A DNA stretch of 64,000 bases from Oligoflexales bacterium (GTDB lineage Bacteria > Bdellovibrionota_B > Oligoflexia > Oligoflexales > Bog-1112), in the NCBI GenBank assembly GCA_045105515.1, contig JBGCDR010000131.1, positions 12,858 through 76,857 on the forward strand. Reading direction: 5' to 3'. The translations under genes were made by a program, and so were the position numbers. Positions 1 to 64,000 of this stretch are shown one piece after another; positions within the stretch are counted from its first letter, which is position 1; each line of letters starts with the position of its first letter. The notes beneath the pieces were generated by a model. It did not search any database, was not told the origin of the DNA, and saw only the letters and a list, made by a program, of their open reading frames with translations.

Positions 1-429
1 GCACAAGGCGTGACCTTTTAGCCACTCACTTTCACCGTCTGTATAGTATTCCTTCTTCCAAATTGGCGCCCTTTTTTTGAGTTCTTCTATTATGTATCTA
101 CAGAGCTTGAAGCTTTCATCACGATGAGGGCAAGAAGCTTTTATAATCACACTGAGGTCCCCTACTTTCAGATCACCATAAGAGTGGATGACCCAAGTTT
201 TTGCTGAACCCTCCCAATTTGACATAGCTTCTTGACAGATTTCAGCCAATACCTTGTCAGCTAGTTGCATGTGGATATCGTAGGATAAGCTTTTTACAAT
301 TCTGCCATGATTAATTTTTCTGACTCGTCCAAAGAACCATGCTTCAGCACCATGTAGATCTTCTGAAGAGTTTTCTAAATCATCGATGCTTAGGGGACCT
401 TCTTTGAACTTAATATGAATGGAATTCAT
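1..429 (-). CDS. moaE: Molybdopterin synthase catalytic subunit (3' end runs off the window)
   Basis: Manual translation from ATG at 429: HGAEAWFFGRVR...LSYD...IIHSYGDLKVGDLSVII...HRDESF...LKKRAPIWKKE; follows moaD. Confidence 0.9.
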   Translation of the reverse strand, partial: MNSIHIKFKEGPLSIDDLENSSEDLHGAEAWFFGRVRKINHGRIVKSLSYDIHMQLADKVLAEICQEAMSNWEGSAKTWVIHSYGDLKVGDLSVIIKASCPHRDESFKLCRYIIEELKKRAPIWKKEYYTDGESEWLKGHALC

Positions 430-434
430 AGATA

Positions 435-707
435 TTAACCCCCACTTACTGGAGGGAGGATAGATATTACCGTATCCGTAGCAATTGGGTCGTCATCTAC
501 CAGAATTCCTTGATCGCTGGCAATCGCACAGTGGGCGATAATTTTGTTTACTTCTTTGAAATTCAAGTCAAGTTCATTTTCTATCGCATAGATTAAGGCT
601 GCTCGAAACTGTGCTACTGAGCAGGGAGCTTCGAGCGGAAGCTCCCATGTTTTTTTAGGTATTTTTTCCTTCAAGAATCCAAAAAATTCTATAGATATGG
701 ATGTCAT
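435..707 (-). CDS. moaD: Molybdopterin synthase sulfur carrier
   Basis: 90 aa ending ILPPVSGG; in moa operon. Confidence 0.92.
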   Translation of the reverse strand: MTSISIEFFGFLKEKIPKKTWELPLEAPCSVAQFRAALIYAIENELDLNFKEVNKIIAHCAIASDQGILVDDDPIATDTVISILPPVSGG

Positions 708-730
708 AGAGATCTCCTTGTTTCAAAGTT

Positions 731-1987
731 CTAAAACATAAACTTTCGATCCTGACTAAGCAGGAATGTATCCACTAAGCTGCCTTTACATATGGTGTCT
801 ATGCCTTTATCTATTTTTACCCAGGCATTGTAGTCTCTAAGGGATGATAGCATATGGGAACCTTGACCCTGGCAAACGCTTGTTTCAAGTACAGCTTCTG
901 AAGTCACTTGAACTCTTGCCCGCAAAAAAGTTGTCAAGCCTTTAGGAGTGGAAATATCTTGATTCAATTTTGCCTTTACTGGCAAGGGAGTAGGTTGCCG
1001 GGCTAGATTTTTAAGAAAAGGTTCTACAAAGAAACTAAATCCAAGCATGGTTGAGATGGGGTTTCCTGGAAGTCCAAAGAAAGTACAAGGTTTCTTATTG
1101 GAGAAGCTTGCCACAAGTATAGGTTTACCTGGCTTCATTGATACTTTATGGAAAACAGTAGTTCCTTTTAAATCTGAGACCATGCAAGGAATCATGTCAT
1201 ACTTACCTGCTGACACTCCACCAGTACTGATGATGATGTCACTTCCCAAATCAATAGCCTTGGAAATTGCAGAAAATAGCTGTTCGGCTCTATCTGGACT
1301 ACTCACCTGGGATATTAATTCACAAGGAAGTTGCTTAAGTTTAGATTTCAGAAAAGGGGCCGAGCTATTGCGAATTTCACCCAATAGTGGGTTAGGGTTT
1401 GAATTGTTGCTTAGAATTTCCTCGCCAGTTGATATGATGGACACCCGGATTGGTCTAGTGACCGTGACTTTGTTTTTACCTTGGCTTGCTAAAAGCATGA
1501 TCTCTTCAGGAGAAAATGCAGAGCCTTGGCTTATTAGAAGGTCTCCTGGCTTTAAGTCCTCTCCTTTTTCTCGGATATTAACTCCCGGAAGGATGGCTTG
1601 CGTTACAAGGATTTGCCCAGCACCTTCCTTTACATCCTCGACTTTTACTACGGCATTGGCACCTTTTGGCACCCTAGCACCTGTCATTATCCTACAAGCT
1701 TCATTAGATCCTAAGGTTTCATTGAAAGGATTTCCGGCAGAGCTTTCACCAATTATGTTCAGTGAGCTAGGAGCCTCGATGCTAGCTTGGACTAAATCAT
1801 TGCTTCTAACTGCAAACCCGTCCATTGATGAATTGTTAAATGCAGGATGGAATTCATGGGCATAGATATCTCTATCGCTTATTCGGGAATATGCTCGTTC
1901 TAGAGATATTTCATCTTTTTGTAGGGTTTTTCTTTGGTTTAGTGCCAAGGCATGGAGCTTTTCCTGAGCTTTCTCAAAACTGATCAT
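731..1987 (-). CDS. moeA: Molybdopterin molybdenumtransferase
   Basis: SSMDGFAV, IMTGARVP, STGGVSAG, KPGKP, GLPGNP motifs. Confidence 0.95.
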   Translation of the reverse strand: MISFEKAQEKLHALALNQRKTLQKDEISLERAYSRISDRDIYAHEFHPAFNNSSMDGFAVRSNDLVQASIEAPSSLNIIGESSAGNPFNETLGSNEACRIMTGARVPKGANAVVKVEDVKEGAGQILVTQAILPGVNIREKGEDLKPGDLLISQGSAFSPEEIMLLASQGKNKVTVTRPIRVSIISTGEEILSNNSNPNPLLGEIRNSSAPFLKSKLKQLPCELISQVSSPDRAEQLFSAISKAIDLGSDIIISTGGVSAGKYDMIPCMVSDLKGTTVFHKVSMKPGKPILVASFSNKKPCTFFGLPGNPISTMLGFSFFVEPFLKNLARQPTPLPVKAKLNQDISTPKGLTTFLRARVQVTSEAVLETSVCQGQGSHMLSSLRDYNAWVKIDKGIDTICKGSLVDTFLLSQDRKFMF

Positions 1988-1998
1988 GTTTTATCCAT

Positions 1999-3018
1999 TC
2001 ATCGAGAGTTGGTATTGTTGATGACTCGAATTGCATGTGGGATCGAGGCTTTCAGGGCTACCATTCCTTCCTTAACAGCATTGGCACTACCTGGAAGGGC
2101 TATAATAAGACAGCTTTGCCTAAGCACTGCTATTGACCTGCTTAGATAGGAGTAAGGTGTAAATTGTGATCCATACGAACGCAGCAGTTCACCAATACCG
2201 GGGATCTCTTTCTCTGCAATTAACTTTAGTGCTTCAGGGGTTTGATCCCGTGGAGATAAACCAGTTCCGCCAGTGCAGATGATTAGCTGTGGTTCTTGCA
2301 GCTTCAGCATACTTTTTATGCTTGTTACAATTTCATTTAGCTCATCCGAGATGAGTTCGCTGCCTAGGTGCTCAGCTCCAAGCTTTTTGATTTCTGTTGC
2401 AAGCAATGGGCCGCTGCGGTCTTCATAGATTCCTGAACTAGCTCGATCACTGATGCTTAAGGTACACACCCGAATTCCTTGCCAAGGAAGTGGTGAAATT
2501 GTTGAATCTTCAGGCTGTTCTTTTGCTGATTCATAAGACCATACTCCTGACTTGCCACCTTCTTTGCGTAACAGTCTGATGTTTCCGATAGTTAGTAAAG
2601 GATCTACTTGCTTTGTAACATCGTAAATAGTCAATAGTGCGCCATGAACTCCTGAGAGTGCTTCCATTTCAACCCCGGTTTTGCTGTGAGTCTTAGCTTC
2701 GCAAACTACTTTGACAGCTTGGTCTTTCTCAGAGACTTCACAATGTATCGTGAGCTTTTCGAGAGGCAGGGGGTGGCATAACGGGATCAAGTCGGAGGTT
2801 TTTTTTGCTGCTAAGATACCTGCTGTTTCTGCCAATGCGAAGCAATCTCCTTTAGGTAAAGTTTTTAATTTGATCCGTTCTAATGTAGACGGGCGCATGT
2901 AGATATAGCCTTCGGCCGTAGCAATCCTTAAGTTTGAATTTTTATCAGCCACATCAACCATATGGTAGTTTGCTTGCTTTTTAGCCCCCGATGGATGCGA
3001 AGTGTTTTGTGATTCCAT
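1999..3018 (-). CDS. moaCB: Bifunctional MoaC / MogA-MoaB fusion
   Basis: N-terminal MVDV, LIPLCHPL, TGVEMEAL (MoaC); C-terminal ISDRAS, TGGTGLSPRDQTPEA, LPGS (MogA). The start may be downstream of 3018. Confidence 0.9.
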   Translation of the reverse strand: MESQNTSHPSGAKKQANYHMVDVADKNSNLRIATAEGYIYMRPSTLERIKLKTLPKGDCFALAETAGILAAKKTSDLIPLCHPLPLEKLTIHCEVSEKDQAVKVVCEAKTHSKTGVEMEALSGVHGALLTIYDVTKQVDPLLTIGNIRLLRKEGGKSGVWSYESAKEQPEDSTISPLPWQGIRVCTLSISDRASSGIYEDRSGPLLATEIKKLGAEHLGSELISDELNEIVTSIKSMLKLQEPQLIICTGGTGLSPRDQTPEALKLIAEKEIPGIGELLRSYGSQFTPYSYLSRSIAVLRQSCLIIALPGSANAVKEGMVALKASIPHAIRVINNTNSR

Positions 3019-3967
3019 AATTTCCTTCTTGGAGATGATGTGATCGCTCTTTTATATTGAGTAGCTCGTGGATTTTTGCGATCAGATGTACTTTATCCGC
3101 ACTTCGCTGTAAGTGAGGGCGGAGTGAATGGTTTTTAGTGCCGAACAGGCAAAGTCTAAGTTCACCATGTGAAGTGATACGCAGACGATTACAAGTACTG
3201 CAAAAATCTTTTGAATAGGGTTCAATAAAACCAATTCTTCCTAGGTAAGATGGATGTATCAGTTCTACTGCTGGTCCTGAGTTTTTTTCTCTTGGTTTGA
3301 TACTCCAGCCTTGGCTTAAAAGTGTATTTTTGACCTCTGAAGCCCGTACATGATGCTTGTTAAAATAATCCTTGTTGTCTGCTGCACGCATGAGTTCAAT
3401 GAATCTTAAGCTAATTGGGCGATGCTTTATCCAATTGGCAAAAGTATCAATGCTCTGATCATTGATATTGCGCAATAAAACGGTATTAACCTTAATATGT
3501 GAAAAAGGCAATTCAAGGGCCATATTAAGCCCTTCCATAATGCCTTCAAGGCCCTTCATCTGGGTAACAGCATTAAATGTTGCTGGGTCGAGGCTGTCGA
3601 TACTGATGTTTAAATGGTTAATCCCGGCATCATAGTAACTTTGAATCCTTTGCTTGAGGCGAAAGCCGTTAGTTGTCAGCGCTAATGTTTCAATCTTTGA
3701 TTTGCTGGCAATGTATTGAGCTATTTTAAGAAAGTCTGGTCTAAGAGTTGGTTCCCCTCCTGTGATTCTAATCTTCTTAATTCCGAGATCATCAAAAGCA
3801 TCTACAAGTCGCTTTATTTCATCAAGGGATAAGTGCTTTTCTTCTCCAGGTGCGCACTGGTAGCCATTGGGTAAGCAGTAATGGCATTTGAAATTACAGC
3901 GGTCTGTTATGGAAAGCCGGATGTAGGAAAAAGTTCTACCATAAGGATCTGTTAGGGACTCTTGCAT
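2981..3967 (-). CDS. moaA: GTP 3',8-cyclase
   Basis: CNFKCHYC radical-SAM motif, TGGEPTLR, FCSTCNRLR, C-terminal IGG. Confidence 0.96.
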   Translation of the reverse strand: MQESLTDPYGRTFSYIRLSITDRCNFKCHYCLPNGYQCAPGEEKHLSLDEIKRLVDAFDDLGIKKIRITGGEPTLRPDFLKIAQYIASKSKIETLALTTNGFRLKQRIQSYYDAGINHLNISIDSLDPATFNAVTQMKGLEGIMEGLNMALELPFSHIKVNTVLLRNINDQSIDTFANWIKHRPISLRFIELMRAADNKDYFNKHHVRASEVKNTLLSQGWSIKPREKNSGPAVELIHPSYLGRIGFIEPYSKDFCSTCNRLRITSHGELRLCLFGTKNHSLRPHLQRSADKVHLIAKIHELLNIKERSHHLQEGNYGITKHFASIGG

Positions 3968-4113
3968 GGATTTGCCACCTGTCATCAAGGGACTGTTCTT
4001 GCTGAATAAAAAGTACAGAAGCGAGCTATAAATGCAAAGTTAATTTTGTATGCACTTAAAGCTTTTCGATGCATTGTGTCTCTTAATTTGTTGAATTGGG
4101 CATACCAGACTAG

Positions 4114-4593
4114 CTAGCTTAAAGTCTTTGAGTCGGAGTGTTGAATTTTAATGGGACCAAAACTTGAGTGGAAATAAGCAGTTCCGAGCCAATTCGCGAT
4201 AAATTGACTCTTTCTTCCTGCTAATATCTTTCTGATAATACTAATAGAGCTTTTCAGGTCGACCTCTGCGGGGAGGGAAACATCAGCTGTCTGCTCGGCT
4301 CCTATTAGGATAGATTCTTGATGCTCACCCTTGGCAACTAGGGTTTCATTGATCCTGAGTTGATACTCCAAACGTTCCATTTTTAGTTCAAACTCATTGG
4401 GGTTGTGAACGTTAAGGTCGATAGAAACGCTTACCCGAGAAAAGGAAACATGCTTTACCCTAACTGACTTGAGATGTACTTCTGGATTTCTTAGTCCTAA
4501 GCCAACCAAAGCCTTTAAATGAGCACAAGAACTCAAGCAAAGAAGCAAGAAACCTAGGCTCATGCCGCTTACTATCCATTTATGCTTGAGCAT
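4114..4593 (-). CDS. LEA type 2 (WHy) domain lipoprotein
   Basis: Lipobox LSSC; VHNPNEFEL motif typical of LEA_2. Confidence 0.7.
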   Translation of the reverse strand: MLKHKWIVSGMSLGFLLLCLSSCAHLKALVGLGLRNPEVHLKSVRVKHVSFSRVSVSIDLNVHNPNEFELKMERLEYQLRINETLVAKGEHQESILIGAEQTADVSLPAEVDLKSSISIIRKILAGRKSQFIANWLGTAYFHSSFGPIKIQHSDSKTLS

Positions 4594-4614
4594 TCAGCAC
4601 CTCAGTTTGCAAGT

Positions 4615-6192
4615 CTAAATTAAACTTAGGATCCTTTCTTGACCTATTTCCTTCAAGAAACTCGGGAGCCTTGGGCCCTGATCGCGATTTATCAGTTTCT
4701 GATAAATTGCTTTGAACACTTCTTTTGGTTCAGCCTCTGTACTATGGATCACTTTTTCCCAAATAGCGTCATTAAGAGCTTTTGGTTCTATGACTTCCAA
4801 GTCTAAAGACTGAATGAGTGATTTAAAAGCAAGCATAGCCTGTTCTTGCTTAGGGTTCAACGCTATGCTAACCGGAGTATGGTTAATTGCATATTTGAAT
4901 TCATCGGGCGCATGGGATGCCAACCAACTTTTTGCCTTTGTTGCCCGGGTATAATACCTTGCAATGTCCACTTGGCTAGTAAGTTCGCTCTTGTAAAAAC
5001 GTTCAAAGGTTCGTTCAGCATTGCCATCACAGATTTGTAGGCGGTTGCATAGAACGCGAAAGCTAGCCCTTTTTGGGGCAATCTCTGGAACATCAGCGGT
5101 CACTTGAGAAAGCTCATAAACCCGGCGATTCATAGGCCACTTACCAGGTTTTGCTGGGCAAGGTGAGAATGCCAGCTGCTCAGAGCGGTCAAATTCATCA
5201 TAAATTTTTATTACATCTTCATCAAAAGCTATCGAAAAGTCGTGGTTAGGGCGTTGATTTGCAAAAATCCAGCGCACAATCTCTGGCTCATACACTTCTA
5301 AAACTTCAGCCAGCGTGTAAAGCTCCCCCGAAGAGGAGGACATTTTTCCAGCTCCACCCTTTATTTTCACAAAGTCATATTGGAGGTAAGTAGGGGCATC
5401 GAAGTCCCAGATTTCCTTTACAATAGTCTTGCCTGTGTCATAAGAACCTCCTTGTGAAGAGTGGTCCTTTCCTCCTGGCTCGAAATCTACTTTCTCAAAA
5501 AACCAGCGCATAGGCCAGTCTACTCTCCAGATGAGTTTAAGGCTTTTCGTTTCCCGTATATCGATGGTTTCAGCAAAACCACAGCTGCACTTATATGAGT
5601 AATTCCACTCACCCTCGTATTTCTGGAAATCTACGCTATCTTTCTCACATTTACTGCAGTAGATCGAAGTGGGAAGCCAATCTTCTGCAAGGCGAGAAGT
5701 ACGATGCTCATTGAGGATTTCTTTGATTTTATCTTTATTTTCAAGAGCTTTTCTAATTTCACTTGCATACATGCCACTTGCATAACGCTGCTCTTGATAA
5801 AGGTACTCGGGGTCGATACCAACCTCATCTAGTTCTTTTTCGAACAGGTTGATTCTGCCCTTAGCATAAGACTCAGCTTGTTCCCAGGGATCAGGGATTC
5901 GAGCGATAGGTTTTCTTAAGAATTGCTCGAAGCCTTCAGGTTTAGGAAGGTTTTTAGGGACTTTTCTGAAGGTGTCAAAATTATCCCAGCTATAAATAAA
6001 CCTAACATTTTTATCTAAGGACTTTATGCCCCTAGCAACTAAATCTACGGTAATTACTTCGCGAAAATTGCCCACATGGACTTTGCCGCTCGGCGTGATG
6101 CCACTTGCCAAGACATAGGTATCTTTTTCGTCTCTTGTCTTGATAATACGAATGGCGGTTGTGTCAGCCCAATGGGGAGAAGTTGGTTTCAT
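4615..6192 (-). CDS. lysS: Lysine--tRNA ligase, class I
   Basis: HWAD, ASGITPSGKVHVGNFRE, WRVDWPMRW, EPGGKDH, KMSSS, GPRL. Confidence 0.95.
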   Translation of the reverse strand: MKPTSPHWADTTAIRIIKTRDEKDTYVLASGITPSGKVHVGNFREVITVDLVARGIKSLDKNVRFIYSWDNFDTFRKVPKNLPKPEGFEQFLRKPIARIPDPWEQAESYAKGRINLFEKELDEVGIDPEYLYQEQRYASGMYASEIRKALENKDKIKEILNEHRTSRLAEDWLPTSIYCSKCEKDSVDFQKYEGEWNYSYKCSCGFAETIDIRETKSLKLIWRVDWPMRWFFEKVDFEPGGKDHSSQGGSYDTGKTIVKEIWDFDAPTYLQYDFVKIKGGAGKMSSSSGELYTLAEVLEVYEPEIVRWIFANQRPNHDFSIAFDEDVIKIYDEFDRSEQLAFSPCPAKPGKWPMNRRVYELSQVTADVPEIAPKRASFRVLCNRLQICDGNAERTFERFYKSELTSQVDIARYYTRATKAKSWLASHAPDEFKYAINHTPVSIALNPKQEQAMLAFKSLIQSLDLEVIEPKALNDAIWEKVIHSTEAEPKEVFKAIYQKLINRDQGPRLPSFLKEIGQERILSLI

Positions 6193-6431
6193 ATTAACAC
6201 CTTAAAACTATCCGGAAAGCTCACTTCTAGGAATAATAATTTACTACTTTTGCATTAGCAAAATAAGACACTTGCAAGCAAGTAAAGTTACACGATTCGT
6301 GTTCTCTTGCATAGTCCCGGCTTGTAATCAGCTTGTTCGGGTAGTCAGCAAAGATTTTCCTAAGGGTTTAAGAGGTAATTCCGATTACTTTTAGAAGGTT
6401 TGAACTGCAACGGATTAAGGCGATATATCCG

Positions 6432-7472
6432 ATGAGGGATGCTGAAGCTATTAGGGTACTCGCAGTAGACGATATGCCCGAAATCTTAGATTTATATGAA
6501 GAGCTTTTAGAGACAGAAAAAAAGGACGGTTCCAATTATGACTATTGTACCGCAAGTTCTGCTACCGAAGCTTTAAGTCTTTTTGATGAATTCAAACCAG
6601 ATATAGTTATTTTGGATGTTCATCTGAAAGACTCCTCAGGGCTTGAAATTTGTCGGCAAATTAGACAGATGACACGGAATAAAAATTATATCGGGATTAT
6701 TTTTGTAACAGGCGACCAGTGTCCGAAACTAATGGAGTCTGGGCTAGATTTAGGTGCTGATGATTTTTGCGGTAAATCACAAACAGCAACGGAACTGACA
6801 GCTCGAATCCGCTCGGTAGTAAGGATAAAAAAAATGGCTGACTCGTTACAGTCAGCAAATGATAAATTAAGGTCAGCAAATGAGCGCCTTGCTAAGATCA
6901 CAATCACTGATGATCTTTCTAAACTGTACAATATGAAATACTTCCAAAAGCGTTTGAATGAAGAATTTGTACGGGCAGACCGCTATCAAAAACATCTATC
7001 TCTCATCATGATTGATTTAGACCATTTCAAACAGGTCAACGATAACCATGACCATCTTATGGGTTCTTTTGTCTTGTCAGAAACTGGTAAGCTCATCGGT
7101 GATTCGATACGCAGTTTAGATATTGCTGCACGGTTTGGTGGAGATGAATTTATCATTCTCCTTCCTGAGACTGGACTGCAAGGAGCCCGAACATTTGCCG
7201 ATCGCATCGGGCAAGGTATTGCTAAAATGATTTTTGATAATGGACATTGTCAGGCTCGGGTAAGTGCTTCTATTGGAGTAGCAACTATGGGTCCTGGTAT
7301 ACCCTGTCGTTTTAAGAGTGCCAATGATCTTATGCGCGCTGCCGATCGGTTTTTGTATGAGGCCAAGGATTCTGGTCGGGGTTGTGTCTTTGATTTAAGT
7401 AATACAGTACGTTACAAGGATGCAGATGTTTTGGTCGAAAATCAGAATGAGTCTAAGGATAAAGCAAGTTAA
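6432..7472 (+). CDS. Response-regulator diguanylate cyclase (REC-GGDEF)
   Basis: N-terminal receiver domain (VDD...ILD); DLDHFKQVND; RSLD I-site followed by RFGGDEF. Confidence 0.92.
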   Translation: MRDAEAIRVLAVDDMPEILDLYEELLETEKKDGSNYDYCTASSATEALSLFDEFKPDIVILDVHLKDSSGLEICRQIRQMTRNKNYIGIIFVTGDQCPKLMESGLDLGADDFCGKSQTATELTARIRSVVRIKKMADSLQSANDKLRSANERLAKITITDDLSKLYNMKYFQKRLNEEFVRADRYQKHLSLIMIDLDHFKQVNDNHDHLMGSFVLSETGKLIGDSIRSLDIAARFGGDEFIILLPETGLQGARTFADRIGQGIAKMIFDNGHCQARVSASIGVATMGPGIPCRFKSANDLMRAADRFLYEAKDSGRGCVFDLSNTVRYKDADVLVENQNESKDKAS

Positions 7473-7474
7473 TT

Positions 7475-7783
7475 TTATTCTAAGAATCTGAAACCCAAAA
7501 GAATCAGTCCCATATCTTGTTTACGCATCCATCTTACTTCAGATAGGTAAGGCTGGAGATCTCCAATCTTTACCCGGCACTTGGTTCCAACGATGAGAAG
7601 ATCAGGTTTACGAATGCACAGGCAGCAGCCACCCATAGCTGATTCTTCAACTATGATTCCTACGTAGGTAGGCTCGAATTCCGTACGATCTGGGTCGGGG
7701 TCCACCATACCAAGCTCAAGATGGTTTGGTGGGTATCTTAAGTATTTTCTTTTCTTGAAATTTTCATTGTCGCGGTCATTCAT
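7475..7783 (-). CDS. PilZ-like domain protein
   Basis: KRKYLRYP (RxxxR) and EESAMGGC; converges on the cyclase. Confidence 0.55.
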   Translation of the reverse strand: MNDRDNENFKKRKYLRYPPNHLELGMVDPDPDRTEFEPTYVGIIVEESAMGGCCLCIRKPDLLIVGTKCRVKIGDLQPYLSEVRWMRKQDMGLILLGFRFLE

Positions 7784-7973
7784 AATTGGATTTCCAAATG
7801 TGAATAAGGAAGAATGCTTAAAAAGCTTGAAACAGTCACATTAACAGTCATATTGACTAAGCGTAAGCGCATGGAGATTCCCCCACAAAAACCCATCCTA
7901 TTTCGCCACGACATGACGATAGGGATCTACTCCAAACCCCATTTTATCATAAAGCTAAGTTCTAGTCTCAGTG

Positions 7974-8825
7974 TTAGCAGAAACTGAGACCTGGCTCTCT
8001 GATTTCAAGAGCCTTTAAAATACTAGACTTAAAGGAGAGGTAAGTGAGTTGGCCGGTAACCGCGCCTATGCCAGCTGGATTGCATTTCCTAAGCTCCAAG
8101 CTTAAGGGGCTACGACCTTCGCTGATCTTAGATTTTGCAATCCAGTACACCTCATGGTGATCCAAGTTTGGTGCTGCAATGAGTTCGCCTTGAACTTTAT
8201 CAAGGCCCAAGCCTGATGCTAGTGCAGCAATGACCATAGTATTCACATTATTGGGGGCTAGCTTGCCTAATTCTCGGACCTTGCCAGAATACAAAATGCA
8301 TGGTTTTTTCAGTTCTTCGATCTGGGTGTCGTAGTTGTCGGGCAGTGAACCAAGAAAATTGATGCTTTCTGGAGCCTTACGCATTTGAATGAAGAGAGAG
8401 TCAATGGCATCGAATTGGGCTAAATCCAGCAACTCATGTAAACCTGGTAATGCTCCTTTTCCACATATAAGTGAGCGCTGCTTTTCTTCAGCAATCCCCA
8501 GAAGATTTTCTTCAAACTCAGAATCACAAAATACAGTTGGAGAACCAATAAATAGATTTGCCAACTCTAAGAGCTGTTTTCCCCAAATCCTAATAATAGC
8601 TGGATGTGCTACCTCAACAATTAGGTCGGGATTGAAACCAGCAATTTCATCGAGATGTTTGATATCTTGGATGCGAGGATCTAAGGATTCTTGTGGAATT
8701 GGAGTGCGATTCCAAACAAAACATACGTCCACCTTATTGCTTAGGTCTGGGGAATTTATAAATTCATTTACAAGGTACTGGCCTAATTTGCCATAGCCAA
8801 GAATTCCGATTTTCTTCTTAATCAT
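7974..8825 (-). CDS. Aspartate dehydrogenase domain protein (ASPDH/NadX-like)
   Basis: GILGYGKLG Rossmann motif, DLIVEVAHP, MRKAP, LAPNNVNTM. Confidence 0.7.
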   Translation of the reverse strand: MIKKKIGILGYGKLGQYLVNEFINSPDLSNKVDVCFVWNRTPIPQESLDPRIQDIKHLDEIAGFNPDLIVEVAHPAIIRIWGKQLLELANLFIGSPTVFCDSEFEENLLGIAEEKQRSLICGKGALPGLHELLDLAQFDAIDSLFIQMRKAPESINFLGSLPDNYDTQIEELKKPCILYSGKVRELGKLAPNNVNTMVIAALASGLGLDKVQGELIAAPNLDHHEVYWIAKSKISEGRSPLSLELRKCNPAGIGAVTGQLTYLSFKSSILKALEIREPGLSFC

Positions 8826-8828
8826 TAT

Positions 8829-9854
8829 TCAGTGCCCATCCTTTATATGTTTCGGGTTAGCAAGATAATCTGCTATTGCCTCTATGAGAATCGACTCTGA
8901 ATCCACTATTTCAATTCCATTTTCAATTAATCTAGGGATGTAATCCGATAATGCCAGAGGAATTTCGGTGCATGCTAAAATTATTGCCTTTGACTGGTAA
9001 TGGGTGCAAAGTTCAGAAATAAATAAAAAGAACTGGCGATTTTCTTGAGAGCTTATGGCACTTGCTTTTATTTTCGTAATCCAGTGTTCTAATTTTTCTC
9101 GGTGGAGTTTATTTAAGTTGGTAAAAGTGATGCCTTGTTCTAAAAAAAGGTCCTGGTACAAACGGCTTTTGTTAGCCTGACTAGTGTCTAACACGAGGAT
9201 TTTCGCCTCTTTATTTAACATGGGATGCTGTTTTATCCGATGGAGAACCGCATCGGGTAGGTGAAAGACACTAGTCTTAACAAGCCTAGAAAATTTCCCA
9301 TGGTGAAGATGAGCTGTGTTACTAGCAAGAAAATAGTTTTCATAATTTAGTGAACCAAAGTTATAAAGGCGTCCAATATAAGATAAGCCTCCTTTAATCT
9401 GCTCCCAAAGGGATCTTGGAGGAGGCATTGATAGCAAATGGATCATAAATCTATGGTCAGAATTAGATGACTCCAAACGCTCGAGTAATTTTTCCATAAT
9501 ATTTGCATCGCTTAAAGGCCCAATCCCCCCTAAGATTCCGATCTTGATATTAGGAAGTGCTTGTTTCTTATGATTGAAGAACACCTTCAGTTCTATGATG
9601 GGTCTATCATATTCATTAGGTATTTGTTTGGCGATTTCTTCTTGAATCTTCTTATAAGTCTTTATTTTTTCTATCTGCTGCTCATAGATATCAAAGCTAT
9701 AAGTGGCTTGGGATGGGAGCGTCCTGGCGACCTCTTTATAGAGGTGGTGTAATTCTGAAATTTGCGGATTATTCGGGTTTGAATTGCATGCTACTAAGAA
9801 AATGGTTGGAAACAAAACTCCTAAAATCGTCGAAAAACAAGTTCTAGGAGTCAT
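8829..9854 (-). CDS. Aspartate/glutamate racemase-family lipoprotein
   Basis: Lipobox LVAC; IGILGGIGPLS, ASNTAH, ILACTEIP. Confidence 0.7.
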   Translation of the reverse strand: MTPRTCFSTILGVLFPTIFLVACNSNPNNPQISELHHLYKEVARTLPSQATYSFDIYEQQIEKIKTYKKIQEEIAKQIPNEYDRPIIELKVFFNHKKQALPNIKIGILGGIGPLSDANIMEKLLERLESSNSDHRFMIHLLSMPPPRSLWEQIKGGLSYIGRLYNFGSLNYENYFLASNTAHLHHGKFSRLVKTSVFHLPDAVLHRIKQHPMLNKEAKILVLDTSQANKSRLYQDLFLEQGITFTNLNKLHREKLEHWITKIKASAISSQENRQFFLFISELCTHYQSKAIILACTEIPLALSDYIPRLIENGIEIVDSESILIEAIADYLANPKHIKDGH

Positions 9855-9869
9855 ATAAAACTTCCTTAT

Positions 9870-11135
9870 TTAGCCAAGGTGAGTGCGGTTGCCTAAGTAT
9901 CCTTGCAAGCATTCAGGGATTTTAACCTTACCGTCTTTAGTTTGTAAGTTCTCAAGCATTGCTATGAGGATACGAGGTATTGCTAAAAAAGTATTGTTAA
10001 GAGTATAAACATGGTGCTTTTTCCCCTCAGCATCCTTATACCTGATATTGAGCCGACGTGATTGGAAGTCATAGAAACTAGAGCAACTGTGGGTTTCTCC
10101 ATAGCTGTCACGTGATGGCATCCAGGTTTCAATATCGTGTTTTCGAACCTGCCCTTGTCCTAGGTCACCAGTGCAGACATAAACCACTCGGTATGGAAGG
10201 CCTAGGTCCTGGACCAAGGATTCTGCTAAACCTAGAAGCTCAGCATGAAGGGCGTCCGTTTCTTCCTTTTTACTGGTTCCCAGAATCACCATTTCAATTT
10301 TTTGAAATTGGTGGACTCGATAAAGGCCTTTTGTATCCTTTCCATAAGTTCCAGCCTCGCGGCGAAAGCATGTGGTCTGGGCCATATATCGAATTGGTAA
10401 GTCTTTCTCATTTAACATTTCATTGCTATGAAAGCTGCAAACGGGGACTTCAGAGGTTCCTACTAAAGCCATCTTATCTTTTTCAACACAGTAAGCCTGA
10501 TCCCTTCCTAAAGGAAAGTATCCCGTGCCTTCCATTGCTGCTTCATTAACCAATACAGGTACGGACATGGGCTCAAAGCCCTTAGCAATTAATTTGTCAT
10601 AGCCATACCGTAGCAATGCCTGTTCTAGAAGAGCACCATCACCCTTTAAAACATAAGAACGGCTTCCAGATAATTTTACCCCTCTCTCAATGTCGACGAT
10701 TCCCAGGTCTTTACCTAGAGCAATATGATCTTTGGGTTTAAACTCAAACTTAGGAATTGTTCCCCATTTGCGCACCTCGACATTTTCCTGATCGTCTTTT
10801 CCTTTTGGAACGTCGTCCCTTGCAGGTTGGGCGACCAACATGAGCATGCTGTTGAGTTCGTCTTTTTTCTGTTTTAAATCTGTTTGCAGAGATTCCATCT
10901 CAGTTTTTATTGTCAGCACCTGTGCCTTTAGTTCTTCTCTCTTAGATGCCTCAGCTTTGCCAATCTCGCGCGAAATCTGGTTGCGTTGTGCTTGCAGGTT
11001 TTCCCAACTAGTTTGTAAGGGTTTGATTTGCCCATCTAATTCTAGTAGCTTGGAGATGTCTACAGGGAAGTTTTTTGCGTTGGTTGCTTCCTGAACTATC
11101 TCAGGATTTTCGCGAATAAATTTTATATCTAACAT
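9870..11135 (-). CDS. serS: Serine--tRNA ligase
   Basis: MLDIKFIREN, GTSEVP, CFRREAG, GLYRVHQFQKIE, TLNNT. Confidence 0.97.
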   Translation of the reverse strand: MLDIKFIRENPEIVQEATNAKNFPVDISKLLELDGQIKPLQTSWENLQAQRNQISREIGKAEASKREELKAQVLTIKTEMESLQTDLKQKKDELNSMLMLVAQPARDDVPKGKDDQENVEVRKWGTIPKFEFKPKDHIALGKDLGIVDIERGVKLSGSRSYVLKGDGALLEQALLRYGYDKLIAKGFEPMSVPVLVNEAAMEGTGYFPLGRDQAYCVEKDKMALVGTSEVPVCSFHSNEMLNEKDLPIRYMAQTTCFRREAGTYGKDTKGLYRVHQFQKIEMVILGTSKKEETDALHAELLGLAESLVQDLGLPYRVVYVCTGDLGQGQVRKHDIETWMPSRDSYGETHSCSSFYDFQSRRLNIRYKDAEGKKHHVYTLNNTFLAIPRILIAMLENLQTKDGKVKIPECLQGYLGNRTHLG

Positions 11136-11390
11136 GCTTTCCTCGTTTTATGGACCCAATACGCACAACGTGCCCTCCATCTTGCAGATTAAACAGAAAG
11201 AGGCAAGGTCTACCTTTCGGTGGCAGATATTTAGTATTCAGAGTCTAATACTCCCACCCTCAAAGGTCGGCCCAAGAGCTTAGCGCGTGCGACTTTGAGC
11301 GTCAAATTGTTTGTCACTTGCACTACAAGTTCAGCTAGGAAAGCGATGGATTTTTGCAACAGGAAGTACTATCATGCCCCACTTTGAATA

Positions 11391-12503
11391 ATGAAAAACT
11401 GCCCGAGATCTGTATTAATGAGAGAAAATCCCTTTAAAAATCTAGGAATACCGGAAAATCCGATTATGTTGGCTCCTTTAGCTGGAGTCAGTGACCACCC
11501 TTTTAGGAGAGTTTGCCAGATTTTAGGGGCTGACTTGACTTATGTTGAGATGATTTCCGCAACAGCACTTACATATAATAGCAAGCGAACCCTCGATATG
11601 CTTTGCCGCCATGAGTCTGAGCAAGTACTTGGTGTCCAAGTGACCTCAAGAACTAGTGATGAAATGGCTAAGGCTGTTGAAATCATGAATCCCTATCCAT
11701 TTGATACTGTTGATATCAATATGGGATGTCCAGTTAAAAAAGTTGTCAAGTCAGGGTGTGGAAGTGCCATTCTTAAGGATCCTGAGAGGGTTTATCAAAC
11801 CACCCTAGCAGCTTGCCAAAACACTGATAAACCTGTGAGTGTAAAGATCAGGCTAGGTTGGGACCATCAAAATCTGACATGGCGAGAGGTTTCTCAGGCA
11901 GCTCAAGCAGCTGGAGCAAAATGGTTAACTGTACATGGTAGGACGCGTAGCGACTCATACGGTGATCCGGTTAACTTGGAAAAAATAGCAGAGTTAAAGA
12001 ATGGCCTAGACATTCCCGTCATAGGAAACGGAAACCTTTTTTCACAAATGGATGCCGCTCTGATGAAAAGAGCCACCAAGGTTGATGGGCTCATGGTGAG
12101 TCGTGGAGCACTTGGAAATCCTTGGGTTTTTCAGGAGATCAAAGGAAACAGGGATTCTACAAGTTTAGAAGAGTGGTCTGAGACTGTGTTCAGGCATATA
12201 GACTGGCAAAGTGCGGCCTATGGGGATCGTGGCTTTGGTTCAGTGTGCATGCGTAAGCATATCCTCTGGTACGTAAGTGGCTGGCCTCATGCTCGCAAAA
12301 TACGTGAGCAAATAGGCAATACCGAGTCTCTTTCTGCTGTTAAAACTGCACTTGATGAGTACGTGAAGCAACTGGGTTCTGAAGGGGTTTTTGAGCGATA
12401 TCAAACCCAACAGCAAAGCCAAGATAATTCTCGTTTTCTTTGGAACCCGGTTTATGACATGGACCGCAAACTTGACCGTGGCATTGGTGACGATGGTTTG
12501 TGA
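11391..12503 (+). CDS. dusB: tRNA-dihydrouridine synthase
   Basis: LAPLAGVSDHPFR, DINMGCPVKKV, KIRLGWD, HGRTR, IGNGN. Confidence 0.9.
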   Translation: MKNCPRSVLMRENPFKNLGIPENPIMLAPLAGVSDHPFRRVCQILGADLTYVEMISATALTYNSKRTLDMLCRHESEQVLGVQVTSRTSDEMAKAVEIMNPYPFDTVDINMGCPVKKVVKSGCGSAILKDPERVYQTTLAACQNTDKPVSVKIRLGWDHQNLTWREVSQAAQAAGAKWLTVHGRTRSDSYGDPVNLEKIAELKNGLDIPVIGNGNLFSQMDAALMKRATKVDGLMVSRGALGNPWVFQEIKGNRDSTSLEEWSETVFRHIDWQSAAYGDRGFGSVCMRKHILWYVSGWPHARKIREQIGNTESLSAVKTALDEYVKQLGSEGVFERYQTQQQSQDNSRFLWNPVYDMDRKLDRGIGDDGL

Positions 12504-12517
12504 TTAAGTGGACTTGT

Positions 12518-13969
12518 TTACTGCTTTAAAGGAAGCGAAAAGTCGAACCGCGTCCATTTTGAATTGGTGTCTAAGGTTAAACGGCCTCCATGACGTTTTG
12601 CTATTCCATCGGAAATGCTTAAGCCTAAGCCCATTGCCTCACCTATAGGCTTAGTTGTAAAGAACGGATTAAAAATCTTTTCTTGTTCGTCACTCGAAAT
12701 CCCGTTCCCGCTATCAATGACAGAGATCTTAGCCTCGTTATTTATTATCTTTGCCTCAATTTTTATCCACTTTTCCTCTGCTGATTGTACTGCGTATAAA
12801 GAATTGTTTAGCAAGTCGAAGATTACCTGACTTACCTCTGTGGGAATACATTCTATCTCAAAGTCTTTTTCATCTTTTAGCGAAAATTGAATTTTTAAGC
12901 CGAGGTACTTTGCCCGTCCATCACAAAGTTCTAGGGATCCTTCAACAATTTTAGTTACTGATTCATCGTGAAAATCTTCTCCCCCAGTTTCCCGAGCAAA
13001 TCTTTTCAAACCTTTTATTATGTTGGATATACGCCAAGCATTTTTTTCAATTTTTTCATGGTAAGATTTGAGCTTACTCTTTTCATATTCTGGTACCTCT
13101 TCTGGAACCATCCGAATAGCTAAGTTTGCAGCATTGGAGATCACTGCCAGAGGGTTATTTATTTCATGGGCTAAACCACCGGCCATTTCTCCTAGACTAG
13201 CAAGACGAGCAGAGTTAATAGCTGCTCCAGCTTGCATCTTAAGCTCTTTATGAGATGCTTGGTTATTTTTTATTATACATGTCATTATATCGTTGATTTT
13301 TTCTTTAAGTAACAGTAATTCGTTGCCGTTTGAACCTTTAATATCCAAATGAAGCTTTTGATGTCTTTCGTCAATTGTGCTTGGATCAACTTTGTCTAGA
13401 AAATTAGACATTTTGAGGATATGCCGGAAAACAAAGTGATTAAATATTAAAAGCATAATAAATGAGACTAATAATGTTGTGATCCCTTGAGTTAAGAAGA
13501 AATATAAAGCTTTATTAAAGAGCCGGCTGTAAATATTATCTAGTGTTATCGAAATTTCCAATCGTCCAACTTTTTTCTCTGTTTCTTTGTTAGTAACGAG
13601 AAGATCAAATCGATGAGTTTCAAGGCTACTCGTAGAAGTATTATTTATTGCTTCTGAGATTATTAATCTATCTGATTCATCATAGATTTCAACTTTAGTG
13701 ATATCTGTGATGTTGAGCAAACTTTTTACTTGGATTGTAATTTGCGACTCATCCTTATTCCATAAGGATTTTGATAAGCTCGCTTTGCTAGTTCGGTTTA
13801 TTTGTTCAATCGTAGAGTTTAACAGTTCCTTTTCGATTTTGTAGTCCTTATAAAACGAAATCGATGTAAAAAATCCTGTTATTATTGAGCTAGATAATAG
13901 GATATATAAAACCAGAGTTTTCCCTAGTTTGCTTCCAAGTGTAGATGCGATTTTACTCAATTTTGCCAT
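12518..13969 (-). CDS. Membrane sensor histidine kinase
   Basis: Two TM segments; AHEINNPL H-box; DSGNG, FFTTK, GLGL. Confidence 0.9.
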   Translation of the reverse strand: MAKLSKIASTLGSKLGKTLVLYILLSSSIITGFFTSISFYKDYKIEKELLNSTIEQINRTSKASLSKSLWNKDESQITIQVKSLLNITDITKVEIYDESDRLIISEAINNTSTSSLETHRFDLLVTNKETEKKVGRLEISITLDNIYSRLFNKALYFFLTQGITTLLVSFIMLLIFNHFVFRHILKMSNFLDKVDPSTIDERHQKLHLDIKGSNGNELLLLKEKINDIMTCIIKNNQASHKELKMQAGAAINSARLASLGEMAGGLAHEINNPLAVISNAANLAIRMVPEEVPEYEKSKLKSYHEKIEKNAWRISNIIKGLKRFARETGGEDFHDESVTKIVEGSLELCDGRAKYLGLKIQFSLKDEKDFEIECIPTEVSQVIFDLLNNSLYAVQSAEEKWIKIEAKIINNEAKISVIDSGNGISSDEQEKIFNPFFTTKPIGEAMGLGLSISDGIAKRHGGRLTLDTNSKWTRFDFSLPLKQ

Positions 13970-14236
13970 GAGGAAAAATCTTTGCCTTTTCAGTCTCATC
14001 TCAAATTGACTTTAGCTTATATCCTGATTCGGTCCGAATTTGTGCATTCTTAAAATTTGCTTACCAGCTTAAATATTCTTATTTGTAAAAAAATATTCTT
14101 TTCTCTATATAATCATAAATTTACTATCTGTCATATAAGGACTTGCTGAATTGCATTGCAAAATAGTTAAAATCTCGACTCACTACAACAGCAGTTTTTT
14201 GGAATAATTAAAATAGCTTGGATTTGTTTATTATTT

Positions 14237-15514
14237 TTGGTAGGAATGCTTGGACCGTTTGTCCCACCTTTACTGAGCCCCGAGCAGCTGGGAGGCAACT
14301 TGGCATCACGATTTATAAGTTTTATTGGCTTGTTTGTAATGTTGGGTTTTGCATGGTTATTATCAAATAACAAGAAAAAAATGGACTTTCGGGTCATAGT
14401 AGGCGGGCTTTGTCTTCAGTTTATCTTGGCTACTTGCATCTTAAAATCGAAATTTGGACAAATGGTTTTCGTAATTGCAAAGGATGTCGTAACTACAATT
14501 ATCAATCTTTCTGATAAGGGAGCCATTTTCTTATTTGGAAAGGATTTTTCTGAGCACTTCTTTGCTTTTAAAGTTCTACCCACGATTATTTTCGTTTCTT
14601 CATTGTCCTACCTCCTTTTTTACTTTGGGGTCATGCAAAAGTTGGTATCTGGGATCGCATGGTTGATGGAAAAAATTATGAATATTTCAGGATCCGAAGG
14701 TTTGGTAACTGCAGCAAATATTTTTTGCGGACAAACCGAAGCTCCCCTTTTTGTAAAGCCTTATCTAAAAACTATGACTCGTGCAGAGATTCACACCATG
14801 ATGACGGGAGGAATGGCAACAGCAGCAGGGGGAGTTCTTGCTGCATATGTTGGCTTTGGGATTTCAGCTGGTCATCTTTTGGCTGCTTCCCTGATGTCGG
14901 CTCCAGGCGCAATTGTTATCTCAAGGATCATTTATCCAGAGCTTGAAGAATCTCCTACTAGCGGCCATGTTGCTATTGCTTTAGAAATTCCCGAGTCGAA
15001 TGCTTTTGAAGCAGCCTGCACGGGAGCTGCAGATGGTTTGAAACTAGCCTTGAACGTAGGAGCAATGCTCATTGCCTTTATTGGTTTAGTTGCCTTAGGC
15101 AACTTGGGTTTAGAGCAGCTGGGAAACTTGGTTGGTATCCAAGGTTTCAGTTTAGAGATGATCTTAGGCAAGCTTTTTCAGCCGATTGCATTCCTTATGG
15201 GGATTGGCTGGGATGAGAGCTTTATTGTTGCCCAATTTCTTGGCGAGAAGATGGTACTTAACGAATTTATTGCTTATGTTCATTTGATGGAGCATGCAGA
15301 ACTTGGAACCTTGTCAGAGCGCTCAATCACTATAGCTACTTATGCATTATGTGGGTTTGCCAATTTTTCTTCCATTGCAATTCAGATTGGAGGAATGGGA
15401 GCATTAGAACCTAGTCGCAAGAAAGATTTCGCTGAATGTGGTTTTAAGGCCATGCTTGGAGGAACATTAGCTGCGTTTTCAACTGCTTGTGTTGCAGGGG
15501 TCCTTATAGCTTAG
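14237..15514 (+). CDS. NupC/CNT-family nucleoside transporter
   Basis: GQTEAPL, GGMAT, NEFIAY, ALCGFANFSSIAIQIG; start uncertain. Confidence 0.9.
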   Translation: MVGMLGPFVPPLLSPEQLGGNLASRFISFIGLFVMLGFAWLLSNNKKKMDFRVIVGGLCLQFILATCILKSKFGQMVFVIAKDVVTTIINLSDKGAIFLFGKDFSEHFFAFKVLPTIIFVSSLSYLLFYFGVMQKLVSGIAWLMEKIMNISGSEGLVTAANIFCGQTEAPLFVKPYLKTMTRAEIHTMMTGGMATAAGGVLAAYVGFGISAGHLLAASLMSAPGAIVISRIIYPELEESPTSGHVAIALEIPESNAFEAACTGAADGLKLALNVGAMLIAFIGLVALGNLGLEQLGNLVGIQGFSLEMILGKLFQPIAFLMGIGWDESFIVAQFLGEKMVLNEFIAYVHLMEHAELGTLSERSITIATYALCGFANFSSIAIQIGGMGALEPSRKKDFAECGFKAMLGGTLAAFSTACVAGVLIA

Positions 15515-15654
15515 GACCTAAGTAAAGATACTTACAAAAATTTTACGCGGTATAACTTGTTAATTTAACAGGAGAAAAAATTAATTATCCATCTAATCCC
15601 GCCTTTTTTTTATGTTTAGGCTAAATGAACAGGTAAGTCTTGCCGACATGATCC

Positions 15655-16449
15655 TTGATGAAACACGTAAAAGACATTCGGAATATGATGGAAGATGGGC
15701 AGCATGATAAAGCGCACGCAGCCCTCGACAACCTCCTTTCCCTGGGACCTGGAAACTTAGAGGCGCTCAAGCTGAAAAGCATATTGTTTGCCTCCGAAGG
15801 AAGATTCCTTGAAGAAGCTCGGATGTGGGAGAAGATTATTGATCAAGACAATGAAGACCTTGATGCAATATACTTTTTCCAACGTCGGCACTTAGAAGAA
15901 AGGGAGAGCTTCTATTTTACTGATCATCTCCCAGCTGGTGGTAGACGCTTTCTGGCTCATCCTCGATCACTGATTAATGCTTCTTTGGGGGGGCTTTTAG
16001 GCTGTACCCTGTTTTTGCTTATTAGCAGCTATGCTCAAAAGTACTATTTTTTGAGTTCTACTATTGTTTCAGCTGGCAGCTTTTTCTTGTTTGTGATCCT
16101 CCCTTGGTTATTTATTATTTACGCCTATTTTAAAGCCTTACGAGAAGTGCTCCTCACCTCAGAAGGCATCTGTCTGAATACCCGTTTGAAGAGTTATGAT
16201 ATGAAATGGGATGAAATATCAGAGGCTTATCTTGCGCGTAGCGGGGCCCATAATGAGGCTAAACTAGCACTTGTCTTGATTCCTAAGAATAAAGAGTACC
16301 CAGCAGTGGAAATTGATTTGTCTCGCGAATCAACTGCAATCAGAGCACGGACTTGTTTTATTGACGAGGTTGCCAGGCTCTTTCATGCACCAGTTCATAC
16401 TAGTAAAGATGAGCTTGCCAATCTGCCAGAAGAGAAGGTGTGTTTCTGA
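15655..16449 (+). CDS. Hypothetical membrane protein (TPR-like N-terminus, two TM, possible PH-like C-terminus)
   Basis: 264-aa ORF with helical N-terminus and a hydrophobic pair. Confidence 0.55.
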   Translation: MMKHVKDIRNMMEDGQHDKAHAALDNLLSLGPGNLEALKLKSILFASEGRFLEEARMWEKIIDQDNEDLDAIYFFQRRHLEERESFYFTDHLPAGGRRFLAHPRSLINASLGGLLGCTLFLLISSYAQKYYFLSSTIVSAGSFFLFVILPWLFIIYAYFKALREVLLTSEGICLNTRLKSYDMKWDEISEAYLARSGAHNEAKLALVLIPKNKEYPAVEIDLSRESTAIRARTCFIDEVARLFHAPVHTSKDELANLPEEKVCF

Positions 16450-16504
16450 GTTTTTACCATTGCAAACTAGCTGAAAAAAAAATTAGTTTTTAACTCCCCC
16501 CCCC

Positions 16505-16532
16505 TTGACATTAGTTTTCTGGGAACTATGTT
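16505..16532 (+). promoter_or_regulatory. Probable sigma70 promoter of groESL
   Basis: TTGACA (16505-16510), 16 nt, TATGTT (16527-16532). Confidence 0.45.
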
Positions 16533-16644
16533 GCTCCTACCAGTACAGAAAAGGTTGCAGTGAGCAGCCTTGAGAGATTGCCTTTCAAAGCTGTTTTGGC
16601 AATTGATATACATGTTAAAACGTACTTTAGTTTTAGGAGTTAGT

Positions 16645-16935
16645 ATGAAAATCAGACCTTTGCAAGATCGTATCTTAGTGAAGCGTGTTGAAACTGAGGA
16701 AAAAACTGCTGGCGGTATTATCATCCCTGATAATGCTAAAGAAAAGCCAATGGAAGGCCAAGTTATTGCTGTGGGTAACGGAAAGAAGTTGGATGACGGC
16801 TCTCTTGCAAAGCCAGACCTTAGCGTTGGCGACAGCATCCTTTTCAGCAAGTATGCTGGCTCTGAAGTCAAAATTGACGGCATTGAGCATCTTATCATGC
16901 GCGAAGATGATATCTTGGGCGTGCTTGAAAAGTAA
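16645..16935 (+). CDS. groES: Co-chaperonin GroES
   Basis: [14 protein letters not shown]...[17 protein letters not shown] before ATG 16645. Confidence 0.97.
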
Positions 16936-16972
16936 TCACTCGCGGCTTCATCTGATTCATTAAAACCAATAA

Positions 16973-18658
<1,686 letters not shown>

Positions 18659-18662
18659 GATT

Positions 18663-18786
18663 CCTGTTATAATAACAGGTACTTACAGAGCCGAAAATGC
18701 TCCCGGACACAAAAAACGGACACATATTTCTCTAATACTGAGTAATACCAACGTTTTTTGACCCCATCCGGACACACTTTTTGACC
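18663..18786 (+). repeat. Candidate attL: palindrome plus arm-type direct repeats
   Basis: CCTGTTAT-A-ATAACAGG (18663-18679); CGGACACA at 18704, 18717 and 18769; TTTTTGACC twice. Confidence 0.6.
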
Positions 18787-18830
18787 TTTCGAGGTCAAAG
18801 AGAAAAGGGAGTCGAAAGACTCCCGAAAAA
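18780..18830 (-). terminator. Tandem hairpins; rho-independent terminator of the integrase
   Basis: TTTGACCT-TTCG-AGGTCAAA and GGGAGTC-GAAA-GACTCCC; the second has a U-rich tail on the minus strand. Confidence 0.65.
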
Positions 18831-18856
18831 AGAATTTTAAGGGTTCCTTCTTGTCA

Positions 18857-20272
18857 CTATCTCTTGCTGGAGATGACAAGTCTGAGCCCTTTTTTGATGG
18901 CAACAACATTGCCAACTTGTTCGATACTCTCAGACTCTGCCATTTCTGGCGGTTTTTCTGCAGATTGATCTTCTCCAACCTCCTCTTTTTGATCTCCCAC
19001 AGAAGGCTCTTCCGATCGTTTTTTCTTCTCCTCTCTGGACCATTGCAAAGACGCCGTTTCCTTGATGATATCGTTGTGGACGTATCGCATCGTCGTCTTG
19101 ATATCGCTATGGCCAGCGATCTGCTGCACTTTAGGCAGAGGTAGAGCTCGCTCCATTCCATAGCCATTGGCGAGGTTGGTAAGGCAAGTGTGCCTGAGGC
19201 TATGAAAATGAATCTCTTTAGCTCCAGCCCAGCGACAAGTGCGAGGAAAGATTTTGATGGAGTTTTGATGGATATTGAAAAGTGGCTTTGCCTGATCAAC
19301 AAAACGCAATCTGTGGAAAATCTCCCTAACATCGGCGTTGATCTCAATCCTACGTGGTTTTTTGCTTTTAGTCGTGTTTTTGCGAACTTTCTCTTTACGA
19401 CTAAAGCTTCCTTTTACGATCAAGAAACCATTGTTAAGATCCACATCCATATTCCGAAGAGCACCGATTTCCCCAAGGCGCATCCCTGTGCGTAAGGCCA
19501 TCATCACAATATCTCGAATCTCCTGAGGATTTCTTATTTGCAGTTTCATCACATAACTGCTTTTTCCTCGATGACGATAACGGGTCGTTAACTTCTCGTA
19601 ATGCCCACCAGACTCAATCCAATCAAAAAACTTATCCTCATCTTCTTGGCTCCAGTAATCGAATAGATTTTCTGGAGTGTCAGGGAGTTTAAATTCTTCA
19701 AAGGGATTTTGAATGAGGTAAGCAGGGCGACGTTTGCTAGCCCAAGTAGTGATCATACAGGCAACAGTTAAGATTTCTCTTTGATAGGAAAGAGCCAAAG
19801 AGTTGTCATCTAGGAAATCATCTCCACTCCAATTGTTTTTTCTAAGAGCTGTGTAGGATTTAGTTTGAGGAACCTTGTTGTTGATTTCTCGTGCTAAATT
19901 TTCGATATCGTCAATGCTCAGACGATCAGCCCTAACCTGACCGAAAACAGGAAGAATATGATTACGGAGGTGGGTGTCATAATTTTGCAGACAGGATCCA
20001 GAAAGTCTCCTCACATTTTTTCCATGTTCCATCCATTTTTCAGCTAGATCAGAGAAGGTCCATTTACGATTTGTCCCTGTTTTGGCATCAGCAAACCAGC
20101 GACTCAGATCATCACCTCTAGCAATGGCCAGGCGAAGAATCTCTGCTTCGGTTTTGGTAGGTACGACCTTATCCTTGTAGGAATCAGTCCCTTCATCATA
20201 AAATCTAACCTTCCATTTTCCCCTGACAGATCGGTAAATCTTAGGTTCTTTTTTGTCGTAATGAGTTCTCAT
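18857..20272 (-). CDS. int: Tyrosine recombinase/integrase
   Basis: TGMRLGEI (R), TKSKK (K), HSLRH, GHSDIKTTMRY; N-terminal arm-binding and SAM-like region. Confidence 0.95.
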   Translation of the reverse strand: MRTHYDKKEPKIYRSVRGKWKVRFYDEGTDSYKDKVVPTKTEAEILRLAIARGDDLSRWFADAKTGTNRKWTFSDLAEKWMEHGKNVRRLSGSCLQNYDTHLRNHILPVFGQVRADRLSIDDIENLAREINNKVPQTKSYTALRKNNWSGDDFLDDNSLALSYQREILTVACMITTWASKRRPAYLIQNPFEEFKLPDTPENLFDYWSQEDEDKFFDWIESGGHYEKLTTRYRHRGKSSYVMKLQIRNPQEIRDIVMMALRTGMRLGEIGALRNMDVDLNNGFLIVKGSFSRKEKVRKNTTKSKKPRRIEINADVREIFHRLRFVDQAKPLFNIHQNSIKIFPRTCRWAGAKEIHFHSLRHTCLTNLANGYGMERALPLPKVQQIAGHSDIKTTMRYVHNDIIKETASLQWSREEKKKRSEEPSVGDQKEEVGEDQSAEKPPEMAESESIEQVGNVVAIKKGLRLVISSKR

Positions 20273-20466
20273 TTATTTTCTACTCCTTTGATTGCGGTCA
20301 GTACTTCACTGACTTGAAATCGAAGGGAGCGACCAAATTTGTGGTATGGTATCCGTTCGTGCATTCGCCACTTGCGGATGGTATGGATCGAGACCCCTAA
20401 GGTCTTAGCCAATTCCGCGGCTGTGACAAATTTTTCGCTTATTCGATTGTCAAAGATCTTCGCCAT
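20269..20466 (-). CDS. xis: Excisionase-like HTH protein
   Basis: TAAELAKTLGVSIHTIRKW...IPYHKFGRSLRF; overlaps the int start. Confidence 0.85.
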   Translation of the reverse strand: MAKIFDNRISEKFVTAAELAKTLGVSIHTIRKWRMHERIPYHKFGRSLRFQVSEVLTAIKGVENK

Positions 20467-20532
20467 AAGGCGAGCCCTCCATATACTCGTTTTGCTCAAA
20501 AAAGTACAATCTGATGGTCTAAGTTGTTGAAA

Positions 20533-21285
20533 TTATGTGGTGGTGGTTTCGAAGATATTGCCAATGCGTTTGATGTTACATCCTAATGCCGCCATTCTTT
20601 TGAGGATGAGGTCACAAGCATCTGGGCAAAGTTCAATACCGAGGGCCACCCGCTTGAGTTGCTCAGCGGCTTCGAAGACAGCACCAGATCCTGCAAAAAG
20701 ATCGAGAACATAGTCATTATCATGGGTGTGATTTAATATCGGGATTGTGTAAACGCCAACTGGCTTTTCAGTTGGATGAATACGCTCCTTAGGTTTTACA
20801 GAGGGAATATTCCAAACCGAAACTTGCTTGCGATCTCCGGTCCAGTGCTCAGTAACTTTGATTCCTTGCTTCACACAAACCAGGCATTGCTCATGTTTAA
20901 GGTGATAGAAGTTATGTTGCAGGGTGAAATGATGTTTTACCCAAACAATCATTTGTTTGACTTCATATCCCGCATCTTGAAGGGATCTGACCAGCACCTC
21001 ATAGTGTCGAAAGGAAAACCAAACATAGAGAACTGGAGATTGACTAGATTCAAAAGAACCACCCCAGGTCGCAATGTGGTCATACTTTACTTTGAGTCGA
21101 TATAAACCTTTTTTGGATTTCGATTTGTAACCAATTCCATAGGGAGGATCGGTGACGCAAACTTTCGGCTCCCGGTTTTCTAGAAACTCAGTGACCATTT
21201 CTCTTTCCGTGCTATCACCACAAAGCAATCTATGCTTTCCCATTTTCCAGATGTCACCAAATTTTACTTTGTATTCATTTGTCAT
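20533..21285 (-). CDS. Orphan N6A/N4C DNA methyltransferase
   Basis: HRLLCGDS, TDPPYG, HPTEKP, VLDLFAGSG; no adjacent nuclease. Confidence 0.9.
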   Translation of the reverse strand: MTNEYKVKFGDIWKMGKHRLLCGDSTEREMVTEFLENREPKVCVTDPPYGIGYKSKSKKGLYRLKVKYDHIATWGGSFESSQSPVLYVWFSFRHYEVLVRSLQDAGYEVKQMIVWVKHHFTLQHNFYHLKHEQCLVCVKQGIKVTEHWTGDRKQVSVWNIPSVKPKERIHPTEKPVGVYTIPILNHTHDNDYVLDLFAGSGAVFEAAEQLKRVALGIELCPDACDLILKRMAALGCNIKRIGNIFETTTT

Positions 21286-21347
21286 ATATACTCCTTTATA
21301 TGTCATCCCAGCGCTGAAAGCACGTAGGGGGATCCTTTCCAAGCTAA

Positions 21348-21686
21348 CTAATCATCATCTTTAGGAAGTGCCTTAGAGATCAGGATCTTTAAGAACTGAT
21401 CCTTCGAAATCGCACCATTTTTCTGGCAATACTTTTTGAATTCAATTTCCAAGTGATCCTGGCTTGAGTAAGTTGACTCCTTTATTTCTGTAATAAGACC
21501 CTCGTTAATGATACCGATCAGTTTTTTGATCACATCATCTGTTCTGACCCTTCGTCCCAAATTTTTTCGATTGCATTTACCGACAATTGATTTGAGCAAT
21601 CGAGCTGTGTTTTTGCTGATTCGAATTGGAATTGTGTTTGGTGCAGTTGTTTTTGTTGATGGTTTTTCTGTGGAGTTAGAATCCAT
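21348..21686 (-). CDS. Hypothetical small basic protein (possible RHH/relaxosome accessory)
   Basis: AGGAGG RBS; IPIRISKNTARLLK strand-helix pattern. Confidence 0.55.
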   Translation of the reverse strand: MDSNSTEKPSTKTTAPNTIPIRISKNTARLLKSIVGKCNRKNLGRRVRTDDVIKKLIGIINEGLITEIKESTYSSQDHLEIEFKKYCQKNGAISKDQFLKILISKALPKDDD

Positions 21687-21708
21687 AATGACCTCCTTAG
21701 ATGTTTAT

Positions 21709-21836
21709 GTGATGAGAAGAAGAGAGAGCAGAGAGAAAAGAGGGGAGACGAAGAATGAGACAAGGAAAGAGGTGAGGGAAAGAGGGAAGGAAGGAAATGG
21801 ATAAGGGGAATGAAGGGAGTAGAAGAGGGGCGAAAA
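21709..21836 (+). repeat. Purine-rich / pyrimidine-rich low-complexity tract
   Basis: About 125 bp almost entirely G/A on the + strand (GAGAAGAAGAGAGAG...GAAGAGGGG). Confidence 0.85.
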
Positions 21837-21951
21837 ATGGCGAAACAAGTAGTCAGTCAGGATTGAGATATAGAGTTATAATGAGCAATATCAACTGATT
21901 GTGTCATTTTTCTGAAATGGGTACCCACTTGCATTCCATAAGCAACCCACA

Positions 21952-22671
21952 TCACAAAGTTAGAGTCGCATTGTGATAATTCTTGAATTTCAATGAGTCA
22001 TTTATTAGTAATCGATTGCTTACTTGGTAGAAGAATTTAGGTTGATCACTGTTGAATAATTTCCGTTCAATATCCATTACTTTACTACAAATCGACTGAC
22101 TATCTGAAATGAATAAAACGAGTGGATAAATGTCAGAATTATAATATTTTCTTAAAAAGCCATCATAGCGCTGTTCCATTTTAAGGGTGCATTCATACTC
22201 AATCGGTAACTCAACTGCTTCAGACTGGATAATTGTAGTAACGATTGCATCAGAATTTAGTCTGCATGCTTCATTAGTACCCCATGTCTGGATCTCATTT
22301 TCGGTAGCATAGTGCTTAGTCATATTTGAGTTCAATAAACTATGGCGAATATCTACCAGAGCAATATCATGATGCACCGAATCTGATTTAATTTCGATTC
22401 GTTTTTCATTCCCCTTTCTAACAAAATTCTCAAATGATTTTTTGGTATTGGAGACAATTCTTTTTCCTTTTAGTAGTAAGCGGCTTCTCTGGATATGTAC
22501 CAACCTATTGTCTTCTAATTTTCTGATTCTATTACCAAGGCTTTCTTGAGTAATATCACTGAAGACATCTCTGGTGATCTGCTCATAGGTAGCTGCTTTA
22601 ACAGCATGTAAATATTTGAAGAGCAAAATATCTCTTTCATCGAGGTACATTCCCACAATTTGTTGTTTCAT
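21952..22671 (-). CDS. MOBC-type (replication-relaxation, PD-(D/E)xK) relaxase
   Basis: N-terminal wHTH, HDIALVD, and D-x16-EYECTLKMEQRY matching the MOBC signature D-x6-17-ExE-x3-K-x3-RY; coupled to the FtsK gene. Confidence 0.7.
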   Translation of the reverse strand: MKQQIVGMYLDERDILLFKYLHAVKAATYEQITRDVFSDITQESLGNRIRKLEDNRLVHIQRSRLLLKGKRIVSNTKKSFENFVRKGNEKRIEIKSDSVHHDIALVDIRHSLLNSNMTKHYATENEIQTWGTNEACRLNSDAIVTTIIQSEAVELPIEYECTLKMEQRYDGFLRKYYNSDIYPLVLFISDSQSICSKVMDIERKLFNSDQPKFFYQVSNRLLINDSLKFKNYHNATLTL

Positions 22672-24203
22672 GTGTTCTCCTTAACTGCCCCGTATGCCCT
22701 CTTGTGTTGTTTTGCCACCTTGCTCTTTTCTGCCTCACCCAACATCGGACTAAACAGCTTCTTTTTCTCCTTCGCAAATTGATCTACAATTCCTAGGCAT
22801 CTAGCTTTGATCGTCTTCTCATCAATAAAAGGAGCCTGAACGATCACTTTCTTCGTTCCACAGTTCCAAACCCCTCGACCTGGTATATCAGGGAGGTCAC
22901 ATGCATCCTTTGTTCCCAGGACAATCAAGCTGCCTTGGAGGGAATTCGCCCGAAACGCCATACGTCCTGAAATATTCTCAGACACCGAGGTAGGGATAAC
23001 CTGCCGATCGAGCTTTTGTGTGGCAAGAATCAAATGGATGCTGGCGGCTCGAGACAGCTTAGAGATGGAATCAGCAAGCTGCCTTGCTTCAAGTGCCGAT
23101 TGGTATTCTGGATCATTTCTGGGCCGATTCATATACAGAACAGAGCATTCATCGACACCAACCACGATCCTATCCTTGTGGTCTTTCTCTGGAATGATTT
23201 GCTTACGGCTCTTGGCCTCCAGATACCTAAATCTGTCTTTCATCTCCTTTTCCACTCGCCTCAAAACCACCAAGGCATCGTCCATGGTCTTTACTACCTT
23301 GACGTTGGGACATTTCACAAAGTCGATCATCTCTACGCCGCCTTTGAGATCAATCAGATACATTTGCAAATGTGGTGATGATTCCAAGAGCCCCATAATA
23401 ATTTGCTTAAATTGAACCGATTTACCACTGCCTGTGGTGCCTGCAATGATCATGTGGGGCAATTCATCGATGCGCTGTGTAACGACTCCTTCACCCGACA
23501 TTCCAAGGAAGAATCCCTCCTTTGGCAAGACATGAGATGCAACAAGGTCCGTGTATTTTACTTTCTCTGGAAATTTCATCGTACTAAAGGTTACAACGAT
23601 CTGCCCTTGGTGCCTGCCATGTTTGATGGATTCGACATTTGTTCTAAAGAACGACTCCAAATGGCTCTTCTTATCGTTGAAGTTTTCGAGACTGACGCCA
23701 TTTGCATCAAAAATATAGCTCTTGCGATGTTTGTCATGCCTTTCGATACGAATCAGTTTTGGTGTGTCTTTCCTACCGTTCTGTATCCCAATCATTTCGA
23801 AAAGCTTCTGGTACTTCGTTCTCGTAGCTCTTGCCCACCCCCCTAAAACAAGAACTAACGGGCTGAAGAACATAAGGAACAGCACAATCCAGTGATACAA
23901 GATGGCAATTTCATACATCCACCCGAGGCGCTCCATTGTGATAAGATTTGGCTCTAATTCATGAATCCAAACGATATGGATGCCATTTGCTGCTAGATAA
24001 AAACTGTAATAAAGCAAAGCTATAAGGCTACCCCAGGAGAATGGGAACCACCTAGAGATGAGAGATTTTAGAAAAACCCACGTACCTATACTCGATACAA
24101 CAATGAATTCTTGTAGGAACTCATTGACTGCAATTGTTAGTGCATCAGGCTGAGACCCTGATTTGTTTTGAAACTTGTCTTTGCTATTAGGATATTTGTC
24201 CAT
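22668..24203 (-). CDS. FtsK/SpoIIIE-type ATPase, probable coupling protein
   Basis: N-terminal TMs; PHMIIAGTTGSGKS, IDLKGG, VVGVDE, RAASIHLILATQ, PGRG. Confidence 0.85.
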   Translation of the reverse strand: MDKYPNSKDKFQNKSGSQPDALTIAVNEFLQEFIVVSSIGTWVFLKSLISRWFPFSWGSLIALLYYSFYLAANGIHIVWIHELEPNLITMERLGWMYEIAILYHWIVLFLMFFSPLVLVLGGWARATRTKYQKLFEMIGIQNGRKDTPKLIRIERHDKHRKSYIFDANGVSLENFNDKKSHLESFFRTNVESIKHGRHQGQIVVTFSTMKFPEKVKYTDLVASHVLPKEGFFLGMSGEGVVTQRIDELPHMIIAGTTGSGKSVQFKQIIMGLLESSPHLQMYLIDLKGGVEMIDFVKCPNVKVVKTMDDALVVLRRVEKEMKDRFRYLEAKSRKQIIPEKDHKDRIVVGVDECSVLYMNRPRNDPEYQSALEARQLADSISKLSRAASIHLILATQKLDRQVIPTSVSENISGRMAFRANSLQGSLIVLGTKDACDLPDIPGRGVWNCGTKKVIVQAPFIDEKTIKARCLGIVDQFAKEKKKLFSPMLGEAEKSKVAKQHKRAYGAVKENT

Positions 24204-24212
24204 ACATCACAC

Positions 24213-25739
24213 CTACACCTTTCTTGCTATAGCTGAAGCTGCTCCAGAGCTACCACCTGTAGCTGCCCCAACTCCAATATCTTTGGCATCAGTAACTACT
24301 TGAGGCGCTTGTTCAGTTTGTGAATCAGTTAAGAATGAAGAGAAAAGACCGTAGCCGAGGATCAGTGTTGGGAGTGGACCTACAAGAATTTGTAGCCAAG
24401 AGTAGAGCGCATAGAATTGATAGAGCTTTGCAGTCACAAAACTAGCTGAATACAATGAAATTCCATCAGATACCTCTCCCCATTCCATCATAAGGTCATT
24501 TGAAACGGCAATACTGGTCATTAAATGGTAAAGTAGGGTCCAAATTGGAGTCCACAAAAGGACGGAGACATACAAAGCAAACCAAGCAATGATCACCTTC
24601 CAGCGGCCTGCTATGACAAAGAATATGAGCCAAGGGAACAGAAAGATAAGAAACATCTTTACCATTCCTTTGAGATGAGGGGCTCTTTGAAGATACTCGG
24701 AGAATTTCTCGGCTCGCTCTGCGGTTAATGCAGCGCCAACTTGATCCCTTTGCCCCAATGTGGACAGAAAACCATCCCACGACCAAAAGCGACTCCAACC
24801 GTGGATAATTTTGGCCAACGTACCTCGGACCTCAGAACCTTTTTGAATGCCTAGACTATCCTCAGTCTGTGCTAGGTAATGGTTTACTAGAGCATTTGAG
24901 GCGATGAGATTACGCTCATCGGTCTCAGTGATCTCGGTACGTCTGATGGAATATTTCCCTGAATAGTTTCGATAGAACTTAGCTCCTTTCCTCTCTGCAT
25001 AGGACCAAAGGTCTGAACGCACCAAATTTTTCAGGGTGAGGCAATTAATCTTGCTTCCATCGTCCAGAGTGATGGGGATGTGCTTCAATTCCTGATCGAT
25101 TACACCGTTAAGGCCAAAAAACTCGTCAATTTTATCTTTTCTAGCTGACATTCCAAGCATGGGAAGAATCTTGTCAAAGCAGCTATCTGTATAAACATCA
25201 ATTTTGTCTCTTAGAGCAGGGTCTTCAATGGTTTGAGAACCTGCGTAAAGAATAGCTTTGTAGAATGCGCTTGGAGCCTCTAACTGGGAATTAGTGGTGG
25301 CAAACAGCCTGTCTACGATTTTGCTACCAAACGCTGATATCTCCTCTGCTGATCGGGTAAGTAGGTCAAAGATAAAACTAACCTTGTAGGTTTCCTGGAT
25401 GGGGTTATAACGGGATGATATGTAGCTGTTATTGTGCCAGGAGTTACGATTGTAGTCTTTGACGCTAGTTTGGCTATTTACCCGCAAAAGAGAAACACCG
25501 ATCAGAAAGCACGCAATAACCTTTATAAAAAAACTGATTCCAACTGTCCTGCCGCCACGAAACCCAAAGGGCATGTATTTGGAAAAGTAGCGCCATGTTC
25601 CTACTAGGAAAGTTGCACCAAGGATCAGCAGTAACAGACCCAATAATATAGATTCTGAAGTGATAATTTCAATGGATGCCTGATGTAGGTACATTCCTAT
25701 GTAGGTGTAGTATGCTTCATAGGCAGTTGTGCTAAACAT
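24213..25739 (-). CDS. traG: TraG N-terminal-like mating-pair stabilisation membrane protein
   Basis: Multi-TM protein with periplasmic Cys pair, downstream of the traH-like gene; AYEAYYTYIG N-terminus. Confidence 0.6.
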   Translation of the reverse strand: MFSTTAYEAYYTYIGMYLHQASIEIITSESILLGLLLLILGATFLVGTWRYFSKYMPFGFRGGRTVGISFFIKVIACFLIGVSLLRVNSQTSVKDYNRNSWHNNSYISSRYNPIQETYKVSFIFDLLTRSAEEISAFGSKIVDRLFATTNSQLEAPSAFYKAILYAGSQTIEDPALRDKIDVYTDSCFDKILPMLGMSARKDKIDEFFGLNGVIDQELKHIPITLDDGSKINCLTLKNLVRSDLWSYAERKGAKFYRNYSGKYSIRRTEITETDERNLIASNALVNHYLAQTEDSLGIQKGSEVRGTLAKIIHGWSRFWSWDGFLSTLGQRDQVGAALTAERAEKFSEYLQRAPHLKGMVKMFLIFLFPWLIFFVIAGRWKVIIAWFALYVSVLLWTPIWTLLYHLMTSIAVSNDLMMEWGEVSDGISLYSASFVTAKLYQFYALYSWLQILVGPLPTLILGYGLFSSFLTDSQTEQAPQVVTDAKDIGVGAATGGSSGAASAIARKV

Positions 25740-25747
25740 AATGCCTC

Positions 25748-27049
25748 CTATTGACTGCAACCAATCCCGTCGCCACAATCCATGAAGATGCTATCAACAT
25801 GACGATTGCTCCTTTGGTCTTGACCGGTGTTCAATTCACGTTTGGAGGCAATTTTGCGATATTTTGCCCCCTCTTTGTTGATTTGATATAGGACTTTGTT
25901 TAAGGGTGTTCGACTTTGATTTTCAATAGAGAGAGTCAGCTCGATCTGATCCTTGAATGCCTGACGTTTACGGGCTACATGAGCTTGCTTTTTTGTGGGT
26001 AAGTGGGGGTTGGTTCCGATTTTCCCAGCAATAAAGTCAAGAGTTTTGCTCATATCTTCGTTAAAATTTCCAAGAGCAAGAGCTTCTGATAGTTTGCGGC
26101 AGGCTACTCGTCTTTTTTTGTAAGGAAGGTAGCTTAGGGAAAGAAGTGTTTGTCTGTCTAAAGTGACTCGATTGCCACCGCTAACATCTTTTAAATCTCG
26201 ATTGGATACTACACTGTAGATATTGGCTCTGGGACCACCTTCATTGATTAATTTAGGTAAAAGTCTTTGACACAGGGTTTCATATTTGCTTTCTTTAACC
26301 TCCATCAGGTAAGTGCGTGGACTAAATTGGATTCGACGAGGACCATAGTCTACCGATACATTACCCCTTTTAACAATGTCATCACCGATAAAGGCTTTAG
26401 TTAGGTTGACGATTCGCTTGGCTTCTTTTCCTGTAAAACCTGCCCATTTCGCAGTGGATTCGATGATCCGATTGTCGTCTTTCTTCTTACCAGTACCAGC
26501 CCAGTCTGTTATGTTGTAACTCCCATAGTTGCCGCAACTCTCCATGGATTTCTCAAAGTTGCCACCTGTTCGACTAATTGAATTACGAACACATTTAGAG
26601 CGTTCCTCATAGAAATCGGAAACCCTTCCGTCGACATATTTGTTGATGGCCTTACACTGATTGAGGCGCAATTGTGCTAAGAAATTTGCCCTAAGTCTGA
26701 ACTGCTTGAGGATGGCACACCACGTCGGACTCATATAGCAAGTCAGCAGCATGGGAGACGAAGCAATGATGTTTCGACCAAGAGCACCGAGATACTTTGT
26801 ATCCAAAATGTTTTTTAGTGCTGCCCGCATCGTATTGCGAACATCAATGCGTCCACAATCTGATGCTATACCAATATCAACTTCCAGGCTGACGGTTCGG
26901 TAACGATCAAAGACCGTGTCTTCTAACTCACCAAATGAGCCTAATAGGTAGTCCTCAGGTTCAAGTCGATTGGTGGAACGGTAGTCGATATTCCCGGCGA
27001 AGATGCTGCTGGGAATGAGGAGCACAAGAAAGACAAAAATTCTCCCCAT
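25748..27049 (-). CDS. TraH-like periplasmic Cys-rich conjugation protein
   Basis: Signal peptide, DCGRID, multiple Cys; positioned before traG. Confidence 0.5.
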   Translation of the reverse strand: MGRIFVFLVLLIPSSIFAGNIDYRSTNRLEPEDYLLGSFGELEDTVFDRYRTVSLEVDIGIASDCGRIDVRNTMRAALKNILDTKYLGALGRNIIASSPMLLTCYMSPTWCAILKQFRLRANFLAQLRLNQCKAINKYVDGRVSDFYEERSKCVRNSISRTGGNFEKSMESCGNYGSYNITDWAGTGKKKDDNRIIESTAKWAGFTGKEAKRIVNLTKAFIGDDIVKRGNVSVDYGPRRIQFSPRTYLMEVKESKYETLCQRLLPKLINEGGPRANIYSVVSNRDLKDVSGGNRVTLDRQTLLSLSYLPYKKRRVACRKLSEALALGNFNEDMSKTLDFIAGKIGTNPHLPTKKQAHVARKRQAFKDQIELTLSIENQSRTPLNKVLYQINKEGAKYRKIASKRELNTGQDQRSNRHVDSIFMDCGDGIGCSQ

Positions 27050-27927
27050 ATTTACCTCCTATAATTTGAATGTTGTTGTTTTTCGGTTGTGTAGGATGTC
27101 CCGTAGAGCGTGTTCGAGTTATTGTTTAGATGTTAAGAATCTGTTGTAGCGGCTTCTAGGGGATGGTCTTTTTGTAGCCAGGAGTTTTGTCGGTTTTGAC
27201 CATGAACCAGGCAATTGGCTGAGATCCAGGGCCTAGTAGCTTCTTTTTGGTCAGGTTATTATGAAAAATTTGACTAAGGGGTTGGAGTAAAAATTTGAGT
27301 ATATATTTTTTTTGCAGCATCTTTCATTGAAATCTTGTCTGTATTAATGGTTATGTCGACATCGTCGCTACCAGGTAATGGAAATTCCTCCAAAACTCCC
27401 CGAGCAAGGCCTATAAACTCTCCACCTCTTTTCTTCTCTCTTTCCTGAGCGACTTTTAAAGAACAGTCAATGAGCACGGTGGTTACTTTTCCTCTGTTGA
27501 TCTCCTGAATTCCATTCTTCAGCTCCAGATTGCTTACAACACCTTCAATTATTACTCCAATTTCATCATTTACAATTATATTTGCGGTAGGAAATACCTT
27601 TGCTCTAACATATGCAGTATGGCGGCCGATTATGGGGGTTATTTTCGGACCATTTTTATCATTCGTTTTATGAAACATGAGGCCTTCTTTCTTATCACCT
27701 CTACTGGTCCATTGCGTTGGAAGGATGTCGTTAAACCCATCCACAGACAATAGGACATAAGGCCGATTTTTATTCGCCAATAACGACTGTAAGGATCTGG
27801 CGGTTGATGACTTCCCGCAACTGCTATTTCCTAGAATGATGATAATTTTTTCGGAACTCTCCAGGTTCAGTGTTTTTGTGAACGTACAAGAGTACAAAAG
27901 TATTAGTGGTAAGAACCAGATTATATT

Positions 27928-29595
27928 GTCGCTGGTGCGTAATATAAAATATTTTAAATAGATAAACGTGGATCGCGGAGATTTTGTAATGGCTACAAAT
28001 AGGGGTTTTTAAAAAAAGTACTTAATTAAATTCAAATATTGTGCTGCATCTATAGAGATGGAAAATAACATAAAGCACCAAAATTATGAGTATCTCTCGT
28101 CTAGGTTTAAACGACAAGACCGAAACTTCTGCAATAACAATTTTTCCCAGCAGCAATCATCCTCTGATCAAGATAGCGCAGATTATTCCTTGGGGGGAGA
28201 TGGGAGAAATCGTTATTGCAGATCTAAAAAAGACTACCAAAAAAGGTTTTTAAACCTTGGCAACAAGCTCTACCTACGGGTTCATTTAGCCCTTTACCTT
28301 TTGCAGAAGATGACCGACAAAACCGATCGAGCACTCGAATGGGAAGTCAACGACAATGCAGTTTATCAAATATTTTGTGGATTAAATGTAACCCCCTTAA
28401 AACGGTGTCCCGATCATACGAATATCCAAAGATTTCGCTCTCGATTAAGTCCAGAAATTCAAAGAAAATTAGCCAACATGCTTCCCAAAGTTGCCACGGA
28501 ACTTGGGTTTGCAGATCCTTCAAAAGCAGATTTCGACTCAACAATACAAGAGCCAAACATGGCATATCCATCAGATGCGAATATGTTAATGCAACTTGCT
28601 GGCCATGCCCACAAATTTGCAGAATATTTCAAAAATCATATGCCAATAACCAAGAAAGTAATCAATCCTATCTTGATAAACATCAAGAAAGTAAAAGGAA
28701 AATTGAAGGAATACCTTTTTATAGCCAAGAAGAAGTCCGAAGAAAAAAAAGAAAAGTTAAAAGAGTTTATAGAGCTTGCGAGTCAAGAAATCAGCAAGGT
28801 TTCTCAAGTGCATCTAACCGAGAAATGTATGGAGCGCATGCCGCAGGGGGTTTCTCAGTCCTTCAGAAAGGTGAAAGAGCTCTCAAAAAAAATGTTCGAA
28901 CAAGCTCATTATTACTTGGAGCACGGAAAAGCCTGCAAAGACCGACTATATTCGCTACATGCAATAGCAGTTACTTGTTTCAACAAGAACAAACTCGGGA
29001 AAAAATGGCAATTTGGTCGAGCATTTCAATTGGCTCGAGTAAAGGGAAATTTTATGTTTGTAGGCAAATGTACGAATGTACTCATGACAGACAAAAGCTC
29101 TGTAATTCCAATGATAGAGGAGCATCAACGTCTTTTTGGAAAAAATCGACTCGAATCCGCCTCATGGGACAAAGGATATTTCAAGGGTACAAACAAGAAA
29201 TTTTTAGACAATTTAGAGTCCTTAAAGGACTTTGCATTACAGAAGCCTGGACAAGCTATAGAAGCTATAGATCAAAAGAAACAAGAGGCATACCTCCACC
29301 TAGTCAATCGACGATCTGGAGTGGAACCTTGTATCGGGCATGTGAAAAATGGAGGGCAATTAAAACGAAGCAGAATGAAATCCGACAAAACAACTCTCGC
29401 AGCTGGATATGGGGCTGTTACGGGATACAATCTCCGTATGTTAATCCGTCATCAGTTAGGAAAAAAAATCAGTTCAATGTAGAAAGTGACGAGATAGAAA
29501 AACATTCAGAATTAAAAAAGTGGAAAAGAAGGAGTTAAAATGAAAAGACCTTAGAAGTACTGATAATAATGGGTTTTATATTACGCACCAGCGAC
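27928..29595 (+). mobile_element. IS5-family-like insertion sequence, 1668 bp
   Basis: Perfect 22-bp terminal IR GTCGCTGGTGCGTAATATAAAA; 6-bp TSD TATATT (27922-27927, 29596-29601). Confidence 0.93.
28086..29482 (+). CDS. DDE transposase needing a -1 frameshift near 28226-28253
   Basis: N-terminus NHPLIKIAQIIPW in one frame; DSTIQE, DKGY, RRSGVEPCIGHVK in the -1 frame. Confidence 0.85.
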
Positions 29596-29681
29596 TATAT
29601 TAGGATGGTTGTGTCTCATGAAACGGTCCTTTCAGTCATTTACCTACAGCTCCACAAGATGCTTTGTTCAGATTGAGTATA

Positions 29682-32246
29682 TCAGTTGGATTCTTTTTCT
29701 GAAAGAACAAGGAATTGCAAAGCATCCCATTTATTAGGATGCTTTTTGAAAGCTTCCAATACTGCCATCGTGTCCGGTGCATTTGAGGGACTCATCCAGC
29801 GATCGTACTTGGTTTGCCTGTAGCGAAATGCTCCCTGTTTGGTCTTGCTCTTGTTCATGTAATAGATGTCGGCATACTGACCCTTCTTTGTCCTGAGGGA
29901 GCGGATGATTTCCTTGTTGGCTCCATCGAGCAAAGATGATTTTTCAGAAATGTAGTCCACATTGTCAGAACTCATTTGCATAAACACAAAGTTATCTGCA
30001 ACGCCCCAAAAAGCCTTTCCAACCTCAAGATCGAAGTAATTTTGTGGTCTAGGTGTTAACGTGATCAACCAACATCCGCGTTTACGCATGGTCTCTGCAA
30101 AATCGATCGCGAAGTCGCGAAAAGCTGGATTATTACGCCCAAGCATGGCGAATTCTTCCATCACAAGAATACCTTGTCTCCCCTGATTCTGCGGCAGGCT
30201 CAAAATGCATCGGATTTCTTCGATAACAGCCATGGTCATTAGAGTTTGTAGGGTTGGATCGTTGTCCAAGGCATCGAGGTCATAGACATAGAACAGGGTT
30301 TGTTTATCCAGACTTTCCGATTTTCCAAGAGTAAAAAATGATGCATAGGTGCCATCACCGTAAAAGGGTTTTAGCTTTGAAACAAGGGTTTCAATAAGTT
30401 CTTTATCTCGACTATTTTTTCCTTGTACTAAACTCCCAAGTTCCACTACAAAATCATTCATATCGATGGCCACTGGCTGGTTATTCTTTTGTTTGACGAA
30501 CTCCCCGTCCACAAATTCAAGGCCATGCCTATCAAATTTCTTGAGGTAGGCAATTTTCAGTGCTTTATTAATCAAGGTCTGATGCTCACTTTCCACTGCG
30601 AAACTTGGAGAAGTGAGTTTGAGAGCCATGGTGATCATTTTTGTTAGGAAAGCGATCTTTTCTTCGTTGTAGATCCCTCTAAAAGGTGAAAATGGAATCT
30701 GTTGATCTCTTTTAAATATCGTCAAATCACCGTCGTAGTATTGGCTCAACATTCCATAGGAAGATTTTTTATCAATGATAAATACAATGGGTTCAGGATC
30801 AATCTTCTTGATGGATTGTAGCCAATCTACCACAAAGGCGGATTTACCAGATCCAGTATCAGCAAGGATCACCGTGTGGTTAGATGTTTCATTTTCCAGA
30901 AGAGAAAAGGGTATGAGGTTGTTTTCTCTTGAAAGATGAATTCCAATTGGTTGTTGAAACCCTCTAAAGGAATCGAAGAGAGGAATAAAGTTAGCACAAT
31001 CCGATCTTAGGATTCGAATGGCTCTACGAGTAGAAAAATCAGCGTCAGGTGTATAGTTTAGGGGCAAAGCATTGGCCCACAAACCTAAGCCGATATCTGT
31101 TTCCTCAATGATTTCACATTCAAGATGATTGTGAAAAATGTGGCAAATCTTGCGGGTTTTGTCCTCCAATTTTTCATCGGTTTCACCATCGACGATAATG
31201 CAAAAGGTCATGTGTAAAACTCGATCATCCCGAGCAAGCCTTTCTTGAACGTTTCTTATTTCCTCCTTTTGAACCTTTGCCTTCGGTGTTGCGGCATTCT
31301 CAAGAAAAAATTCTTTCGTTCCAAGAAATTTTTTTACGCTTTGAGGGCTAGGGAATGAAATATTGATGGCAATACGGAATGGAAAATCAAGACCTACAAA
31401 ATAGGCCATACCACCAGGATAAGCGTAAGAAGGAGATGTTTTTAGGCTGAGAACCCGTGATCTAATGCCTTCAGTTTCAATTCCTTGATATTCTAGCTTT
31501 GGCGTGCTGAAAATGAGTTGTTCTGATATGGGGAGATTTTTATTGAGTGGGGCAAAACTCCTTTTAAAGCAAGATTTAGGATTAAAAAACCGTCTTAAAT
31601 TGTGAACCAAGGCTTCATCATCCAAGGTGCTAATCGATAGCTCAGAGTTTTCTTGAAAATCCTTGAGTAAATGATTGAAGCTGTCCAGTTCTGCTCGTAA
31701 TCTTTCGGTCTCCTTCTTCAAGAGCTTATGGTCATCACTAAGATCCTTTAACTTGATAGAAGTGCCTTTCTGCAAGAAATATCGAACTGATACTAGCAAG
31801 TTGCGCTTGAGCGGGCTTGTAGGAGAAGAGCTAGAGCAAGCTTCCATCAAGAGTTTTGATTTTTCCCCATACAGCAGTTTTGATACTGGATGAGATTTTT
31901 TAAAGCTAGTATCCAGTCCGGCAATTTCAGGATCAAGAGGCGAATAGTAGGAGCAATCGTAGAGAATCTGTAACGCACAGTTTTCTCGCAATGAAAACCA
32001 GTTCTTGATGGAATCAACCGCTCTAATGATCTGTTTTTCTGTCATGGGCTCATGTTCAAGAAGCTTAATTTTAAAAACAGCACCTAAGGAACCGTCTTTC
32101 ATTTGAAAAATCTTATATGCTGGAAGGTAGTCTTCATATGGAAGCAGAGCTCCAAGGGATTCAGGCCGTTCAAATAGCCCCTTGGTAAAACTTTCACGTT
32201 TGTTGAGCGCAGCCTCGATTTCTTTTGGTAGGCTTGTTTTAGTCAT
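29682..32246 (-). CDS. traC: VirB4/TraC conjugative ATPase
   Basis: ADTGSGKS Walker A, IIDKKSSY, VMEEF Walker B, MRKRG. Confidence 0.9.
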   Translation of the reverse strand: MTKTSLPKEIEAALNKRESFTKGLFERPESLGALLPYEDYLPAYKIFQMKDGSLGAVFKIKLLEHEPMTEKQIIRAVDSIKNWFSLRENCALQILYDCSYYSPLDPEIAGLDTSFKKSHPVSKLLYGEKSKLLMEACSSSSPTSPLKRNLLVSVRYFLQKGTSIKLKDLSDDHKLLKKETERLRAELDSFNHLLKDFQENSELSISTLDDEALVHNLRRFFNPKSCFKRSFAPLNKNLPISEQLIFSTPKLEYQGIETEGIRSRVLSLKTSPSYAYPGGMAYFVGLDFPFRIAINISFPSPQSVKKFLGTKEFFLENAATPKAKVQKEEIRNVQERLARDDRVLHMTFCIIVDGETDEKLEDKTRKICHIFHNHLECEIIEETDIGLGLWANALPLNYTPDADFSTRRAIRILRSDCANFIPLFDSFRGFQQPIGIHLSRENNLIPFSLLENETSNHTVILADTGSGKSAFVVDWLQSIKKIDPEPIVFIIDKKSSYGMLSQYYDGDLTIFKRDQQIPFSPFRGIYNEEKIAFLTKMITMALKLTSPSFAVESEHQTLINKALKIAYLKKFDRHGLEFVDGEFVKQKNNQPVAIDMNDFVVELGSLVQGKNSRDKELIETLVSKLKPFYGDGTYASFFTLGKSESLDKQTLFYVYDLDALDNDPTLQTLMTMAVIEEIRCILSLPQNQGRQGILVMEEFAMLGRNNPAFRDFAIDFAETMRKRGCWLITLTPRPQNYFDLEVGKAFWGVADNFVFMQMSSDNVDYISEKSSLLDGANKEIIRSLRTKKGQYADIYYMNKSKTKQGAFRYRQTKYDRWMSPSNAPDTMAVLEAFKKHPNKWDALQFLVLSEKESN

Positions 32247-32604
32247 GCCTACCTCCATGGATATGCCCTGGTGCTTTTTTCTTTCTGGGCTTTTTGATGA
32301 CGAGAGGCTTTAGTTTTTCAGCTACTTGCCAGTGTGACCTTGTTACAACGGTTCGAACCCATCCACCGCGAAAATAATCACCATTGGGTAGCTCATGGGG
32401 GTGCACCCAGATATCAGCGATATGAGGCTTAGTCCTAACAGGCACCAACAAGGGGTGGTCCACCTCATCAAGAGCCTCTTTGATTTGACCTACATTGTCG
32501 TAGTCTGATCGCTTTTCAAGAAGGTTAAGGCTGGGCGCTCTGTTCATCGCGCATGAGTTTAGAGCTAGGATTGCTGTGCATCCTAGTAGCTTGAAGTGAA
32601 TCAT
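32239..32604 (-). CDS. traV: TraV lipoprotein
   Basis: Lipobox LNSC; PVRT...DIWVHPHE...GDY...W pattern. Confidence 0.8.
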   Translation of the reverse strand: MIHFKLLGCTAILALNSCAMNRAPSLNLLEKRSDYDNVGQIKEALDEVDHPLLVPVRTKPHIADIWVHPHELPNGDYFRGGWVRTVVTRSHWQVAEKLKPLVIKKPRKKKAPGHIHGGRHD

Positions 32605-32613
32605 CGGTGACCC

Positions 32614-33849
32614 CTATTTTAAAAGATTGCTAAGAAATGAGATCCCACCTCGTTGGTCGAAATGGCGATTAAAATACCAATTGGGAAGAGAAACTGGCTC
32701 TTGAATGATGAGCCAAACTTCTTGGCCTGAGCCTACATTGATGGTTGGAAGGAGTTTTTCTGCATGTTTGAGATACCAGTTAGTAACTGTTGCCGCTGCG
32801 TTGCTAGCACCAGAAGCTGCTATATATCGGCCTTGGGAGCCGGTGATGTTCATCGTAGAGCCGCCATTTGAACCCATTGTCGTGGTAGTCTGGGCCTGAC
32901 TCACAGCTTTGCCGATGCCATCGACGACTGATGCCAGAAAGGCCATACTTGCCACTCTGTCCTGTTTACTATTGAGTGCACCCATCACAGCAAAGGAGTT
33001 GTCTTTGCCATCCGCAATATAGCCGCTCAACTTCCTCTCAAACGACCTCCCTGATTTAGAGACGCAAGAAATTTTGGTGGCCTGCATTTCAACCCGTTCA
33101 ATGGACATGTTGCCAGTAGACTTTGCAATAATGAAGCACCCCGACAGATCAATACGACTCTTATTTGGTCCAATAAAGGCATAATCAGCCTGAAGAAGCA
33201 CTGGGAGTGCCTTGCCTTCGGGGGCTTCAATTCCAGTGAGCAGCTTTGCTTTCACGAAGGATCCCGAAGGAAGCCTAACTCCAAGCTTGGCTGGTGTTTT
33301 ACTTGCTTGAACCGGAAAAGAAATGATTTCTGGGCCTTTTCTCTTTGTGCGCTTGCGCCTCTTTGAGGATTTCGAGGCAGAGGTGACAGTCGATGGTCCG
33401 TTAGAAACAATTGTCGTAGGAAAATTCTTCAAAGCATTTGAAAATTCTGGTGTTGAGAGAGGAGAAAGTGCTTCCCTTTGTTTAGTCCCCATATCCGTGG
33501 TAAGTGGCTCTTTATTTTCTGCTCTGGGAGTATCCCGTTTGTTAGCAAGTAATTTTTCATATTTGGCTATGATCGCTGTTATGGATTCCAGTTTTTCCTC
33601 AAGATCCTCGACCTTATCGTTGTAAATTTTGTCCTTTCTTTTGTAGAGGTCATTGTTTCTAGAAATGACCCTTCCTGAGTTGAAACTATGCTCCTTATTT
33701 TGGTATGTGATAATCTTAGTGTCATGGTGTTTGCTGAATAGATATGTAGCTAAAAGTAGTATAAATCCTAAGGCCAAGAGTAAAATACCAGGTTTCTCAC
33801 GGACTTTTAGAATCGCCTGCAGTAGGTCAGACTTATTAAGATATTTCAT
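32614..33849 (-). CDS. traB: TraB/VirB10
   Basis: TM, coiled coil, LPSGSFVKAKLLTGIEAP, GCFIIA, SIERV, ISCV. Confidence 0.88.
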   Translation of the reverse strand: MKYLNKSDLLQAILKVREKPGILLLALGFILLLATYLFSKHHDTKIITYQNKEHSFNSGRVISRNNDLYKRKDKIYNDKVEDLEEKLESITAIIAKYEKLLANKRDTPRAENKEPLTTDMGTKQREALSPLSTPEFSNALKNFPTTIVSNGPSTVTSASKSSKRRKRTKRKGPEIISFPVQASKTPAKLGVRLPSGSFVKAKLLTGIEAPEGKALPVLLQADYAFIGPNKSRIDLSGCFIIAKSTGNMSIERVEMQATKISCVSKSGRSFERKLSGYIADGKDNSFAVMGALNSKQDRVASMAFLASVVDGIGKAVSQAQTTTTMGSNGGSTMNITGSQGRYIAASGASNAAATVTNWYLKHAEKLLPTINVGSGQEVWLIIQEPVSLPNWYFNRHFDQRGGISFLSNLLK

Positions 33850-33858
33850 GATGACCTC

Positions 33859-34641
33859 TTACTTACTATTTGTGATAGGAGCTACAGGTAAACTGATGGA
33901 ATAGTAAACCGAAGTGGGCTTGGCTACGATTCGCAATAGTGTCGAATTGAGCTGAGGCTCTTGTTTTTGCTTTGGGTAAAGGATATTGGAATCAGATTGC
34001 GATAATAAGGCTACATTGGGTCTCCCCAAGGTAAGACTCTTGACATCAAGGGCATAGGTTTTGTCTTTGCTGTTGTTGGTCACTTTAAAAATATACCCGT
34101 GGAACTTTGGTCCAGTGTAAACCTTTACTAAACGAGCGGTAATACCATCAATTCCAGTCCTAACCGTTTGACTAAGAGTGCGTGCTTTGTAGCCAATGAC
34201 GCGATCCACTCGGATCATAGCCTTCATCAACTCGACCTCGGAAACACTGCCTCCTCGACTCGATCTTGCAATAGGATCAATGCGGAGGCTTTTGGCCTTG
34301 AGATCATAGAAAGTATTGGTTGTTTCATGAAGTTTAGAAACTACTGTGTTGAGCTTGGCATTGACCACCACATCATTTGCTAAGATGAAAGTAACGTTAC
34401 TACGAGCCTTCTTTGAACGAGGCTTAATGGAAAGGATTCGGTAATCTGGCTTATTGGGATCTGCTGGCTTGATCTCAAATTTACTGGCCTGGGTGATCGT
34501 CTTAACTTCCTCGTCAAAGCGAAGAAGCGTCGAAACTCCATAGGATATACTGATATTTTCCCTTTCAGAACCATAGTAAATAGTTTTTGCTTGAACCGAG
34601 GAACAGAGCAGCATTGCTAGTAACGGAATGACTTTTGTCAT
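33859..34641 (-). CDS. traK: TraK-like secretin/VirB9-like protein
   Basis: Signal peptide; lies between traE and traB; LMKAMI motif. Confidence 0.7.
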   Translation of the reverse strand: MTKVIPLLAMLLCSSVQAKTIYYGSERENISISYGVSTLLRFDEEVKTITQASKFEIKPADPNKPDYRILSIKPRSKKARSNVTFILANDVVVNAKLNTVVSKLHETTNTFYDLKAKSLRIDPIARSSRGGSVSEVELMKAMIRVDRVIGYKARTLSQTVRTGIDGITARLVKVYTGPKFHGYIFKVTNNSKDKTYALDVKSLTLGRPNVALLSQSDSNILYPKQKQEPQLNSTLLRIVAKPTSVYYSISLPVAPITNSK

Positions 34642-34653
34642 ACCTACTCCTTA

Positions 34654-35367
34654 CTATTGAGGTTTTGAGATCGTTTTGCGGGTCTGAAAGCTTTCTAACT
34701 TAGACCAAGACAAGGAGGTTATTTGAAGATACCAGCGTTTTTCTCGATCTGGTGGCACCAACTTGATGGTCATTTCAACAACTTGATCTTCATGTCCTAG
34801 GGATTGTCCAGAAGCATAGAAATCAGCTCGAACGAATGCTGTAATAGAGTAATAGCCATCAGAATTGGAAATGATCTTCTTGCTTTTAACTCGGAAAATT
34901 TGTGCTAGATCTTCATGCTTTGTCTGCTGAATCCACTCCTTGGAATCGGCAGCAAACTGAATTTTGAGTTCAGGACTCATGAACCGCTTCAAGGACTCAT
35001 ATTGTTCCGTGATGATATGGGCATTGATATTTCCAAGGGTGCTCAAGAAATCATTCACAGCATCGTTGACATACGAATCTGGCACAGACTGAGGAGTAGC
35101 TGTAGTAAAATCCAGAACCCCAGGGGCTAAAATGTATTCCTTTACCCGTAACTGTTTGTATAGTGATGATATTTCCATCCTTGAAATTGCAAAATAGCCA
35201 ATAAAGAGCAGAGCCAGCAGACCCAGGAGGTAAGTGAGGATAAGCTTTTCTCGAAGAAGTGCTGCTCGATAAGAAATGTACTTAGGTAATGATTGAAAAT
35301 TGGTCTTTGATTTGTTTGGTGGATCGCTTGTTTGTTTATGGAAGTTTTTTTCTTTTGGTCCAATCAT
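34654..35367 (-). CDS. traE: TraE/VirB8-like protein
   Basis: Single TM followed by NTF2-like region; synteny. Confidence 0.65.
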   Translation of the reverse strand: MIGPKEKNFHKQTSDPPNKSKTNFQSLPKYISYRAALLREKLILTYLLGLLALLFIGYFAISRMEISSLYKQLRVKEYILAPGVLDFTTATPQSVPDSYVNDAVNDFLSTLGNINAHIITEQYESLKRFMSPELKIQFAADSKEWIQQTKHEDLAQIFRVKSKKIISNSDGYYSITAFVRADFYASGQSLGHEDQVVEMTIKLVPPDREKRWYLQITSLSWSKLESFQTRKTISKPQ

Positions 35368-35375
35368 TTAGGCTC

Positions 35376-35687
35376 CTAATCTGAGTATTTTTTCTTTCCC
35401 CCTGGATTGATAATACCGGGAAGATTCATTCCAAAATTCTTGTAGGGGTAGTGAAAGTAGATCCCTTTTTTGTTTCGTCTTCTGACATAGGGGCCGACAC
35501 CTAACGTAAAGATCATTGATAGCAGCATCAGCTGCCAGGAATTGATGACGATGCCAAATAACAACAATGCCGCTAGGGCGGCGAAGACTTCCCCAAGTTC
35601 GAAATAATCAAAGACTGTTATGGGCTTGTCGACAGTTTGTGATACTTTCGTGGAGTACTTCTGCCTCATTGAATCGTAGTTATGCAT
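35376..35687 (-). CDS. traL: TraL/VirB3-like protein
   Basis: VDKPITV...ELGE, two TMs, ~100 aa; synteny. Confidence 0.7.
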   Translation of the reverse strand: MHNYDSMRQKYSTKVSQTVDKPITVFDYFELGEVFAALAALLLFGIVINSWQLMLLSMIFTLGVGPYVRRRNKKGIYFHYPYKNFGMNLPGIINPGGKKKYSD

Positions 35688-35841
35688 TTAATCTCCTGTA
35701 CGGGAATGGGATCCTCCATGTATTTATATGGGCATCTTTCTGGCTCTTGAAAAGCTTGAGTAGACGTGGTTTAGTTTAAAATTGGTTTAAACGATTGCGG
35801 TGAAGTTTTTGCCAGAAAACACTGCCGATGGGTGAGCAAAC

Positions 35842-36822
35842 ATGAAAAAAAAGTTTTTAGGCGTTAGCTATTTTGTGCTTTTTGGGCTTGTTGCAGCATA
35901 TGCATTTGAGCGATGGGCGGTGCGATCAGAACTTGAAACATTAAAAGTAAAAGGGGAACTGATTAAAGTTGAGGGTGCTTCGATGCATATTCAATGTCTT
36001 GGATCTGGGAGTCCAACAATAATTCTTGAGTCAGGACTGGGTTCTGACATGACATCTTGGGATAATATAGTTGGTCCAGTTAGCAAAATGACAAGAGTTT
36101 GCAGGTATGATAGGTCTGGGTATGGTTTAAGTGAAGCCAATCCTTCAGAAGCAACGATCGAGAATCAATCTCATCGTTTAAAAGAGCTTTTAAATGCTGC
36201 TAGCATAAAGGGACCCAAGATTCTAGTCGGTCACTCGGCCGGAGGACTCTACGCTCGTCATTTTGCTACGCTCGAACCAGCTGTTGTCGGTATGGTTCTC
36301 GTTGATGCTTCTGCAAGCCTTTCAAAAGAAGACTTCGAAAAATTTTTCACAATACCAACTTCTTCCAAGATCAAAGGAAGACTTAATTTGATTGCCTCAA
36401 AGTTTGCATTAATCAGAGTGAAAAGTTGGTTTTTACCCAACCCTAAAGATATTCATCCAAAATGGTATCCAAATCAGAACATCTTTAGCAGTCGATACAT
36501 TGAAGCTTTGTTTCAAGATGACAATATTTACTTAAGCGTTCTATCCGCACCAGAGCCAGATCTTCACAATATTCCAATCGTAGTGATCTCAAGAGGGAAG
36601 AACATGATGAATAATGGCTCAAAAAAGAGCGTATTTGATATTGCTTGGGATGGTTGGCAAAAAAAACTACTCAATCTTTCATCGCATAGTTCGCAAATTA
36701 TTGCTGAAGAGAGTGGGCATGGGATTCAAGACAATCAACCCGAACTCATAGTAAATGCGATAGAGAGCCTTCTGAAAGAGGGTGCAACACCTCCAAGAGC
36801 GATAAACCACTTGAATCCTTGA
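35842..36822 (+). CDS. Alpha/beta hydrolase (cargo within tra operon)
   Basis: ESGLG, YDRSGYG, GHSAGG nucleophile elbow, SGHGIQ. Confidence 0.88.
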   Translation: MKKKFLGVSYFVLFGLVAAYAFERWAVRSELETLKVKGELIKVEGASMHIQCLGSGSPTIILESGLGSDMTSWDNIVGPVSKMTRVCRYDRSGYGLSEANPSEATIENQSHRLKELLNAASIKGPKILVGHSAGGLYARHFATLEPAVVGMVLVDASASLSKEDFEKFFTIPTSSKIKGRLNLIASKFALIRVKSWFLPNPKDIHPKWYPNQNIFSSRYIEALFQDDNIYLSVLSAPEPDLHNIPIVVISRGKNMMNNGSKKSVFDIAWDGWQKKLLNLSSHSSQIIAEESGHGIQDNQPELIVNAIESLLKEGATPPRAINHLNP

Positions 36823-36847
36823 GATCAAATAAGAAAGAAGAAATGGC

Positions 36848-37345
36848 ATGGAAATAAGATTAGAAAATAGTGGCGATCATGAATCCATTCGAAATGTGAA
36901 TGACAACGCTTTTGAAACATCCTCAGAATCTGAAATCGTGGACAAACTACGATCTTTAGGTGAATTGTTACTGTCTTTGGTAGCAGTAGTTGATGGTGAA
37001 ATTGTGGGTCATATAGCATTTAGCCCCATGAATATGAATGGTTTCAAGACGAAGTTTGTTGGACTCGGGCCAATGGCTGTTATCAGATCCCAACAGCGTT
37101 ATGGAGTCGGATCCGCACTTGTAAAGGAAGGGATCAAAAATCTTAAGGAGCAGGGGTATTCAGCTGCTTTTGTGTTGGGGCATCCAGAATACTATCCTCG
37201 TTTCGGTTTTAAGCCTTCTTTTTCAAATTTTGAAATAAAGTCTAAGTACGATGTTCCTGATAACGTATTTATGGCATTTGAACTACAAGAGGGTGCCCTC
37301 TCGGGAGTATCTGGACTGGTTCAATACTCCAAAGCCTTTGGATGA
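36848..37345 (+). CDS. GNAT N-acetyltransferase (YhbS-like)
   Basis: VGHIAFSP, GLGPMAV, QRYGVGSAL, VLGHPEYYPRFGF. Confidence 0.9.
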   Translation: MEIRLENSGDHESIRNVNDNAFETSSESEIVDKLRSLGELLLSLVAVVDGEIVGHIAFSPMNMNGFKTKFVGLGPMAVIRSQQRYGVGSALVKEGIKNLKEQGYSAAFVLGHPEYYPRFGFKPSFSNFEIKSKYDVPDNVFMAFELQEGALSGVSGLVQYSKAFG

Positions 37346-37386
37346 CAATTACTTATTGAGCGGACGAAAAGCATACAGAATGAATC

Positions 37387-37760
37387 CTATTTCATGCTGT
37401 GGAAAATAGACCCTCCTCCTCCATCTGACATATCAAAGATGTTTTTAATCCACATAGGGACCGTTCCCATGATGATGGCTCCCATGATGCAAACGATGGC
37501 CATTGCAAAGCGCTGTTCCTTGAGGTTCCATCCAGCGCCAAGAATAGCCATGCCTGCTAAGATCCTGGCACCAAATTTAAAGAGAAAGCTGTCTACGATA
37601 TGAAGGAGCGTCCCGGCTGCGGTCAGCTTACTAATGTCATCGGACCCAGGAATCGTGCCAGCAGCTAAGGCAATACCTGCATGGAGAAGTCCAAAGATAA
37701 AGATCATAGTTAAGGATGGAAACGACCATCCTAACGAAGGAATTTTTTTTTTTTTGCCAT
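37387..37760 (-). CDS. traA: Conjugative pilin (TraA/VirB2-like) whose leader is frameshifted at an A13 tract
   Basis: ALA|AG cleavage-like site and two hydrophobic helices; RBS-bearing ATG 37760 is out of frame unless the A-run is 11 or 14. Confidence 0.7.
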
Positions 37761-37769
37761 AGGGCGCTC

Positions 37770-38498
37770 CTATTTGGTTGATAAAGTATTAAGAATGCTC
37801 TTGGCTTTTTGGTATCCATTGATTCGATAGACTAGCTTTTTGCTAGTATCAGCCACAAAGAGCACAGGCCAGGAATTGATCTTCTTTCTAGAAATTTCCT
37901 GAGCACTCGCTTTGACCACCGCAAATGGAACTGGAAAATTGGGTTTCTTGCTGTCGATTTGCCTTACTTCTACGAAGTAGCCCATTTTTTGTAAATCTCT
38001 TGCTGTAACCATCATCCGTTCACAATGAGGACAGGTAGAATCGAAATAGAGGCGAAATCTAAAACGTTTAAGATCCAAATCTATGGGTTTTATTTTGCTT
38101 AATTTTTCAGTAAGGATTTCTCTTTCTTTTGGTTTGAGAGTCTTTGAATTTTTGGCCAAGTATGTTTTCATGTGATCGTGAAGCTTTACCATCAGAGTGT
38201 TCTTCTTCTCAATCAAGGCAAACCAACGCTTGATATTCTGATCAGTTGGATTTCTTGCCAATTCCATAAACGGTTTAGGTGGTTTATGATCTCCTTCCTC
38301 AAAAAATTCGTCGTGCTTAGGGTTGGTGTATTTTTCCCAGTCAAATTGCTTTTCTTGTGGTATCTTTGGCTCTATCTTAGTCGGTGACGGTTTGGCTGAT
38401 GTTTTTTCATTCCAATAGTCAATTCTTCCTCCAAAATAGTCAAAGCCCAGAGCCGTAGAACAAAAAAGCAGCATTACAATGAGCCATGGTCTTCGCAT
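37770..38498 (-). CDS. Periplasmic thioredoxin-fold protein (TraF/TrbB-like)
   Basis: Signal peptide; YFDSTCPHC; SWPVLF. Confidence 0.7.
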   Translation of the reverse strand: MRRPWLIVMLLFCSTALGFDYFGGRIDYWNEKTSAKPSPTKIEPKIPQEKQFDWEKYTNPKHDEFFEEGDHKPPKPFMELARNPTDQNIKRWFALIEKKNTLMVKLHDHMKTYLAKNSKTLKPKEREILTEKLSKIKPIDLDLKRFRFRLYFDSTCPHCERMMVTARDLQKMGYFVEVRQIDSKKPNFPVPFAVVKASAQEISRKKINSWPVLFVADTSKKLVYRINGYQKAKSILNTLSTK

Positions 38499-38512
38499 AT
38501 TTCCCCCTTTTG

Positions 38513-40033
38513 CTAGGTAATTGCTTCAATTTCACTTTCATCAATGACTCCTTTCTGGGCAAGAGCAATACACTCATCCTTCAAGGTTGTAGGCATTCTT
38601 TTGTCTCCTAAGTCTGATTTTTCCAGATATTCAATGATTGCTATACGCCCTGTGATTCCCCCAGTGCATTGCACGCATCCATCAGGATTTGCTCGAAATA
38701 GCCCATTTTCTAATTTTATCCTGCATTTTGGACAAATGCGTCGAACAAGGCGTTGTGCAACCGATAGGCGTAGATTGGTTTTGATCGTAAATTCGTCAAC
38801 ACCAAGGTTAAGCAAGCGATCCACAACTTCCCTGGCTCCATTTGCGTGAACTGTGGAGAGGACCAAGTGGCCTGTTGAAGCGAGTTTCATGCTGAGATCT
38901 GCTGTTTCTTCATCTCTTATCTCTCCTAGAAGGATAATATCTGGATCTTGGCGCATAAGTGCTTTTTGAAAGTCATTGAAGTCCTCCTTAGTTTCTACAT
39001 TTGATTGGGTGATGCGTTCTAGACTCTTTTCGACTGGGTTTTCTAGAGTTGAAATGTTTTTACCGAGTCGATCCATTTCTTCTAGCAGTGCATATAGGGT
39101 CGTTGTTTTTCCACTTCCCGTCGGGCCAGAAATGATGATCAAACCTTCTCGTTTTAGAATGTTGCACTTGAGCATCTCGATTTTATCTTTACTTAAGCCA
39201 ATATCTTGCAAGCTCAATTTTTGTTCCTGGTACTGGATGCGTAATACGATCTTTTCACTGCCACCTGCTGTGGGCATAGAATTTGCCCGCACATCGATGG
39301 CCATGGACTTAAAACATGCCCTCGCATCTTGAGGTTTTGAAATAATTGCTAGGTCCAGGTTTAGTATCCATTTGAGTTTGTTGGTGATTGGTTCAGTGTG
39401 TTCAGCCTCTATGACCTTCCAGTCTTGTAGCGCTCCATGGGTACGAAACCGGATTAGGAATTTATCTGCAAATGGTTCGAAATGAATATCACTGGCCTTT
39501 AGTTTGCAGGCAGCTATAAAGCACTGATGAATGAGCTGTGTGTAAGGGTTTTCTTCAGAAATTCTTTGGTCACAAGTTAGATCACCCGCAAGGACGATGT
39601 TTGATTTTTGTTTCTTATCGTCATGATTCTCTCCCTGTAAAAGTCGAAATACAGACCCTTTGACCCTAAGAAGGGTCACTTCTAGCTCGAAGAATGCCTC
39701 AACAGACTGAATAGTCACATCCGAAAAATGATCAGCTACTAGAGTTAACCTCCTTGTGGTTAAATCAATTGCTATAACGTTGAACGGATTCAACTGTTCT
39801 TGAAGCGTTAAAGGTACTTTGGACTTCTCTGTCTCCAGTTCTTTGAATGATTTGTTGCACTCTGGCTTAATGAACTGAATCAATAGACTGTCGAGGGTTT
39901 GTTGATTTATGTAGCCCAATTCGACCATCAGCCTACCAACCTTCTCTTTGCGGTACTGATAGATCTTTAGGATAGTTCGCAGTTGCTCTTTTGTGCAATG
40001 ATGTTTTGAATGAACGAATTCAGCAAATTTCAT
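38513..40033 (-). CDS. GspE/PilB-family secretion ATPase
   Basis: KVGRLMVELGYI (MshEN-like), ASDIHFEP, GPTGSGKTTT, LENPVE, MRQDPDIILLGEIRD, TGHLVLSTVH, CPKC...CVQC. Confidence 0.92.
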   Translation of the reverse strand: MKFAEFVHSKHHCTKEQLRTILKIYQYRKEKVGRLMVELGYINQQTLDSLLIQFIKPECNKSFKELETEKSKVPLTLQEQLNPFNVIAIDLTTRRLTLVADHFSDVTIQSVEAFFELEVTLLRVKGSVFRLLQGENHDDKKQKSNIVLAGDLTCDQRISEENPYTQLIHQCFIAACKLKASDIHFEPFADKFLIRFRTHGALQDWKVIEAEHTEPITNKLKWILNLDLAIISKPQDARACFKSMAIDVRANSMPTAGGSEKIVLRIQYQEQKLSLQDIGLSKDKIEMLKCNILKREGLIIISGPTGSGKTTTLYALLEEMDRLGKNISTLENPVEKSLERITQSNVETKEDFNDFQKALMRQDPDIILLGEIRDEETADLSMKLASTGHLVLSTVHANGAREVVDRLLNLGVDEFTIKTNLRLSVAQRLVRRICPKCRIKLENGLFRANPDGCVQCTGGITGRIAIIEYLEKSDLGDKRMPTTLKDECIALAQKGVIDESEIEAIT

Positions 40034-41061
40034 CAAAAACCCCTGCATGCTGCTTTAATTCCGGCCAACCATAGATAGGCAAGACCACCAGTTCCTGCAT
40101 CAATGGTGCAATTGGAGCGTTGCCAAACAACATATAGGAACTTAGTGGGTTTACCTGAGAACCTTCCTAGTTCATTGACAGCATTGACTCTCAATACAGC
40201 AATATTTTGTCCCTCCTTAAAACTGCTCGATAACTGTGGATAGATCATTTGCCATTTGTCACTCCAGTTACTGGAAACGCTTCGAAAGACATCACCCCCA
40301 AGGCTTTTTATTCTAGAAGCAATCATCAGCGATGCTGTGGTTTGATCAGAGGATATGGTGGTTCCGGTTCTGGGTAGGTGAATGCCCCAACCTGTGCATA
40401 CAGGTGCATCTGTTGGCGGATACTTCCACATGCGACCCATCCATGGGTTTGAGCACATGGGTTCGATGCCACCACCGGTTACTCCCCAGTGCCCAGTAGC
40501 AGAAGAAGCGGCCCCCTTTAACAAACATGCCTTGGGGCTGGCTGCCCAGGCTTTGAATTGAGGATGCCACATATCAGCAAAACCAGTACGCCAGTTACTA
40601 CTTAAATGCTCGCTTGCTGCTGAGAAGCAGAACAGATCGGGCACCCCACCGCCACAGGGGAGCCCTGCAAAGACTTCCTGAGTGAATGGAACATTGATGA
40701 CGTGGGCATGGTAGGAGAAGGCTCCGTTATCGCTCTCAGCAGCAAAGGGAAGCCATCCCCCCATACGCTTCAATTGGAAATTGACTCCCGGCAATCCATA
40801 AAACATGGTTTCTCTGGGATGATTAACAACCTCAATAAAATATTTCGGCAAATTATAGCTTACATGAGCACAAGGCCATGGTGGTAAAGGAAACGGGCTT
40901 GGGCACATAGCAAACTTAACTCGGAGACCAAATTCGCGGCTAAATAATGGAGTATTAACCACGTCACAAACATTAGGAAAATTAAAGGCACTTGTCAGCG
41001 TGCTAATGTTTAACAAACCTACAATGGCACCGACTCTCGCTAACCTGCTTTTTAAGGGCAT
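40033..41061 (-). CDS. TraU-like Cys-rich periplasmic protein
   Basis: Signal peptide, many Cys, CTGWGIHLPRTG, KWQMIYP. Confidence 0.6.
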   Translation of the reverse strand: MPLKSRLARVGAIVGLLNISTLTSAFNFPNVCDVVNTPLFSREFGLRVKFAMCPSPFPLPPWPCAHVSYNLPKYFIEVVNHPRETMFYGLPGVNFQLKRMGGWLPFAAESDNGAFSYHAHVINVPFTQEVFAGLPCGGGVPDLFCFSAASEHLSSNWRTGFADMWHPQFKAWAASPKACLLKGAASSATGHWGVTGGGIEPMCSNPWMGRMWKYPPTDAPVCTGWGIHLPRTGTTISSDQTTASLMIASRIKSLGGDVFRSVSSNWSDKWQMIYPQLSSSFKEGQNIAVLRVNAVNELGRFSGKPTKFLYVVWQRSNCTIDAGTGGLAYLWLAGIKAACRGF

Positions 41062-41438
41062 GATCTTTGCCTTTTTTTGACCGCTATTCCTCCAGATTTA
41101 ACAAGATTGTCTATGATTTTCTTGCGAAGCTTAGTCAGAGCTTCGGTTAATCTTTTTTTGACCAAAGCTTCATCGAGCCCCAAATCTTTCGCAATTTCGG
41201 AGCAGGTATAGTCTTCCCAGTAACGTAAACGTATGATTTCTTGTTCTTTGGAAGGCAATTCTTTTAGAATGTGGTGTAGGTCATTTTTTAGCTTAGGGCT
41301 CACCAAAAATCTGATGTTTTGATCATAATCGTCCTGCTGATTTTCTTTACGTAAATACTGATCAAGGGCTTGTTTGTCAGTAAGGCGGTTCAATGATGCT
41401 TGATCCATGTAAGATACCGGTGAATTCAAGTTATGCAT
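41052..41438 (-). CDS. Sigma70 region-4 HTH protein
   Basis: LPSKEQEIIRLRYWEDYTCSEIAKDLG...VKKRLTEALTKLR. Confidence 0.8.
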   Translation of the reverse strand: MHNLNSPVSYMDQASLNRLTDKQALDQYLRKENQQDDYDQNIRFLVSPKLKNDLHHILKELPSKEQEIIRLRYWEDYTCSEIAKDLGLDEALVKKRLTEALTKLRKKIIDNLVKSGGIAVKKRQRSCP

Positions 41439-41838
41439 GTAAGCCTCCCGCAATTAGTGAAAGTTTTTGATCTTCGTTTCTATAGGAAATATTAATCTTG
41501 TATGTGAATCGAGAGTTGGACGGGACAAGACATCCATTCTTAGCGTGAAGATGTTGATGGTTGTAGGACCATAGGACACGCTCTATTTCTTCACCAAGAT
41601 GTTTTGCGTTTAAGTCACCAGCTACTGAAGCTTCTACTCGGATCTGTTGGTCTCCTCTTCGACTGATGAGTGAGATTAAAAATTCAACTTTGGGGTGCTT
41701 TTTCCTCATCTGAAAGAAGTCACGATCAAAAAACATCATCAGCTCATTCATGCTGAGATCCTTGGTCTCTTTGAAGTAGACACCTTCACAACTCACCGAC
41801 AGCGGTAAATTATTCCGGATCTGCACAACGGTTCGCAT
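41431..41838 (-). CDS. Hypothetical protein, first gene of the tra-strand operon
   Basis: GAGGAGG RBS; overlaps the next gene. Confidence 0.6.
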   Translation of the reverse strand: MRTVVQIRNNLPLSVSCEGVYFKETKDLSMNELMMFFDRDFFQMRKKHPKVEFLISLISRRGDQQIRVEASVAGDLNAKHLGEEIERVLWSYNHQHLHAKNGCLVPSNSRFTYKINISYRNEDQKLSLIAGGLHA

Positions 41839-41865
41839 GGGCACCTCCTCTTGAGATCTACGATA

Positions 41866-41912
41866 TTTCTCCCTACCTACGGTAGGGTGGCTTTTTTTTG
41901 GGTGTCCACCCT
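41866..41912 (-). promoter_or_regulatory. Element-specific motif, copy A (AGGGTGGACACCC...CGTA)
   Basis: 13-bp identity and identical GGACAC-N20-CGTA spacing with the copy at 56172. Confidence 0.55.
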
Positions 41913-42031
41913 CATCTTTGACTTGATGAACCTTAATAATGACAGGGACATTGGGCTAAATCTTGGTGGTTGATCTCTCGGAGGGAAAAATGGAGTCGGG
42001 AGGGCAAAGCCCGACCCTTTCAATAAAAGAG

Positions 42032-42547
42032 CTATCCAGCAGATGCTTCTATGTCGTCATTGTTGCCCTTTGCTAAAAGTTCCTGTTGAGCTTTCAAAAG
42101 TTCTTTGGCGCTAATTCTTGCTGACAAATTTTCTACAAAAAACGTTCCTAGCTTTTTTAGTGCTCGATCCCTTGTGTTGGTTATGGCAGTACGAGATACC
42201 TTAGTTTCCTTTGCTAGTTGCCTCTGGCTTTTTCCCTCCCAGAAGATGGCGTCCAAAATTTGTTGTTCCTTCTTGGAAAGGCGCTTGAGGTACTGTCTAA
42301 TTTGCTTCTGTAGTCTAGGGTAATGATCCTCAGTATCCATTTCCTTCACTATTTCCCCGAATCCACGGGAGCAGTTTTCGATGTGATTAGGAGAATGGAG
42401 AAGAGCCTCCTGTCGTGATACATCGACCTCAGCTTGCAAAAATTCTTCCCAAGTCGATAGGCTCCAATTGCGTTTGAGTTCCATGAGTTTGGCATTTGGA
42501 TAAACGTTACCATCTGCATCCAACCAAGGTTTACGATCTATGCTCAT
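42032..42547 (-). CDS. Sigma70 region-4 HTH protein
   Basis: LSKKEQQILDAIFWEGKSQRQLAKE...RDRALKKL; AGGAGG RBS. Confidence 0.8.
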   Translation of the reverse strand: MSIDRKPWLDADGNVYPNAKLMELKRNWSLSTWEEFLQAEVDVSRQEALLHSPNHIENCSRGFGEIVKEMDTEDHYPRLQKQIRQYLKRLSKKEQQILDAIFWEGKSQRQLAKETKVSRTAITNTRDRALKKLGTFFVENLSARISAKELLKAQQELLAKGNNDDIEASAG

Positions 42548-42608
42548 ATGAACCTCCTGTTGTTCTAAAGTTTGACTCCCAGTTACCGTGTGGGAATCAA
42601 TTCTTTGT

Positions 42609-42707
42609 TATGAATTTTTTATATGGAATCTTCTTGCAAACAAATGGGTAATTCATATAGATTTGACCGAACGCCAAGCTGGTTTTGTGTAATTCATATA
42701 AAACCAG
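42609..42707. promoter_or_regulatory. Operator repeats in divergent promoter region
   Basis: GTAATTCATATA at 42648 and 42689; inverted TATGAATT at 42609; CTGGTTTT/AAAACCAG IR around the second copy. Confidence 0.55.
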
Positions 42708-42732
42708 TTTAGAAACGTAGATACAGGTGCTT

Positions 42733-43218
42733 ATGAAGGAATTGATTAAACAGCGAGTTCAGAATCAACTCAGGCAGTTTTTGAAAGACTACCGTAATAT
42801 CAATGGATTAAGCGCCGAACAGGCTGCGGAGCAACTTGAAGTAGAGATTGCAACTTACCGCATTCTTGAAGGCCGCAAGCCCGCGAACCGGGTCGTTTCG
42901 GTCCTTGAATACCTAGAAAAGATTGCGGCGCTCAATAAAATGAGCCTATCTTCTTTCATCAACTACCTCGAAAGATCTGGCCGCACTGAAAGCGGCGTTA
43001 ATCGCATGAAACGCAAACTCTTTGAGTGGGAGAAGGATCTTTTAGAAAAATTTGATTTTGTTGGGATTCCACTTCGCAATCGGTTTATGAAGGGGTTTTT
43101 AAGCAAGGACAAAGGCGAAGTTAAGGAAATCTTAACCTGTCTAACTCGAATAGTGTCACTGCCCGCATCAAAGCGTAAGGTGCTTTTTGAATTAGTGCGT
43201 GAAATGGGGACTAAATGA
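42733..43218 (+). CDS. XRE-family transcriptional regulator
   Basis: LKDYRNINGLSAEQAAEQLEVEIATYRILEG HTH. Confidence 0.75.
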   Translation: MKELIKQRVQNQLRQFLKDYRNINGLSAEQAAEQLEVEIATYRILEGRKPANRVVSVLEYLEKIAALNKMSLSSFINYLERSGRTESGVNRMKRKLFEWEKDLLEKFDFVGIPLRNRFMKGFLSKDKGEVKEILTCLTRIVSLPASKRKVLFELVREMGTK

Positions 43219-43586
43219 GAAGACGTAAAATCATCATTGTCGATGATGAAAAAGACTACAGAGAAGGCTTATCGGAGTTTTTGGCCAGAGATGCAGATGT
43301 TATAAGCTATTCTCACCCTGATGAATTCGCTGAATCCCATAGTGATGCAAGCTCCCTTGAGGGGGTATATCTCATTATTCTTGACTACCGTTTTGACAAC
43401 TTCGATGCTCATGATAAGGATCTCATGACCTATATTCGAGATGATCTTGCCTATCGAAATAGGCTCGTTTTATGGAGTCTTGAGGATGATTTCCCCGAAG
43501 ATTTTAAAGAACAATTTGATGGCATTTTGCAAAAAAAACTTATGACTTTACCCGAGATTGAACAATGTATGGAATCAAAAAAATAA
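43215..43586 (+). CDS. Stand-alone receiver domain protein
   Basis: IIIVDDE, IILDY, terminal K. Confidence 0.75.
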   Translation: MRRRKIIIVDDEKDYREGLSEFLARDADVISYSHPDEFAESHSDASSLEGVYLIILDYRFDNFDAHDKDLMTYIRDDLAYRNRLVLWSLEDDFPEDFKEQFDGILQKKLMTLPEIEQCMESKK

Positions 43587-44704
43587 CCCTAGCAGTGAGT
43601 TTGATTATGATGACAGCAATTGCTTCAGCTAAAACAAAATATTTGGTTGTCGGTGAAAAAATCATATCCAACAACCCATGGCGTAATGAACTAATCAAAG
43701 GACAATACCGTTTTGCAGTTTCAGAAGCGATGCAGGCTCACAAGAAAAAGTATCCCAAAAGTAGCTTACAGTTATTAGAGAGCTTTGATGATGGGCCAAA
43801 TGAGGGCTTTGAACTTGCAGAAAAAAGGGACGCCCTTGGAGTTGTTGGGTATCTTTATTCTATGGATGCTTTTGAGGCTTCACAGGTAGCCTTAAAGCGG
43901 AAGATTCCATATTTGTCCCCTGTGTCACCTCTGGATTCGCTCAAGAATTCATTTGCTTACTCCATGGCAAATTCTCATACGCAACTTCTTCAAAAATATA
44001 AGGAAATTGCTCAGACGAAAGAGTTTAGTAATCCATCCATCGTCCTTTTGCCTGAGACTTTTTTGCCAAATTATGAGTACGAAAAGCTCTATAGAAAAGC
44101 GTTTAAGGTGACGGATACTCTTAAAGGCAATTCCTCTGAGTTGTGGCAAAAACTTGAAGATCAGCTGAAAAAGTCTCCAGAGAACCAGATCATTAATGTT
44201 CTTTTTGCAGGCTTTGCTTTTGAGCAAATGGAACTCGCAGCAATGCTAAGTACCGGATCCTATGCAGATCGAATCAAAATTATAGCCCATTCTCAGTGGT
44301 ATTATTGCCACAAAATTCTGGGAGAGAATTTTACCAAAAATTCAAAAAATATCTACGTAGTCACCGATTACTTTGATGTGCCAGTACTGCCTCAGATAAA
44401 AGAAGAGCCTCCAACATTTAGTCTTGCAGCGTATGACAGCCTCAATAAGATTTTAACATCAGCACCGAAAATAAAAGGCAATAGCCCAGAAGAGCCTATT
44501 GTATACGTACTGAGAGACATGATCGCTTATGCTCTTGAAGTAGCTGAAAATAGTAAAGATCGGGTTGAATTTGGCTATAAATATGGATCAGGACAGTATG
44601 AAGGTGCTTCAGGTTTTTATGAATTCAAGGACAAAGTGTCTACACGAAAGGTTTATTTAGGAAAATGGGACAACGACAGGATAAAGCCTATCAAAAAAAT
44701 ATAG
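43565..44704 (+). CDS. Periplasmic ligand-binding protein (type I PBP-like)
   Basis: Signal peptide; GVVGYLYS, IPYLSP, YEGASG...F. Confidence 0.6.
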   Translation: MYGIKKITLAVSLIMMTAIASAKTKYLVVGEKIISNNPWRNELIKGQYRFAVSEAMQAHKKKYPKSSLQLLESFDDGPNEGFELAEKRDALGVVGYLYSMDAFEASQVALKRKIPYLSPVSPLDSLKNSFAYSMANSHTQLLQKYKEIAQTKEFSNPSIVLLPETFLPNYEYEKLYRKAFKVTDTLKGNSSELWQKLEDQLKKSPENQIINVLFAGFAFEQMELAAMLSTGSYADRIKIIAHSQWYYCHKILGENFTKNSKNIYVVTDYFDVPVLPQIKEEPPTFSLAAYDSLNKILTSAPKIKGNSPEEPIVYVLRDMIAYALEVAENSKDRVEFGYKYGSGQYEGASGFYEFKDKVSTRKVYLGKWDNDRIKPIKKI

Positions 44705-45990
44705 CTGAATACCTGCGAGCCCAGTTTAACCGACATGCAATCTTAACTGGTATTCTCCTTGTATTTATCAGCATTGTTGTTTTTGCTGCGTCCATAAAAT
44801 TTTCAACAGATCGCTACATTGGTCGGATTTGTGAGGAAATGAGCCGTAGTGCGCGAATTTTGGTAGAAACATCACAGCTTGATTCTTATGAATCATATCA
44901 TAAAGAAATTGCTGGTAAGCTTCAAAATGAATTTGGAATTAAAAATCTAGAAATCACGAAAGATAAGCCAAATAATAGCTGGAGCCAATATTCGCTAGGG
45001 CATTGTTTTGTAGAATGGCTACCTAGCTTGCAAGCAGCTTTCTATTCCCCCACGCACTGGGCTGGTAATAAAGTATTTGTTAGAGGAATTATTGACATAC
45101 AATTTTTTCGTAGTGATTTAATTTTACTTATAATTGCGATATGTCTAGCTTTGGTCGCTTGCTATTTCTTTGGAACGAGATCACTTCTTAGAGGCATTCG
45201 GGACAATATTTCTAGTCCTTTGCACGAAGTGTGGGAGGGAGTCAAGTCCGGGAATAAGCCAAAAAATCTTGAAATAAAGGAACTTCGAGATCTTTGGGCT
45301 TCCTTAGTTGAATACAAAGAGCTCACCCTTATTCGTCACAGGATGCTTCTTGCTAAAGAATATTATCACGAGCTGAAGTCTCCAGCCTATTACCAATACA
45401 ATCAGCTTAAACGGTTGACTCTCATCAATGATCCAAACAAGCAGCAAGAGATGATCTCTGGAACTCTGCTTAGGGCCGATGAGTTAATTGGTAAAATGGA
45501 GAAAGCTCTAAAGAAGATAGCCACAGACGATTATGCCAAGCACCCAAAGCAGGTTGATCTAAGAAAAATAATTGACCCTAAAATGAAAAATGTCACGATT
45601 CATGGCAAATCTTTTGCTTTTGGAGATAAGACGCTGCTTTGCACCCTTTTGGAGAATCTTCATAGCAATGCTATGGACTCCTGTGGTGATCAGAAATTGA
45701 TTCGGACAGTTATTAGCAACAGAAATCAAGATGTGGTCGTGTCGATTACGAATCCAGTACCAAATGGCACAGAAATAAGCATTGAAAAAGTTTTTACTAG
45801 CGGATTTACAAGCAAAACCGAGGGGACAGGCATTGGACTAAGTTTATGCAAGCACATAGTTGAGCTTCATAAAGGAACAATCGAAGCCAATTTTCATAAA
45901 AATAAATCCACATTTGAAATCAAATTTCAACTACCCGCAAGCAAGAGGAATGAAAATGCACCAACAGAGCGAAATATTTTACCATCCTGA
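44665..45990 (+). CDS. Sensor histidine kinase
   Basis: Two TMs, HELKSP, NLHSNA, FTSK.EGTGIGL. Confidence 0.85.
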   Translation: MGQRQDKAYQKNIAEYLRAQFNRHAILTGILLVFISIVVFAASIKFSTDRYIGRICEEMSRSARILVETSQLDSYESYHKEIAGKLQNEFGIKNLEITKDKPNNSWSQYSLGHCFVEWLPSLQAAFYSPTHWAGNKVFVRGIIDIQFFRSDLILLIIAICLALVACYFFGTRSLLRGIRDNISSPLHEVWEGVKSGNKPKNLEIKELRDLWASLVEYKELTLIRHRMLLAKEYYHELKSPAYYQYNQLKRLTLINDPNKQQEMISGTLLRADELIGKMEKALKKIATDDYAKHPKQVDLRKIIDPKMKNVTIHGKSFAFGDKTLLCTLLENLHSNAMDSCGDQKLIRTVISNRNQDVVVSITNPVPNGTEISIEKVFTSGFTSKTEGTGIGLSLCKHIVELHKGTIEANFHKNKSTFEIKFQLPASKRNENAPTERNILPS

Positions 45991-46699
45991 ACTCCGTCTT
46001 GTGGAAGATAGAATTGGAATTCATGTGGTTAAAACCATTGTAGACGAAACACAACCAACACTCTTGTATCTTCCTGGACTCTCCAACGAGGCTATCGAGG
46101 GCTTTAATAGTTTAGCTCCATGCCTAGAAAAAGGGTTTAACGTAGCAAGTATGAGTTTCAGAGGCCGTGGTCAGAGTTCAACCCCCAAAATGGGCTACTC
46201 TATGGAAGACCACGCAGAGGACTTTGCCCTTGTTGTTGATACTTTAAAGGCTAAAAAATTGATCGTCGTGGCAACAAGTATTAGCACCTTATATGCAGCC
46301 CGACACCTTGTTGAAGATGGTGGTGATAAAGTTGCAGGTATGGTGATTGTGGATCACCCCCTGCATGTCAAAAAATTGAAACAAGGTTGGGCAGAAGAAT
46401 TTTCAAAGCTTACGGTCAATGGTGTGCCTGTGACGAAGACTATGCGTCGATCTGCAATGGATTGCGTAGAGAAAGAGTCTGAGGCTTATGACCTTTATTT
46501 TTCCTTTATGGAGTTGGAAATACCGACGCTAGTTTTGTACCCAACTATTCCAAAGGGAATTATTGGAGAAAACGACATTGAAAGATTTAAGCATCAGGGT
46601 GCAAAATTGGTTGAGTTTGAGGATTCGAACCATTTTATTAGGTTGAGGCAACCTGAAAAGTATTGCAAAGAAATTATGGCGTTTGCAGAGTCTATTTAG
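45950..46699 (+). CDS. Alpha/beta hydrolase
   Basis: LYLPG, SFRGRGQS, ATSIS elbow, SNHF. Confidence 0.75.
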   Translation: MKMHQQSEIFYHPELRLVEDRIGIHVVKTIVDETQPTLLYLPGLSNEAIEGFNSLAPCLEKGFNVASMSFRGRGQSSTPKMGYSMEDHAEDFALVVDTLKAKKLIVVATSISTLYAARHLVEDGGDKVAGMVIVDHPLHVKKLKQGWAEEFSKLTVNGVPVTKTMRRSAMDCVEKESEAYDLYFSFMELEIPTLVLYPTIPKGIIGENDIERFKHQGAKLVEFEDSNHFIRLRQPEKYCKEIMAFAESI

Positions 46700-47264
46700 G
46701 AAAAGACTAGGATTAGTATTGAAAACAGGTAATAAAAGCATTGATTTTGGTCTTGGAGACGTTGATCTACATAAAGACTTCCTATCACTGAATAGGACAG
46801 TATTGAATCCCCTAAGGCTAAAGCCTGAAAACATTCAGGTGGATCAGGAAAGTCAGGAATATGGGGCTCTTCGTTTTGATCTTGAGGGTAAGAAAATAAA
46901 ATTTAGAGTAGGAAAGACAACTCCTACTAAAGTAGGACACTTTGTAACTCTGTGGAAGCGTGTAGGTGGCGTGACTGCTCCCCACGAAAGCACTGATGAA
47001 GTCGATTTCTTTGTTATAGGCACAAGACACAAAGAAAACATAGGTTTTTTTCTGTTCTCAAAGGAAGTGCTGATTCAAAAGAAGATATTCTCAAATAACG
47101 GCACAGGTGGAAAAAGAGGAATTCGTGTTTATTCACCTTGGGTATTGACGACAAGTAAGCAGGCGAAAAGTACTCAGATCTGGCAAGGGAAATATTTTTG
47201 TGATTTTTCTAGTCGAGCCTCTGGGACGGACAACTTTAAGGCAATTTGGAGCGAAGGTGAATAA
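46683..47264 (+). CDS. MepB-family protein
   Basis: ESQEYGA, KTTPTKVGHFVTLWKR, GKRGIRVYSPW. Confidence 0.85.
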   Translation: MQSLFRKRLGLVLKTGNKSIDFGLGDVDLHKDFLSLNRTVLNPLRLKPENIQVDQESQEYGALRFDLEGKKIKFRVGKTTPTKVGHFVTLWKRVGGVTAPHESTDEVDFFVIGTRHKENIGFFLFSKEVLIQKKIFSNNGTGGKRGIRVYSPWVLTTSKQAKSTQIWQGKYFCDFSSRASGTDNFKAIWSEGE

Positions 47265-48321
47265 GCAAAATATTATAGACAAGTTAAAAACCTATAATCT
47301 TGGACTTAAGCGAGGTACAGTTGGTTTAAAACCATATCAGGATTCATGGTCTGACGCTTTTGTTTTTGTGTGTGATCTTATCATAAAAGCAACGCCAGGA
47401 TCTGAAGTTTGTCATGTTGGAAGTACTTCAGTCAAGGGTTGCTCTGCCAAACCGATACTTGACGTGTTGATATTTCATTCAGCTCATATCAACTTTGCTA
47501 AAGAGACTAAAGCTCTGGAAAATATTGGTTTCAAAGCTAAAGGCGAATACGGAATTTCTGGAAGAACATTTTGCACTTTTTACGATTTAGATGAAAAATT
47601 TGACTTTATACATATCCATGCGTTTCCCAAAAGGCACTCTAATGGAATGAAGCTCTTAGATTTCAAGGAGAATCTTTTAGGGAATTCCCAAAATATCGAA
47701 AAATATAATTCTTATAAGGCTTCTCTTGTTGAGTCTGGAGTTTCTCGCAAGGAGTATCCAGATGCAAAAACAGGTTTCATCAAAGGTATCCTAGAACCTA
47801 AAAAAAATAAAATCATCCATTTTGCTAAAACTAAGCGAGAGCAGTCAGACTCTGTTAAAACATGGTTGACTAAACCTCACATTACGGAATGGCTGCATAG
47901 CGAGGGGCTCAACAATACTTTTGTAAGCTTAGATGAAAGTTTTATTGGTGACTCAGATATGGAGCATTGGATTGCCTATGAAGATGGCAATCCTTTTGGA
48001 TACTTAATTACTTCTGAAGTAGATAAAAACTTTAGTGATGTCTCTGGAATTGACTCAGATTGTGGAAAAGCCATTACTCTTGATCTTTTCATCTTTGACG
48101 AGGATTACCTTGGTAGAGGTTATGGAACGAGAATGATCAAAGAATTCTTGCTCTCTATGTTCCCTAATATTACAGATGTTCTGATTGACCCTGAAATTCG
48201 TAATGAACGAGCCATCCATGTTTATAAGAAGGTTGGGTTCAAAATCATCAAGGAGTTTATAGCCTCTTGGCATCCTGTGCCTCACTATCAGATGCATTTA
48301 CGAATAGCAGACTGGAGTTGA
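47257..48321 (+). CDS. GrpB (nucleotidyltransferase-like)-GNAT acetyltransferase fusion
   Basis: HVGSTSVKGCSAKPILD...Y...KTGFI, then WLTKPHI...LGRGYG...DPEIRNERAIHVYKKVGF. Confidence 0.85.
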   Translation: MNKQNIIDKLKTYNLGLKRGTVGLKPYQDSWSDAFVFVCDLIIKATPGSEVCHVGSTSVKGCSAKPILDVLIFHSAHINFAKETKALENIGFKAKGEYGISGRTFCTFYDLDEKFDFIHIHAFPKRHSNGMKLLDFKENLLGNSQNIEKYNSYKASLVESGVSRKEYPDAKTGFIKGILEPKKNKIIHFAKTKREQSDSVKTWLTKPHITEWLHSEGLNNTFVSLDESFIGDSDMEHWIAYEDGNPFGYLITSEVDKNFSDVSGIDSDCGKAITLDLFIFDEDYLGRGYGTRMIKEFLLSMFPNITDVLIDPEIRNERAIHVYKKVGFKIIKEFIASWHPVPHYQMHLRIADWS

Positions 48322-48324
48322 ATC

Positions 48325-49233
48325 ATGGTCGTGATCCCGGCAGATATTGATATTGACGAAGAAATAGCCATGAGTGCAATTTCTAATGAATTTTCGCTTT
48401 CGGTTGATTCAATAAAATTGCTGGGTGAAGGTTGGGACAACCTTGTTTTCTTGGTCAATGAAGCTTTTGTATTTCGATTCTCTAGGCGGAAAGTGGCTAT
48501 TCCCTTGATTGAAAGGGAAATTCGAGTTTTAGCAAAGGTTGCATCAAAATTACCATTAGCTATTCCTCAACCTCAATATTGTTCGAGGGGCACAGAAGTC
48601 TATCCTCATGCGTTCTATGGGCATAGGATTATTCCCGGAGTTACAGGGTGTCAAATTGACTTTCAGGAAGATGAATACAAAGCAGCTGCTTCAAAATTAG
48701 GTATGCTTCTTTCAGTTCTGCATGGGGTGGATTTAGCAGAATTGCGATCAGTTGAAGACCCCATGGTTCCAGTTTTCGACCGAACAGATACGAAACAGAT
48801 GTTTGCAACCTTTGATCAGCGTTTTGATTCGGTGTGCAAAACATTTTTATCTTTGAACACAGAAACAAAAATATCTGAGATTAAAAATGCCGCTAAAAAC
48901 TATAGATCTGATCAAAGCAAAAGCTCCTTAGTTCATGGTGATCTGTATCATCGCCACCTTGTTTTCAATGGTGAAAATAAACTTACGGGTGTTATTGACT
49001 GGGGTGATTGTTGCATTTCAGATCCAGTTGTTGACCTTGGTGTAGTTTACCAGTTTTTACCTCTTCGGGTTCATACCCACTTTTGGAATGCTTACGGTGA
49101 AGTTTCATTAGAGGCTCGAAATTACGCGAGGTTTTTAGGCCTGTATTCTGCAATCGCGCTGCTTTGGTTTGGACACGATCGAGGTGATAAGAGGCTTGTT
49201 GATACCGCCCTTAATACCGTTGATATGATTTAG
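48325..49233 (+). CDS. APH-family phosphotransferase
   Basis: GEGWDN, HGDLYHRH, GVIDWGD. Confidence 0.88.
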   Translation: MVVIPADIDIDEEIAMSAISNEFSLSVDSIKLLGEGWDNLVFLVNEAFVFRFSRRKVAIPLIEREIRVLAKVASKLPLAIPQPQYCSRGTEVYPHAFYGHRIIPGVTGCQIDFQEDEYKAAASKLGMLLSVLHGVDLAELRSVEDPMVPVFDRTDTKQMFATFDQRFDSVCKTFLSLNTETKISEIKNAAKNYRSDQSKSSLVHGDLYHRHLVFNGENKLTGVIDWGDCCISDPVVDLGVVYQFLPLRVHTHFWNAYGEVSLEARNYARFLGLYSAIALLWFGHDRGDKRLVDTALNTVDMI

Positions 49234-49245
49234 AAGGAAAAGGAC

Positions 49246-49455
49246 ATGAAGGCATCTAAAGCTGCCCAGGAGAGGTGGGATAAAATCCCCTCTGAAGTGC
49301 GAATGAAAATTTTAAATAACGTTTGGTGTGGGAACTGTAGAAAGTCTGTAAATATCGATGTCGATAAGATGAGTACAGACAAATTTGGACTGATATTGAA
49401 CGGGAAATGCATGAACTGCGATGGACCTGTAGCTCGTGTTATTGAAAAGGATTAA
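49246..49455 (+). CDS. Small zinc-ribbon protein
   Basis: CGNC...CMNC; RBS AAGGA. Confidence 0.65.
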   Translation: MKASKAAQERWDKIPSEVRMKILNNVWCGNCRKSVNIDVDKMSTDKFGLILNGKCMNCDGPVARVIEKD

Positions 49456-49458
49456 GAC

Positions 49459-49845
49459 ATGATAGATCATACTGGACTAAAAGTAAGCAATCCAACGGCG
49501 AGCCGCAAATTTTACGAAGAGGCCCTAGCACCTCTTGGTTATAAGATGATGATGGAAATACCCAAGGAGCATGTTGATGGCATGGTTGTCCTTGGATATG
49601 GTGTCCCTCCTAAACCAGATTTTTGGGTCGCTGAGGGGGCGCCAAATTCACCACGTTTACATGTTGCTTTTAGGGCTTCTAGCCACAAAGAAGTGGATGG
49701 ATTTTATAAAGCAGCCCTTGCAGCTGGTGGAAAAGACAATGGTGCTCCTGGTCCAAGGCCTCATTATCATGAGAACTACTACGGAGCTTTTGTGTTGGAC
49801 CCAGATGGGCATAATATCGAAGCTGTTTGTCATGAGTCTCAATAA
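49459..49845 (+). CDS. VOC/glyoxalase-family protein
   Basis: MIDHTGL, HVAFRA, GGKDNGAPG.R..Y..NYYGAFVLDPDGHNIEAVC. Confidence 0.93.
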   Translation: MIDHTGLKVSNPTASRKFYEEALAPLGYKMMMEIPKEHVDGMVVLGYGVPPKPDFWVAEGAPNSPRLHVAFRASSHKEVDGFYKAALAAGGKDNGAPGPRPHYHENYYGAFVLDPDGHNIEAVCHESQ

Positions 49846-51639
49846 AGAAAGAGCCTAGCCAAGAGGCTACTAAGACGAGATTATAAATATTTTGTGGCAT
49901 TAGACTTGACCCAGCCAAGAAGCCTTTACCATGATTAACTAATCAGTTTCTCCCATGATATTTTTTAAAACTACAACGATTAAGCTGTATGTTATGCTCA
50001 TCATATCTTTCATTTGAGTCCTTTCGCTCATTGTTAGACGCTTGGTGTATGCAGTTCCCTTTTCCGCATAGGGATGACTACCTGGAAGGATATTTCGACG
50101 GTCATTGATTTTTCCCAATAATTCCACTAGCTGCGGATGGTGTTTTGCAAAACTCTTTCCAGGGTCTAGGAAATGACCATATTTTTCTTTAAATGACACA
50201 TTATTTTTATTCTTTAAAGCTATTGCTCCTGGAATATTTTTCTGATTCAACACGACTTGAATATTATAGATTAGTAAGTGATTGAAACTGTTCATACATC
50301 CTAACCATTTGTCGCGAGATGAATCGAAACAAACATTAGCTTGCTTTAGTAAACTTACAGCATGACCATAATCAGAACCTAGTAGGGTTTTCCACTTTTT
50401 TGTTGGATCGGTTTTAAAGTGCTTCTTCAAAATGATGGAAATAGGGTCACGTTTTTTCGAAGGTGTACCACAGATGCCAAGTTCCGAGAACGTCGATGCT
50501 ACTTGTGAATTGTGAATCGCACTAGTAGGGAACGATATATTTAGACGAGCCAGATTGGAGGATAACATAATTCCTGGTTCAGGAAGACTTCTAGATAGAA
50601 AACGTTTGACTATAGGAGTCTCCTGCCCAAAATATTTATCATTTATAAGAGGAGCTAGAATCGCTTGTATCAAGGCATAATTTTCATAAAGGAGCCAGTT
50701 TGTTAAATTTGTTCCATAGATATTATCATGGCAGACAAGGAAATTATGAATACCAAGCCTTGCTGAGAACGAAACTTTTCTTTCTTTTAATAAATCGGTA
50801 GCTCTTCTTCTTAGGGTTGTGCGATCGCCTGCTGGTATATGCTCGAGGGCTACAGATAAAAATTGCCAACACTGCCCTTGGACGTAATCATAAGGACTAC
50901 TTTTGAGGTTTTCTTGGATGGCTAAAATCACGGACTTAGTCGAAATATGATTAGTTAAGAAAGAGAGAAATGCATCCACATGTTCTGGAAGAGACTGCCA
51001 GATTTTAAGAACTTTTAAACGAATTTTTGATGAAGGCATGCTGTGAAAAAGTACATATCGCAATTGTGATTTATTGATCAACATCCCAGTTTCGTTAAAA
51101 CATCGATCAAATATCTCCTCTGCTTCCCCCTTTTCTAATTCCTTTTTCGTGGATATATCACGGCTAGCTCCATCAGGACTAGGCTCGTGGTAGGAGAAGT
51201 CTGGAGCATTAGAAATATTGAGTACTTCGAATTTTTTCGATTGAGGAATTAGTCCAAGGTCTCTACAGAGGATTTCTAGGTAGACCACTGATTTTCTGGC
51301 TGCATTTTCAGTTTTCCCAAATATTCTCACATCATCGACATATCTGCAGTAAGTGGTAGCATTCATTTTTTCATCTATTGGCATTAAATAGTATTCTGCC
51401 AATAGATCTGATGTAATTGGCCCTTGTGGGATGCCATGAGATTTTCCATCACTTGTTTTTTCGCCTGTCCATCTACTTAGACATTTATAGATGAATGAAC
51501 CTAACTCATCTGTAGCCTTTCTAGGAAGTAAGCATCTAACTAAAATATCGTGAGAAATGGTGTCGTAAAATGCAGCTAGATCAAAATGAACGACCCATTT
51601 ATAGTCGAATTTGAGACGATTTTGGATTCGAGTACAATA

Positions 51640-52689
51640 GAGTCTTTGCATAATTCAGAAACTCAGTCATAGCAATGGCGCGACACTAATTTATTACTTA
51701 GTGACAATTCTTTCCTAATTTACTAAAATGACTCGAATTTTGACTGGGAGTACCAATGATAAGCTTCGAAGACATATTAGATAATCCAAAAAAATTGAAC
51801 ACAATGACAGGTGTTTGCATTGAAGAATTTGAGATAATTTTCGAAGAATTTGAGGTTGAGTTAAACCAAATCAGAAATCCTAATCGAGTGAAATCAGGTG
51901 CTCCTTCTAAATTAACGGTAAAAGAAAAATTATTGATGGTTCTTATTCATTATCGACACTATCAAAATTTTGATGTTATTGGTGTTATTTTCAATGTGGA
52001 TGGTAGTACAGTTAAACGATGGTTAGATAGCTGTGAAAGTGCTATAGAGGCCATTTTAGAAAAAAAAAACTTCTCCCATTTGATACCTCGGAATCAAGAT
52101 CCGAGCTTAAAAATGCAATTAACTCCCAGACAGAAATCTATATCGATGGCACTGAACAGCCTATAAGACGTCCTCAGAATTCAAAAGAGCAGAAAGATAA
52201 TTATTCCGGAAAAAAGAAGAAGCACACATCAAAAATTCTTATTTTGACGAATCAATCTAAAGAAATTATTGGGATGACTCCTGTTTATGTTGGAAAATCT
52301 CATGATTTCTCTATGTTTAAGAAAGAGGAAATATCCGACCTTATCCCACCTAAAACCCTTGTCTATGTTGATACTGGCTTCGAAGGTATTGATAAATTAG
52401 TAGAGAAATCTCAGGTTAGAAAACCAAAAAAGAAGCCGAAGTCAAGAAAGTTAAATGGTGGAGAACAGCATGGAAACCGAGTAATATCGAGCAAACGCAT
52501 AATTGTTGAGCATGCTATTGGTGGCTTCAAAAAATTTAAAATAACAGCAAATATATTTCGAGGCATTACAAAAACTATGGATAAAGCATTTAGAATTGCA
52601 GCTGGGCTATGGAACCTTCATTTAAAATTTAAAGCTGGAGAGCTTACTTGATAAGGCGGCGGCTTGTTTGTTGAATTATGCAAAGAGTC
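51640..52689 (+). mobile_element. IS5-family (ISL2-like) element, 1050 bp
   Basis: 18-bp IR GAGTCTTTGCATAATTCA / TGAATTATGCAAAGAGTC (1 mismatch); TA duplication at 51638-39 and 52690-91. Confidence 0.92.
51756..52651 (+). CDS. Transposase in two ORFs joined by a -1 frameshift at A10 (52060-52069)
   Basis: HTH in orfA; the -1 frame gives IDGTEQPIRRP, YSGKKKKHT, HD, VDTGF, RIIVEHAIG. Confidence 0.88.
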
Positions 52690-53225
52690 TAATATTTTTG
52701 ATAAGATTTTCGCCAATTCCGGAAAAGGAAAATGCTTTGGGTGTCTTCTATATAATTGCTATAGGTTTTTTTATCTTGAACTTGCTGACGGGAAACCTGA
52801 CATTTCTTTGCATAAAGATTCGCGATCGCTTGTAAAACGATTTGATCCTCTAATGTCAATAGAGTGATTGGACGTTGAAGCCCAGAAGGTTTAGGTATGT
52901 AAATTCGTGTTGGCTTGCTAGGTTCGTAGCTTCGAGTTTTAATAGCTATACTTAGATTTGAGATGTGATCACTTAATGCAATCTCATATATGCCATATTG
53001 TTCACGAAAGTATTTTTTATACTGATGGTTAAGCCCCGTAGAAATCCGTTGCCAAGCTAATTCCAGATTTTTTTTTGAGCCGAGATTCGACAAATCCATG
53101 TGTCTTTAATTTCCTTTTTTTGTTTGATTAATTTATCGGAAAAAATGAATGAATATTTAGCAGATTACAAGATTGGTGGCCCTTTTGTCATTTTGATGTC
53201 AGCAGGTGTGGCACCAATAAAGAAC

Positions 53226-53247
53226 AGTCTAGCCAAGGGGCTAGACT
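53226..53247 (-). terminator. Hairpin downstream of the primase gene
   Basis: AGTCTAGCC-AAGG-GGCTAGACT followed on the minus strand by GTTCTTTATT. Confidence 0.5.
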
Positions 53248-53308
53248 CCTATTATGATGAAAAAGTAGAGCGATCTACAGGTATAGGGCATACTTTAGTC
53301 GGTGAGCC

Positions 53309-55606
53309 CTATACCAACCTTAGACTGGGGTGCAAGCGCACCACCTCAAATCGACGCCCTGTTGGCGGAGACATGACTTCTACCCTGGCCCAGCCATATC
53401 GTTGCAGCGTTTTCAAAGCACCATCAAGCTCCTTCATCGAAGCTAAATTCTTCCATCCATGGCGATAAACGTCGCGACAACGATCAAAGTCTCGAACAGC
53501 GCCAGATTTGATTCTTTCGAGTAATTTGCGCCCAGACACTACTTCAGGTTCTAGATACTCGCCATATGCTTTGCAGGCGTGCAGCTCCAAGAATTCGCAC
53601 CAGCGGATGGCAAGCTGAGTTGAATCTTTGGAAATTTCCTCGGGATAGTCACTGGAGTCCTCTAGGTGAGTCATCATTTCAAAGATCAGCGCCAGGCTAG
53701 GCATAAGGGAGCGGTATTTAGACAAGTGATTTTCCATAATTGAGGACCCTGTGGCCGATAAAAGTCGGATTTCGAGCCCTTCATGCCATGCGTCTGCGAT
53801 CGTTTGACCGTCTGCTGAAAACCGTATTTTGTGGCGCTTTGTTTCATCATCAACTCTTTCAGGTAATGGCAAATCAGCAAGCTTTGCAAAAGTCCTCTCC
53901 ACTAGCTCAGCTGCGGCGTTGTTGGGAGCTCGGTCAATACGCTTCCAGTATTTGCGCTTCTCTGGACACAAAAGGATCTGAAAGCGTTGCAGTAGCCCGT
54001 CATCGCTCTTCCCTCCCTTTGCTAGGGCTGCAACATAGGATTCAAATTTGGTGGGTTGTAGACCCCCTAGAACCGACAAGCAAAGCCCATCTACGAACAC
54101 AGTTCCTCGGCCAATACGATCCATGCTGTAAGGTGAGTCACCATTCCAGGATTCGAGGAAGAATTCGCGGTCACCTTCCCTGCCTGATTTGAACATGGTT
54201 TCCATCCAACCACTAAGTTCATCGCGGTACAAAAGCAAACCTTGGGGATTTTCCTGGAGGATTGTGAGCATTTTTTCAATCGTTGGGTCATTCATCATGT
54301 AGCGACGCTCAGTTACTTCAAAGTTATCTTCAAATGCCTTTAATGCCTTTTCTAAAGCTTCTTTTTTCTCTCCAATAGCAGTTTGATTCCCTCCTTTGAC
54401 TGCCGATTTAAGGGCATCTTTAAGAGCATCAATCTCAGCTTTGGCTACTGTTTTTTCGGCTTCAACTCGCTTACTCTCTTGCAAAAAATCCTCTCGTGCT
54501 TTCACTGCAAGATTCTGTAATGGGCGCAATATGGCAGCCATAGCAGGTGATTTCATCGATCCAGGAGGAGCAATAAGACAACCCCATAAATTTGGAATGA
54601 CCTTCCAATCGTCTTTTGTTTTAGGGTAAATCGCTACTTTGCGACCAATGACAGAGGATAATGTTACAATTGCTGGTCCTGCTACAAATTCAAGAGGCAC
54701 CTGCATACGCTCTGAAATATCACTGCACCAGGCTCTTAGCGACGTTGGTAACATTTCGAGATTCATTTCTGGTGCAACAACCTCACTAGGAAGTGAACAT
54801 GGCTCCTTCCAGTTTTTCTCTTGGTAGCGACCAATACTATTACTTATTTGTTGAACCTCTGCTTCAGATAGTGGTGGTTGACATAGATTTTGGTTGATGG
54901 CTCCCAGAGTTGAGGTAATTGAACCAGAACCAAATCCCTTAGATTTTAAAAAACCACCTATACTCATGAGCGATGCATTGCGTCCTCCTTCGGCAAAAGT
55001 TTCTTTGCTTGGTATTGCAAGCTTTTTGGGATTGGGGTTGCCTAAAATCAGAGATAAAAGCCAGGCTGGTAAATCAGCAATGTTAGTATCTTCAGAGACC
55101 CATGAATAGGTGGCCTGACTAGCATGAACACTTGGTGGTGCTACGATGTAGCCACCATCTCCCCGCACATCAACACCGGGTTTTAAGTTGGTCTTGTTGG
55201 GTATTTTTCCTCCTGGGTGACGGAAGTAGTAGTGCCAACCATCACCGCCCGTTTTTACCTTGAGGGTTTCGGGTAGCTCACCAAACTCTGCTTCAAGCTC
55301 CTTCAGTGATTGGTTACCTCCGTGTCTAGGGTCAATATCAATCACTACCAAACCTGATTCCGAGCCGGTGAGAATACCAATATTTGCTGCAGGACTTTCC
55401 CTCCACCAGTTCAAAACTGTAGCCGCTCCCAGGGTTGCGTTTTTGAGGCCATTGGGGGTCATTGGGTGTTTTGCAATACTACTGCAGCTTGGTTTTCTGC
55501 AACTGCACTGGCCGTCTGTTACAGGGTAGTGGAGAGGGAGTACCGGCCACCCCTTCCCAGCGAATTTTGAAGCCCACTCTGCATTAGTTTTCATGGAATC
55601 TTGCAT
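53309..55606 (-). CDS. Bifunctional primase-polymerase fused to PriCT-like and DUF3987 (helicase-like) domains
   Basis: GWPVLPL, AKHP, NIGILTG, VVIDIDPRHGG, HYYF, DVRGDGGYIVAPPS; EGGRN; PNLWG...PPGSMKSP, RDELSGW, DGLLQRF. Confidence 0.9.
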   Translation of the reverse strand: MQDSMKTNAEWASKFAGKGWPVLPLHYPVTDGQCSCRKPSCSSIAKHPMTPNGLKNATLGAATVLNWWRESPAANIGILTGSESGLVVIDIDPRHGGNQSLKELEAEFGELPETLKVKTGGDGWHYYFRHPGGKIPNKTNLKPGVDVRGDGGYIVAPPSVHASQATYSWVSEDTNIADLPAWLLSLILGNPNPKKLAIPSKETFAEGGRNASLMSIGGFLKSKGFGSGSITSTLGAINQNLCQPPLSEAEVQQISNSIGRYQEKNWKEPCSLPSEVVAPEMNLEMLPTSLRAWCSDISERMQVPLEFVAGPAIVTLSSVIGRKVAIYPKTKDDWKVIPNLWGCLIAPPGSMKSPAMAAILRPLQNLAVKAREDFLQESKRVEAEKTVAKAEIDALKDALKSAVKGGNQTAIGEKKEALEKALKAFEDNFEVTERRYMMNDPTIEKMLTILQENPQGLLLYRDELSGWMETMFKSGREGDREFFLESWNGDSPYSMDRIGRGTVFVDGLCLSVLGGLQPTKFESYVAALAKGGKSDDGLLQRFQILLCPEKRKYWKRIDRAPNNAAAELVERTFAKLADLPLPERVDDETKRHKIRFSADGQTIADAWHEGLEIRLLSATGSSIMENHLSKYRSLMPSLALIFEMMTHLEDSSDYPEEISKDSTQLAIRWCEFLELHACKAYGEYLEPEVVSGRKLLERIKSGAVRDFDRCRDVYRHGWKNLASMKELDGALKTLQRYGWARVEVMSPPTGRRFEVVRLHPSLRLV

Positions 55607-55729
55607 TCTTACCTCCGTTGGTGATTGCTCATCGATAATATCTAATGTGATACTATTGTCGATGCTCGCTCCACTTTCGTGAGGAGTCAAGCATCGGCCT
55701 AGAGCAATTTTTTGGGATGGAGGTATCGA

Positions 55730-56173
55730 ATGCCAAATTCAGACATAGTTTTCGATCAATACGAATCTTTGCTAAAAAGGATTGGGGAGAATATCGCACG
55801 AGTCCGAATGGCTCGTGGGCTAACCCAACGGGAATTAGCTAAGGCTGTCGGTAAAAGCCAAGCTATAGTTGCTAAGGTTGAAAGATACCCTTCTCGGGAT
55901 ATTTCATTTCGTTGTTTCTATGAAGTTTGCCGAGGACTCCCAGTTTCAATGGGTGATATGGTTCGTGAGGCTGAAAAAGAACTTGAGCTCCATGAATTGT
56001 CTCGTGAACCCAGTAAAATTAGTGAGCGCATGGAGACAATGACCCAAAGGCTGAACAGCCTACCTGAAGAAGAGCAAGTTTGGATGGCCGAGATGATAGA
56101 AGGCTTGCTAAAACGCACCCGTCTTCCGCCACAGAATAATCGCCGAAGCGATAAGAACCATCTCATGGTTTAG
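55730..56173 (+). CDS. XRE-family regulator divergent from the primase
   Basis: IGENIARVRMARGLTQRELAKAVGKSQAIVAKVER; imperfect IR CATCGATAATA/TATTGTCGATG at 55630-55664. Confidence 0.85.
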   Translation: MPNSDIVFDQYESLLKRIGENIARVRMARGLTQRELAKAVGKSQAIVAKVERYPSRDISFRCFYEVCRGLPVSMGDMVREAEKELELHELSREPSKISERMETMTQRLNSLPEEEQVWMAEMIEGLLKRTRLPPQNNRRSDKNHLMV

Positions 56174-56216
56174 GGTGGACACCCCAAAAAGAGCCAATTT
56201 CGCGTATAGGGGAGAA
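56172..56216 (+). promoter_or_regulatory. Element-specific motif, copy B
   Basis: AGGGTGGACACCCCAAAAAGAGCCAATTTCGCGTATAGGGGAGAA. Confidence 0.55.
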
Positions 56217-56461
56217 GATTTCAATACCCTAATGCTCAATACCCAAAATCCACTCGCAGAACTGACAGAACTCCCCTCGGTTCCGATTGTTTCATATTTA
56301 ACAGTTGGTTATATTGATTCTGCTTGAGGTTCCAAATCTTCCCCACTTTCCGACAAAACTAGAGACTGGATTAGTCCGAACGGTAAAGTGGTTAGAGGTG
56401 GAGAAATTTCTTTGATATTTTGTAGTGTTGTAAAAAAGGTAAATTTGTTGAACCAAATAGC

Positions 56462-56484
56462 TTGAGTATGACGTGGCGTCATAC
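56462..56484 (+). promoter_or_regulatory. MerR/TipA-type operator
   Basis: -35-like TTGAGT overlapping dyad GTATGACG-TGG-CGTCATAC upstream of the merR gene. Confidence 0.65.
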
Positions 56485-56526
56485 CCCAAGTTAGCTGCAG
56501 TTCATTAACAACACATAGGAGATCAT

Positions 56527-57300
56527 ATGAACTACACAGCAAAAAAACTTGGGGACTTATCTGGAATTAGTGTTCGCACCTTGCATTGGTACGATAAGAT
56601 CGACCTTCTCAAACCATCTCACATTGGCGACAACGGGTATCGCTATTACGGTCGAAAAGAGTTGTATTTGTTGCAGCAGATACTTTTTTTCAGAGAACTT
56701 GATTTTGGACTCGATGAAATCAAAAACATCATCCACAAGGAAGATTTTAATCAAGCTGATGCTTTGAAGGCTCACAAAAAGAGGCTGGAACAACAGCAAC
56801 ATCGAATTAAAACTTTGATCGAAACCGTTGAATCAACTATTGAAGATCTTAAAGGGGGCAAGAAGGCGCACGACAAAGACCTTTATAAAGGTTTCTTTAG
56901 CTGGTCTGATGGCAAGGGTGAATCAAAAGTTTTTGTAGGGAGAGCCACTGAAGGTGCTAGTGAAAGCGAGAAAACCTTTCTAGAAAGCGCAAAGGATGTA
57001 GGACAGGCTTCTTGGAGTAAGGAAGAATGGGAAAAATTTGGAGCTAAAGCTGATCGTATATTTAGTGCTCTTTCCAGCTTGGAACAGGCTGGTGAAAGCC
57101 CACAAAGCGAGGCAGTTCAAAAACTAATTGCTGACCATTATGCTTATGGAAGTACTTTGCATCAGATGGACAAGAAGGTGTATCGGGCTTTAGCAGATTT
57201 AATCCAGTCACGACCAGCATTTCGTAAGCAAGTGGAGGCATATGGCAAAGACTTGCCAGAGTTTTTGTCAGAAGCCATGCTGATTTGGATTAAGAATTAG
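56527..57300 (+). CDS. MerR-family regulator with TipAS-like C-terminal domain
   Basis: SGISVRTLHWYDKIDLLKP, NGYRYY, LQQILFFREL; P.SEAVQKLI..HY. Confidence 0.9.
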   Translation: MNYTAKKLGDLSGISVRTLHWYDKIDLLKPSHIGDNGYRYYGRKELYLLQQILFFRELDFGLDEIKNIIHKEDFNQADALKAHKKRLEQQQHRIKTLIETVESTIEDLKGGKKAHDKDLYKGFFSWSDGKGESKVFVGRATEGASESEKTFLESAKDVGQASWSKEEWEKFGAKADRIFSALSSLEQAGESPQSEAVQKLIADHYAYGSTLHQMDKKVYRALADLIQSRPAFRKQVEAYGKDLPEFLSEAMLIWIKN

Positions 57301-57451
57301 CTGTTTGGGCCTTTAGAGGGACTTTTCGTCCCTTTGGGGCATTGAAGTAGGGCCAATTTTAGAGATGGTCTACCTCCTGTATCTATTTGATATTACATGA
57401 AATAATTTAATATTTTGAATTCTACTCAAATATTGGTATAATAGGCGGGAT

Positions 57452-57781
57452 ATGAGTACTTTTAAAAACATCGTCATTATGCTCTTTTGCTGGACCCTAG
57501 GTAACTCGGTCTATGCAAGGACTTCTGATCTTTTTTCTCAAAAAGATCAGCAATTCATTGACCCTAGTTTGGCAAAGATTACAGCTCATTTTGAGTTTAA
57601 AACTGACGACGACGTCACTAGCAACTCTGGTTCACCTTGTGGAGCGAGTGATAGTTGTTCTCATGTTAGCTTATCCTTCTTTCCAAGTCAGGTTTATAAC
57701 TTTAGCCTTTTTGATGGCAATCACATCAAGAAGTCCTATCTGTTCATAACATCAGGAACAAGTCCTCCTCAGTCTGTTTAG
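57452..57781 (+). CDS. Small hypothetical secreted protein
   Basis: Signal-like N-terminus; CGASDSCSH; C-terminal PP. Confidence 0.45.
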   Translation: MSTFKNIVIMLFCWTLGNSVYARTSDLFSQKDQQFIDPSLAKITAHFEFKTDDDVTSNSGSPCGASDSCSHVSLSFFPSQVYNFSLFDGNHIKKSYLFITSGTSPPQSV

Positions 57782-57865
57782 TCAATTTAACAATTTAAAT
57801 TAAAACAGATTTATTAATGCTGCATTCTCGCATGGCGTGCGCGTGTGCATTTTGAGGAGAAATTT

Positions 57866-58525
57866 ATGAATTTCAAAAAAATAAAATCCGAGGTGCTATC
57901 TCTCGGAGTTATATTTCTTTCAGTATGTGCTTTTAAGTCCAGCTTTGCCTGTAATTACACAGTTCCAACAGGATCGATGAAATCAACCATAGAACCTGGT
58001 GATAAATTGCTTGTCAATAAGATGGCTTACGACTTTCGGATTCCTTTTACAAAAACAAGGCTTTTTGAGTACTCCACCCCAAAAAGGGGAGAGGTGATTG
58101 TTTTTGAGTGCCCCTACGACTCATCTATGACTTTTGTCAAAAGGCTCATTGGTTTGCCGGGAGATACAATTGAAGTGAACCATGGCTTTATTAGACTAAA
58201 TGGTAAAGCTCTGGACATTTCAGTTAAGGATCAACAAAAACTGAGAGATATTCTCATATCAGGAGGATTCTATAAAGAGACTCTTGACGGAAAGGAATAT
58301 ACCGTTAGGCGTATTCCATCTCACCTTGATAGGACTCCACCAGTGAAGGTCACTGTTCCAGATGGACACTACTTTGCGATGGGTGATAATCGAGGTGAAA
58401 GTGGTGACAGTAGACATTGGGGATTCGTTCCAAGAGAAAATATCTGGGGTAAAGCTAAATTCGTTTATTTCTCTTTTGAATGGCCGAAGATCCGCTGGGA
58501 TCGAATCGGCCTCGGCTTTTCTTAA
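57866..58525 (+). CDS. lepB: Signal peptidase I (S26)
   Basis: PTGSM, FVKRLIGLPGD, MGDNR.ES.DSR.WGFVP. Confidence 0.92.
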   Translation: MNFKKIKSEVLSLGVIFLSVCAFKSSFACNYTVPTGSMKSTIEPGDKLLVNKMAYDFRIPFTKTRLFEYSTPKRGEVIVFECPYDSSMTFVKRLIGLPGDTIEVNHGFIRLNGKALDISVKDQQKLRDILISGGFYKETLDGKEYTVRRIPSHLDRTPPVKVTVPDGHYFAMGDNRGESGDSRHWGFVPRENIWGKAKFVYFSFEWPKIRWDRIGLGFS

Positions 58526-58535
58526 GGAGGATGTG

Positions 58536-59012
58536 ATGAAGAAAGCGTTCTACTTTATTGCTATTTTGGGAACTGTTTTTGCCATAAGTCGAGTGGTAGC
58601 CGAGCCATACCACCTATCAGGAGACTGTATGGAGCCGGGTTTTAAGGATGGTGACTTATACTTCTTGAACCATCTTGCTCCCTATGTAAGAGATTACAAA
58701 ATTGGCGATGTTGTGCTTTACAAACATGAAGATAGGGTCTGGATTTCTAGAGTTGTTGCCAAAGGTGGTGAATTTATCCGAATCGAGGAGGGGAAGATTC
58801 TGGTTAATGGCTAATCCATCAAGGAACAAAAGGGCATTGAGCGAAGCTGGCCTGGTTGGGAGTACGGAACCTTCGGTTTAAACGAAGACCTTCATGTACC
58901 GACAGGACATTTTTTCATGCTCTCAGATAAATTATCTGCACAGCATGATGATAGCCGTGTTTTTGGCACTATTTCAAAGCAGAATGTCCTTGGGCTTGTT
59001 TGGTCGTTGTGA
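58536..59012 (+). pseudogene. Second S26 peptidase homolog with an in-frame TAA at 58812-58814
   Basis: SGDCMEP, WISRVVA; after the stop the same frame reads VPTGHFFMLSD...DDSRVFG to TGA 59012. Confidence 0.8.
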
Positions 59013-59345
59013 ATATTTGCAGTTCTGGCAACTAAGCGTCAGTAAATCATGAATCCCATATAACCCATACTATACAAGGTAAAATGGAGTTTTGTCAGTT
59101 CTGCAGGTGGATTTTTGCAATAAGCAGATAGGGGAATCTTACAGACCTATTTCTTGGGTAGGGTTTTTACAAAACCTGTTGCAAGTTCAATCCATTTCGC
59201 AATGGAATCTTTTCTTTTTGTGCCATCAGCATCGATGTAAGCAGTCCATAAAATTGGACCGATTCTTTCATTTGACCACTGATAATTCCGATTGCATCCA
59301 AGCTCATTGCGATCTCTCCAATATTTCAGATATTCCAAATTCTTT

Positions 59346-59603
59346 TTAAGATGATTGGAAGGTTTCAAGGCCATCTTGAATTCCATATTGCTTGCATAAG
59401 CGCAAAAGTTCTCGCCGTCCAAGCTCGGGAATACGACTTTCCTGATTGACCCATCTTCCGATGGTCGATTTGGCGACACCAAGTTTTGCTGCTAACTTTG
59501 CATGTCCGCCAACTTTTTCAAAGAGTGGCCCCCAAGGAGCAGGTGCAACAACTGGTCGTCCGACAGCCCGTTTTGTTGAGTTCAAAGAAGCGCCTCCCAG
59601 CAA
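59346..59603 (-). CDS. Small Cro/XRE-like HTH protein
   Basis: GGHAKLAAKLGVAKSTIGRWVNQESRIP; start uncertain. Confidence 0.7.
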   Translation of the reverse strand: MLGGASLNSTKRAVGRPVVAPAPWGPLFEKVGGHAKLAAKLGVAKSTIGRWVNQESRIPELGRRELLRLCKQYGIQDGLETFQSS

Positions 59604-59665
59604 AAGATTATGTCATAGATCAATTGTACCCATATCGGGAATAATTTTCTATCTGACTTCCTTGT

Positions 59666-59694
59666 ATAATTATACCCAATACAGGTATAATTAT
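59666..59694. promoter_or_regulatory. Perfect 11-bp inverted repeat (operator candidate)
   Basis: ATAATTATACC-N7-GGTATAATTAT between divergent genes. Confidence 0.65.
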
Positions 59695-59695
59695 T

Positions 59696-60124
59696 TCAGA
59701 TGTCTGGAGCAAGGTCTGATGTCGTTTCAGATCTGGAAAGCAATCAGATTAGGAGGTTAGAAATGTCTGGAATTCATCTGGTAGCGTCTGAACTAGATCT
59801 GAAAGGTTCGCCCAAGGTCTTTTCAGATCTGATCAAATATCTGAAAGCAGGTCTGGAGCAATCTCAGACGCTTTCAGATCTGGAGAGTCTGATGCAGCAT
59901 CTGGCAGAGCATCTGAAGATCAAAACATATAGTTCAGATCAAAAACGAGACCTGAAGGCGTTGCGGCAGAAGGGCTATGACCGCCGCGCAAAACTTCGCA
60001 AGTTATCATCAGAAGATCTTGCTCCAGATCTGGAGAAGGGTCAGATCTCCGAGTCAGATCTTTCTCGGGCTATCAGATCTGAAGAATCCCCATCAGAAGT
60101 AGTTAATCCCCCAAAACAATCAGA
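59696..60124. repeat. Dispersed CAGATCTG / TCAGA / TCTG array
   Basis: 12 GATC in 59730-60079, five of them in full CAGATCTG palindromes, plus many half-sites. Confidence 0.9.
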
Positions 60125-60854
60125 GGAGGCCAAAATGCCAGTCCATGAAATTTCTGTCGCTAAAACTGCTGACCTTCGTCCTATGGGTCAAGTTCCTCTA
60201 GTAGAAGGTTTCAAGGGAGTGATCACAAATATTAACGGGGCACAATTAGCGAGAATGCTCCCTCAGCTTGTTCTGCTAATATCAGCAAGCGTGTTAGTTG
60301 CTTGGTTTCTTTGGCTCCAGTCGGTCGAACTTTATGAGGCTAGTGGATTCGCCAACCCTGGCTTGGTTTCTTTTGGCGGTATATTGATGGTCGTCGGATT
60401 TGCTGGATTTCATGCGGCTTATCGCACCAAGCTGGCCCTCCTCTGCTGCATTTATGCTGGCGGTTATGAAGCATACTTCATAGCTTCAGGGACTTTTTCT
60501 GATGAGTTGAATTCAAAGGTGGCCGATAAAGCGATCACTGAGAAATTAGCTTGGCATCAAGAGCGGCTTGATCGCGCAAAGATGAGCTATGATCGAGTCA
60601 ATTCGCGCTATGATGATCCGGCAGATAAAATGCATCAAAATTCGTGGTATAAGAAGAAGCATGTAGACTCAGCCTGGCAGGTATACTCGCAAGCTCAACA
60701 GTCGATGGAAAAGCAACAAAAGTGGATTCAGACAGAGGTTGCCAACTTCGATCACACTGGATGGCTGAAAATATTTTTCCGTATGGGCCTTGTTATTTTA
60801 TTTATGCTTTTGGTTCATCGGCTAGGTAGCAATCTCCGTCACGCAGCAGATTAG
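59763..60854 (+). CDS. Hypothetical membrane protein (3 TM, coiled coil, TM) whose 5' part overlaps the repeat array
   Basis: AGGAGG RBS before ATG 59763 and a second GAGGAGG before ATG 60136. Confidence 0.65.
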   Translation: MSGIHLVASELDLKGSPKVFSDLIKYLKAGLEQSQTLSDLESLMQHLAEHLKIKTYSSDQKRDLKALRQKGYDRRAKLRKLSSEDLAPDLEKGQISESDLSRAIRSEESPSEVVNPPKQSEEAKMPVHEISVAKTADLRPMGQVPLVEGFKGVITNINGAQLARMLPQLVLLISASVLVAWFLWLQSVELYEASGFANPGLVSFGGILMVVGFAGFHAAYRTKLALLCCIYAGGYEAYFIASGTFSDELNSKVADKAITEKLAWHQERLDRAKMSYDRVNSRYDDPADKMHQNSWYKKKHVDSAWQVYSQAQQSMEKQQKWIQTEVANFDHTGWLKIFFRMGLVILFMLLVHRLGSNLRHAAD

Positions 60855-60902
60855 AATATCAGTTAAATACAGATGAATTTTCGGATATATGGAGGTACTC
60901 AA

Positions 60903-61670
60903 ATGATAGTTTGCCCAATGTGTGATGCATCAGTCCATAAACTCAAAACCAACAGTCATGTTTTGCTAAAATGGATGAAACGTCAAATTATGGGGCGCTC
61001 AGGAAGAGTGCTGAAGTTGGATTTTTCCATGAACACAGAAGATGTAGAGCAAGATCTCTTAAAAGCTGATATTGTTTGTGATCGATGCGAAAACTCATTT
61101 CAAAAAGATGATGACTATCTCGCAAAAATAGTGCTACCCGAAAATAGTTCAAGTGTTGAAAGAAGATCGATTGAGATAGAGAATTACGAGTCAGGACATG
61201 AATGTTGGGCAGGGTTAAATTTTATTCTGTTTCAACGGTTCGTGTTGGGAGTCATACTTCGAATGGAGTTTTATCAAAATATTAAGAACGCAACATAGCT
61301 CATCAGGCACTCAGATGATTTATCAAGAATAAGAAAACTATACTGGGCAAATGACAACGACGACACAATACCAATATGTGTTTCAAGAATGGTCAATGAA
61401 ATAATTTCTTATCCACGAAATAATACAATTAATGATTTGTTTGTTTATCAGTTTCAAGGCCTATGGTTTGAATTCTTTTCCTTTTGTGACCCTAATGTTG
61501 CTGAGGATACTTTTTTCAAAGTGAGATTAAAAAAAGATGGCTCATTGGCCGTGATGGCTGAAATGAGGGATGCAGAAAGACAGCAGGATTTAGCCAAGAA
61601 ATCACAAAATATTGATATGACAACGAGCCAACAAAAACGAATCAAGAATCTCAAGAAACTTGATAAATAA
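60903..61670 (+). pseudogene. Zn-binding (HNH-like) hypothetical protein with one internal TAG (61296-61298)
   Basis: CPMC...NSHV...CDRCENSF; reading frame continues into the 61389-61670 ORF. Confidence 0.55.
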
Positions 61671-61701
61671 CGGGCTCATGGATTGCATTAGGAACCCTAA
61701 T

Positions 61702-62121
61702 CTATTCAATAACCATCCTTTTCGAAATTATAGAGAAGTCACTTGCTGAGATTTCAAAGAATCCACGCCGTATAGTGAGTCCCCAGTTTGGAGTCTTTTT
61801 GATAAACTCTAGGCAGTCCATCATTTCTTGAATTGGTACATTTTTAGTATTGCAATAGCGAATATTTCGACGATAAGGATCAAAGCCAGGAAACTGCTCA
61901 ATCTGGTATGGGATATTGTCAATAACTTCACCGATTGCTGTGAAACTCTTACATGGTTCTGGGTGATTCATGCGAATTTTTGGGGAATAGTAGATAATCC
62001 AATCTCCCATATCAAGTTTTTTCACTGGCCAAATTTTACCATGACAAAATTGAGCAAAACCTTCGGCTTGGGCTACTCTAACATGTTCTTCAGATACCAC
62101 CCCAATCCAATAACGATTCAT
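61702..62121 (-). CDS. EVE-domain protein
   Basis: YWIGVVS.EHV, GFAQFCHGK, GDWIIYYSP, FTAIG, RRGFFEI. Confidence 0.88.
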   Translation of the reverse strand: MNRYWIGVVSEEHVRVAQAEGFAQFCHGKIWPVKKLDMGDWIIYYSPKIRMNHPEPCKSFTAIGEVIDNIPYQIEQFPGFDPYRRNIRYCNTKNVPIQEMMDCLEFIKKTPNWGLTIRRGFFEISASDFSIISKRMVIE

Positions 62122-62594
62122 CGTTTTCTCTCTCCTTCGCTTTCTTCGGCATCGACAAGGGACCTGAATGCCGAAATTAAGTAAGATCGATGTTGCTCAG
62201 ATAGAGTTCCAAAAAATCTTTCGTCGATGGATTCAATGACTGGAATAAGAGCAGATATTTTCTTGAGACCTTTTTTTGTTATTAGAACGACCTTAACTCG
62301 GGTGTCTTTTTCGTGCTCTTTTCTTTTCACAAATCCTTGTTGTGTTAGTTCCCTTAAGGCTTTGGAAACTGTCATTTTCTCAAGTTTTGACTGAGCAGCT
62401 ATGTCGACTTGGGTTGCTTCATGATTATGCTCTGTGAACCATAAACTTACAGCTAATACGACAAACTGGGAATGAGTCATTTTATGTTTATCAAGCTCTG
62501 CACGTATCCTTTTTTGCCATAGCATGGTTGTTTGCCATAGTAGGAGTCCAGGACTATCCTCGGGTTGCTCATATCCGAAAGTAGAATCAGTCAT
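62118..62594 (-). CDS. MarR-family regulator
   Basis: SPGLLLWQ, THSQFVVL, MTVSKALR, DTR...IT.KG. Confidence 0.9.
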   Translation of the reverse strand: MTDSTFGYEQPEDSPGLLLWQTTMLWQKRIRAELDKHKMTHSQFVVLAVSLWFTEHNHEATQVDIAAQSKLEKMTVSKALRELTQQGFVKRKEHEKDTRVKVVLITKKGLKKISALIPVIESIDERFFGTLSEQHRSYLISAFRSLVDAEESEGERKR

Positions 62595-63015
62595 TTTGCT
62601 TCTCCTTGATTCTATCAATAAGAGATTCTATTTCGTCTGGTACCGAACTAGCAACATTTCGTCCCACCAACAAGAACCAGAGGAAGGAAAAAACTCCTGA
62701 GACTTGAAGAACGTTAGAAATTTTGACCCCACCAACGATAGGTACAACTAAATGTTTATCGATCATCTTAGCGCCAGGGAATTTTGTGCAATCAGTAAAC
62801 GATCTTCCTTGCTCGACCTCTGAAATTTCAATTTCGACTGCTTTCATATTCGTTGGTTTGAGAGTGAAGCGAACTCCTTCGGCAAATTCTCCGTGTAATT
62901 TGCAATATTCTAGGTCGGCATGCCACTTAGGCCAGTTTTCAATATCAACCCACTCACTCCAAACTTGTTCTGGAGATATTCCATTAATTTTCTTGCTGTA
63001 TGTTCGTTTCCACAT
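62587..63015 (-). CDS. SRPBCC/polyketide cyclase-family protein
   Basis: PEQVW..WVDIENWPKW, SFTD.TKFPGA. Confidence 0.85.
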   Translation of the reverse strand: MWKRTYSKKINGISPEQVWSEWVDIENWPKWHADLEYCKLHGEFAEGVRFTLKPTNMKAVEIEISEVEQGRSFTDCTKFPGAKMIDKHLVVPIVGGVKISNVLQVSGVFSFLWFLLVGRNVASSVPDEIESLIDRIKEKQND

Positions 63016-63025
63016 ATCTAGCTCC

Positions 63026-63066
63026 CACATAGTAAACATATTTATAGTAAATATGTTTACTATGTG
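63026..63066. promoter_or_regulatory. Perfect 19-bp inverted repeat, probable MarR operator
   Basis: CACATAGTAAACATATTTA-TAG-TAAATATGTTTACTATGTG. Confidence 0.75.
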
Positions 63067-63331
63067 TCAACATGGTTTTTGAATTTAATTAGATAATCGT
63101 AAAAATGCCAGCACTTCAGATGGTGCGATTGATAGTCTGCATAAAACGAGGGCAGTTATAACCGCCTGAATATAATACTTTAAATTGGACTGTTGACTTA
63201 AGCTGAAAAATTAGCTAAATTTGGCGCGATAACCCTATATGAAGGACGCTAGACGCCAGTGAAGTAATGAAGTAATTCTTATCCCAAAAAATCAAATAAC
63301 AAACTTTGATTAATTTCCAGGATAAGAACAT

Positions 63332-63865
63332 ATGTCTAGTTTCATCAAGCTACAAAATTTACATTTCAGTTATGACAATCTCTCAGCAGAACTCATTGCT
63401 GGCATATCCGTTGGTTTCCACCATGGTTGGACTTCCCTTTGTGGTCCTAATGGGTGCGGCAAAACGACACTTCTGAAGTTAATCTCTGGCGAGTTGAAGC
63501 CAAATTCTGGGTCAATTGCAGCTCAAGGCAGCATTGTTGCTATCCCTCAAAGCACCGAGTTTGCTCCATCAGGCCTCCATGGTTTTCGCCTCGATTACCA
63601 GAAAAGTGCAATTAAACTTCGTAATCATCTGAAAATTGGTGATGACTGGTATGAACGTTGGCCAAGCCTAAGCATTGGGGAACGAAAACGTTTGCAAATT
63701 GCTGTGGCGCTAGCTTCAAACCCCGATGTCCTTTTAGTTGATGAACCCACCAACCACGTAGATGCTGAGACTAAGCAAGTAATCCTAGAGGCTTTAAATA
63801 ATTTTCGTGGAGTTGGTGTCATCATCAGTCATGATCGTCTTCTACTAAACGAACTCTGTAGCTGA
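63332..63865 (+). pseudogene. Truncated ABC-F-like ATPase (first NBD only)
   Basis: GPNGCGKTT, LSIGE, LLVDEPTNH, ISHDR, then an abrupt stop; no TM partner. Confidence 0.7.
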
Positions 63866-64000
63866 GCACTGACTGAACTCTAAAAACTCGTCATACAAGC
63901 CGAAGACATATTAAAAATCAATTTTCGCACAGATTAGGTATTATGCTGAATTTACATATGAATTCAGGAAATCTGTGGGCATGAAACTAAAAAATATCAA

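What the first reader, a model, noticed from the sequence alone, without database searches (positions are those of the whole stretch)
49939..53099. Stand-alone ~702-aa UG/Abi-like reverse transcriptase recoverable by removing an IS
Seen: the 136-aa and 570-aa ORFs join in frame (...SYQKY-YCTRIQ...) once the 1050-bp IS and one TA are deleted. The product has intact RT motifs (PKPSGLQRP, DLAAFYD, PQG, YVDD) and a ~350-aa mostly helical C-terminus. I see no maturase/HNH, retron VTG motif, DGR TR/VR or Cas1. Known: UG/Abi RTs with helical-repeat tails (AbiK, AbiP2, several DRTs) are anti-phage and some make protein-primed or untemplated DNA. Inference: an ICE-borne defence RT of undetermined, possibly uncharacterised, type, recently inactivated. 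Automated annotation would miss it.
Basis: partly seen in the sequence, partly recalled or inferred. Interest (0 to 1): 0.75.

Follow-up and report, generated by a model that had tools for sequence, protein, structure and literature searches.

The report
IS-broken UG19 reverse transcriptase–HEPN gene
An insertion sequence has split a gene for a reverse transcriptase fused to a predicted RNase-type (HEPN) domain; the gene belongs to UG19, an already catalogued family that is predicted to protect bacteria from phages and that I found untested in the papers searched, so this is a broken specimen of a known kind, not a new kind.

Summary
An IS5-family element splits one RT gene into 136-aa and 570-aa pieces. 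Both pieces hit PADLOC RT_UG19 best, end to end, and 82 of 85 homologues, mostly about 700 aa, match both. The intact length is more likely 701 aa (3-bp AAT duplication, 1052-bp IS) than 702.

Its top structural match among 48,161 chains is AbiA (Z 8.7, tied with three others), and the R and H of its R-x6-H motif are each kept in 126 of 127 homologues. This is UG19-large (Mestre 2022): predicted defence, untested in my searches. I found no partner gene or ncRNA. The gene sits in a variable cargo slot of a groEL-integrated ICE in an Oligoflexales-like bacterium.

[quoted passage not shown] The scan has reported UG19 on other DNA four times. New member of a known kind; interest 0.3.

The parts
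52691..53099 (-). 5' piece of the UG19-large RT gene (residues 1-136, fingers region with PKPSGLQRP); closed by a stop codon formed at the IS end
   Evidence: PADLOC RT_UG19 profile 2-134, E 4.6e-48; homologue profile 1-137
51639..52690 (+). IS5-family insertion sequence (1052 bp with AAT duplication, favoured; or 51640-52689, 1050 bp with TA), 20-bp terminal inverted repeats
   Evidence: relatives of the element (mostly 85-99% alike) among the contigs of run X4
51756..52166 (+). IS ORF A, HTH_Tnp_4; A10 run at 52060-52069, a likely -1 frameshift site into ORF B
   Evidence: Pfam PF13613 E 5e-12; frames; frameshifting inferred
52244..52651 (+). IS ORF B, DDE_Tnp_4 catalytic part
   Evidence: Pfam PF13359 E 5e-16; NCBIfam IS5 transposase E 1.6e-9, below cut-off
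49939..51638 (-). 3' piece of the RT gene: RT palm, linker, alpha-helical repeat domain and HEPN-like domain
   Evidence: PADLOC RT_UG19 profile 135-558, E 7.7e-83; homologue profile 137-697
51331..51342 (-). YVDD catalytic motif
   Evidence: sequence; Y, D, D invariant in 75 of 75 homologues
51178..51192 (-). RT-to-helical-domain linker with Tyr and the conserved Ser (equivalent to S291 of P0004): candidate priming residue
   Evidence: Ser in 61 of 75 and 42 of 52 homologues; 13 of the 14 A1 rows without it have a Tyr four residues on; the loop beside it has the lowest pLDDT of the model; function inferred
50467..51129 (-). alpha-helical repeat (alphaRep) domain, approximate limits
   Evidence: helical run 309-527 in the AlphaFold model of homologue P0004, mean pLDDT 93.9; aligns over AbiK, DRT4, DRT6 and AbiA helical domains
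49939..50466 (-). HEPN-like C-terminal domain; R-N-x-x-P-x-S-H motif at 50074-50097
   Evidence: model of the window's own domain, pLDDT 93.7; best matches AbiA and HEPN proteins; R and H each in 126 of 127 homologues
53215..53247 (-). Terminator-like hairpin after the primase-polymerase gene; one copy of a ~30-bp direct repeat bracketing the RT gene
   Evidence: (family D2)
49840..49869 (-). Second copy of the ~30-bp repeat, terminator-like hairpin downstream of the RT gene
   Evidence: two of the three genome-wide TAGCC-N4-GGCTA sites are these two
53309..55690 (-). ICE backbone primase-polymerase/DUF3987 gene, one border of the cargo slot (context, not part of the system)
   Evidence: homologues in sister elements
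18634..41061 (.). Context: att-like site at the groEL 3' end, tyrosine integrase (18857-20272), FtsK-type ATPase and tra genes of the carrying ICE

Best explanation
This is a UG19-large gene (reverse transcriptase, helical-repeat domain and predicted HEPN domain in one ~701-residue protein) split by an IS5-family insertion and likely inactivated by it; the intact protein likely works like AbiA as a one-gene anti-phage system. Shown here: family membership, the three-domain model, the split, the ICE cargo position, and no conserved partner gene or flanking RNA among the loci examined. Inferred steps: (1) the protein dimerises through its HEPN domains; (2) the RT site makes template-free single-stranded DNA covalently primed on the conserved linker serine (a tyrosine in one clade); (3) this DNA and the helical domain engage a phage single-strand-binding or annealing protein; (4) that switches on the composite HEPN RNase site, which arrests the infected cell. 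Rough odds: family 0.95, anti-phage role 0.85, protein-primed template-free synthesis 0.75, linker serine as primer 0.5, catalytic HEPN as effector 0.5.
For: Family: RT_UG19 scores 277 and 163 bits against 121 and 66 for the next group, UG21; all six full-length relatives scanned hit UG19 best. Architecture: among the 50 listed PDB entries only AbiA (8oz7) aligns over the whole 1-702 model (502 residues, Z 19.9, rmsd 5.7). The window's own C-terminal domain matches AbiA first of 48,161 chains (Z 8.7, 143 residues, rmsd 4.6), and about a dozen HEPN-family structures follow (sacsin HEPN, AF_0298, HepT, Csm6, RnlA, LsoA). The window's motif RNILPGSH has the spacing and pattern of AbiA's RNSNPVSH (PMC11077055). 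Priming: AbiA primes on tyrosines in the flexible 290-310 loop between RT and helical domain, and DRT1 primes on a conserved serine in an unresolved segment (PMC13275509). UG19-large has a conserved Ser at this junction in 103 of 127 proteins, and 13 of the 14 A1 rows without it carry a Tyr instead. All five characterised class 1 enzymes named in the DRT4 preprint are protein-primed and template-free; DRT4 is triggered by a phage SSB and activates an RNase. AbiA and AbiK escapers mutate annealing proteins. Defence context: 34 of 70 loci have a PADLOC hit (E<=1e-10) among the two nearest ORFs on either side, such as type I/III RM, BREX, DISARM-like and Hachiman genes; Mestre et al. predicted a defence role. 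Inactivation: the IS cuts off residues 1-136, which hold invariant K28, K70 and R76, and no contig joint skips the IS in the four runs laid.
Against: No activity was measured. In AbiA the same R-x6-H motif is dispensable for defence and no RNase activity was found (PMC11077055), so conservation does not prove catalysis. The HEPN Z-scores (8.3-8.7 at the top, tied) are within the range the tool gives for common helical arrangements; Foldseek, Pfam and PDB sequence searches gave no significant HEPN hit. The RT domain alone aligns better to group II intron RT (Z 24.3) than to AbiA, AbiK or DRT4 (Z 18-20), so the loss of templating is not shown. The 13 Tyr-linker proteins are one clade, so one event, and 10 of the 52 further proteins lack the Ser. 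The neighbour count has no background control, includes weak or housekeeping-like hits (L013, L019, L026, L051, L077) and includes related genomes. The window's own neighbours are not defence genes.
Confidence: 0.5

Rival explanations
1. Strictly AbiA-like: same protein-primed, template-free polymerase, but the HEPN domain is only a dimerisation and nucleic-acid-binding module. Defence comes from the DNA product or from nucleotide drain, without RNA cleavage or cell death.
For: In AbiA, HEPN mediates dimerisation and is needed for polymerase activity, yet R581A and H588A do not affect defence and no RNA cleavage was seen (PMC11077055). AbiA is the closest whole-protein fold.
Against: R and H are each kept in 126 of 127 UG19-large proteins that are about 30-55% identical, as strictly as the RT aspartates, while neighbouring columns vary. 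UG19-small keeps the domain as a separate gene, which fits an effector better than a folding aid (inference).
Confidence: 0.3
2. The RT makes a defined product, templated by an RNA supplied in trans or within the mRNA, or by the protein itself (protein-templated synthesis has been reported for some DRTs; recalled, not read here), and this product activates the HEPN domain.
For: The RT domain aligns best to group II intron RTs (Z 24.3, rmsd 3.0, 262 residues) and keeps their finger-loop motif. Many fingers residues are invariant.
Against: No Rfam match beyond chance. The upstream 209 nt fold no better than shuffles (z -1.3), and only ~125 nt lie between terminator and start. Flanks are shared only by small sets of loci and none with the window; the one cross-phylum match appears by eye to be the start of hsdR. 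Seven intact loci have a PADLOC-identified gene ending within 56 bp of the RT start. The helical domain sits where class 1 template-free enzymes have theirs.
Confidence: 0.12
3. The gene is not dead. Either the 570-aa piece is expressed from a start and promoter inside the IS end and acts as a freed helical-HEPN protein, or the IS excises in part of the population as an on/off switch.
For: The large piece has an in-frame ATG inside the IS end and keeps the palm, helical and HEPN domains. Promoter-like sites in the IS point towards it. The transposase frames look intact.
Against: The promoter-like sites match only 9 of 12 positions and are near chance (17 found against 11.1 +/- 3.4). No joint skipping the IS was found in four runs (contigs drop rare variants, and three runs may be the source of this DNA). 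17 of 76 related loci are also split or cut short inside their contig, which fits ordinary decay, although sequencing errors were not excluded.
Confidence: 0.05
4. UG19-large is not an anti-phage system but acts against plasmids or rival elements, or as an addiction module of the ICE.
For: Here it lies in ICE cargo beside GNAT-, kinase- and glyoxalase-like genes, in a genome with at least five related elements. 36 of 70 loci have no PADLOC hit nearby.
Against: There is no antitoxin partner. It recurs inside or beside RM, BREX and DISARM-like operons across many phyla. Every tested class 1 relative named in the papers read is anti-phage.
Confidence: 0.05

Closest known systems
UG19-large (class 1 UG/Abi RT; Mestre et al. 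2022, PMC9226505; PADLOC PDLC03756 RT_UG19)
   Same: Best profile match for both pieces, end to end; RT + alphaRep + fused HEPN-like domain in one ORF; defence role predicted from gene context.
   Different: This copy is split by an IS. It is a long-branch member, at most 38% identical to any homologue over the large piece. It sits in ICE cargo and not in a defence island. The paper calls the tail an unknown domain with very distant HEPN homology; the model here supports HEPN and shows a near-invariant R-x6-H.
Lactococcus lactis AbiA (PDB 8oz7; PMC11077055)
   Same: Same three-domain order; the only listed structure aligning over the full length; same R-N-x-x-P-x-S-H motif pattern; a hydroxyl residue in the RT-helical linker.
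   Different: Only 12% identity in the structural alignment. TIGR04499 scores 28 bits against a cut-off of 250 on homologue P0004. About 700 aa against about 628. The linker residue is mostly Ser, not Tyr. The RT domain is closer to group II intron RTs. AbiA is tested and its HEPN motif is dispensable; UG19 is untested.
DRT4 (UG15), DRT6 (UG12), AbiK, Abi-P2
   Same: Class 1 RT plus alphaRep; single gene; structural alignment over residues ~10-520 (Z 16-19).
   Different: None aligns over the C-terminal HEPN region. They form trimers or hexamers. DRT4's RNase site is an HD pair at a subunit interface, not HEPN. Drt4 scores 43 bits against a cut-off of 450.
IS5 family insertion sequences (HTH_Tnp_4 + DDE_Tnp_4)
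   Same: About 1.05 kb, short terminal inverted repeats, 2-3 bp target duplication, two ORFs with an A-run.
   Different: Subgroup and exact ends were not determined; below the NCBIfam cut-off; no complete second copy was found.

Membership tests
UG19-large | RT sequence groups with UG19 | tested here: met
   PADLOC RT_UG19 best for both pieces by more than 2-fold in bits and for 6 of 6 full-length relatives; profile-based, not placed in the published tree
UG19-large | Placement in the published 5022-sequence RT tree | not tested
   The tree holds only UG19-like proteins; no reference sequences of other groups were fetched
UG19-large | alphaRep helical domain after the RT | tested here: met
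   AlphaFold model of homologue P0004 and structural alignment to AbiK, DRT4, DRT6 and AbiA; the window piece aligns to that family over the whole domain
UG19-large | HEPN-like domain fused at the C terminus (large variant) | tested here: met
   motif conservation; Z-scores moderate
UG19-large | Anti-phage activity | not testable with these tools
   Predicted only; neighbour context
AbiA | Sequence membership (TIGR04499 / PADLOC AbiA) | tested here: not met
   28.3 bits against cut-off 250 for P0004, and no listed hit for the window pieces; AbiA not among the listed top PADLOC hits
AbiA | RT + helical + HEPN architecture with R-x6-H | tested here: met
AbiA | Priming residue in the RT-helical linker | tested here: inconclusive
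   Conserved Ser, or Tyr in one clade, at this junction; residue-level equivalence to Tyr298/Tyr303 not checked because no AbiA sequence was obtained
AbiA | HEPN-mediated dimer; covalent template-free ssDNA | not tested
Group II intron RT/maturase | Family score, maturase/X domain and intron RNA | tested here: not met
   TIGR04416 74.5 and 32.7 bits against 300; only RVT_1 in Pfam; no Rfam intron match at 49700-53500
Retron RT | Family score and upstream msr-msd RNA | tested here: not met
   retron St85 27.9 bits against 235; no structured upstream RNA
Named DRTs (DRT2, 3a, 4, 5 in NCBIfam; Drt6, 8, 9 in PADLOC) | Family score | tested here: not met
   All far below cut-off or far below UG19
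Integron gene cassette | attC site downstream of the gene | tested here: inconclusive
   0 of 56 downstream flanks, including the window, matched a strict RYYYAAC...GTTRRRY pattern; a simple pattern, not a covariance model, so degenerate sites may be missed

The most novel reading that the evidence does not exclude
UG19-large is a one-protein circuit in which DNA grown on a linker serine directly gates a catalytically active HEPN RNase dimer. It would be the active-nuclease counterpart of AbiA, whose HEPN motif proved dispensable, and the priming chemistry has switched naturally from Ser to Tyr in one clade.
Probability: 0.3. Interest if true: 0.55.

Novelty: new member of a known kind. Interest (0 to 1): 0.3.

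Why it matters
The locus itself is a broken copy of a catalogued family and teaches little alone. The family matters more. UG19 is one of the class 1 RT groups for which I found no experiment, and it has AbiA's domain layout, where it is still unexplained how random DNA stops phages and why a HEPN motif is kept but dispensable. Two concrete, cheap predictions come from the alignment: a single candidate priming residue (linker Ser, with a natural Tyr variant) and a near-invariant HEPN Arg/His pair. Testing them on intact natural homologues would show whether RT-HEPN fusions couple DNA synthesis to RNA cleavage.

Tried and rejected
Partner gene: all-against-all clustering of 648 neighbour ORFs from 80 loci gave no cluster in more than 7 loci, and none included a window neighbour among the 22 clusters printed. 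The largest clusters are RM, DISARM-like and BREX genes.

ncRNA: Rfam gave one chance-level hit inside the IS. The upstream fold had z -1.33. Shared flanks were found in 8 of 1431 upstream pairs and in 9 hits among 1540 downstream pairs, none with the window. The L005/L016/L025/L029 match reads as the start of hsdR (by eye).

Integron cassette (lead from e1-6637637): 0 of 56 flanks.

IS target-duplication length from other copies: none complete among 61 relatives; the 18 metagenome matches to the repeat had no transposase; no plasmid hit. It stays unsettled by DNA evidence.

IS-free allele: no joint in four runs. No RNA holder was listed, which says nothing on expression.

Intact orthologue in the host's order: not found in 94 other genomes searched; none in plasmids at 1e-20.

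AbiA sequence for residue mapping: not found in 2 + 401 genomes, and the control did not ring.

HEPN by sequence or Foldseek: no significant hit. The Atlas gave only low-score leads (0.80-0.82), two of them RnlA/LsoA HEPN clusters.

Full report
1. Observation. The window holds two minus-strand ORFs, 52689-53099 (136 aa) and 49939-51651 (570 aa). Between them lies an element with 20-bp terminal inverted repeats (19 of 20 complementary), present once in the 6.3-Mb assembly. It encodes HTH_Tnp_4 and DDE_Tnp_4 ORFs, whose frames differ by -1 across an A10 run at 52060-52069. This is an IS5-family element; the subgroup was not determined. The two RT pieces, aligned separately, cover positions 1-137 and 137-697 of a profile built from 75 full-length homologues, and 82 of the 85 homologues are hit by both. 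The split gene is real.

Two in-frame end definitions have a multi-base duplication: 1050 bp with TA (702 aa) or 1052 bp with AAT (701 aa). The 702-aa form needs 27 residues between invariant W130 and D156. Homologues have 26 (68 of 75) or 25 (7 of 75); among 52 further full-length proteins, 46 of the 48 measurable have 26, two have no Trp in range and none has 27. I favour 701 aa. No second complete IS copy was found to confirm this. IS relatives in run X4 also show TA next to the repeats, which fits either definition.

2. Identity. PADLOC assigns both pieces to RT_UG19 (E 4.6e-48, profile 2-134; E 7.7e-83, profile 135-558), with UG21 next at E 6e-19 and 1.6e-35. Six of six full-length relatives also hit UG19 best. 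Group II intron, retron, Drt2/3a/4/5 and AbiA models score far below their cut-offs. Mestre et al. 2022 (PMC9226505; passages and sections 23 and 28 read) describe UG19-large as RT plus alphaRep with a fused unknown domain of very distant HEPN homology. They predict a defence role from individual loci and did not test it. Their supplementary tables S2 and S3 were not held (only File S1) and may already detail the HEPN call. Searches for UG19, for newer DRT numbers (where DRT11 appears in a UG5 paper; listing only) and for recent screens showed no experimental paper on UG19. The library lacks most subscription journals.

3. Anatomy. An AlphaFold model of intact homologue P0004 (mean pLDDT 93.9) has an RT domain (1-290), a low-confidence loop (about 291-302), a helical repeat region (309-527) and a separate helical bundle (540-701). 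Among the 50 listed PDB entries, only AbiA aligns over 1-702 (502 residues, Z 19.9, rmsd 5.7). AbiK, Abi-P2, DRT4 and DRT6 stop at about residue 470-525, and the RT domain alone fits group II intron RT best (Z 24.3). A model of the window's own last 175 residues (pLDDT 93.7) was aligned to 48,161 chains. AbiA came first (Z 8.7), tied with SsR10, Roquin and sacsin HEPN (8.6), followed by AF_0298, HepT, Csm6, RnlA and LsoA. These Z values are moderate for a helical bundle, and sequence searches and Foldseek gave no significant HEPN hit. The call rests on the run of HEPN proteins in the list plus the motif. The window has RNILPGSH; AbiA has RNSNPVSH (PMC11077055, passages). The Arg is kept in 75 of 75 and 51 of 52 proteins, the His in 74 of 75 and 52 of 52. 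The window pieces keep 93 of 98 columns conserved at 90% or more, all five changes conservative (homologue median 96), and have no other break. This fits recent inactivation.

4. Candidate priming site. AbiA primes on Tyr298 or Tyr303 in the flexible loop joining RT and helical domain (section 21 part 1). DRT1 primes on conserved Ser402 (PMC13275509, passages). In UG19-large a Ser lies 18 residues after the invariant K273, at the start of the same kind of loop. It is present in 61 of 75 proteins; 13 of the other 14 have a Tyr four positions on, and none has both at these columns. The Tyr set is one clade, so this is one event. In the 52 further proteins the Ser is kept in 42. The window protein has the Ser, and a Tyr four residues before it. 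This is an inference from conservation. Equivalence to AbiA's residues was not checked, because no AbiA sequence was obtained.

5. Partners and context. Eighty loci from many phyla show no recurring partner gene and no shared flanking RNA. Fifteen of 56 intact loci have a co-directional ORF ending within 60 bp of the start, seven of them PADLOC-identified genes. In the window a terminator-like hairpin at 53226-53247 leaves about 125 nt before the start, and the 209-nt region folds no better than shuffles. Of 70 loci whose nearest ORFs were scanned (236 ORFs), 34 have a PADLOC hit at E<=1e-10. The gene often sits directly after hsdS or brxL. There is no background control, and some hits are weak. 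The host is Oligoflexales-like (SerRS 93% identical to a protein named so). The gene was not found in 94 other genomes of the order. It lies in an ICE: integrase beside an att-like groEL 3' end, FtsK-type ATPase, tra genes and a primase-polymerase. In two sister elements of the same genome the primase-polymerase faces a conserved hydrolase gene across about 150 bp or one gene; here 6.6 kb of cargo, including the RT, fills that slot. A ~30-bp direct repeat containing the terminator-like hairpin brackets the RT gene, which suggests it entered as a unit (inference).

6. Mechanism. Established for relatives: class 1 enzymes (AbiK, Abi-P2, AbiA, DRT4, DRT6) make protein-primed, template-free ssDNA; DRT4 is activated by a phage SSB and then cleaves RNA (bioRxiv 10.64898/2026.10.21.760695; abstract, introduction and passages); AbiA and AbiK escapers mutate annealing proteins (PMC13064643, passages). 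I infer the same logic here, with HEPN as dimeriser and probable RNase effector (confidence 0.5). The main rival (0.3) is that HEPN is structural only, as found for AbiA, where R581A and H588A do not affect defence. Templated synthesis (0.12), a still-active split gene (0.05) and a non-phage role (0.05) are less likely. No contig joint skips the IS in the four runs laid, three of which may be the source of this DNA.

7. Verdict. A real, probably recently inactivated member of UG19-large. It works like AbiA by architecture but is not a member of the AbiA family by sequence. Earlier notes of this scan report UG19 in four findings on other DNA; they are unchecked AI notes, and my assignment was made before reading them. 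Novelty: new member of a known kind. Interest 0.3.

Noticed in passing
window 18634-18661; G000 C404:8175-8202 and C105:14144-14171: The 3' end of groEL recurs as a 28-bp att-like site on two other contigs, each next to a 62% identical integrase. The genome has five traC and five primase-polymerase copies but only one groEL, which suggests several related ICEs, possibly in tandem at groEL.
   Followed up: partly
window 46683-53308 against L105 and L106: The interval between the conserved hydrolase gene and the primase-polymerase is a variable cargo slot: about 150 bp in L106, one 289-aa gene in L105, 6.6 kb here.
   Followed up: yes
window 47200-49845 and 27274-27897: Cargo genes resembling resistance enzymes (GrpB-GNAT fusion, APH-like kinase, glyoxalase, chloramphenicol-phosphotransferase-like). 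The GNAT and the kinase score far below curated resistance-gene cut-offs.
   Followed up: partly
window 49840-49869, about 49913, and 53215-53243: A ~30-bp direct repeat with a TAGCC-N4-GGCTA hairpin brackets the RT gene; two of three such palindromes in the genome are these, and a partial third copy lies near 49913.
   Followed up: partly
L002, L007, L013, L015, L017, L026, L028, L039, L045, L047, L051, L054, L058, L062, L064, L065, L070: 17 of 76 related loci have a split or shortened UG19-large gene inside the contig, some with 1.3-1.7 kb inserts (L017, L064, L051). This could reflect frequent inactivation or long-read errors.
   Followed up: no
L016, L017, L025, L034, L064 (after hsdS); L008, L054, L066 (after brxL): UG19-large repeatedly sits directly behind hsdS in type I RM operons or behind brxL in BREX operons, within 40 bp.
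   Followed up: partly
L108:257-7744 (G000 C404): Type I RM genes, a GmrSD fusion and a DUF4062 gene lie just beyond the att-like site of a smaller sister element.
   Followed up: no
L048:9110-9934: A retron-type RT lies about 1 kb downstream of an intact UG19-large gene.
   Followed up: no
window 28058-29538: A second transposase (DUF772) interrupts the ICE transfer region.
   Followed up: no
P0085 and P0086: Longer (750 and 796 aa), distant relatives. P0085 hits RT_UG19 best and has a shorter motif with four residues between the second Arg and the His; they form a separate deep branch.
   Followed up: partly

Follow-up and report, generated by a model that had tools for sequence, protein, structure and literature searches.

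The locus and the element that carries it

The window, i.e., the whole 64-kb stretch of DNA analysed here, comes, like all sequences compared in this work, from metagenome assemblies. It contains a gene for a membrane protein of 363 aa (59763..60854, + strand) and, divergent from it, a gene for a small Cro/YdaS-like helix-turn-helix (HTH) protein (59346..59603, − strand). The membrane-protein gene starts with ATG 59763 behind AGGAGG (59751-59756), the position that is matched by the starts of all full-length homologs, so that the start at 59700 assumed in the original prediction is wrong. For the small HTH, TTG 59585, which follows GGGAGG, is the likely start codon. Its profile matches are weak: YdaS_toxin (3.5e-06), HTH_3 and P22_Cro of Pfam, all below the curated cut-offs, and the carph-isopro domain of NCBIfam (1.5e-05), on which we found no papers; phmmer found no match to this protein in the PDB.

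Between the two genes lies a perfect 11-bp dyad, ATAATTATACC / GGTATAATTAT (59666..59694, no strand), with arms at 59666-59676 and 59684-59694 and a gap of 7 nt; the arms are 100% complementary, as originally described. Within the dyad, two −10 hexamers face in opposite directions: TATAAT (59686-59691) belongs to the membrane-protein gene, and ATTATA (59669-59674) is TATAAT on the − strand. The + promoter was left unlisted in a scan for consensus promoters because its −35 hexamer (TTGTAT) is poor. Between loci, the centre of the dyad varies in step with the groups of the small HTH, as judged by eye, and the dyad is probably the operator of this protein. Searches with tblastn located the small HTH upstream in 10 further distinct loci (L001, L002, L003, L004, L005, L007, L008, L009, L012 and L021); together with the locus of the window (W), it adjoins the array described below in 11 loci, which upholds the proposal that small HTH, array and membrane-protein gene form a unit.

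The membrane-protein gene belongs to the maintenance module of a conjugative element in an Oligoflexales genome; the module further includes a replicase, a CI-like HTH and the Cro-like HTH. The replicase (53309..55690, − strand) combines PrimPol, PriCT_1 and DUF3987 (Pfam, 4.5e-46 and 1.6e-80), and is conserved upstream in L001, L002, L003, L004, L005, L007 and L015 (tblastn), with a full-length copy in L002. The CI-like regulator of 153 aa (55712..56173, + strand; Pfam HTH_3, 6e-08), likewise part of the conserved module, has homologs in L002, L003, L004, L008, L012 and L021. Next to the replicase module is a second repeat system, the left half of which (CTGACAGAACT..., CCGACAAAACT; 56258..56360, no strand) is separated in W by ~2.7 kb of cargo from the right half (GTTTTGTCAGTTCTGCAGG; 59088..59106, no strand). 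This system is undivided in L001, L003, L004, L007 and L008, where it spans ~130-200 bp and consists of inverted pairs of tandem TTTTGTCAG; degenerate copies are present in L012.

The genes for the type IV secretion system (T4SS) of the element encode TraC, TraV, TrbI, TraU and a VirB11-like ATPase. They are joined by genes for an FtsK/EccC-like translocase with a weak plasmid-TraB match (22668-24203; 8.9e-06, 24.5 bits against a cut-off of 800) and for a beta-class N6_N4 methyltransferase (20533-21342); the proteins scanned included no recognisable relaxase. No match to the plasmid database was obtained with blastn in distant mode, a search of the window and of contigs C131, C4 and C244 detected no tRNA gene, and no direct repeat of at least 14 bp links the integrase end with the right end. 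DNA downstream of the membrane-protein gene is not conserved in 15 genomes of the family, and at the end of the contig lies a high-copy repeat. Contigs of four DNA runs contained no excision joint; a lone joint of 53137 to 63864 was rejected, having a side of only 21 letters that falls in the high-copy repeat.

The membrane protein belongs to no family in Pfam, NCBIfam or PHROG, and its own family counts 135 representatives (E ≤ 1e-3) among 1.84 billion proteins. According to the AF2 model (mean pLDDT 76), it consists of a disordered tail (residues 1-17), a three-helix domain (20-84; helices 20-33, 37-51 and 58-84), a disordered linker (85-143; pLDDT below 50, sequence not conserved) and four TM helices, TM3 and TM4 being joined by a long helical hairpin; the TM topology was read from the model and the sequence. 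Helix 3 (LKxLRQKxYDRR; codons 58-84, 59934..60014, + strand) is conserved and basic, with a net charge of +7 here and +4 to +8 in 12 homologs. The expectation that the N-terminal peptide would be poorly conserved did not hold, as residues R68, Q69, Y72 and D73 of the three-helix domain are invariant. Comparisons of this domain yielded no DNA-binding fold: its profile retrieved nothing below E 0.39 from the PDB sequences, Foldseek gave no match at E ≤ 0.001 (best E 0.18, MIT domains), and the Z values obtained with VIA (≤ 9.6) are within the range for generic helical bundles. The full-length model had no structural match at E ≤ 0.001. The best feature matches in the ESM Atlas (0.87-0.89), which are unnamed viral clusters of 226-260 aa, stay under the bar of 0.9 and provide a lead only. 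Prediction of a complex of two copies of the N-domain gave a score of 0.30 (mark, 0.42).

A dense array of short sites over the gene start

Counting in the 64-kb window, we found 21 ATCTGR/YCAGAT half-sites, 12 GATC and five complete CAGATCTG palindromes at 59651-60082, confirming the density of GATC and the five palindromes that had first drawn attention to the region. All 12 GATC are located within 350 bp (59730-60079), where ~1.4-1.8 are expected; the background is 320 per 64-kb window and 3.92 per kb genome-wide. The palindromes, at 59728, 59824, 59875, 60025 and 60074, represent five of the six copies in the window and five of the 80 in the 6.29-Mb genome. The related TCTGRA/TYCAGA reaches up to 16 copies per 400-bp frame versus a window mean of 0.78.

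The sites form two clusters ~80 bp apart, which have units of 18-32 nt in common. Cluster 1 (59651..59940, no strand) comprises 15 hexamers, three fused as CAGATCTG, and spans the promoter flank, the 5′UTR and codons 1-59, i.e., the N-terminal tail and helices 1 and 2. Cluster 2 (60014..60083, no strand) comprises six hexamers, two fused as CAGATCTG, in the linker-coding DNA (residues 85-107). Within the N-terminal part, sites are confined to the codons for the tail, helices 1-2 and the linker; the DNA for helix 3 has only a single hexamer, located at its 5′ boundary (59934). The array does not begin right after the dyad, as had been thought, because ATCTGA at 59651 precedes it; one site adjoins the −10 box and copies flank the −10/−35 region.

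Both orientations are about equally represented (in W, TCTGR occurs 17 times in the forward and 14 times in the reverse direction). Successive + strand copies of TCTGR in W are separated by 12, 17, 34, 11, 10, 11, 30, 12, 12, 27, 9, 12 and 12 bp, and across loci, 46 of the 194 gaps of ≤ 60 bp between same-strand neighbours measure 10-12 bp, and additional maxima are seen at 20-21, 30 and 41 bp. Periodicity power is maximal at 10.25-10.75 bp, but a codon period of 3 is equally strong (0.22), and the loci are related and the spacing is irregular. The array is no head-to-tail repeat of constant period such as a tandem repeat or CRISPR: the gaps are irregular, and TRF returned no rows at a score of at least 30, in line with the original assessment.

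The suggested check for enrichment against the genome located at least 12 half-sites per 450 bp at only four places in 6.29 Mb, each being the 5′ end of a paralog of the membrane-protein gene. Extended palindromes and triple direct repeats elsewhere, considered as traces of a host regulon, were rejected as few or as simple coding tandem repeats, among them GGTS and SD repeats on contigs C173 and C335. Logan unitigs break at 59753-59782, a stretch common to the paralogs, with equal depths on either side.

Selection on the DNA rather than the peptide

The array is selected at the DNA level rather than on the peptide, as originally proposed, because synonymous resampling with the peptide held fixed fails to reproduce it, copies exist in non-coding DNA, and the word NCA-GAT-CTG is kept at two aligned positions while the encoded residue varies between S, P and T. 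Specifically, the coding part of W contains 16 half-sites versus 2.46 ± 1.47 expected, a count reached in none of 2000 resamples, and four CAGATCTG versus 0.08 expected. The same procedure applied to the homologous loci, the counts of which are not independent given that the loci are related, gave 0/1000 in 9 of 12, whereas the TM parts are at expectation in 10 of 12. Upstream of the start codon of W (−190 to −1), there are five copies, compared to 0.51 in dinucleotide shuffles (none of 500 reach five), and such non-coding copies are enriched in nine of the 13 loci, where no more than 5 of 500 shuffles attain the count. Of the 18 leucine codons within codons 1-125, 11 are CTG, which is the rarest leucine codon in the ORFs of the window (157 of 1445 in the long ones).

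The choice of codons accommodates the sites in the reading frame as NAT-CTG-R. The claim that they occupy more than one codon phase stands only in part: a few sites are off register, but one register dominates (forward sites, eight in phase 1 and one in phase 2; reverse sites, five in phase 0 and one each in phases 1 and 2). This dominance, together with the conservation of D-L at two aligned positions and the recurrence of the 18-32-nt units at 66-85% identity, is what could be expected of an array with no function as DNA, which would reflect a repeated peptide motif [ST/P]-D-L-E combined with codon habit, or a recent duplication. Such an explanation is close to refuted. Apart from the resampling, the choice of the rarest leucine codon and the non-coding copies, it is contradicted by the residue before D, which varies while its CA is constant, and by locus L015, which retains the peptide F-S-E-L-E but encodes E-L as gag cta, without the word.

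Conservation of the array and a switch of its word

The comparison of homologs called for in the original prediction, with the same or a different palindrome upstream, revealed that either CAGATCTG or another word occupies the same place. The array is situated at the promoter of its gene in 11 of 13 loci; it is absent from L015, L019 and L024, the homologs without a promoter of their own. Clusters in the linker-coding DNA recur in L012, L008, L002, L021 and L018, and copies upstream of the + promoter are found in W, L009, L003 and L004. In four loci, L002, L021, L018 and L022, all from genus g2, the word is ATTTGG/CCAAAT at the places occupied elsewhere by ATCTGR. The tree that would separate host from lineage in this pattern is weak, with five of the ten inner branches open and long branches meeting.

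This switch bears on the question of which protein might read the array. The recognition helix of the small HTH, SKSTVGKW, is identical in L021, L008 and L005 despite the change from ATCTG to ATTTG. As this helix stays constant across the switch, a role of the small HTH as the reader is improbable, although it had been among the candidates named originally. Similarly, the recognition helix of the HTH_3 regulator, KNQGIVAKVEKYP, is identical in L008 and L002 although their words differ. Nor does helix 3 of the membrane protein change with the word, and all three observations count against the loading platform proposed below.

A methylation or sequestration switch at GATC or AGATCT, operated by the N6_N4 methyltransferase, would resemble the switches oriC/SeqA and agn43/OxyR. 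The 12 GATC and nine AGATCT within 420 bp of the array and the presence of a beta-class methyltransferase gene on the element fit this possibility. Nonetheless, ATTTGG contains no GATC, so that the g2 loci keep the array without the methylation target and the switch is excluded as a general mechanism. Moreover, many sites of W are TCTGR without GATC, and the frequency of GATC genome-wide is as expected. We therefore consider methylation a very improbable purpose of the array.

A probable internal translation start

The second strong ribosome-binding site and ATG noted originally proved to be a conserved feature, with the correction that the ATG is at 60135-60137, rather than 60136, after GAGGAGG (60123-60129). 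This internal initiation region, AAAACAATCAGAGGAGG followed by 5 nt and ATG 60135 (60113..60137, + strand), resembles the main one, AAAGCAATCAGATTAGG, at 82%. Shine-Dalgarno sequences with an in-frame start are present in the linkers of 9 of 12 loci, at a frequency of 10 per 1172 linker codons versus one per 2178 TM codons and one per 744 N-domain codons. The predicted product is an isoform of 239 aa consisting of the membrane part alone, and two isoforms are probably made from one gene in this family, to judge by these signals.

The repeats could alternatively function at the RNA level, forming hairpins in the transcript or recruiting an RNA-binding protein, and so control translation from the two starts. 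Most sites lie downstream of the −10 hexamer and hence would be transcribed; upstream of either start codon there is a cluster as well as a similar AAxCAATCAGA..AGG stretch; and the 242 nt of leader and early coding RNA fold better than any of 200 shuffled sequences (z = −3.5), which also weighs against a site for DNA-binding proteins. The product itself offers a candidate RNA binder in its strongly basic, arginine-rich helix 3. We nevertheless regard an element acting in RNA as quite improbable. Non-palindromic half-sites are about equally frequent in both orientations, which is unexpected for a reader of single strands, and the same-strand spacing appears to track the helical repeat of DNA. 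Copies upstream of the + promoter occur in W, L009, L003 and L004, each locus uses one word throughout, with no pairwise compensatory change, and Rfam has no match at E ≤ 1 in 58800-61000.

Possible replication and transfer functions

The proximity of the replicase gene, which lies a few kb upstream in W and seven further loci, raises the possibility that the array is a replication origin, the half-sites being iterons for the PrimPol-DUF3987 protein, in an arrangement comparable to that of P4 alpha with ori/crr. Origins typically contain short repeats of both orientations grouped in two clusters, and at L016, a Toprim/SF3 primase-helicase gene directly follows the membrane-protein gene. There is also precedent, in rep of pSK41, for an origin inside coding DNA (PMC5703833). 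However, the replicase types differ between loci (PrimPol-DUF3987 versus Toprim/SF3) that share an identical word, CAGATCTG, and conversely, PrimPol is 57-70% identical between loci with different words. L015 has PrimPol directly upstream but no array, and the DNA between the clusters is G+C-rich coding sequence with no unwinding element. A better candidate for the origin is the ~130-200 bp non-coding TTTTGTCAG region by the replicase module, conserved in L001, L003, L004, L007 and L008. An origin within the array thus appears unlikely.

As the element carries a T4SS and no relaxase was recognised among its scanned proteins, the array could instead be a transfer site, either an accessory region of oriT or a clt-like locus, read by the FtsK/TraB-like translocase, with its weak TraB match, or by accessory proteins of the relaxosome. 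The model would be Streptomyces clt, the direct 8-bp repeats of which are read by the cognate TraB (PMC4447253). This proposal seems quite unlikely considering that FtsK-type readers use oriented words and the sites here are non-polar, that the array is tied to a promoter and missing where the gene is internal to an operon, and that 36 kb separate it from the translocase gene. Furthermore, the neighbours of the array within 18 kb in L016 are partition and replication genes, not transfer genes: the array of this locus is located between a divergent parA-parB operon and the membrane-protein gene.

A proposed loading platform for a DNA-binding protein

From the array itself, the selection on its DNA, its conservation with a switch of word, its tie to the gene's own promoter and the internal start signal, we infer, with fair confidence, that numerous copies of a single sequence-specific DNA-binding protein assemble on the array, making it a loading platform that would act both as an operator and as a centromere-like site. 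The parA-parB operon beside the array of L016 fits this reading. This is the best reading of the data, and the general idea of a protein-loading platform put forward originally is supported, with published parallels in stbS and the Rep boxes of pSK41. Adjacent sites, at a pitch of 10-12 bp in each of the two clusters, would be occupied by protomers that line up on a single face of the double helix. The complex at the site beside the −10 hexamer would repress the promoter of the membrane-protein gene, and cluster 2 is situated just ahead of the internal start. By analogy with stbS of R388 or the type II/III centromeres, the same complex probably provides the handle by which the element is partitioned or positioned. 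The sites appear to have been placed where the peptide tolerates them, that is, in the tail, helices 1-2 and the disordered linker.

As for the protein that binds to this platform, we tentatively propose that the membrane protein itself binds in cis through its cytoplasmic N-part; another protein encoded by the element is possible as well, although doubtful. A host factor is somewhat unlikely. Elsewhere in the host genome, the half-site motif shows no enrichment and no host regulon is visible, an observation that also speaks against the platform as such. Any other kind of reader would be improbable.

If the membrane protein reads its own gene, its nascent N-part might bind the array in cis during coupled transcription and translation, so that the TM helices would anchor the excised element. 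We consider this full scenario rather unlikely. Candidate binding surfaces would be the tail and the conserved basic helix 3, and the tether would be modulated or released by the short isoform, which has no DNA-binding part. The result would be a one-protein, membrane-anchored system for partition or positioning, the centromere of which is its own coding sequence.

The array is a natural case of two codes in one DNA, with sites kept by codon choice over ~110 codons across genera, and the lesson for annotation is that markedly anomalous codon usage at a gene's 5′ end can be a sign of cis-acting sequence. Should the platform be a centromere or tether, it would amount to an apparently undescribed device for maintaining conjugative elements in bacteria related to Bdellovibrionota; it would also widen the concept of cis sites within the gene of their own reader, known from RepA_N plasmids, to include a membrane protein.

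Comparison with known systems

A narrow literature search (DUF3987, integrative elements, replication origins) found no published account of such arrays, and we compared the array with the closest systems described. Conservation of GATC itself, as in Dam/SeqA systems, is not observed, given that the arrays of g2 consist of ATTTGG. The element encodes an FtsK/TraB-like ATPase, as do the Streptomyces elements with clt/TraB, but clt consists of direct repeats and serves the transfer of double-stranded DNA without a T4SS, whereas we found bidirectional, promoter-tied sites and a full T4SS. The clt locus contains repeated, element-specific 8-bp words, which act in cis and are read by the FtsK-like TraB (PMC4447253).

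Two kinds of partition system were also compared. The type II and III centromeres (parC/ParR and tubC/TubR) contain repeats at a pitch of 10-12 bp, arranged in two sets around a promoter, on which an adaptor filament forms, according to the R388 study (10.1101/2022.04.29.490116). Unlike in these systems, no ParM/TubZ motor and no homolog of the adaptors ParR/TubR was found near 12 of the 13 loci; L016 alone has a par operon, which is of the ParA/ParB type. ParB-like genes are present in G000, none adjoining an array. The pSK1 Par gene is divergent from rep and has centromere-like repeats upstream of it. Par/RocS consists of an HTH, a coiled coil and a C-terminal amphipathic helix, in contrast to the three-helix N-domain and four TM helices found here, and no similarity of the membrane protein to Par/RocS was detected. 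What makes Par/RocS pertinent is that one protein joins DNA-binding and membrane-binding parts and segregates DNA without an NTPase of its own (PMC11500499).

For sites within a gene, a parallel is rep of pSK41 (RepA_N family), where the Rep boxes are located in the part of rep that codes for a dispensable linker between two functional domains and are read by the rep product (PMC5703833). Likewise, cluster 2 (60014-60083) places cis sites inside a gene, in DNA coding for a disordered linker. The differences are that pSK41 has four boxes and an initiator with a winged HTH, compared to ~21 sites and a membrane protein here, and that most of the present sites cover the promoter and the first 59 codons. 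The encoded protein is no winged-HTH initiator: it has no Pfam or NCBIfam family, its three-helix N-domain matches no DNA-binding fold, and its C-part has four TM helices.

A further likeness is to StbA/stbS of the IncW plasmid R388, where two sets of five 9-bp repeats with a cycle of 11 bp at the stbA promoter serve as both centromere and operator (10.1101/2022.04.29.490116). Here, too, short repeats in two sets cover the promoter of the gene they would control, on a conjugative element and next to a small HTH gene, one word being clustered there (21 hexamers at 59651-60082), and a pitch of ~11 bp, if present, would imply cooperative binding on the same face. The dual role of repressor site and segregation site established for stbS is what we infer for the present array. 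Unlike stbS, however, the array has bidirectional and irregularly spaced sites that often overlap as palindromes, it extends into the coding sequence for ~320 bp, the product of the gene it would control is a polytopic membrane protein, and the adjoining small HTH does not track the switch of the word. Cis sites inside the gene of their reader (RepA_N) and centromere-operator arrays (stbS) are already known, and the array described here appears, by analogy, to resemble both.

Array content and layout

Between 59651 and 60082, the hexamer ATCTGR or, on the other strand, YCAGAT occurs 21 times in the window, and these copies cover the promoter and 5′ part of a gene for a 363-aa membrane protein (59763..60854, +). 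Fused hexamer pairs form the palindrome CAGATCTG, and five of the window's six copies (59728, 59824, 59875, 60025 and 60074) fall inside the array. The GATC excess of the original prediction holds, with 12 occurrences per 350 bp against 1.4-1.8 expected, and TRF returns no tandem repeat, as had been anticipated. TCTGRA/TYCAGA reaches up to 16 copies per 400-bp frame compared to a window mean of 0.78. Across the whole 6.29-Mb assembly, at least 12 half-sites per 450-bp frame are found at four places only, on the window's contig C131 and on contigs C4, C244 and C64, each time at the 5′ end of a complete paralog of the membrane-protein gene. In three runs that are the likely source, Logan unitigs are interrupted at 59753-59782, which the paralogs have in common; read depths agree across this break (12.2/11.9, 36.7/39.1 and 40.9/45.8), and 59868-60128 is present without difference in a contig of a different study.

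The sites fall into two groups: cluster 1 extends from the promoter flank across the 5′UTR to codon 59, and cluster 2, located in linker-coding DNA, is present in the window's own locus (W) and in the homologous loci L012, L008, L002, L021 and L018 and absent from L001, L007, L003, L004, L009 and L016. The intervening DNA, which encodes helix 3 of the product, is site-free but for one hexamer at its 5′ edge. Same-strand neighbours are most often 10, 11 or 12 bp apart (46 of 194 gaps up to 60 bp), with further maxima at 20-21, 30 and 41 bp; periodicity power is maximal at 10.25-10.75 bp (0.22), with period 3 equally strong and the loci not independent. A site lies 2-9 nt past the -10 hexamer in W, L009, L003, L004 and L001, for instance TATAAT-tatt-TCAGAT in W. 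The perfect 11-bp dyad between the membrane-protein gene and the divergent small HTH gene was recovered as described (arms 59666-59676 and 59684-59694), and two TATAAT hexamers facing opposite ways can be read within it.

Homologous loci and the motif switch

DNA including the 5′ end was available for 13 distinct loci, from Oligoflexales-type MAGs, two metagenome contigs and four paralogs of the window's genome, every sequence used being metagenome-derived. The array occupies the same place clearly in 11 of the 13, weakly in L005 and not at all in L015, with the consensus (C)AGATCTGR(A). The preferred word is TCTGA in W and L009 and TCTGG in L003, L004, L008 and L012; the linker word of L008 is CAGATATCTG and the word of L016 is ACAGATCTGT. 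No array is found in three operon-internal homologs without a promoter of their own, namely, L015, where the gene lies directly behind PrimPol, the distant L019 and L024.

In all four loci (L002, L021, L018 and L022) of two genomes of one host genus, g2, the word is replaced by ATTTGG/CCAAAT, a single core C-to-T change from ATCTGG. In the protein tree, L002 and L018 are non-sisters within a clade (96/93) that includes ATCTGG loci of other genera, so that the array core seems to vary with host genus and not with the protein, in a weak tree (five of ten inner branches open, long branches meeting each other). A methylation switch acting through GATC is a very improbable account of the array.

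Selection on DNA

We redrew codons 1-125 from the window's own usage with the peptide kept. In W, 16 half-sites were observed versus 2.46 +/- 1.47 expected (0 of 2000 resamplings reach this number) and four CAGATCTG versus 0.08, whereas the C-terminal part matches expectation. Permuting synonymous codons within the region still gave only 8.6 +/- 1.8 half-sites (0/2000). Across loci, none of 1000 resamplings sufficed in nine of 12, compared to 3/1000 in L016 and 12/1000 in L005; L015 has zero sites in the resampling set. Ten of the 12 transmembrane (TM) parts match expectation; those of L005 and L016 do not.

CTG is the rarest Leu codon of the window's long ORFs (157/1445), yet accounts for 11 of the 18 Leu in the N-part, and its excess recurs in most other loci. 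At two aligned positions, nearly every locus has the codons NCA GAT CTG, the first residue varying between S, P and T. The 190 bp upstream of the start codon hold five copies in W versus 0.51 in shuffles and 7-9 copies in L009, L003, L004 and L016; in nine of 13 loci, no more than 5 of 500 shuffles equal or exceed the observed count. Judged from these comparisons, selection is on DNA rather than peptide, as originally proposed, and the chance of a peptide or codon artefact is negligible. The pattern originally set out as refuting this view, with the peptide kept and the palindromes lost, therefore does not refute it, L015 alone keeping the peptide (F-S-E-L-E, gag cta) without the word. Control at the RNA level, for which an RNA fold z of -3.5 speaks, has a low probability.

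Genomic context

The window's conjugative element encodes an integrase (18857-20272), an N6_N4 methyltransferase, TraC, TraV, TrbI, TraU, a VirB11-like ATPase and a weak TraE hit. The sole coupling-type ATPase recognised is an FtsK/TraB-like protein (22668-24203, -) that resembles FtsK/EccC and has a weak hit to plasmid TraB. The ORF scan, which took in the family-less 521-aa and 433-aa proteins beside this ATPase, recognised no relaxase family. We regard an oriT or clt-like role of the array as improbable.

The conserved module order is PrimPol-DUF3987 replicase (53309..55690, -), HTH_3 (55712..56173, +), small HTH (59346..59603, -) and the divergent membrane-protein gene (+), with no conserved neighbours 3′ of the latter across loci. 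The backbone of L016 differs: parB-parA are followed by the divergent array and membrane-protein gene and then by a 1129-aa Toprim/SF3 primase-helicase, no small HTH being found within 380 bp. All array-bearing loci thus have a single product in common, the membrane protein.

Other conserved repeats are inverted pairs of tandem TTTTGTCAG (CTGACAAAACTGACAAAAC ... GTTTTGTCAGTTTTGTCAG), which flank a non-coding stretch (about 130-200 bp) separating HTH_3 from small HTH, whose 3′ ends converge, in L001 (3395-3585), L003 (3370-3590), L004, L007 and L008 (865-1050), the copies being degenerate in L012. In W, cargo of about 2.7 kb (MerR and two signal-peptidase genes) interrupts the module and splits the two halves (56258-56360 and 59088-59106). 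This repeat region may be an origin or a hot spot for cargo insertion, and it is a better candidate for the replicase origin than the array, which is unlikely to serve in that capacity. The stretch in L001 and L007 also has two ATCTGG and one CCAGAT. Another PrimPol/HTH_3 module of the window's assembly (G000 C169:880-1000) has a different array, three direct TTTTGGCAC and two inverted GTGCCAAAAG around TATAAT, upstream of a gene for a 116-aa soluble protein that itself holds a weak ATCTGR cluster (nine sites).

Beside the replicase, a split DDE transposase (51756-52651) lies between a reverse transcriptase gene (49939-51651, -), whose group-II-intron and Drt-like hits are weak, and an RT/maturase N-terminal fragment (52689-53099, -), an arrangement suggestive of an interrupted intron or defence RT. 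The two signal peptidase I ORFs overlap, the shorter second one (58362-58814, +) starting inside the end of the first (57845-58525). Its match to the S26 profile is limited to the N-terminal half, and it may be a duplicate that was truncated. The contig-end repeat of about 140 bp (63864-64000) recurs at about 17 other assembly places, many of them contig ends, with a read depth 100-200x that of its flanks, and is, given this depth, probably the end of an IS or group II intron.

The membrane protein

The start codon is ATG 59763 (MSG...), with AGGAGG upstream, in all full-length homologs; the in-frame ATG 59700 was ruled out, since these homologs all begin at ATG 59763. The RBS and first seven codons (59753-59782, TAGGAGGTTAGAAATGTCTGGAATTCATCTGG) are identical in W and L008, the proteins being only about 40% identical, and the seven codons also in L007. 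Two half-sites, 11 bp apart, occur here, and the conserved 'MSG' start of the family may therefore be a DNA site in its own right.

The product matches no family in Pfam, NCBIfam or PHROG and belongs to a small family (135 representatives at E <= 1e-3 among 1.84 billion proteins). AlphaFold2 models from shallow alignments (18 and 12 sequences) place a confident three-helix domain (helices 20-33, 37-51 and 58-84; pLDDT about 85-93) between a disordered tail (1-17) and a disordered linker (85-143); the helical part after the linker is interpreted as four TM helices, a long hairpin separating TM3 from TM4. Within the N-part, invariant residues (R68, Q69, Y72 and D73) are confined to helix 3 (LKxLRQKxYDRR), whose net charge is +4 to +8 in 12 homologs. 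The N-domain model gave only generic helical bundles as structural matches.

The predicted second RBS and start were upheld: an SD of at least 5 nt with an in-frame start is present in the linker of nine of 12 loci (10 hits per 1172 linker codons versus 1/2178 TM and 1/744 N-domain codons), and the sequence ahead of the internal ATG at 60135 (AAAACAATCAGAGGAGG) resembles that ahead of the main ATG (AAAGCAATCAGATTAGG). This recurrence suggests that the gene probably yields two isoforms, the short one being the membrane part only. Some family members are the membrane part alone (234-254 aa); others have the N-part only and may be fragments.

Candidate readers and parallels

The recognition helix of small HTH, SKSTVGKW, is the same in L021 (ATTTGG) and L008 (ATCTGG), and that of HTH_3 is identical between L008 and L002. 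The dyad centre, compared by eye, varies with small-HTH groups (ACCC/GGGT, ACTCAT, ACTCGA and GTACG), and we assign small HTH to the dyad, and probably not to the array. Helix 3 of the membrane protein contains no change matching the ATCTGG/ATTTGG switch, homodimer prediction gave no verdict, and no host regulon with the array word is visible in the genome. As the reader, we tentatively place the product's own N-part first; another element protein is a possible candidate, a host factor a more doubtful one, and any other reader would be rather unlikely.

We favour, with moderate confidence, a putative protein-loading array: a protein would load cooperatively onto the double-stranded DNA, the loaded array would repress the membrane-gene promoter and, probably, double as the element's centromere-like handle. 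Among published designs, the closest is stbS of R388, where two sets of five 9-bp repeats with an 11-bp cycle lie in the stbA promoter and serve as operator and centromere (10.1101/2022.04.29.490116). For cis sites within coding DNA, the closest precedent is pSK41 rep, with Rep boxes inside the part coding for a dispensable linker (PMC5703833). In RocS and pSK1 Par, one protein couples DNA binding and membrane binding for segregation (PMC11500499).
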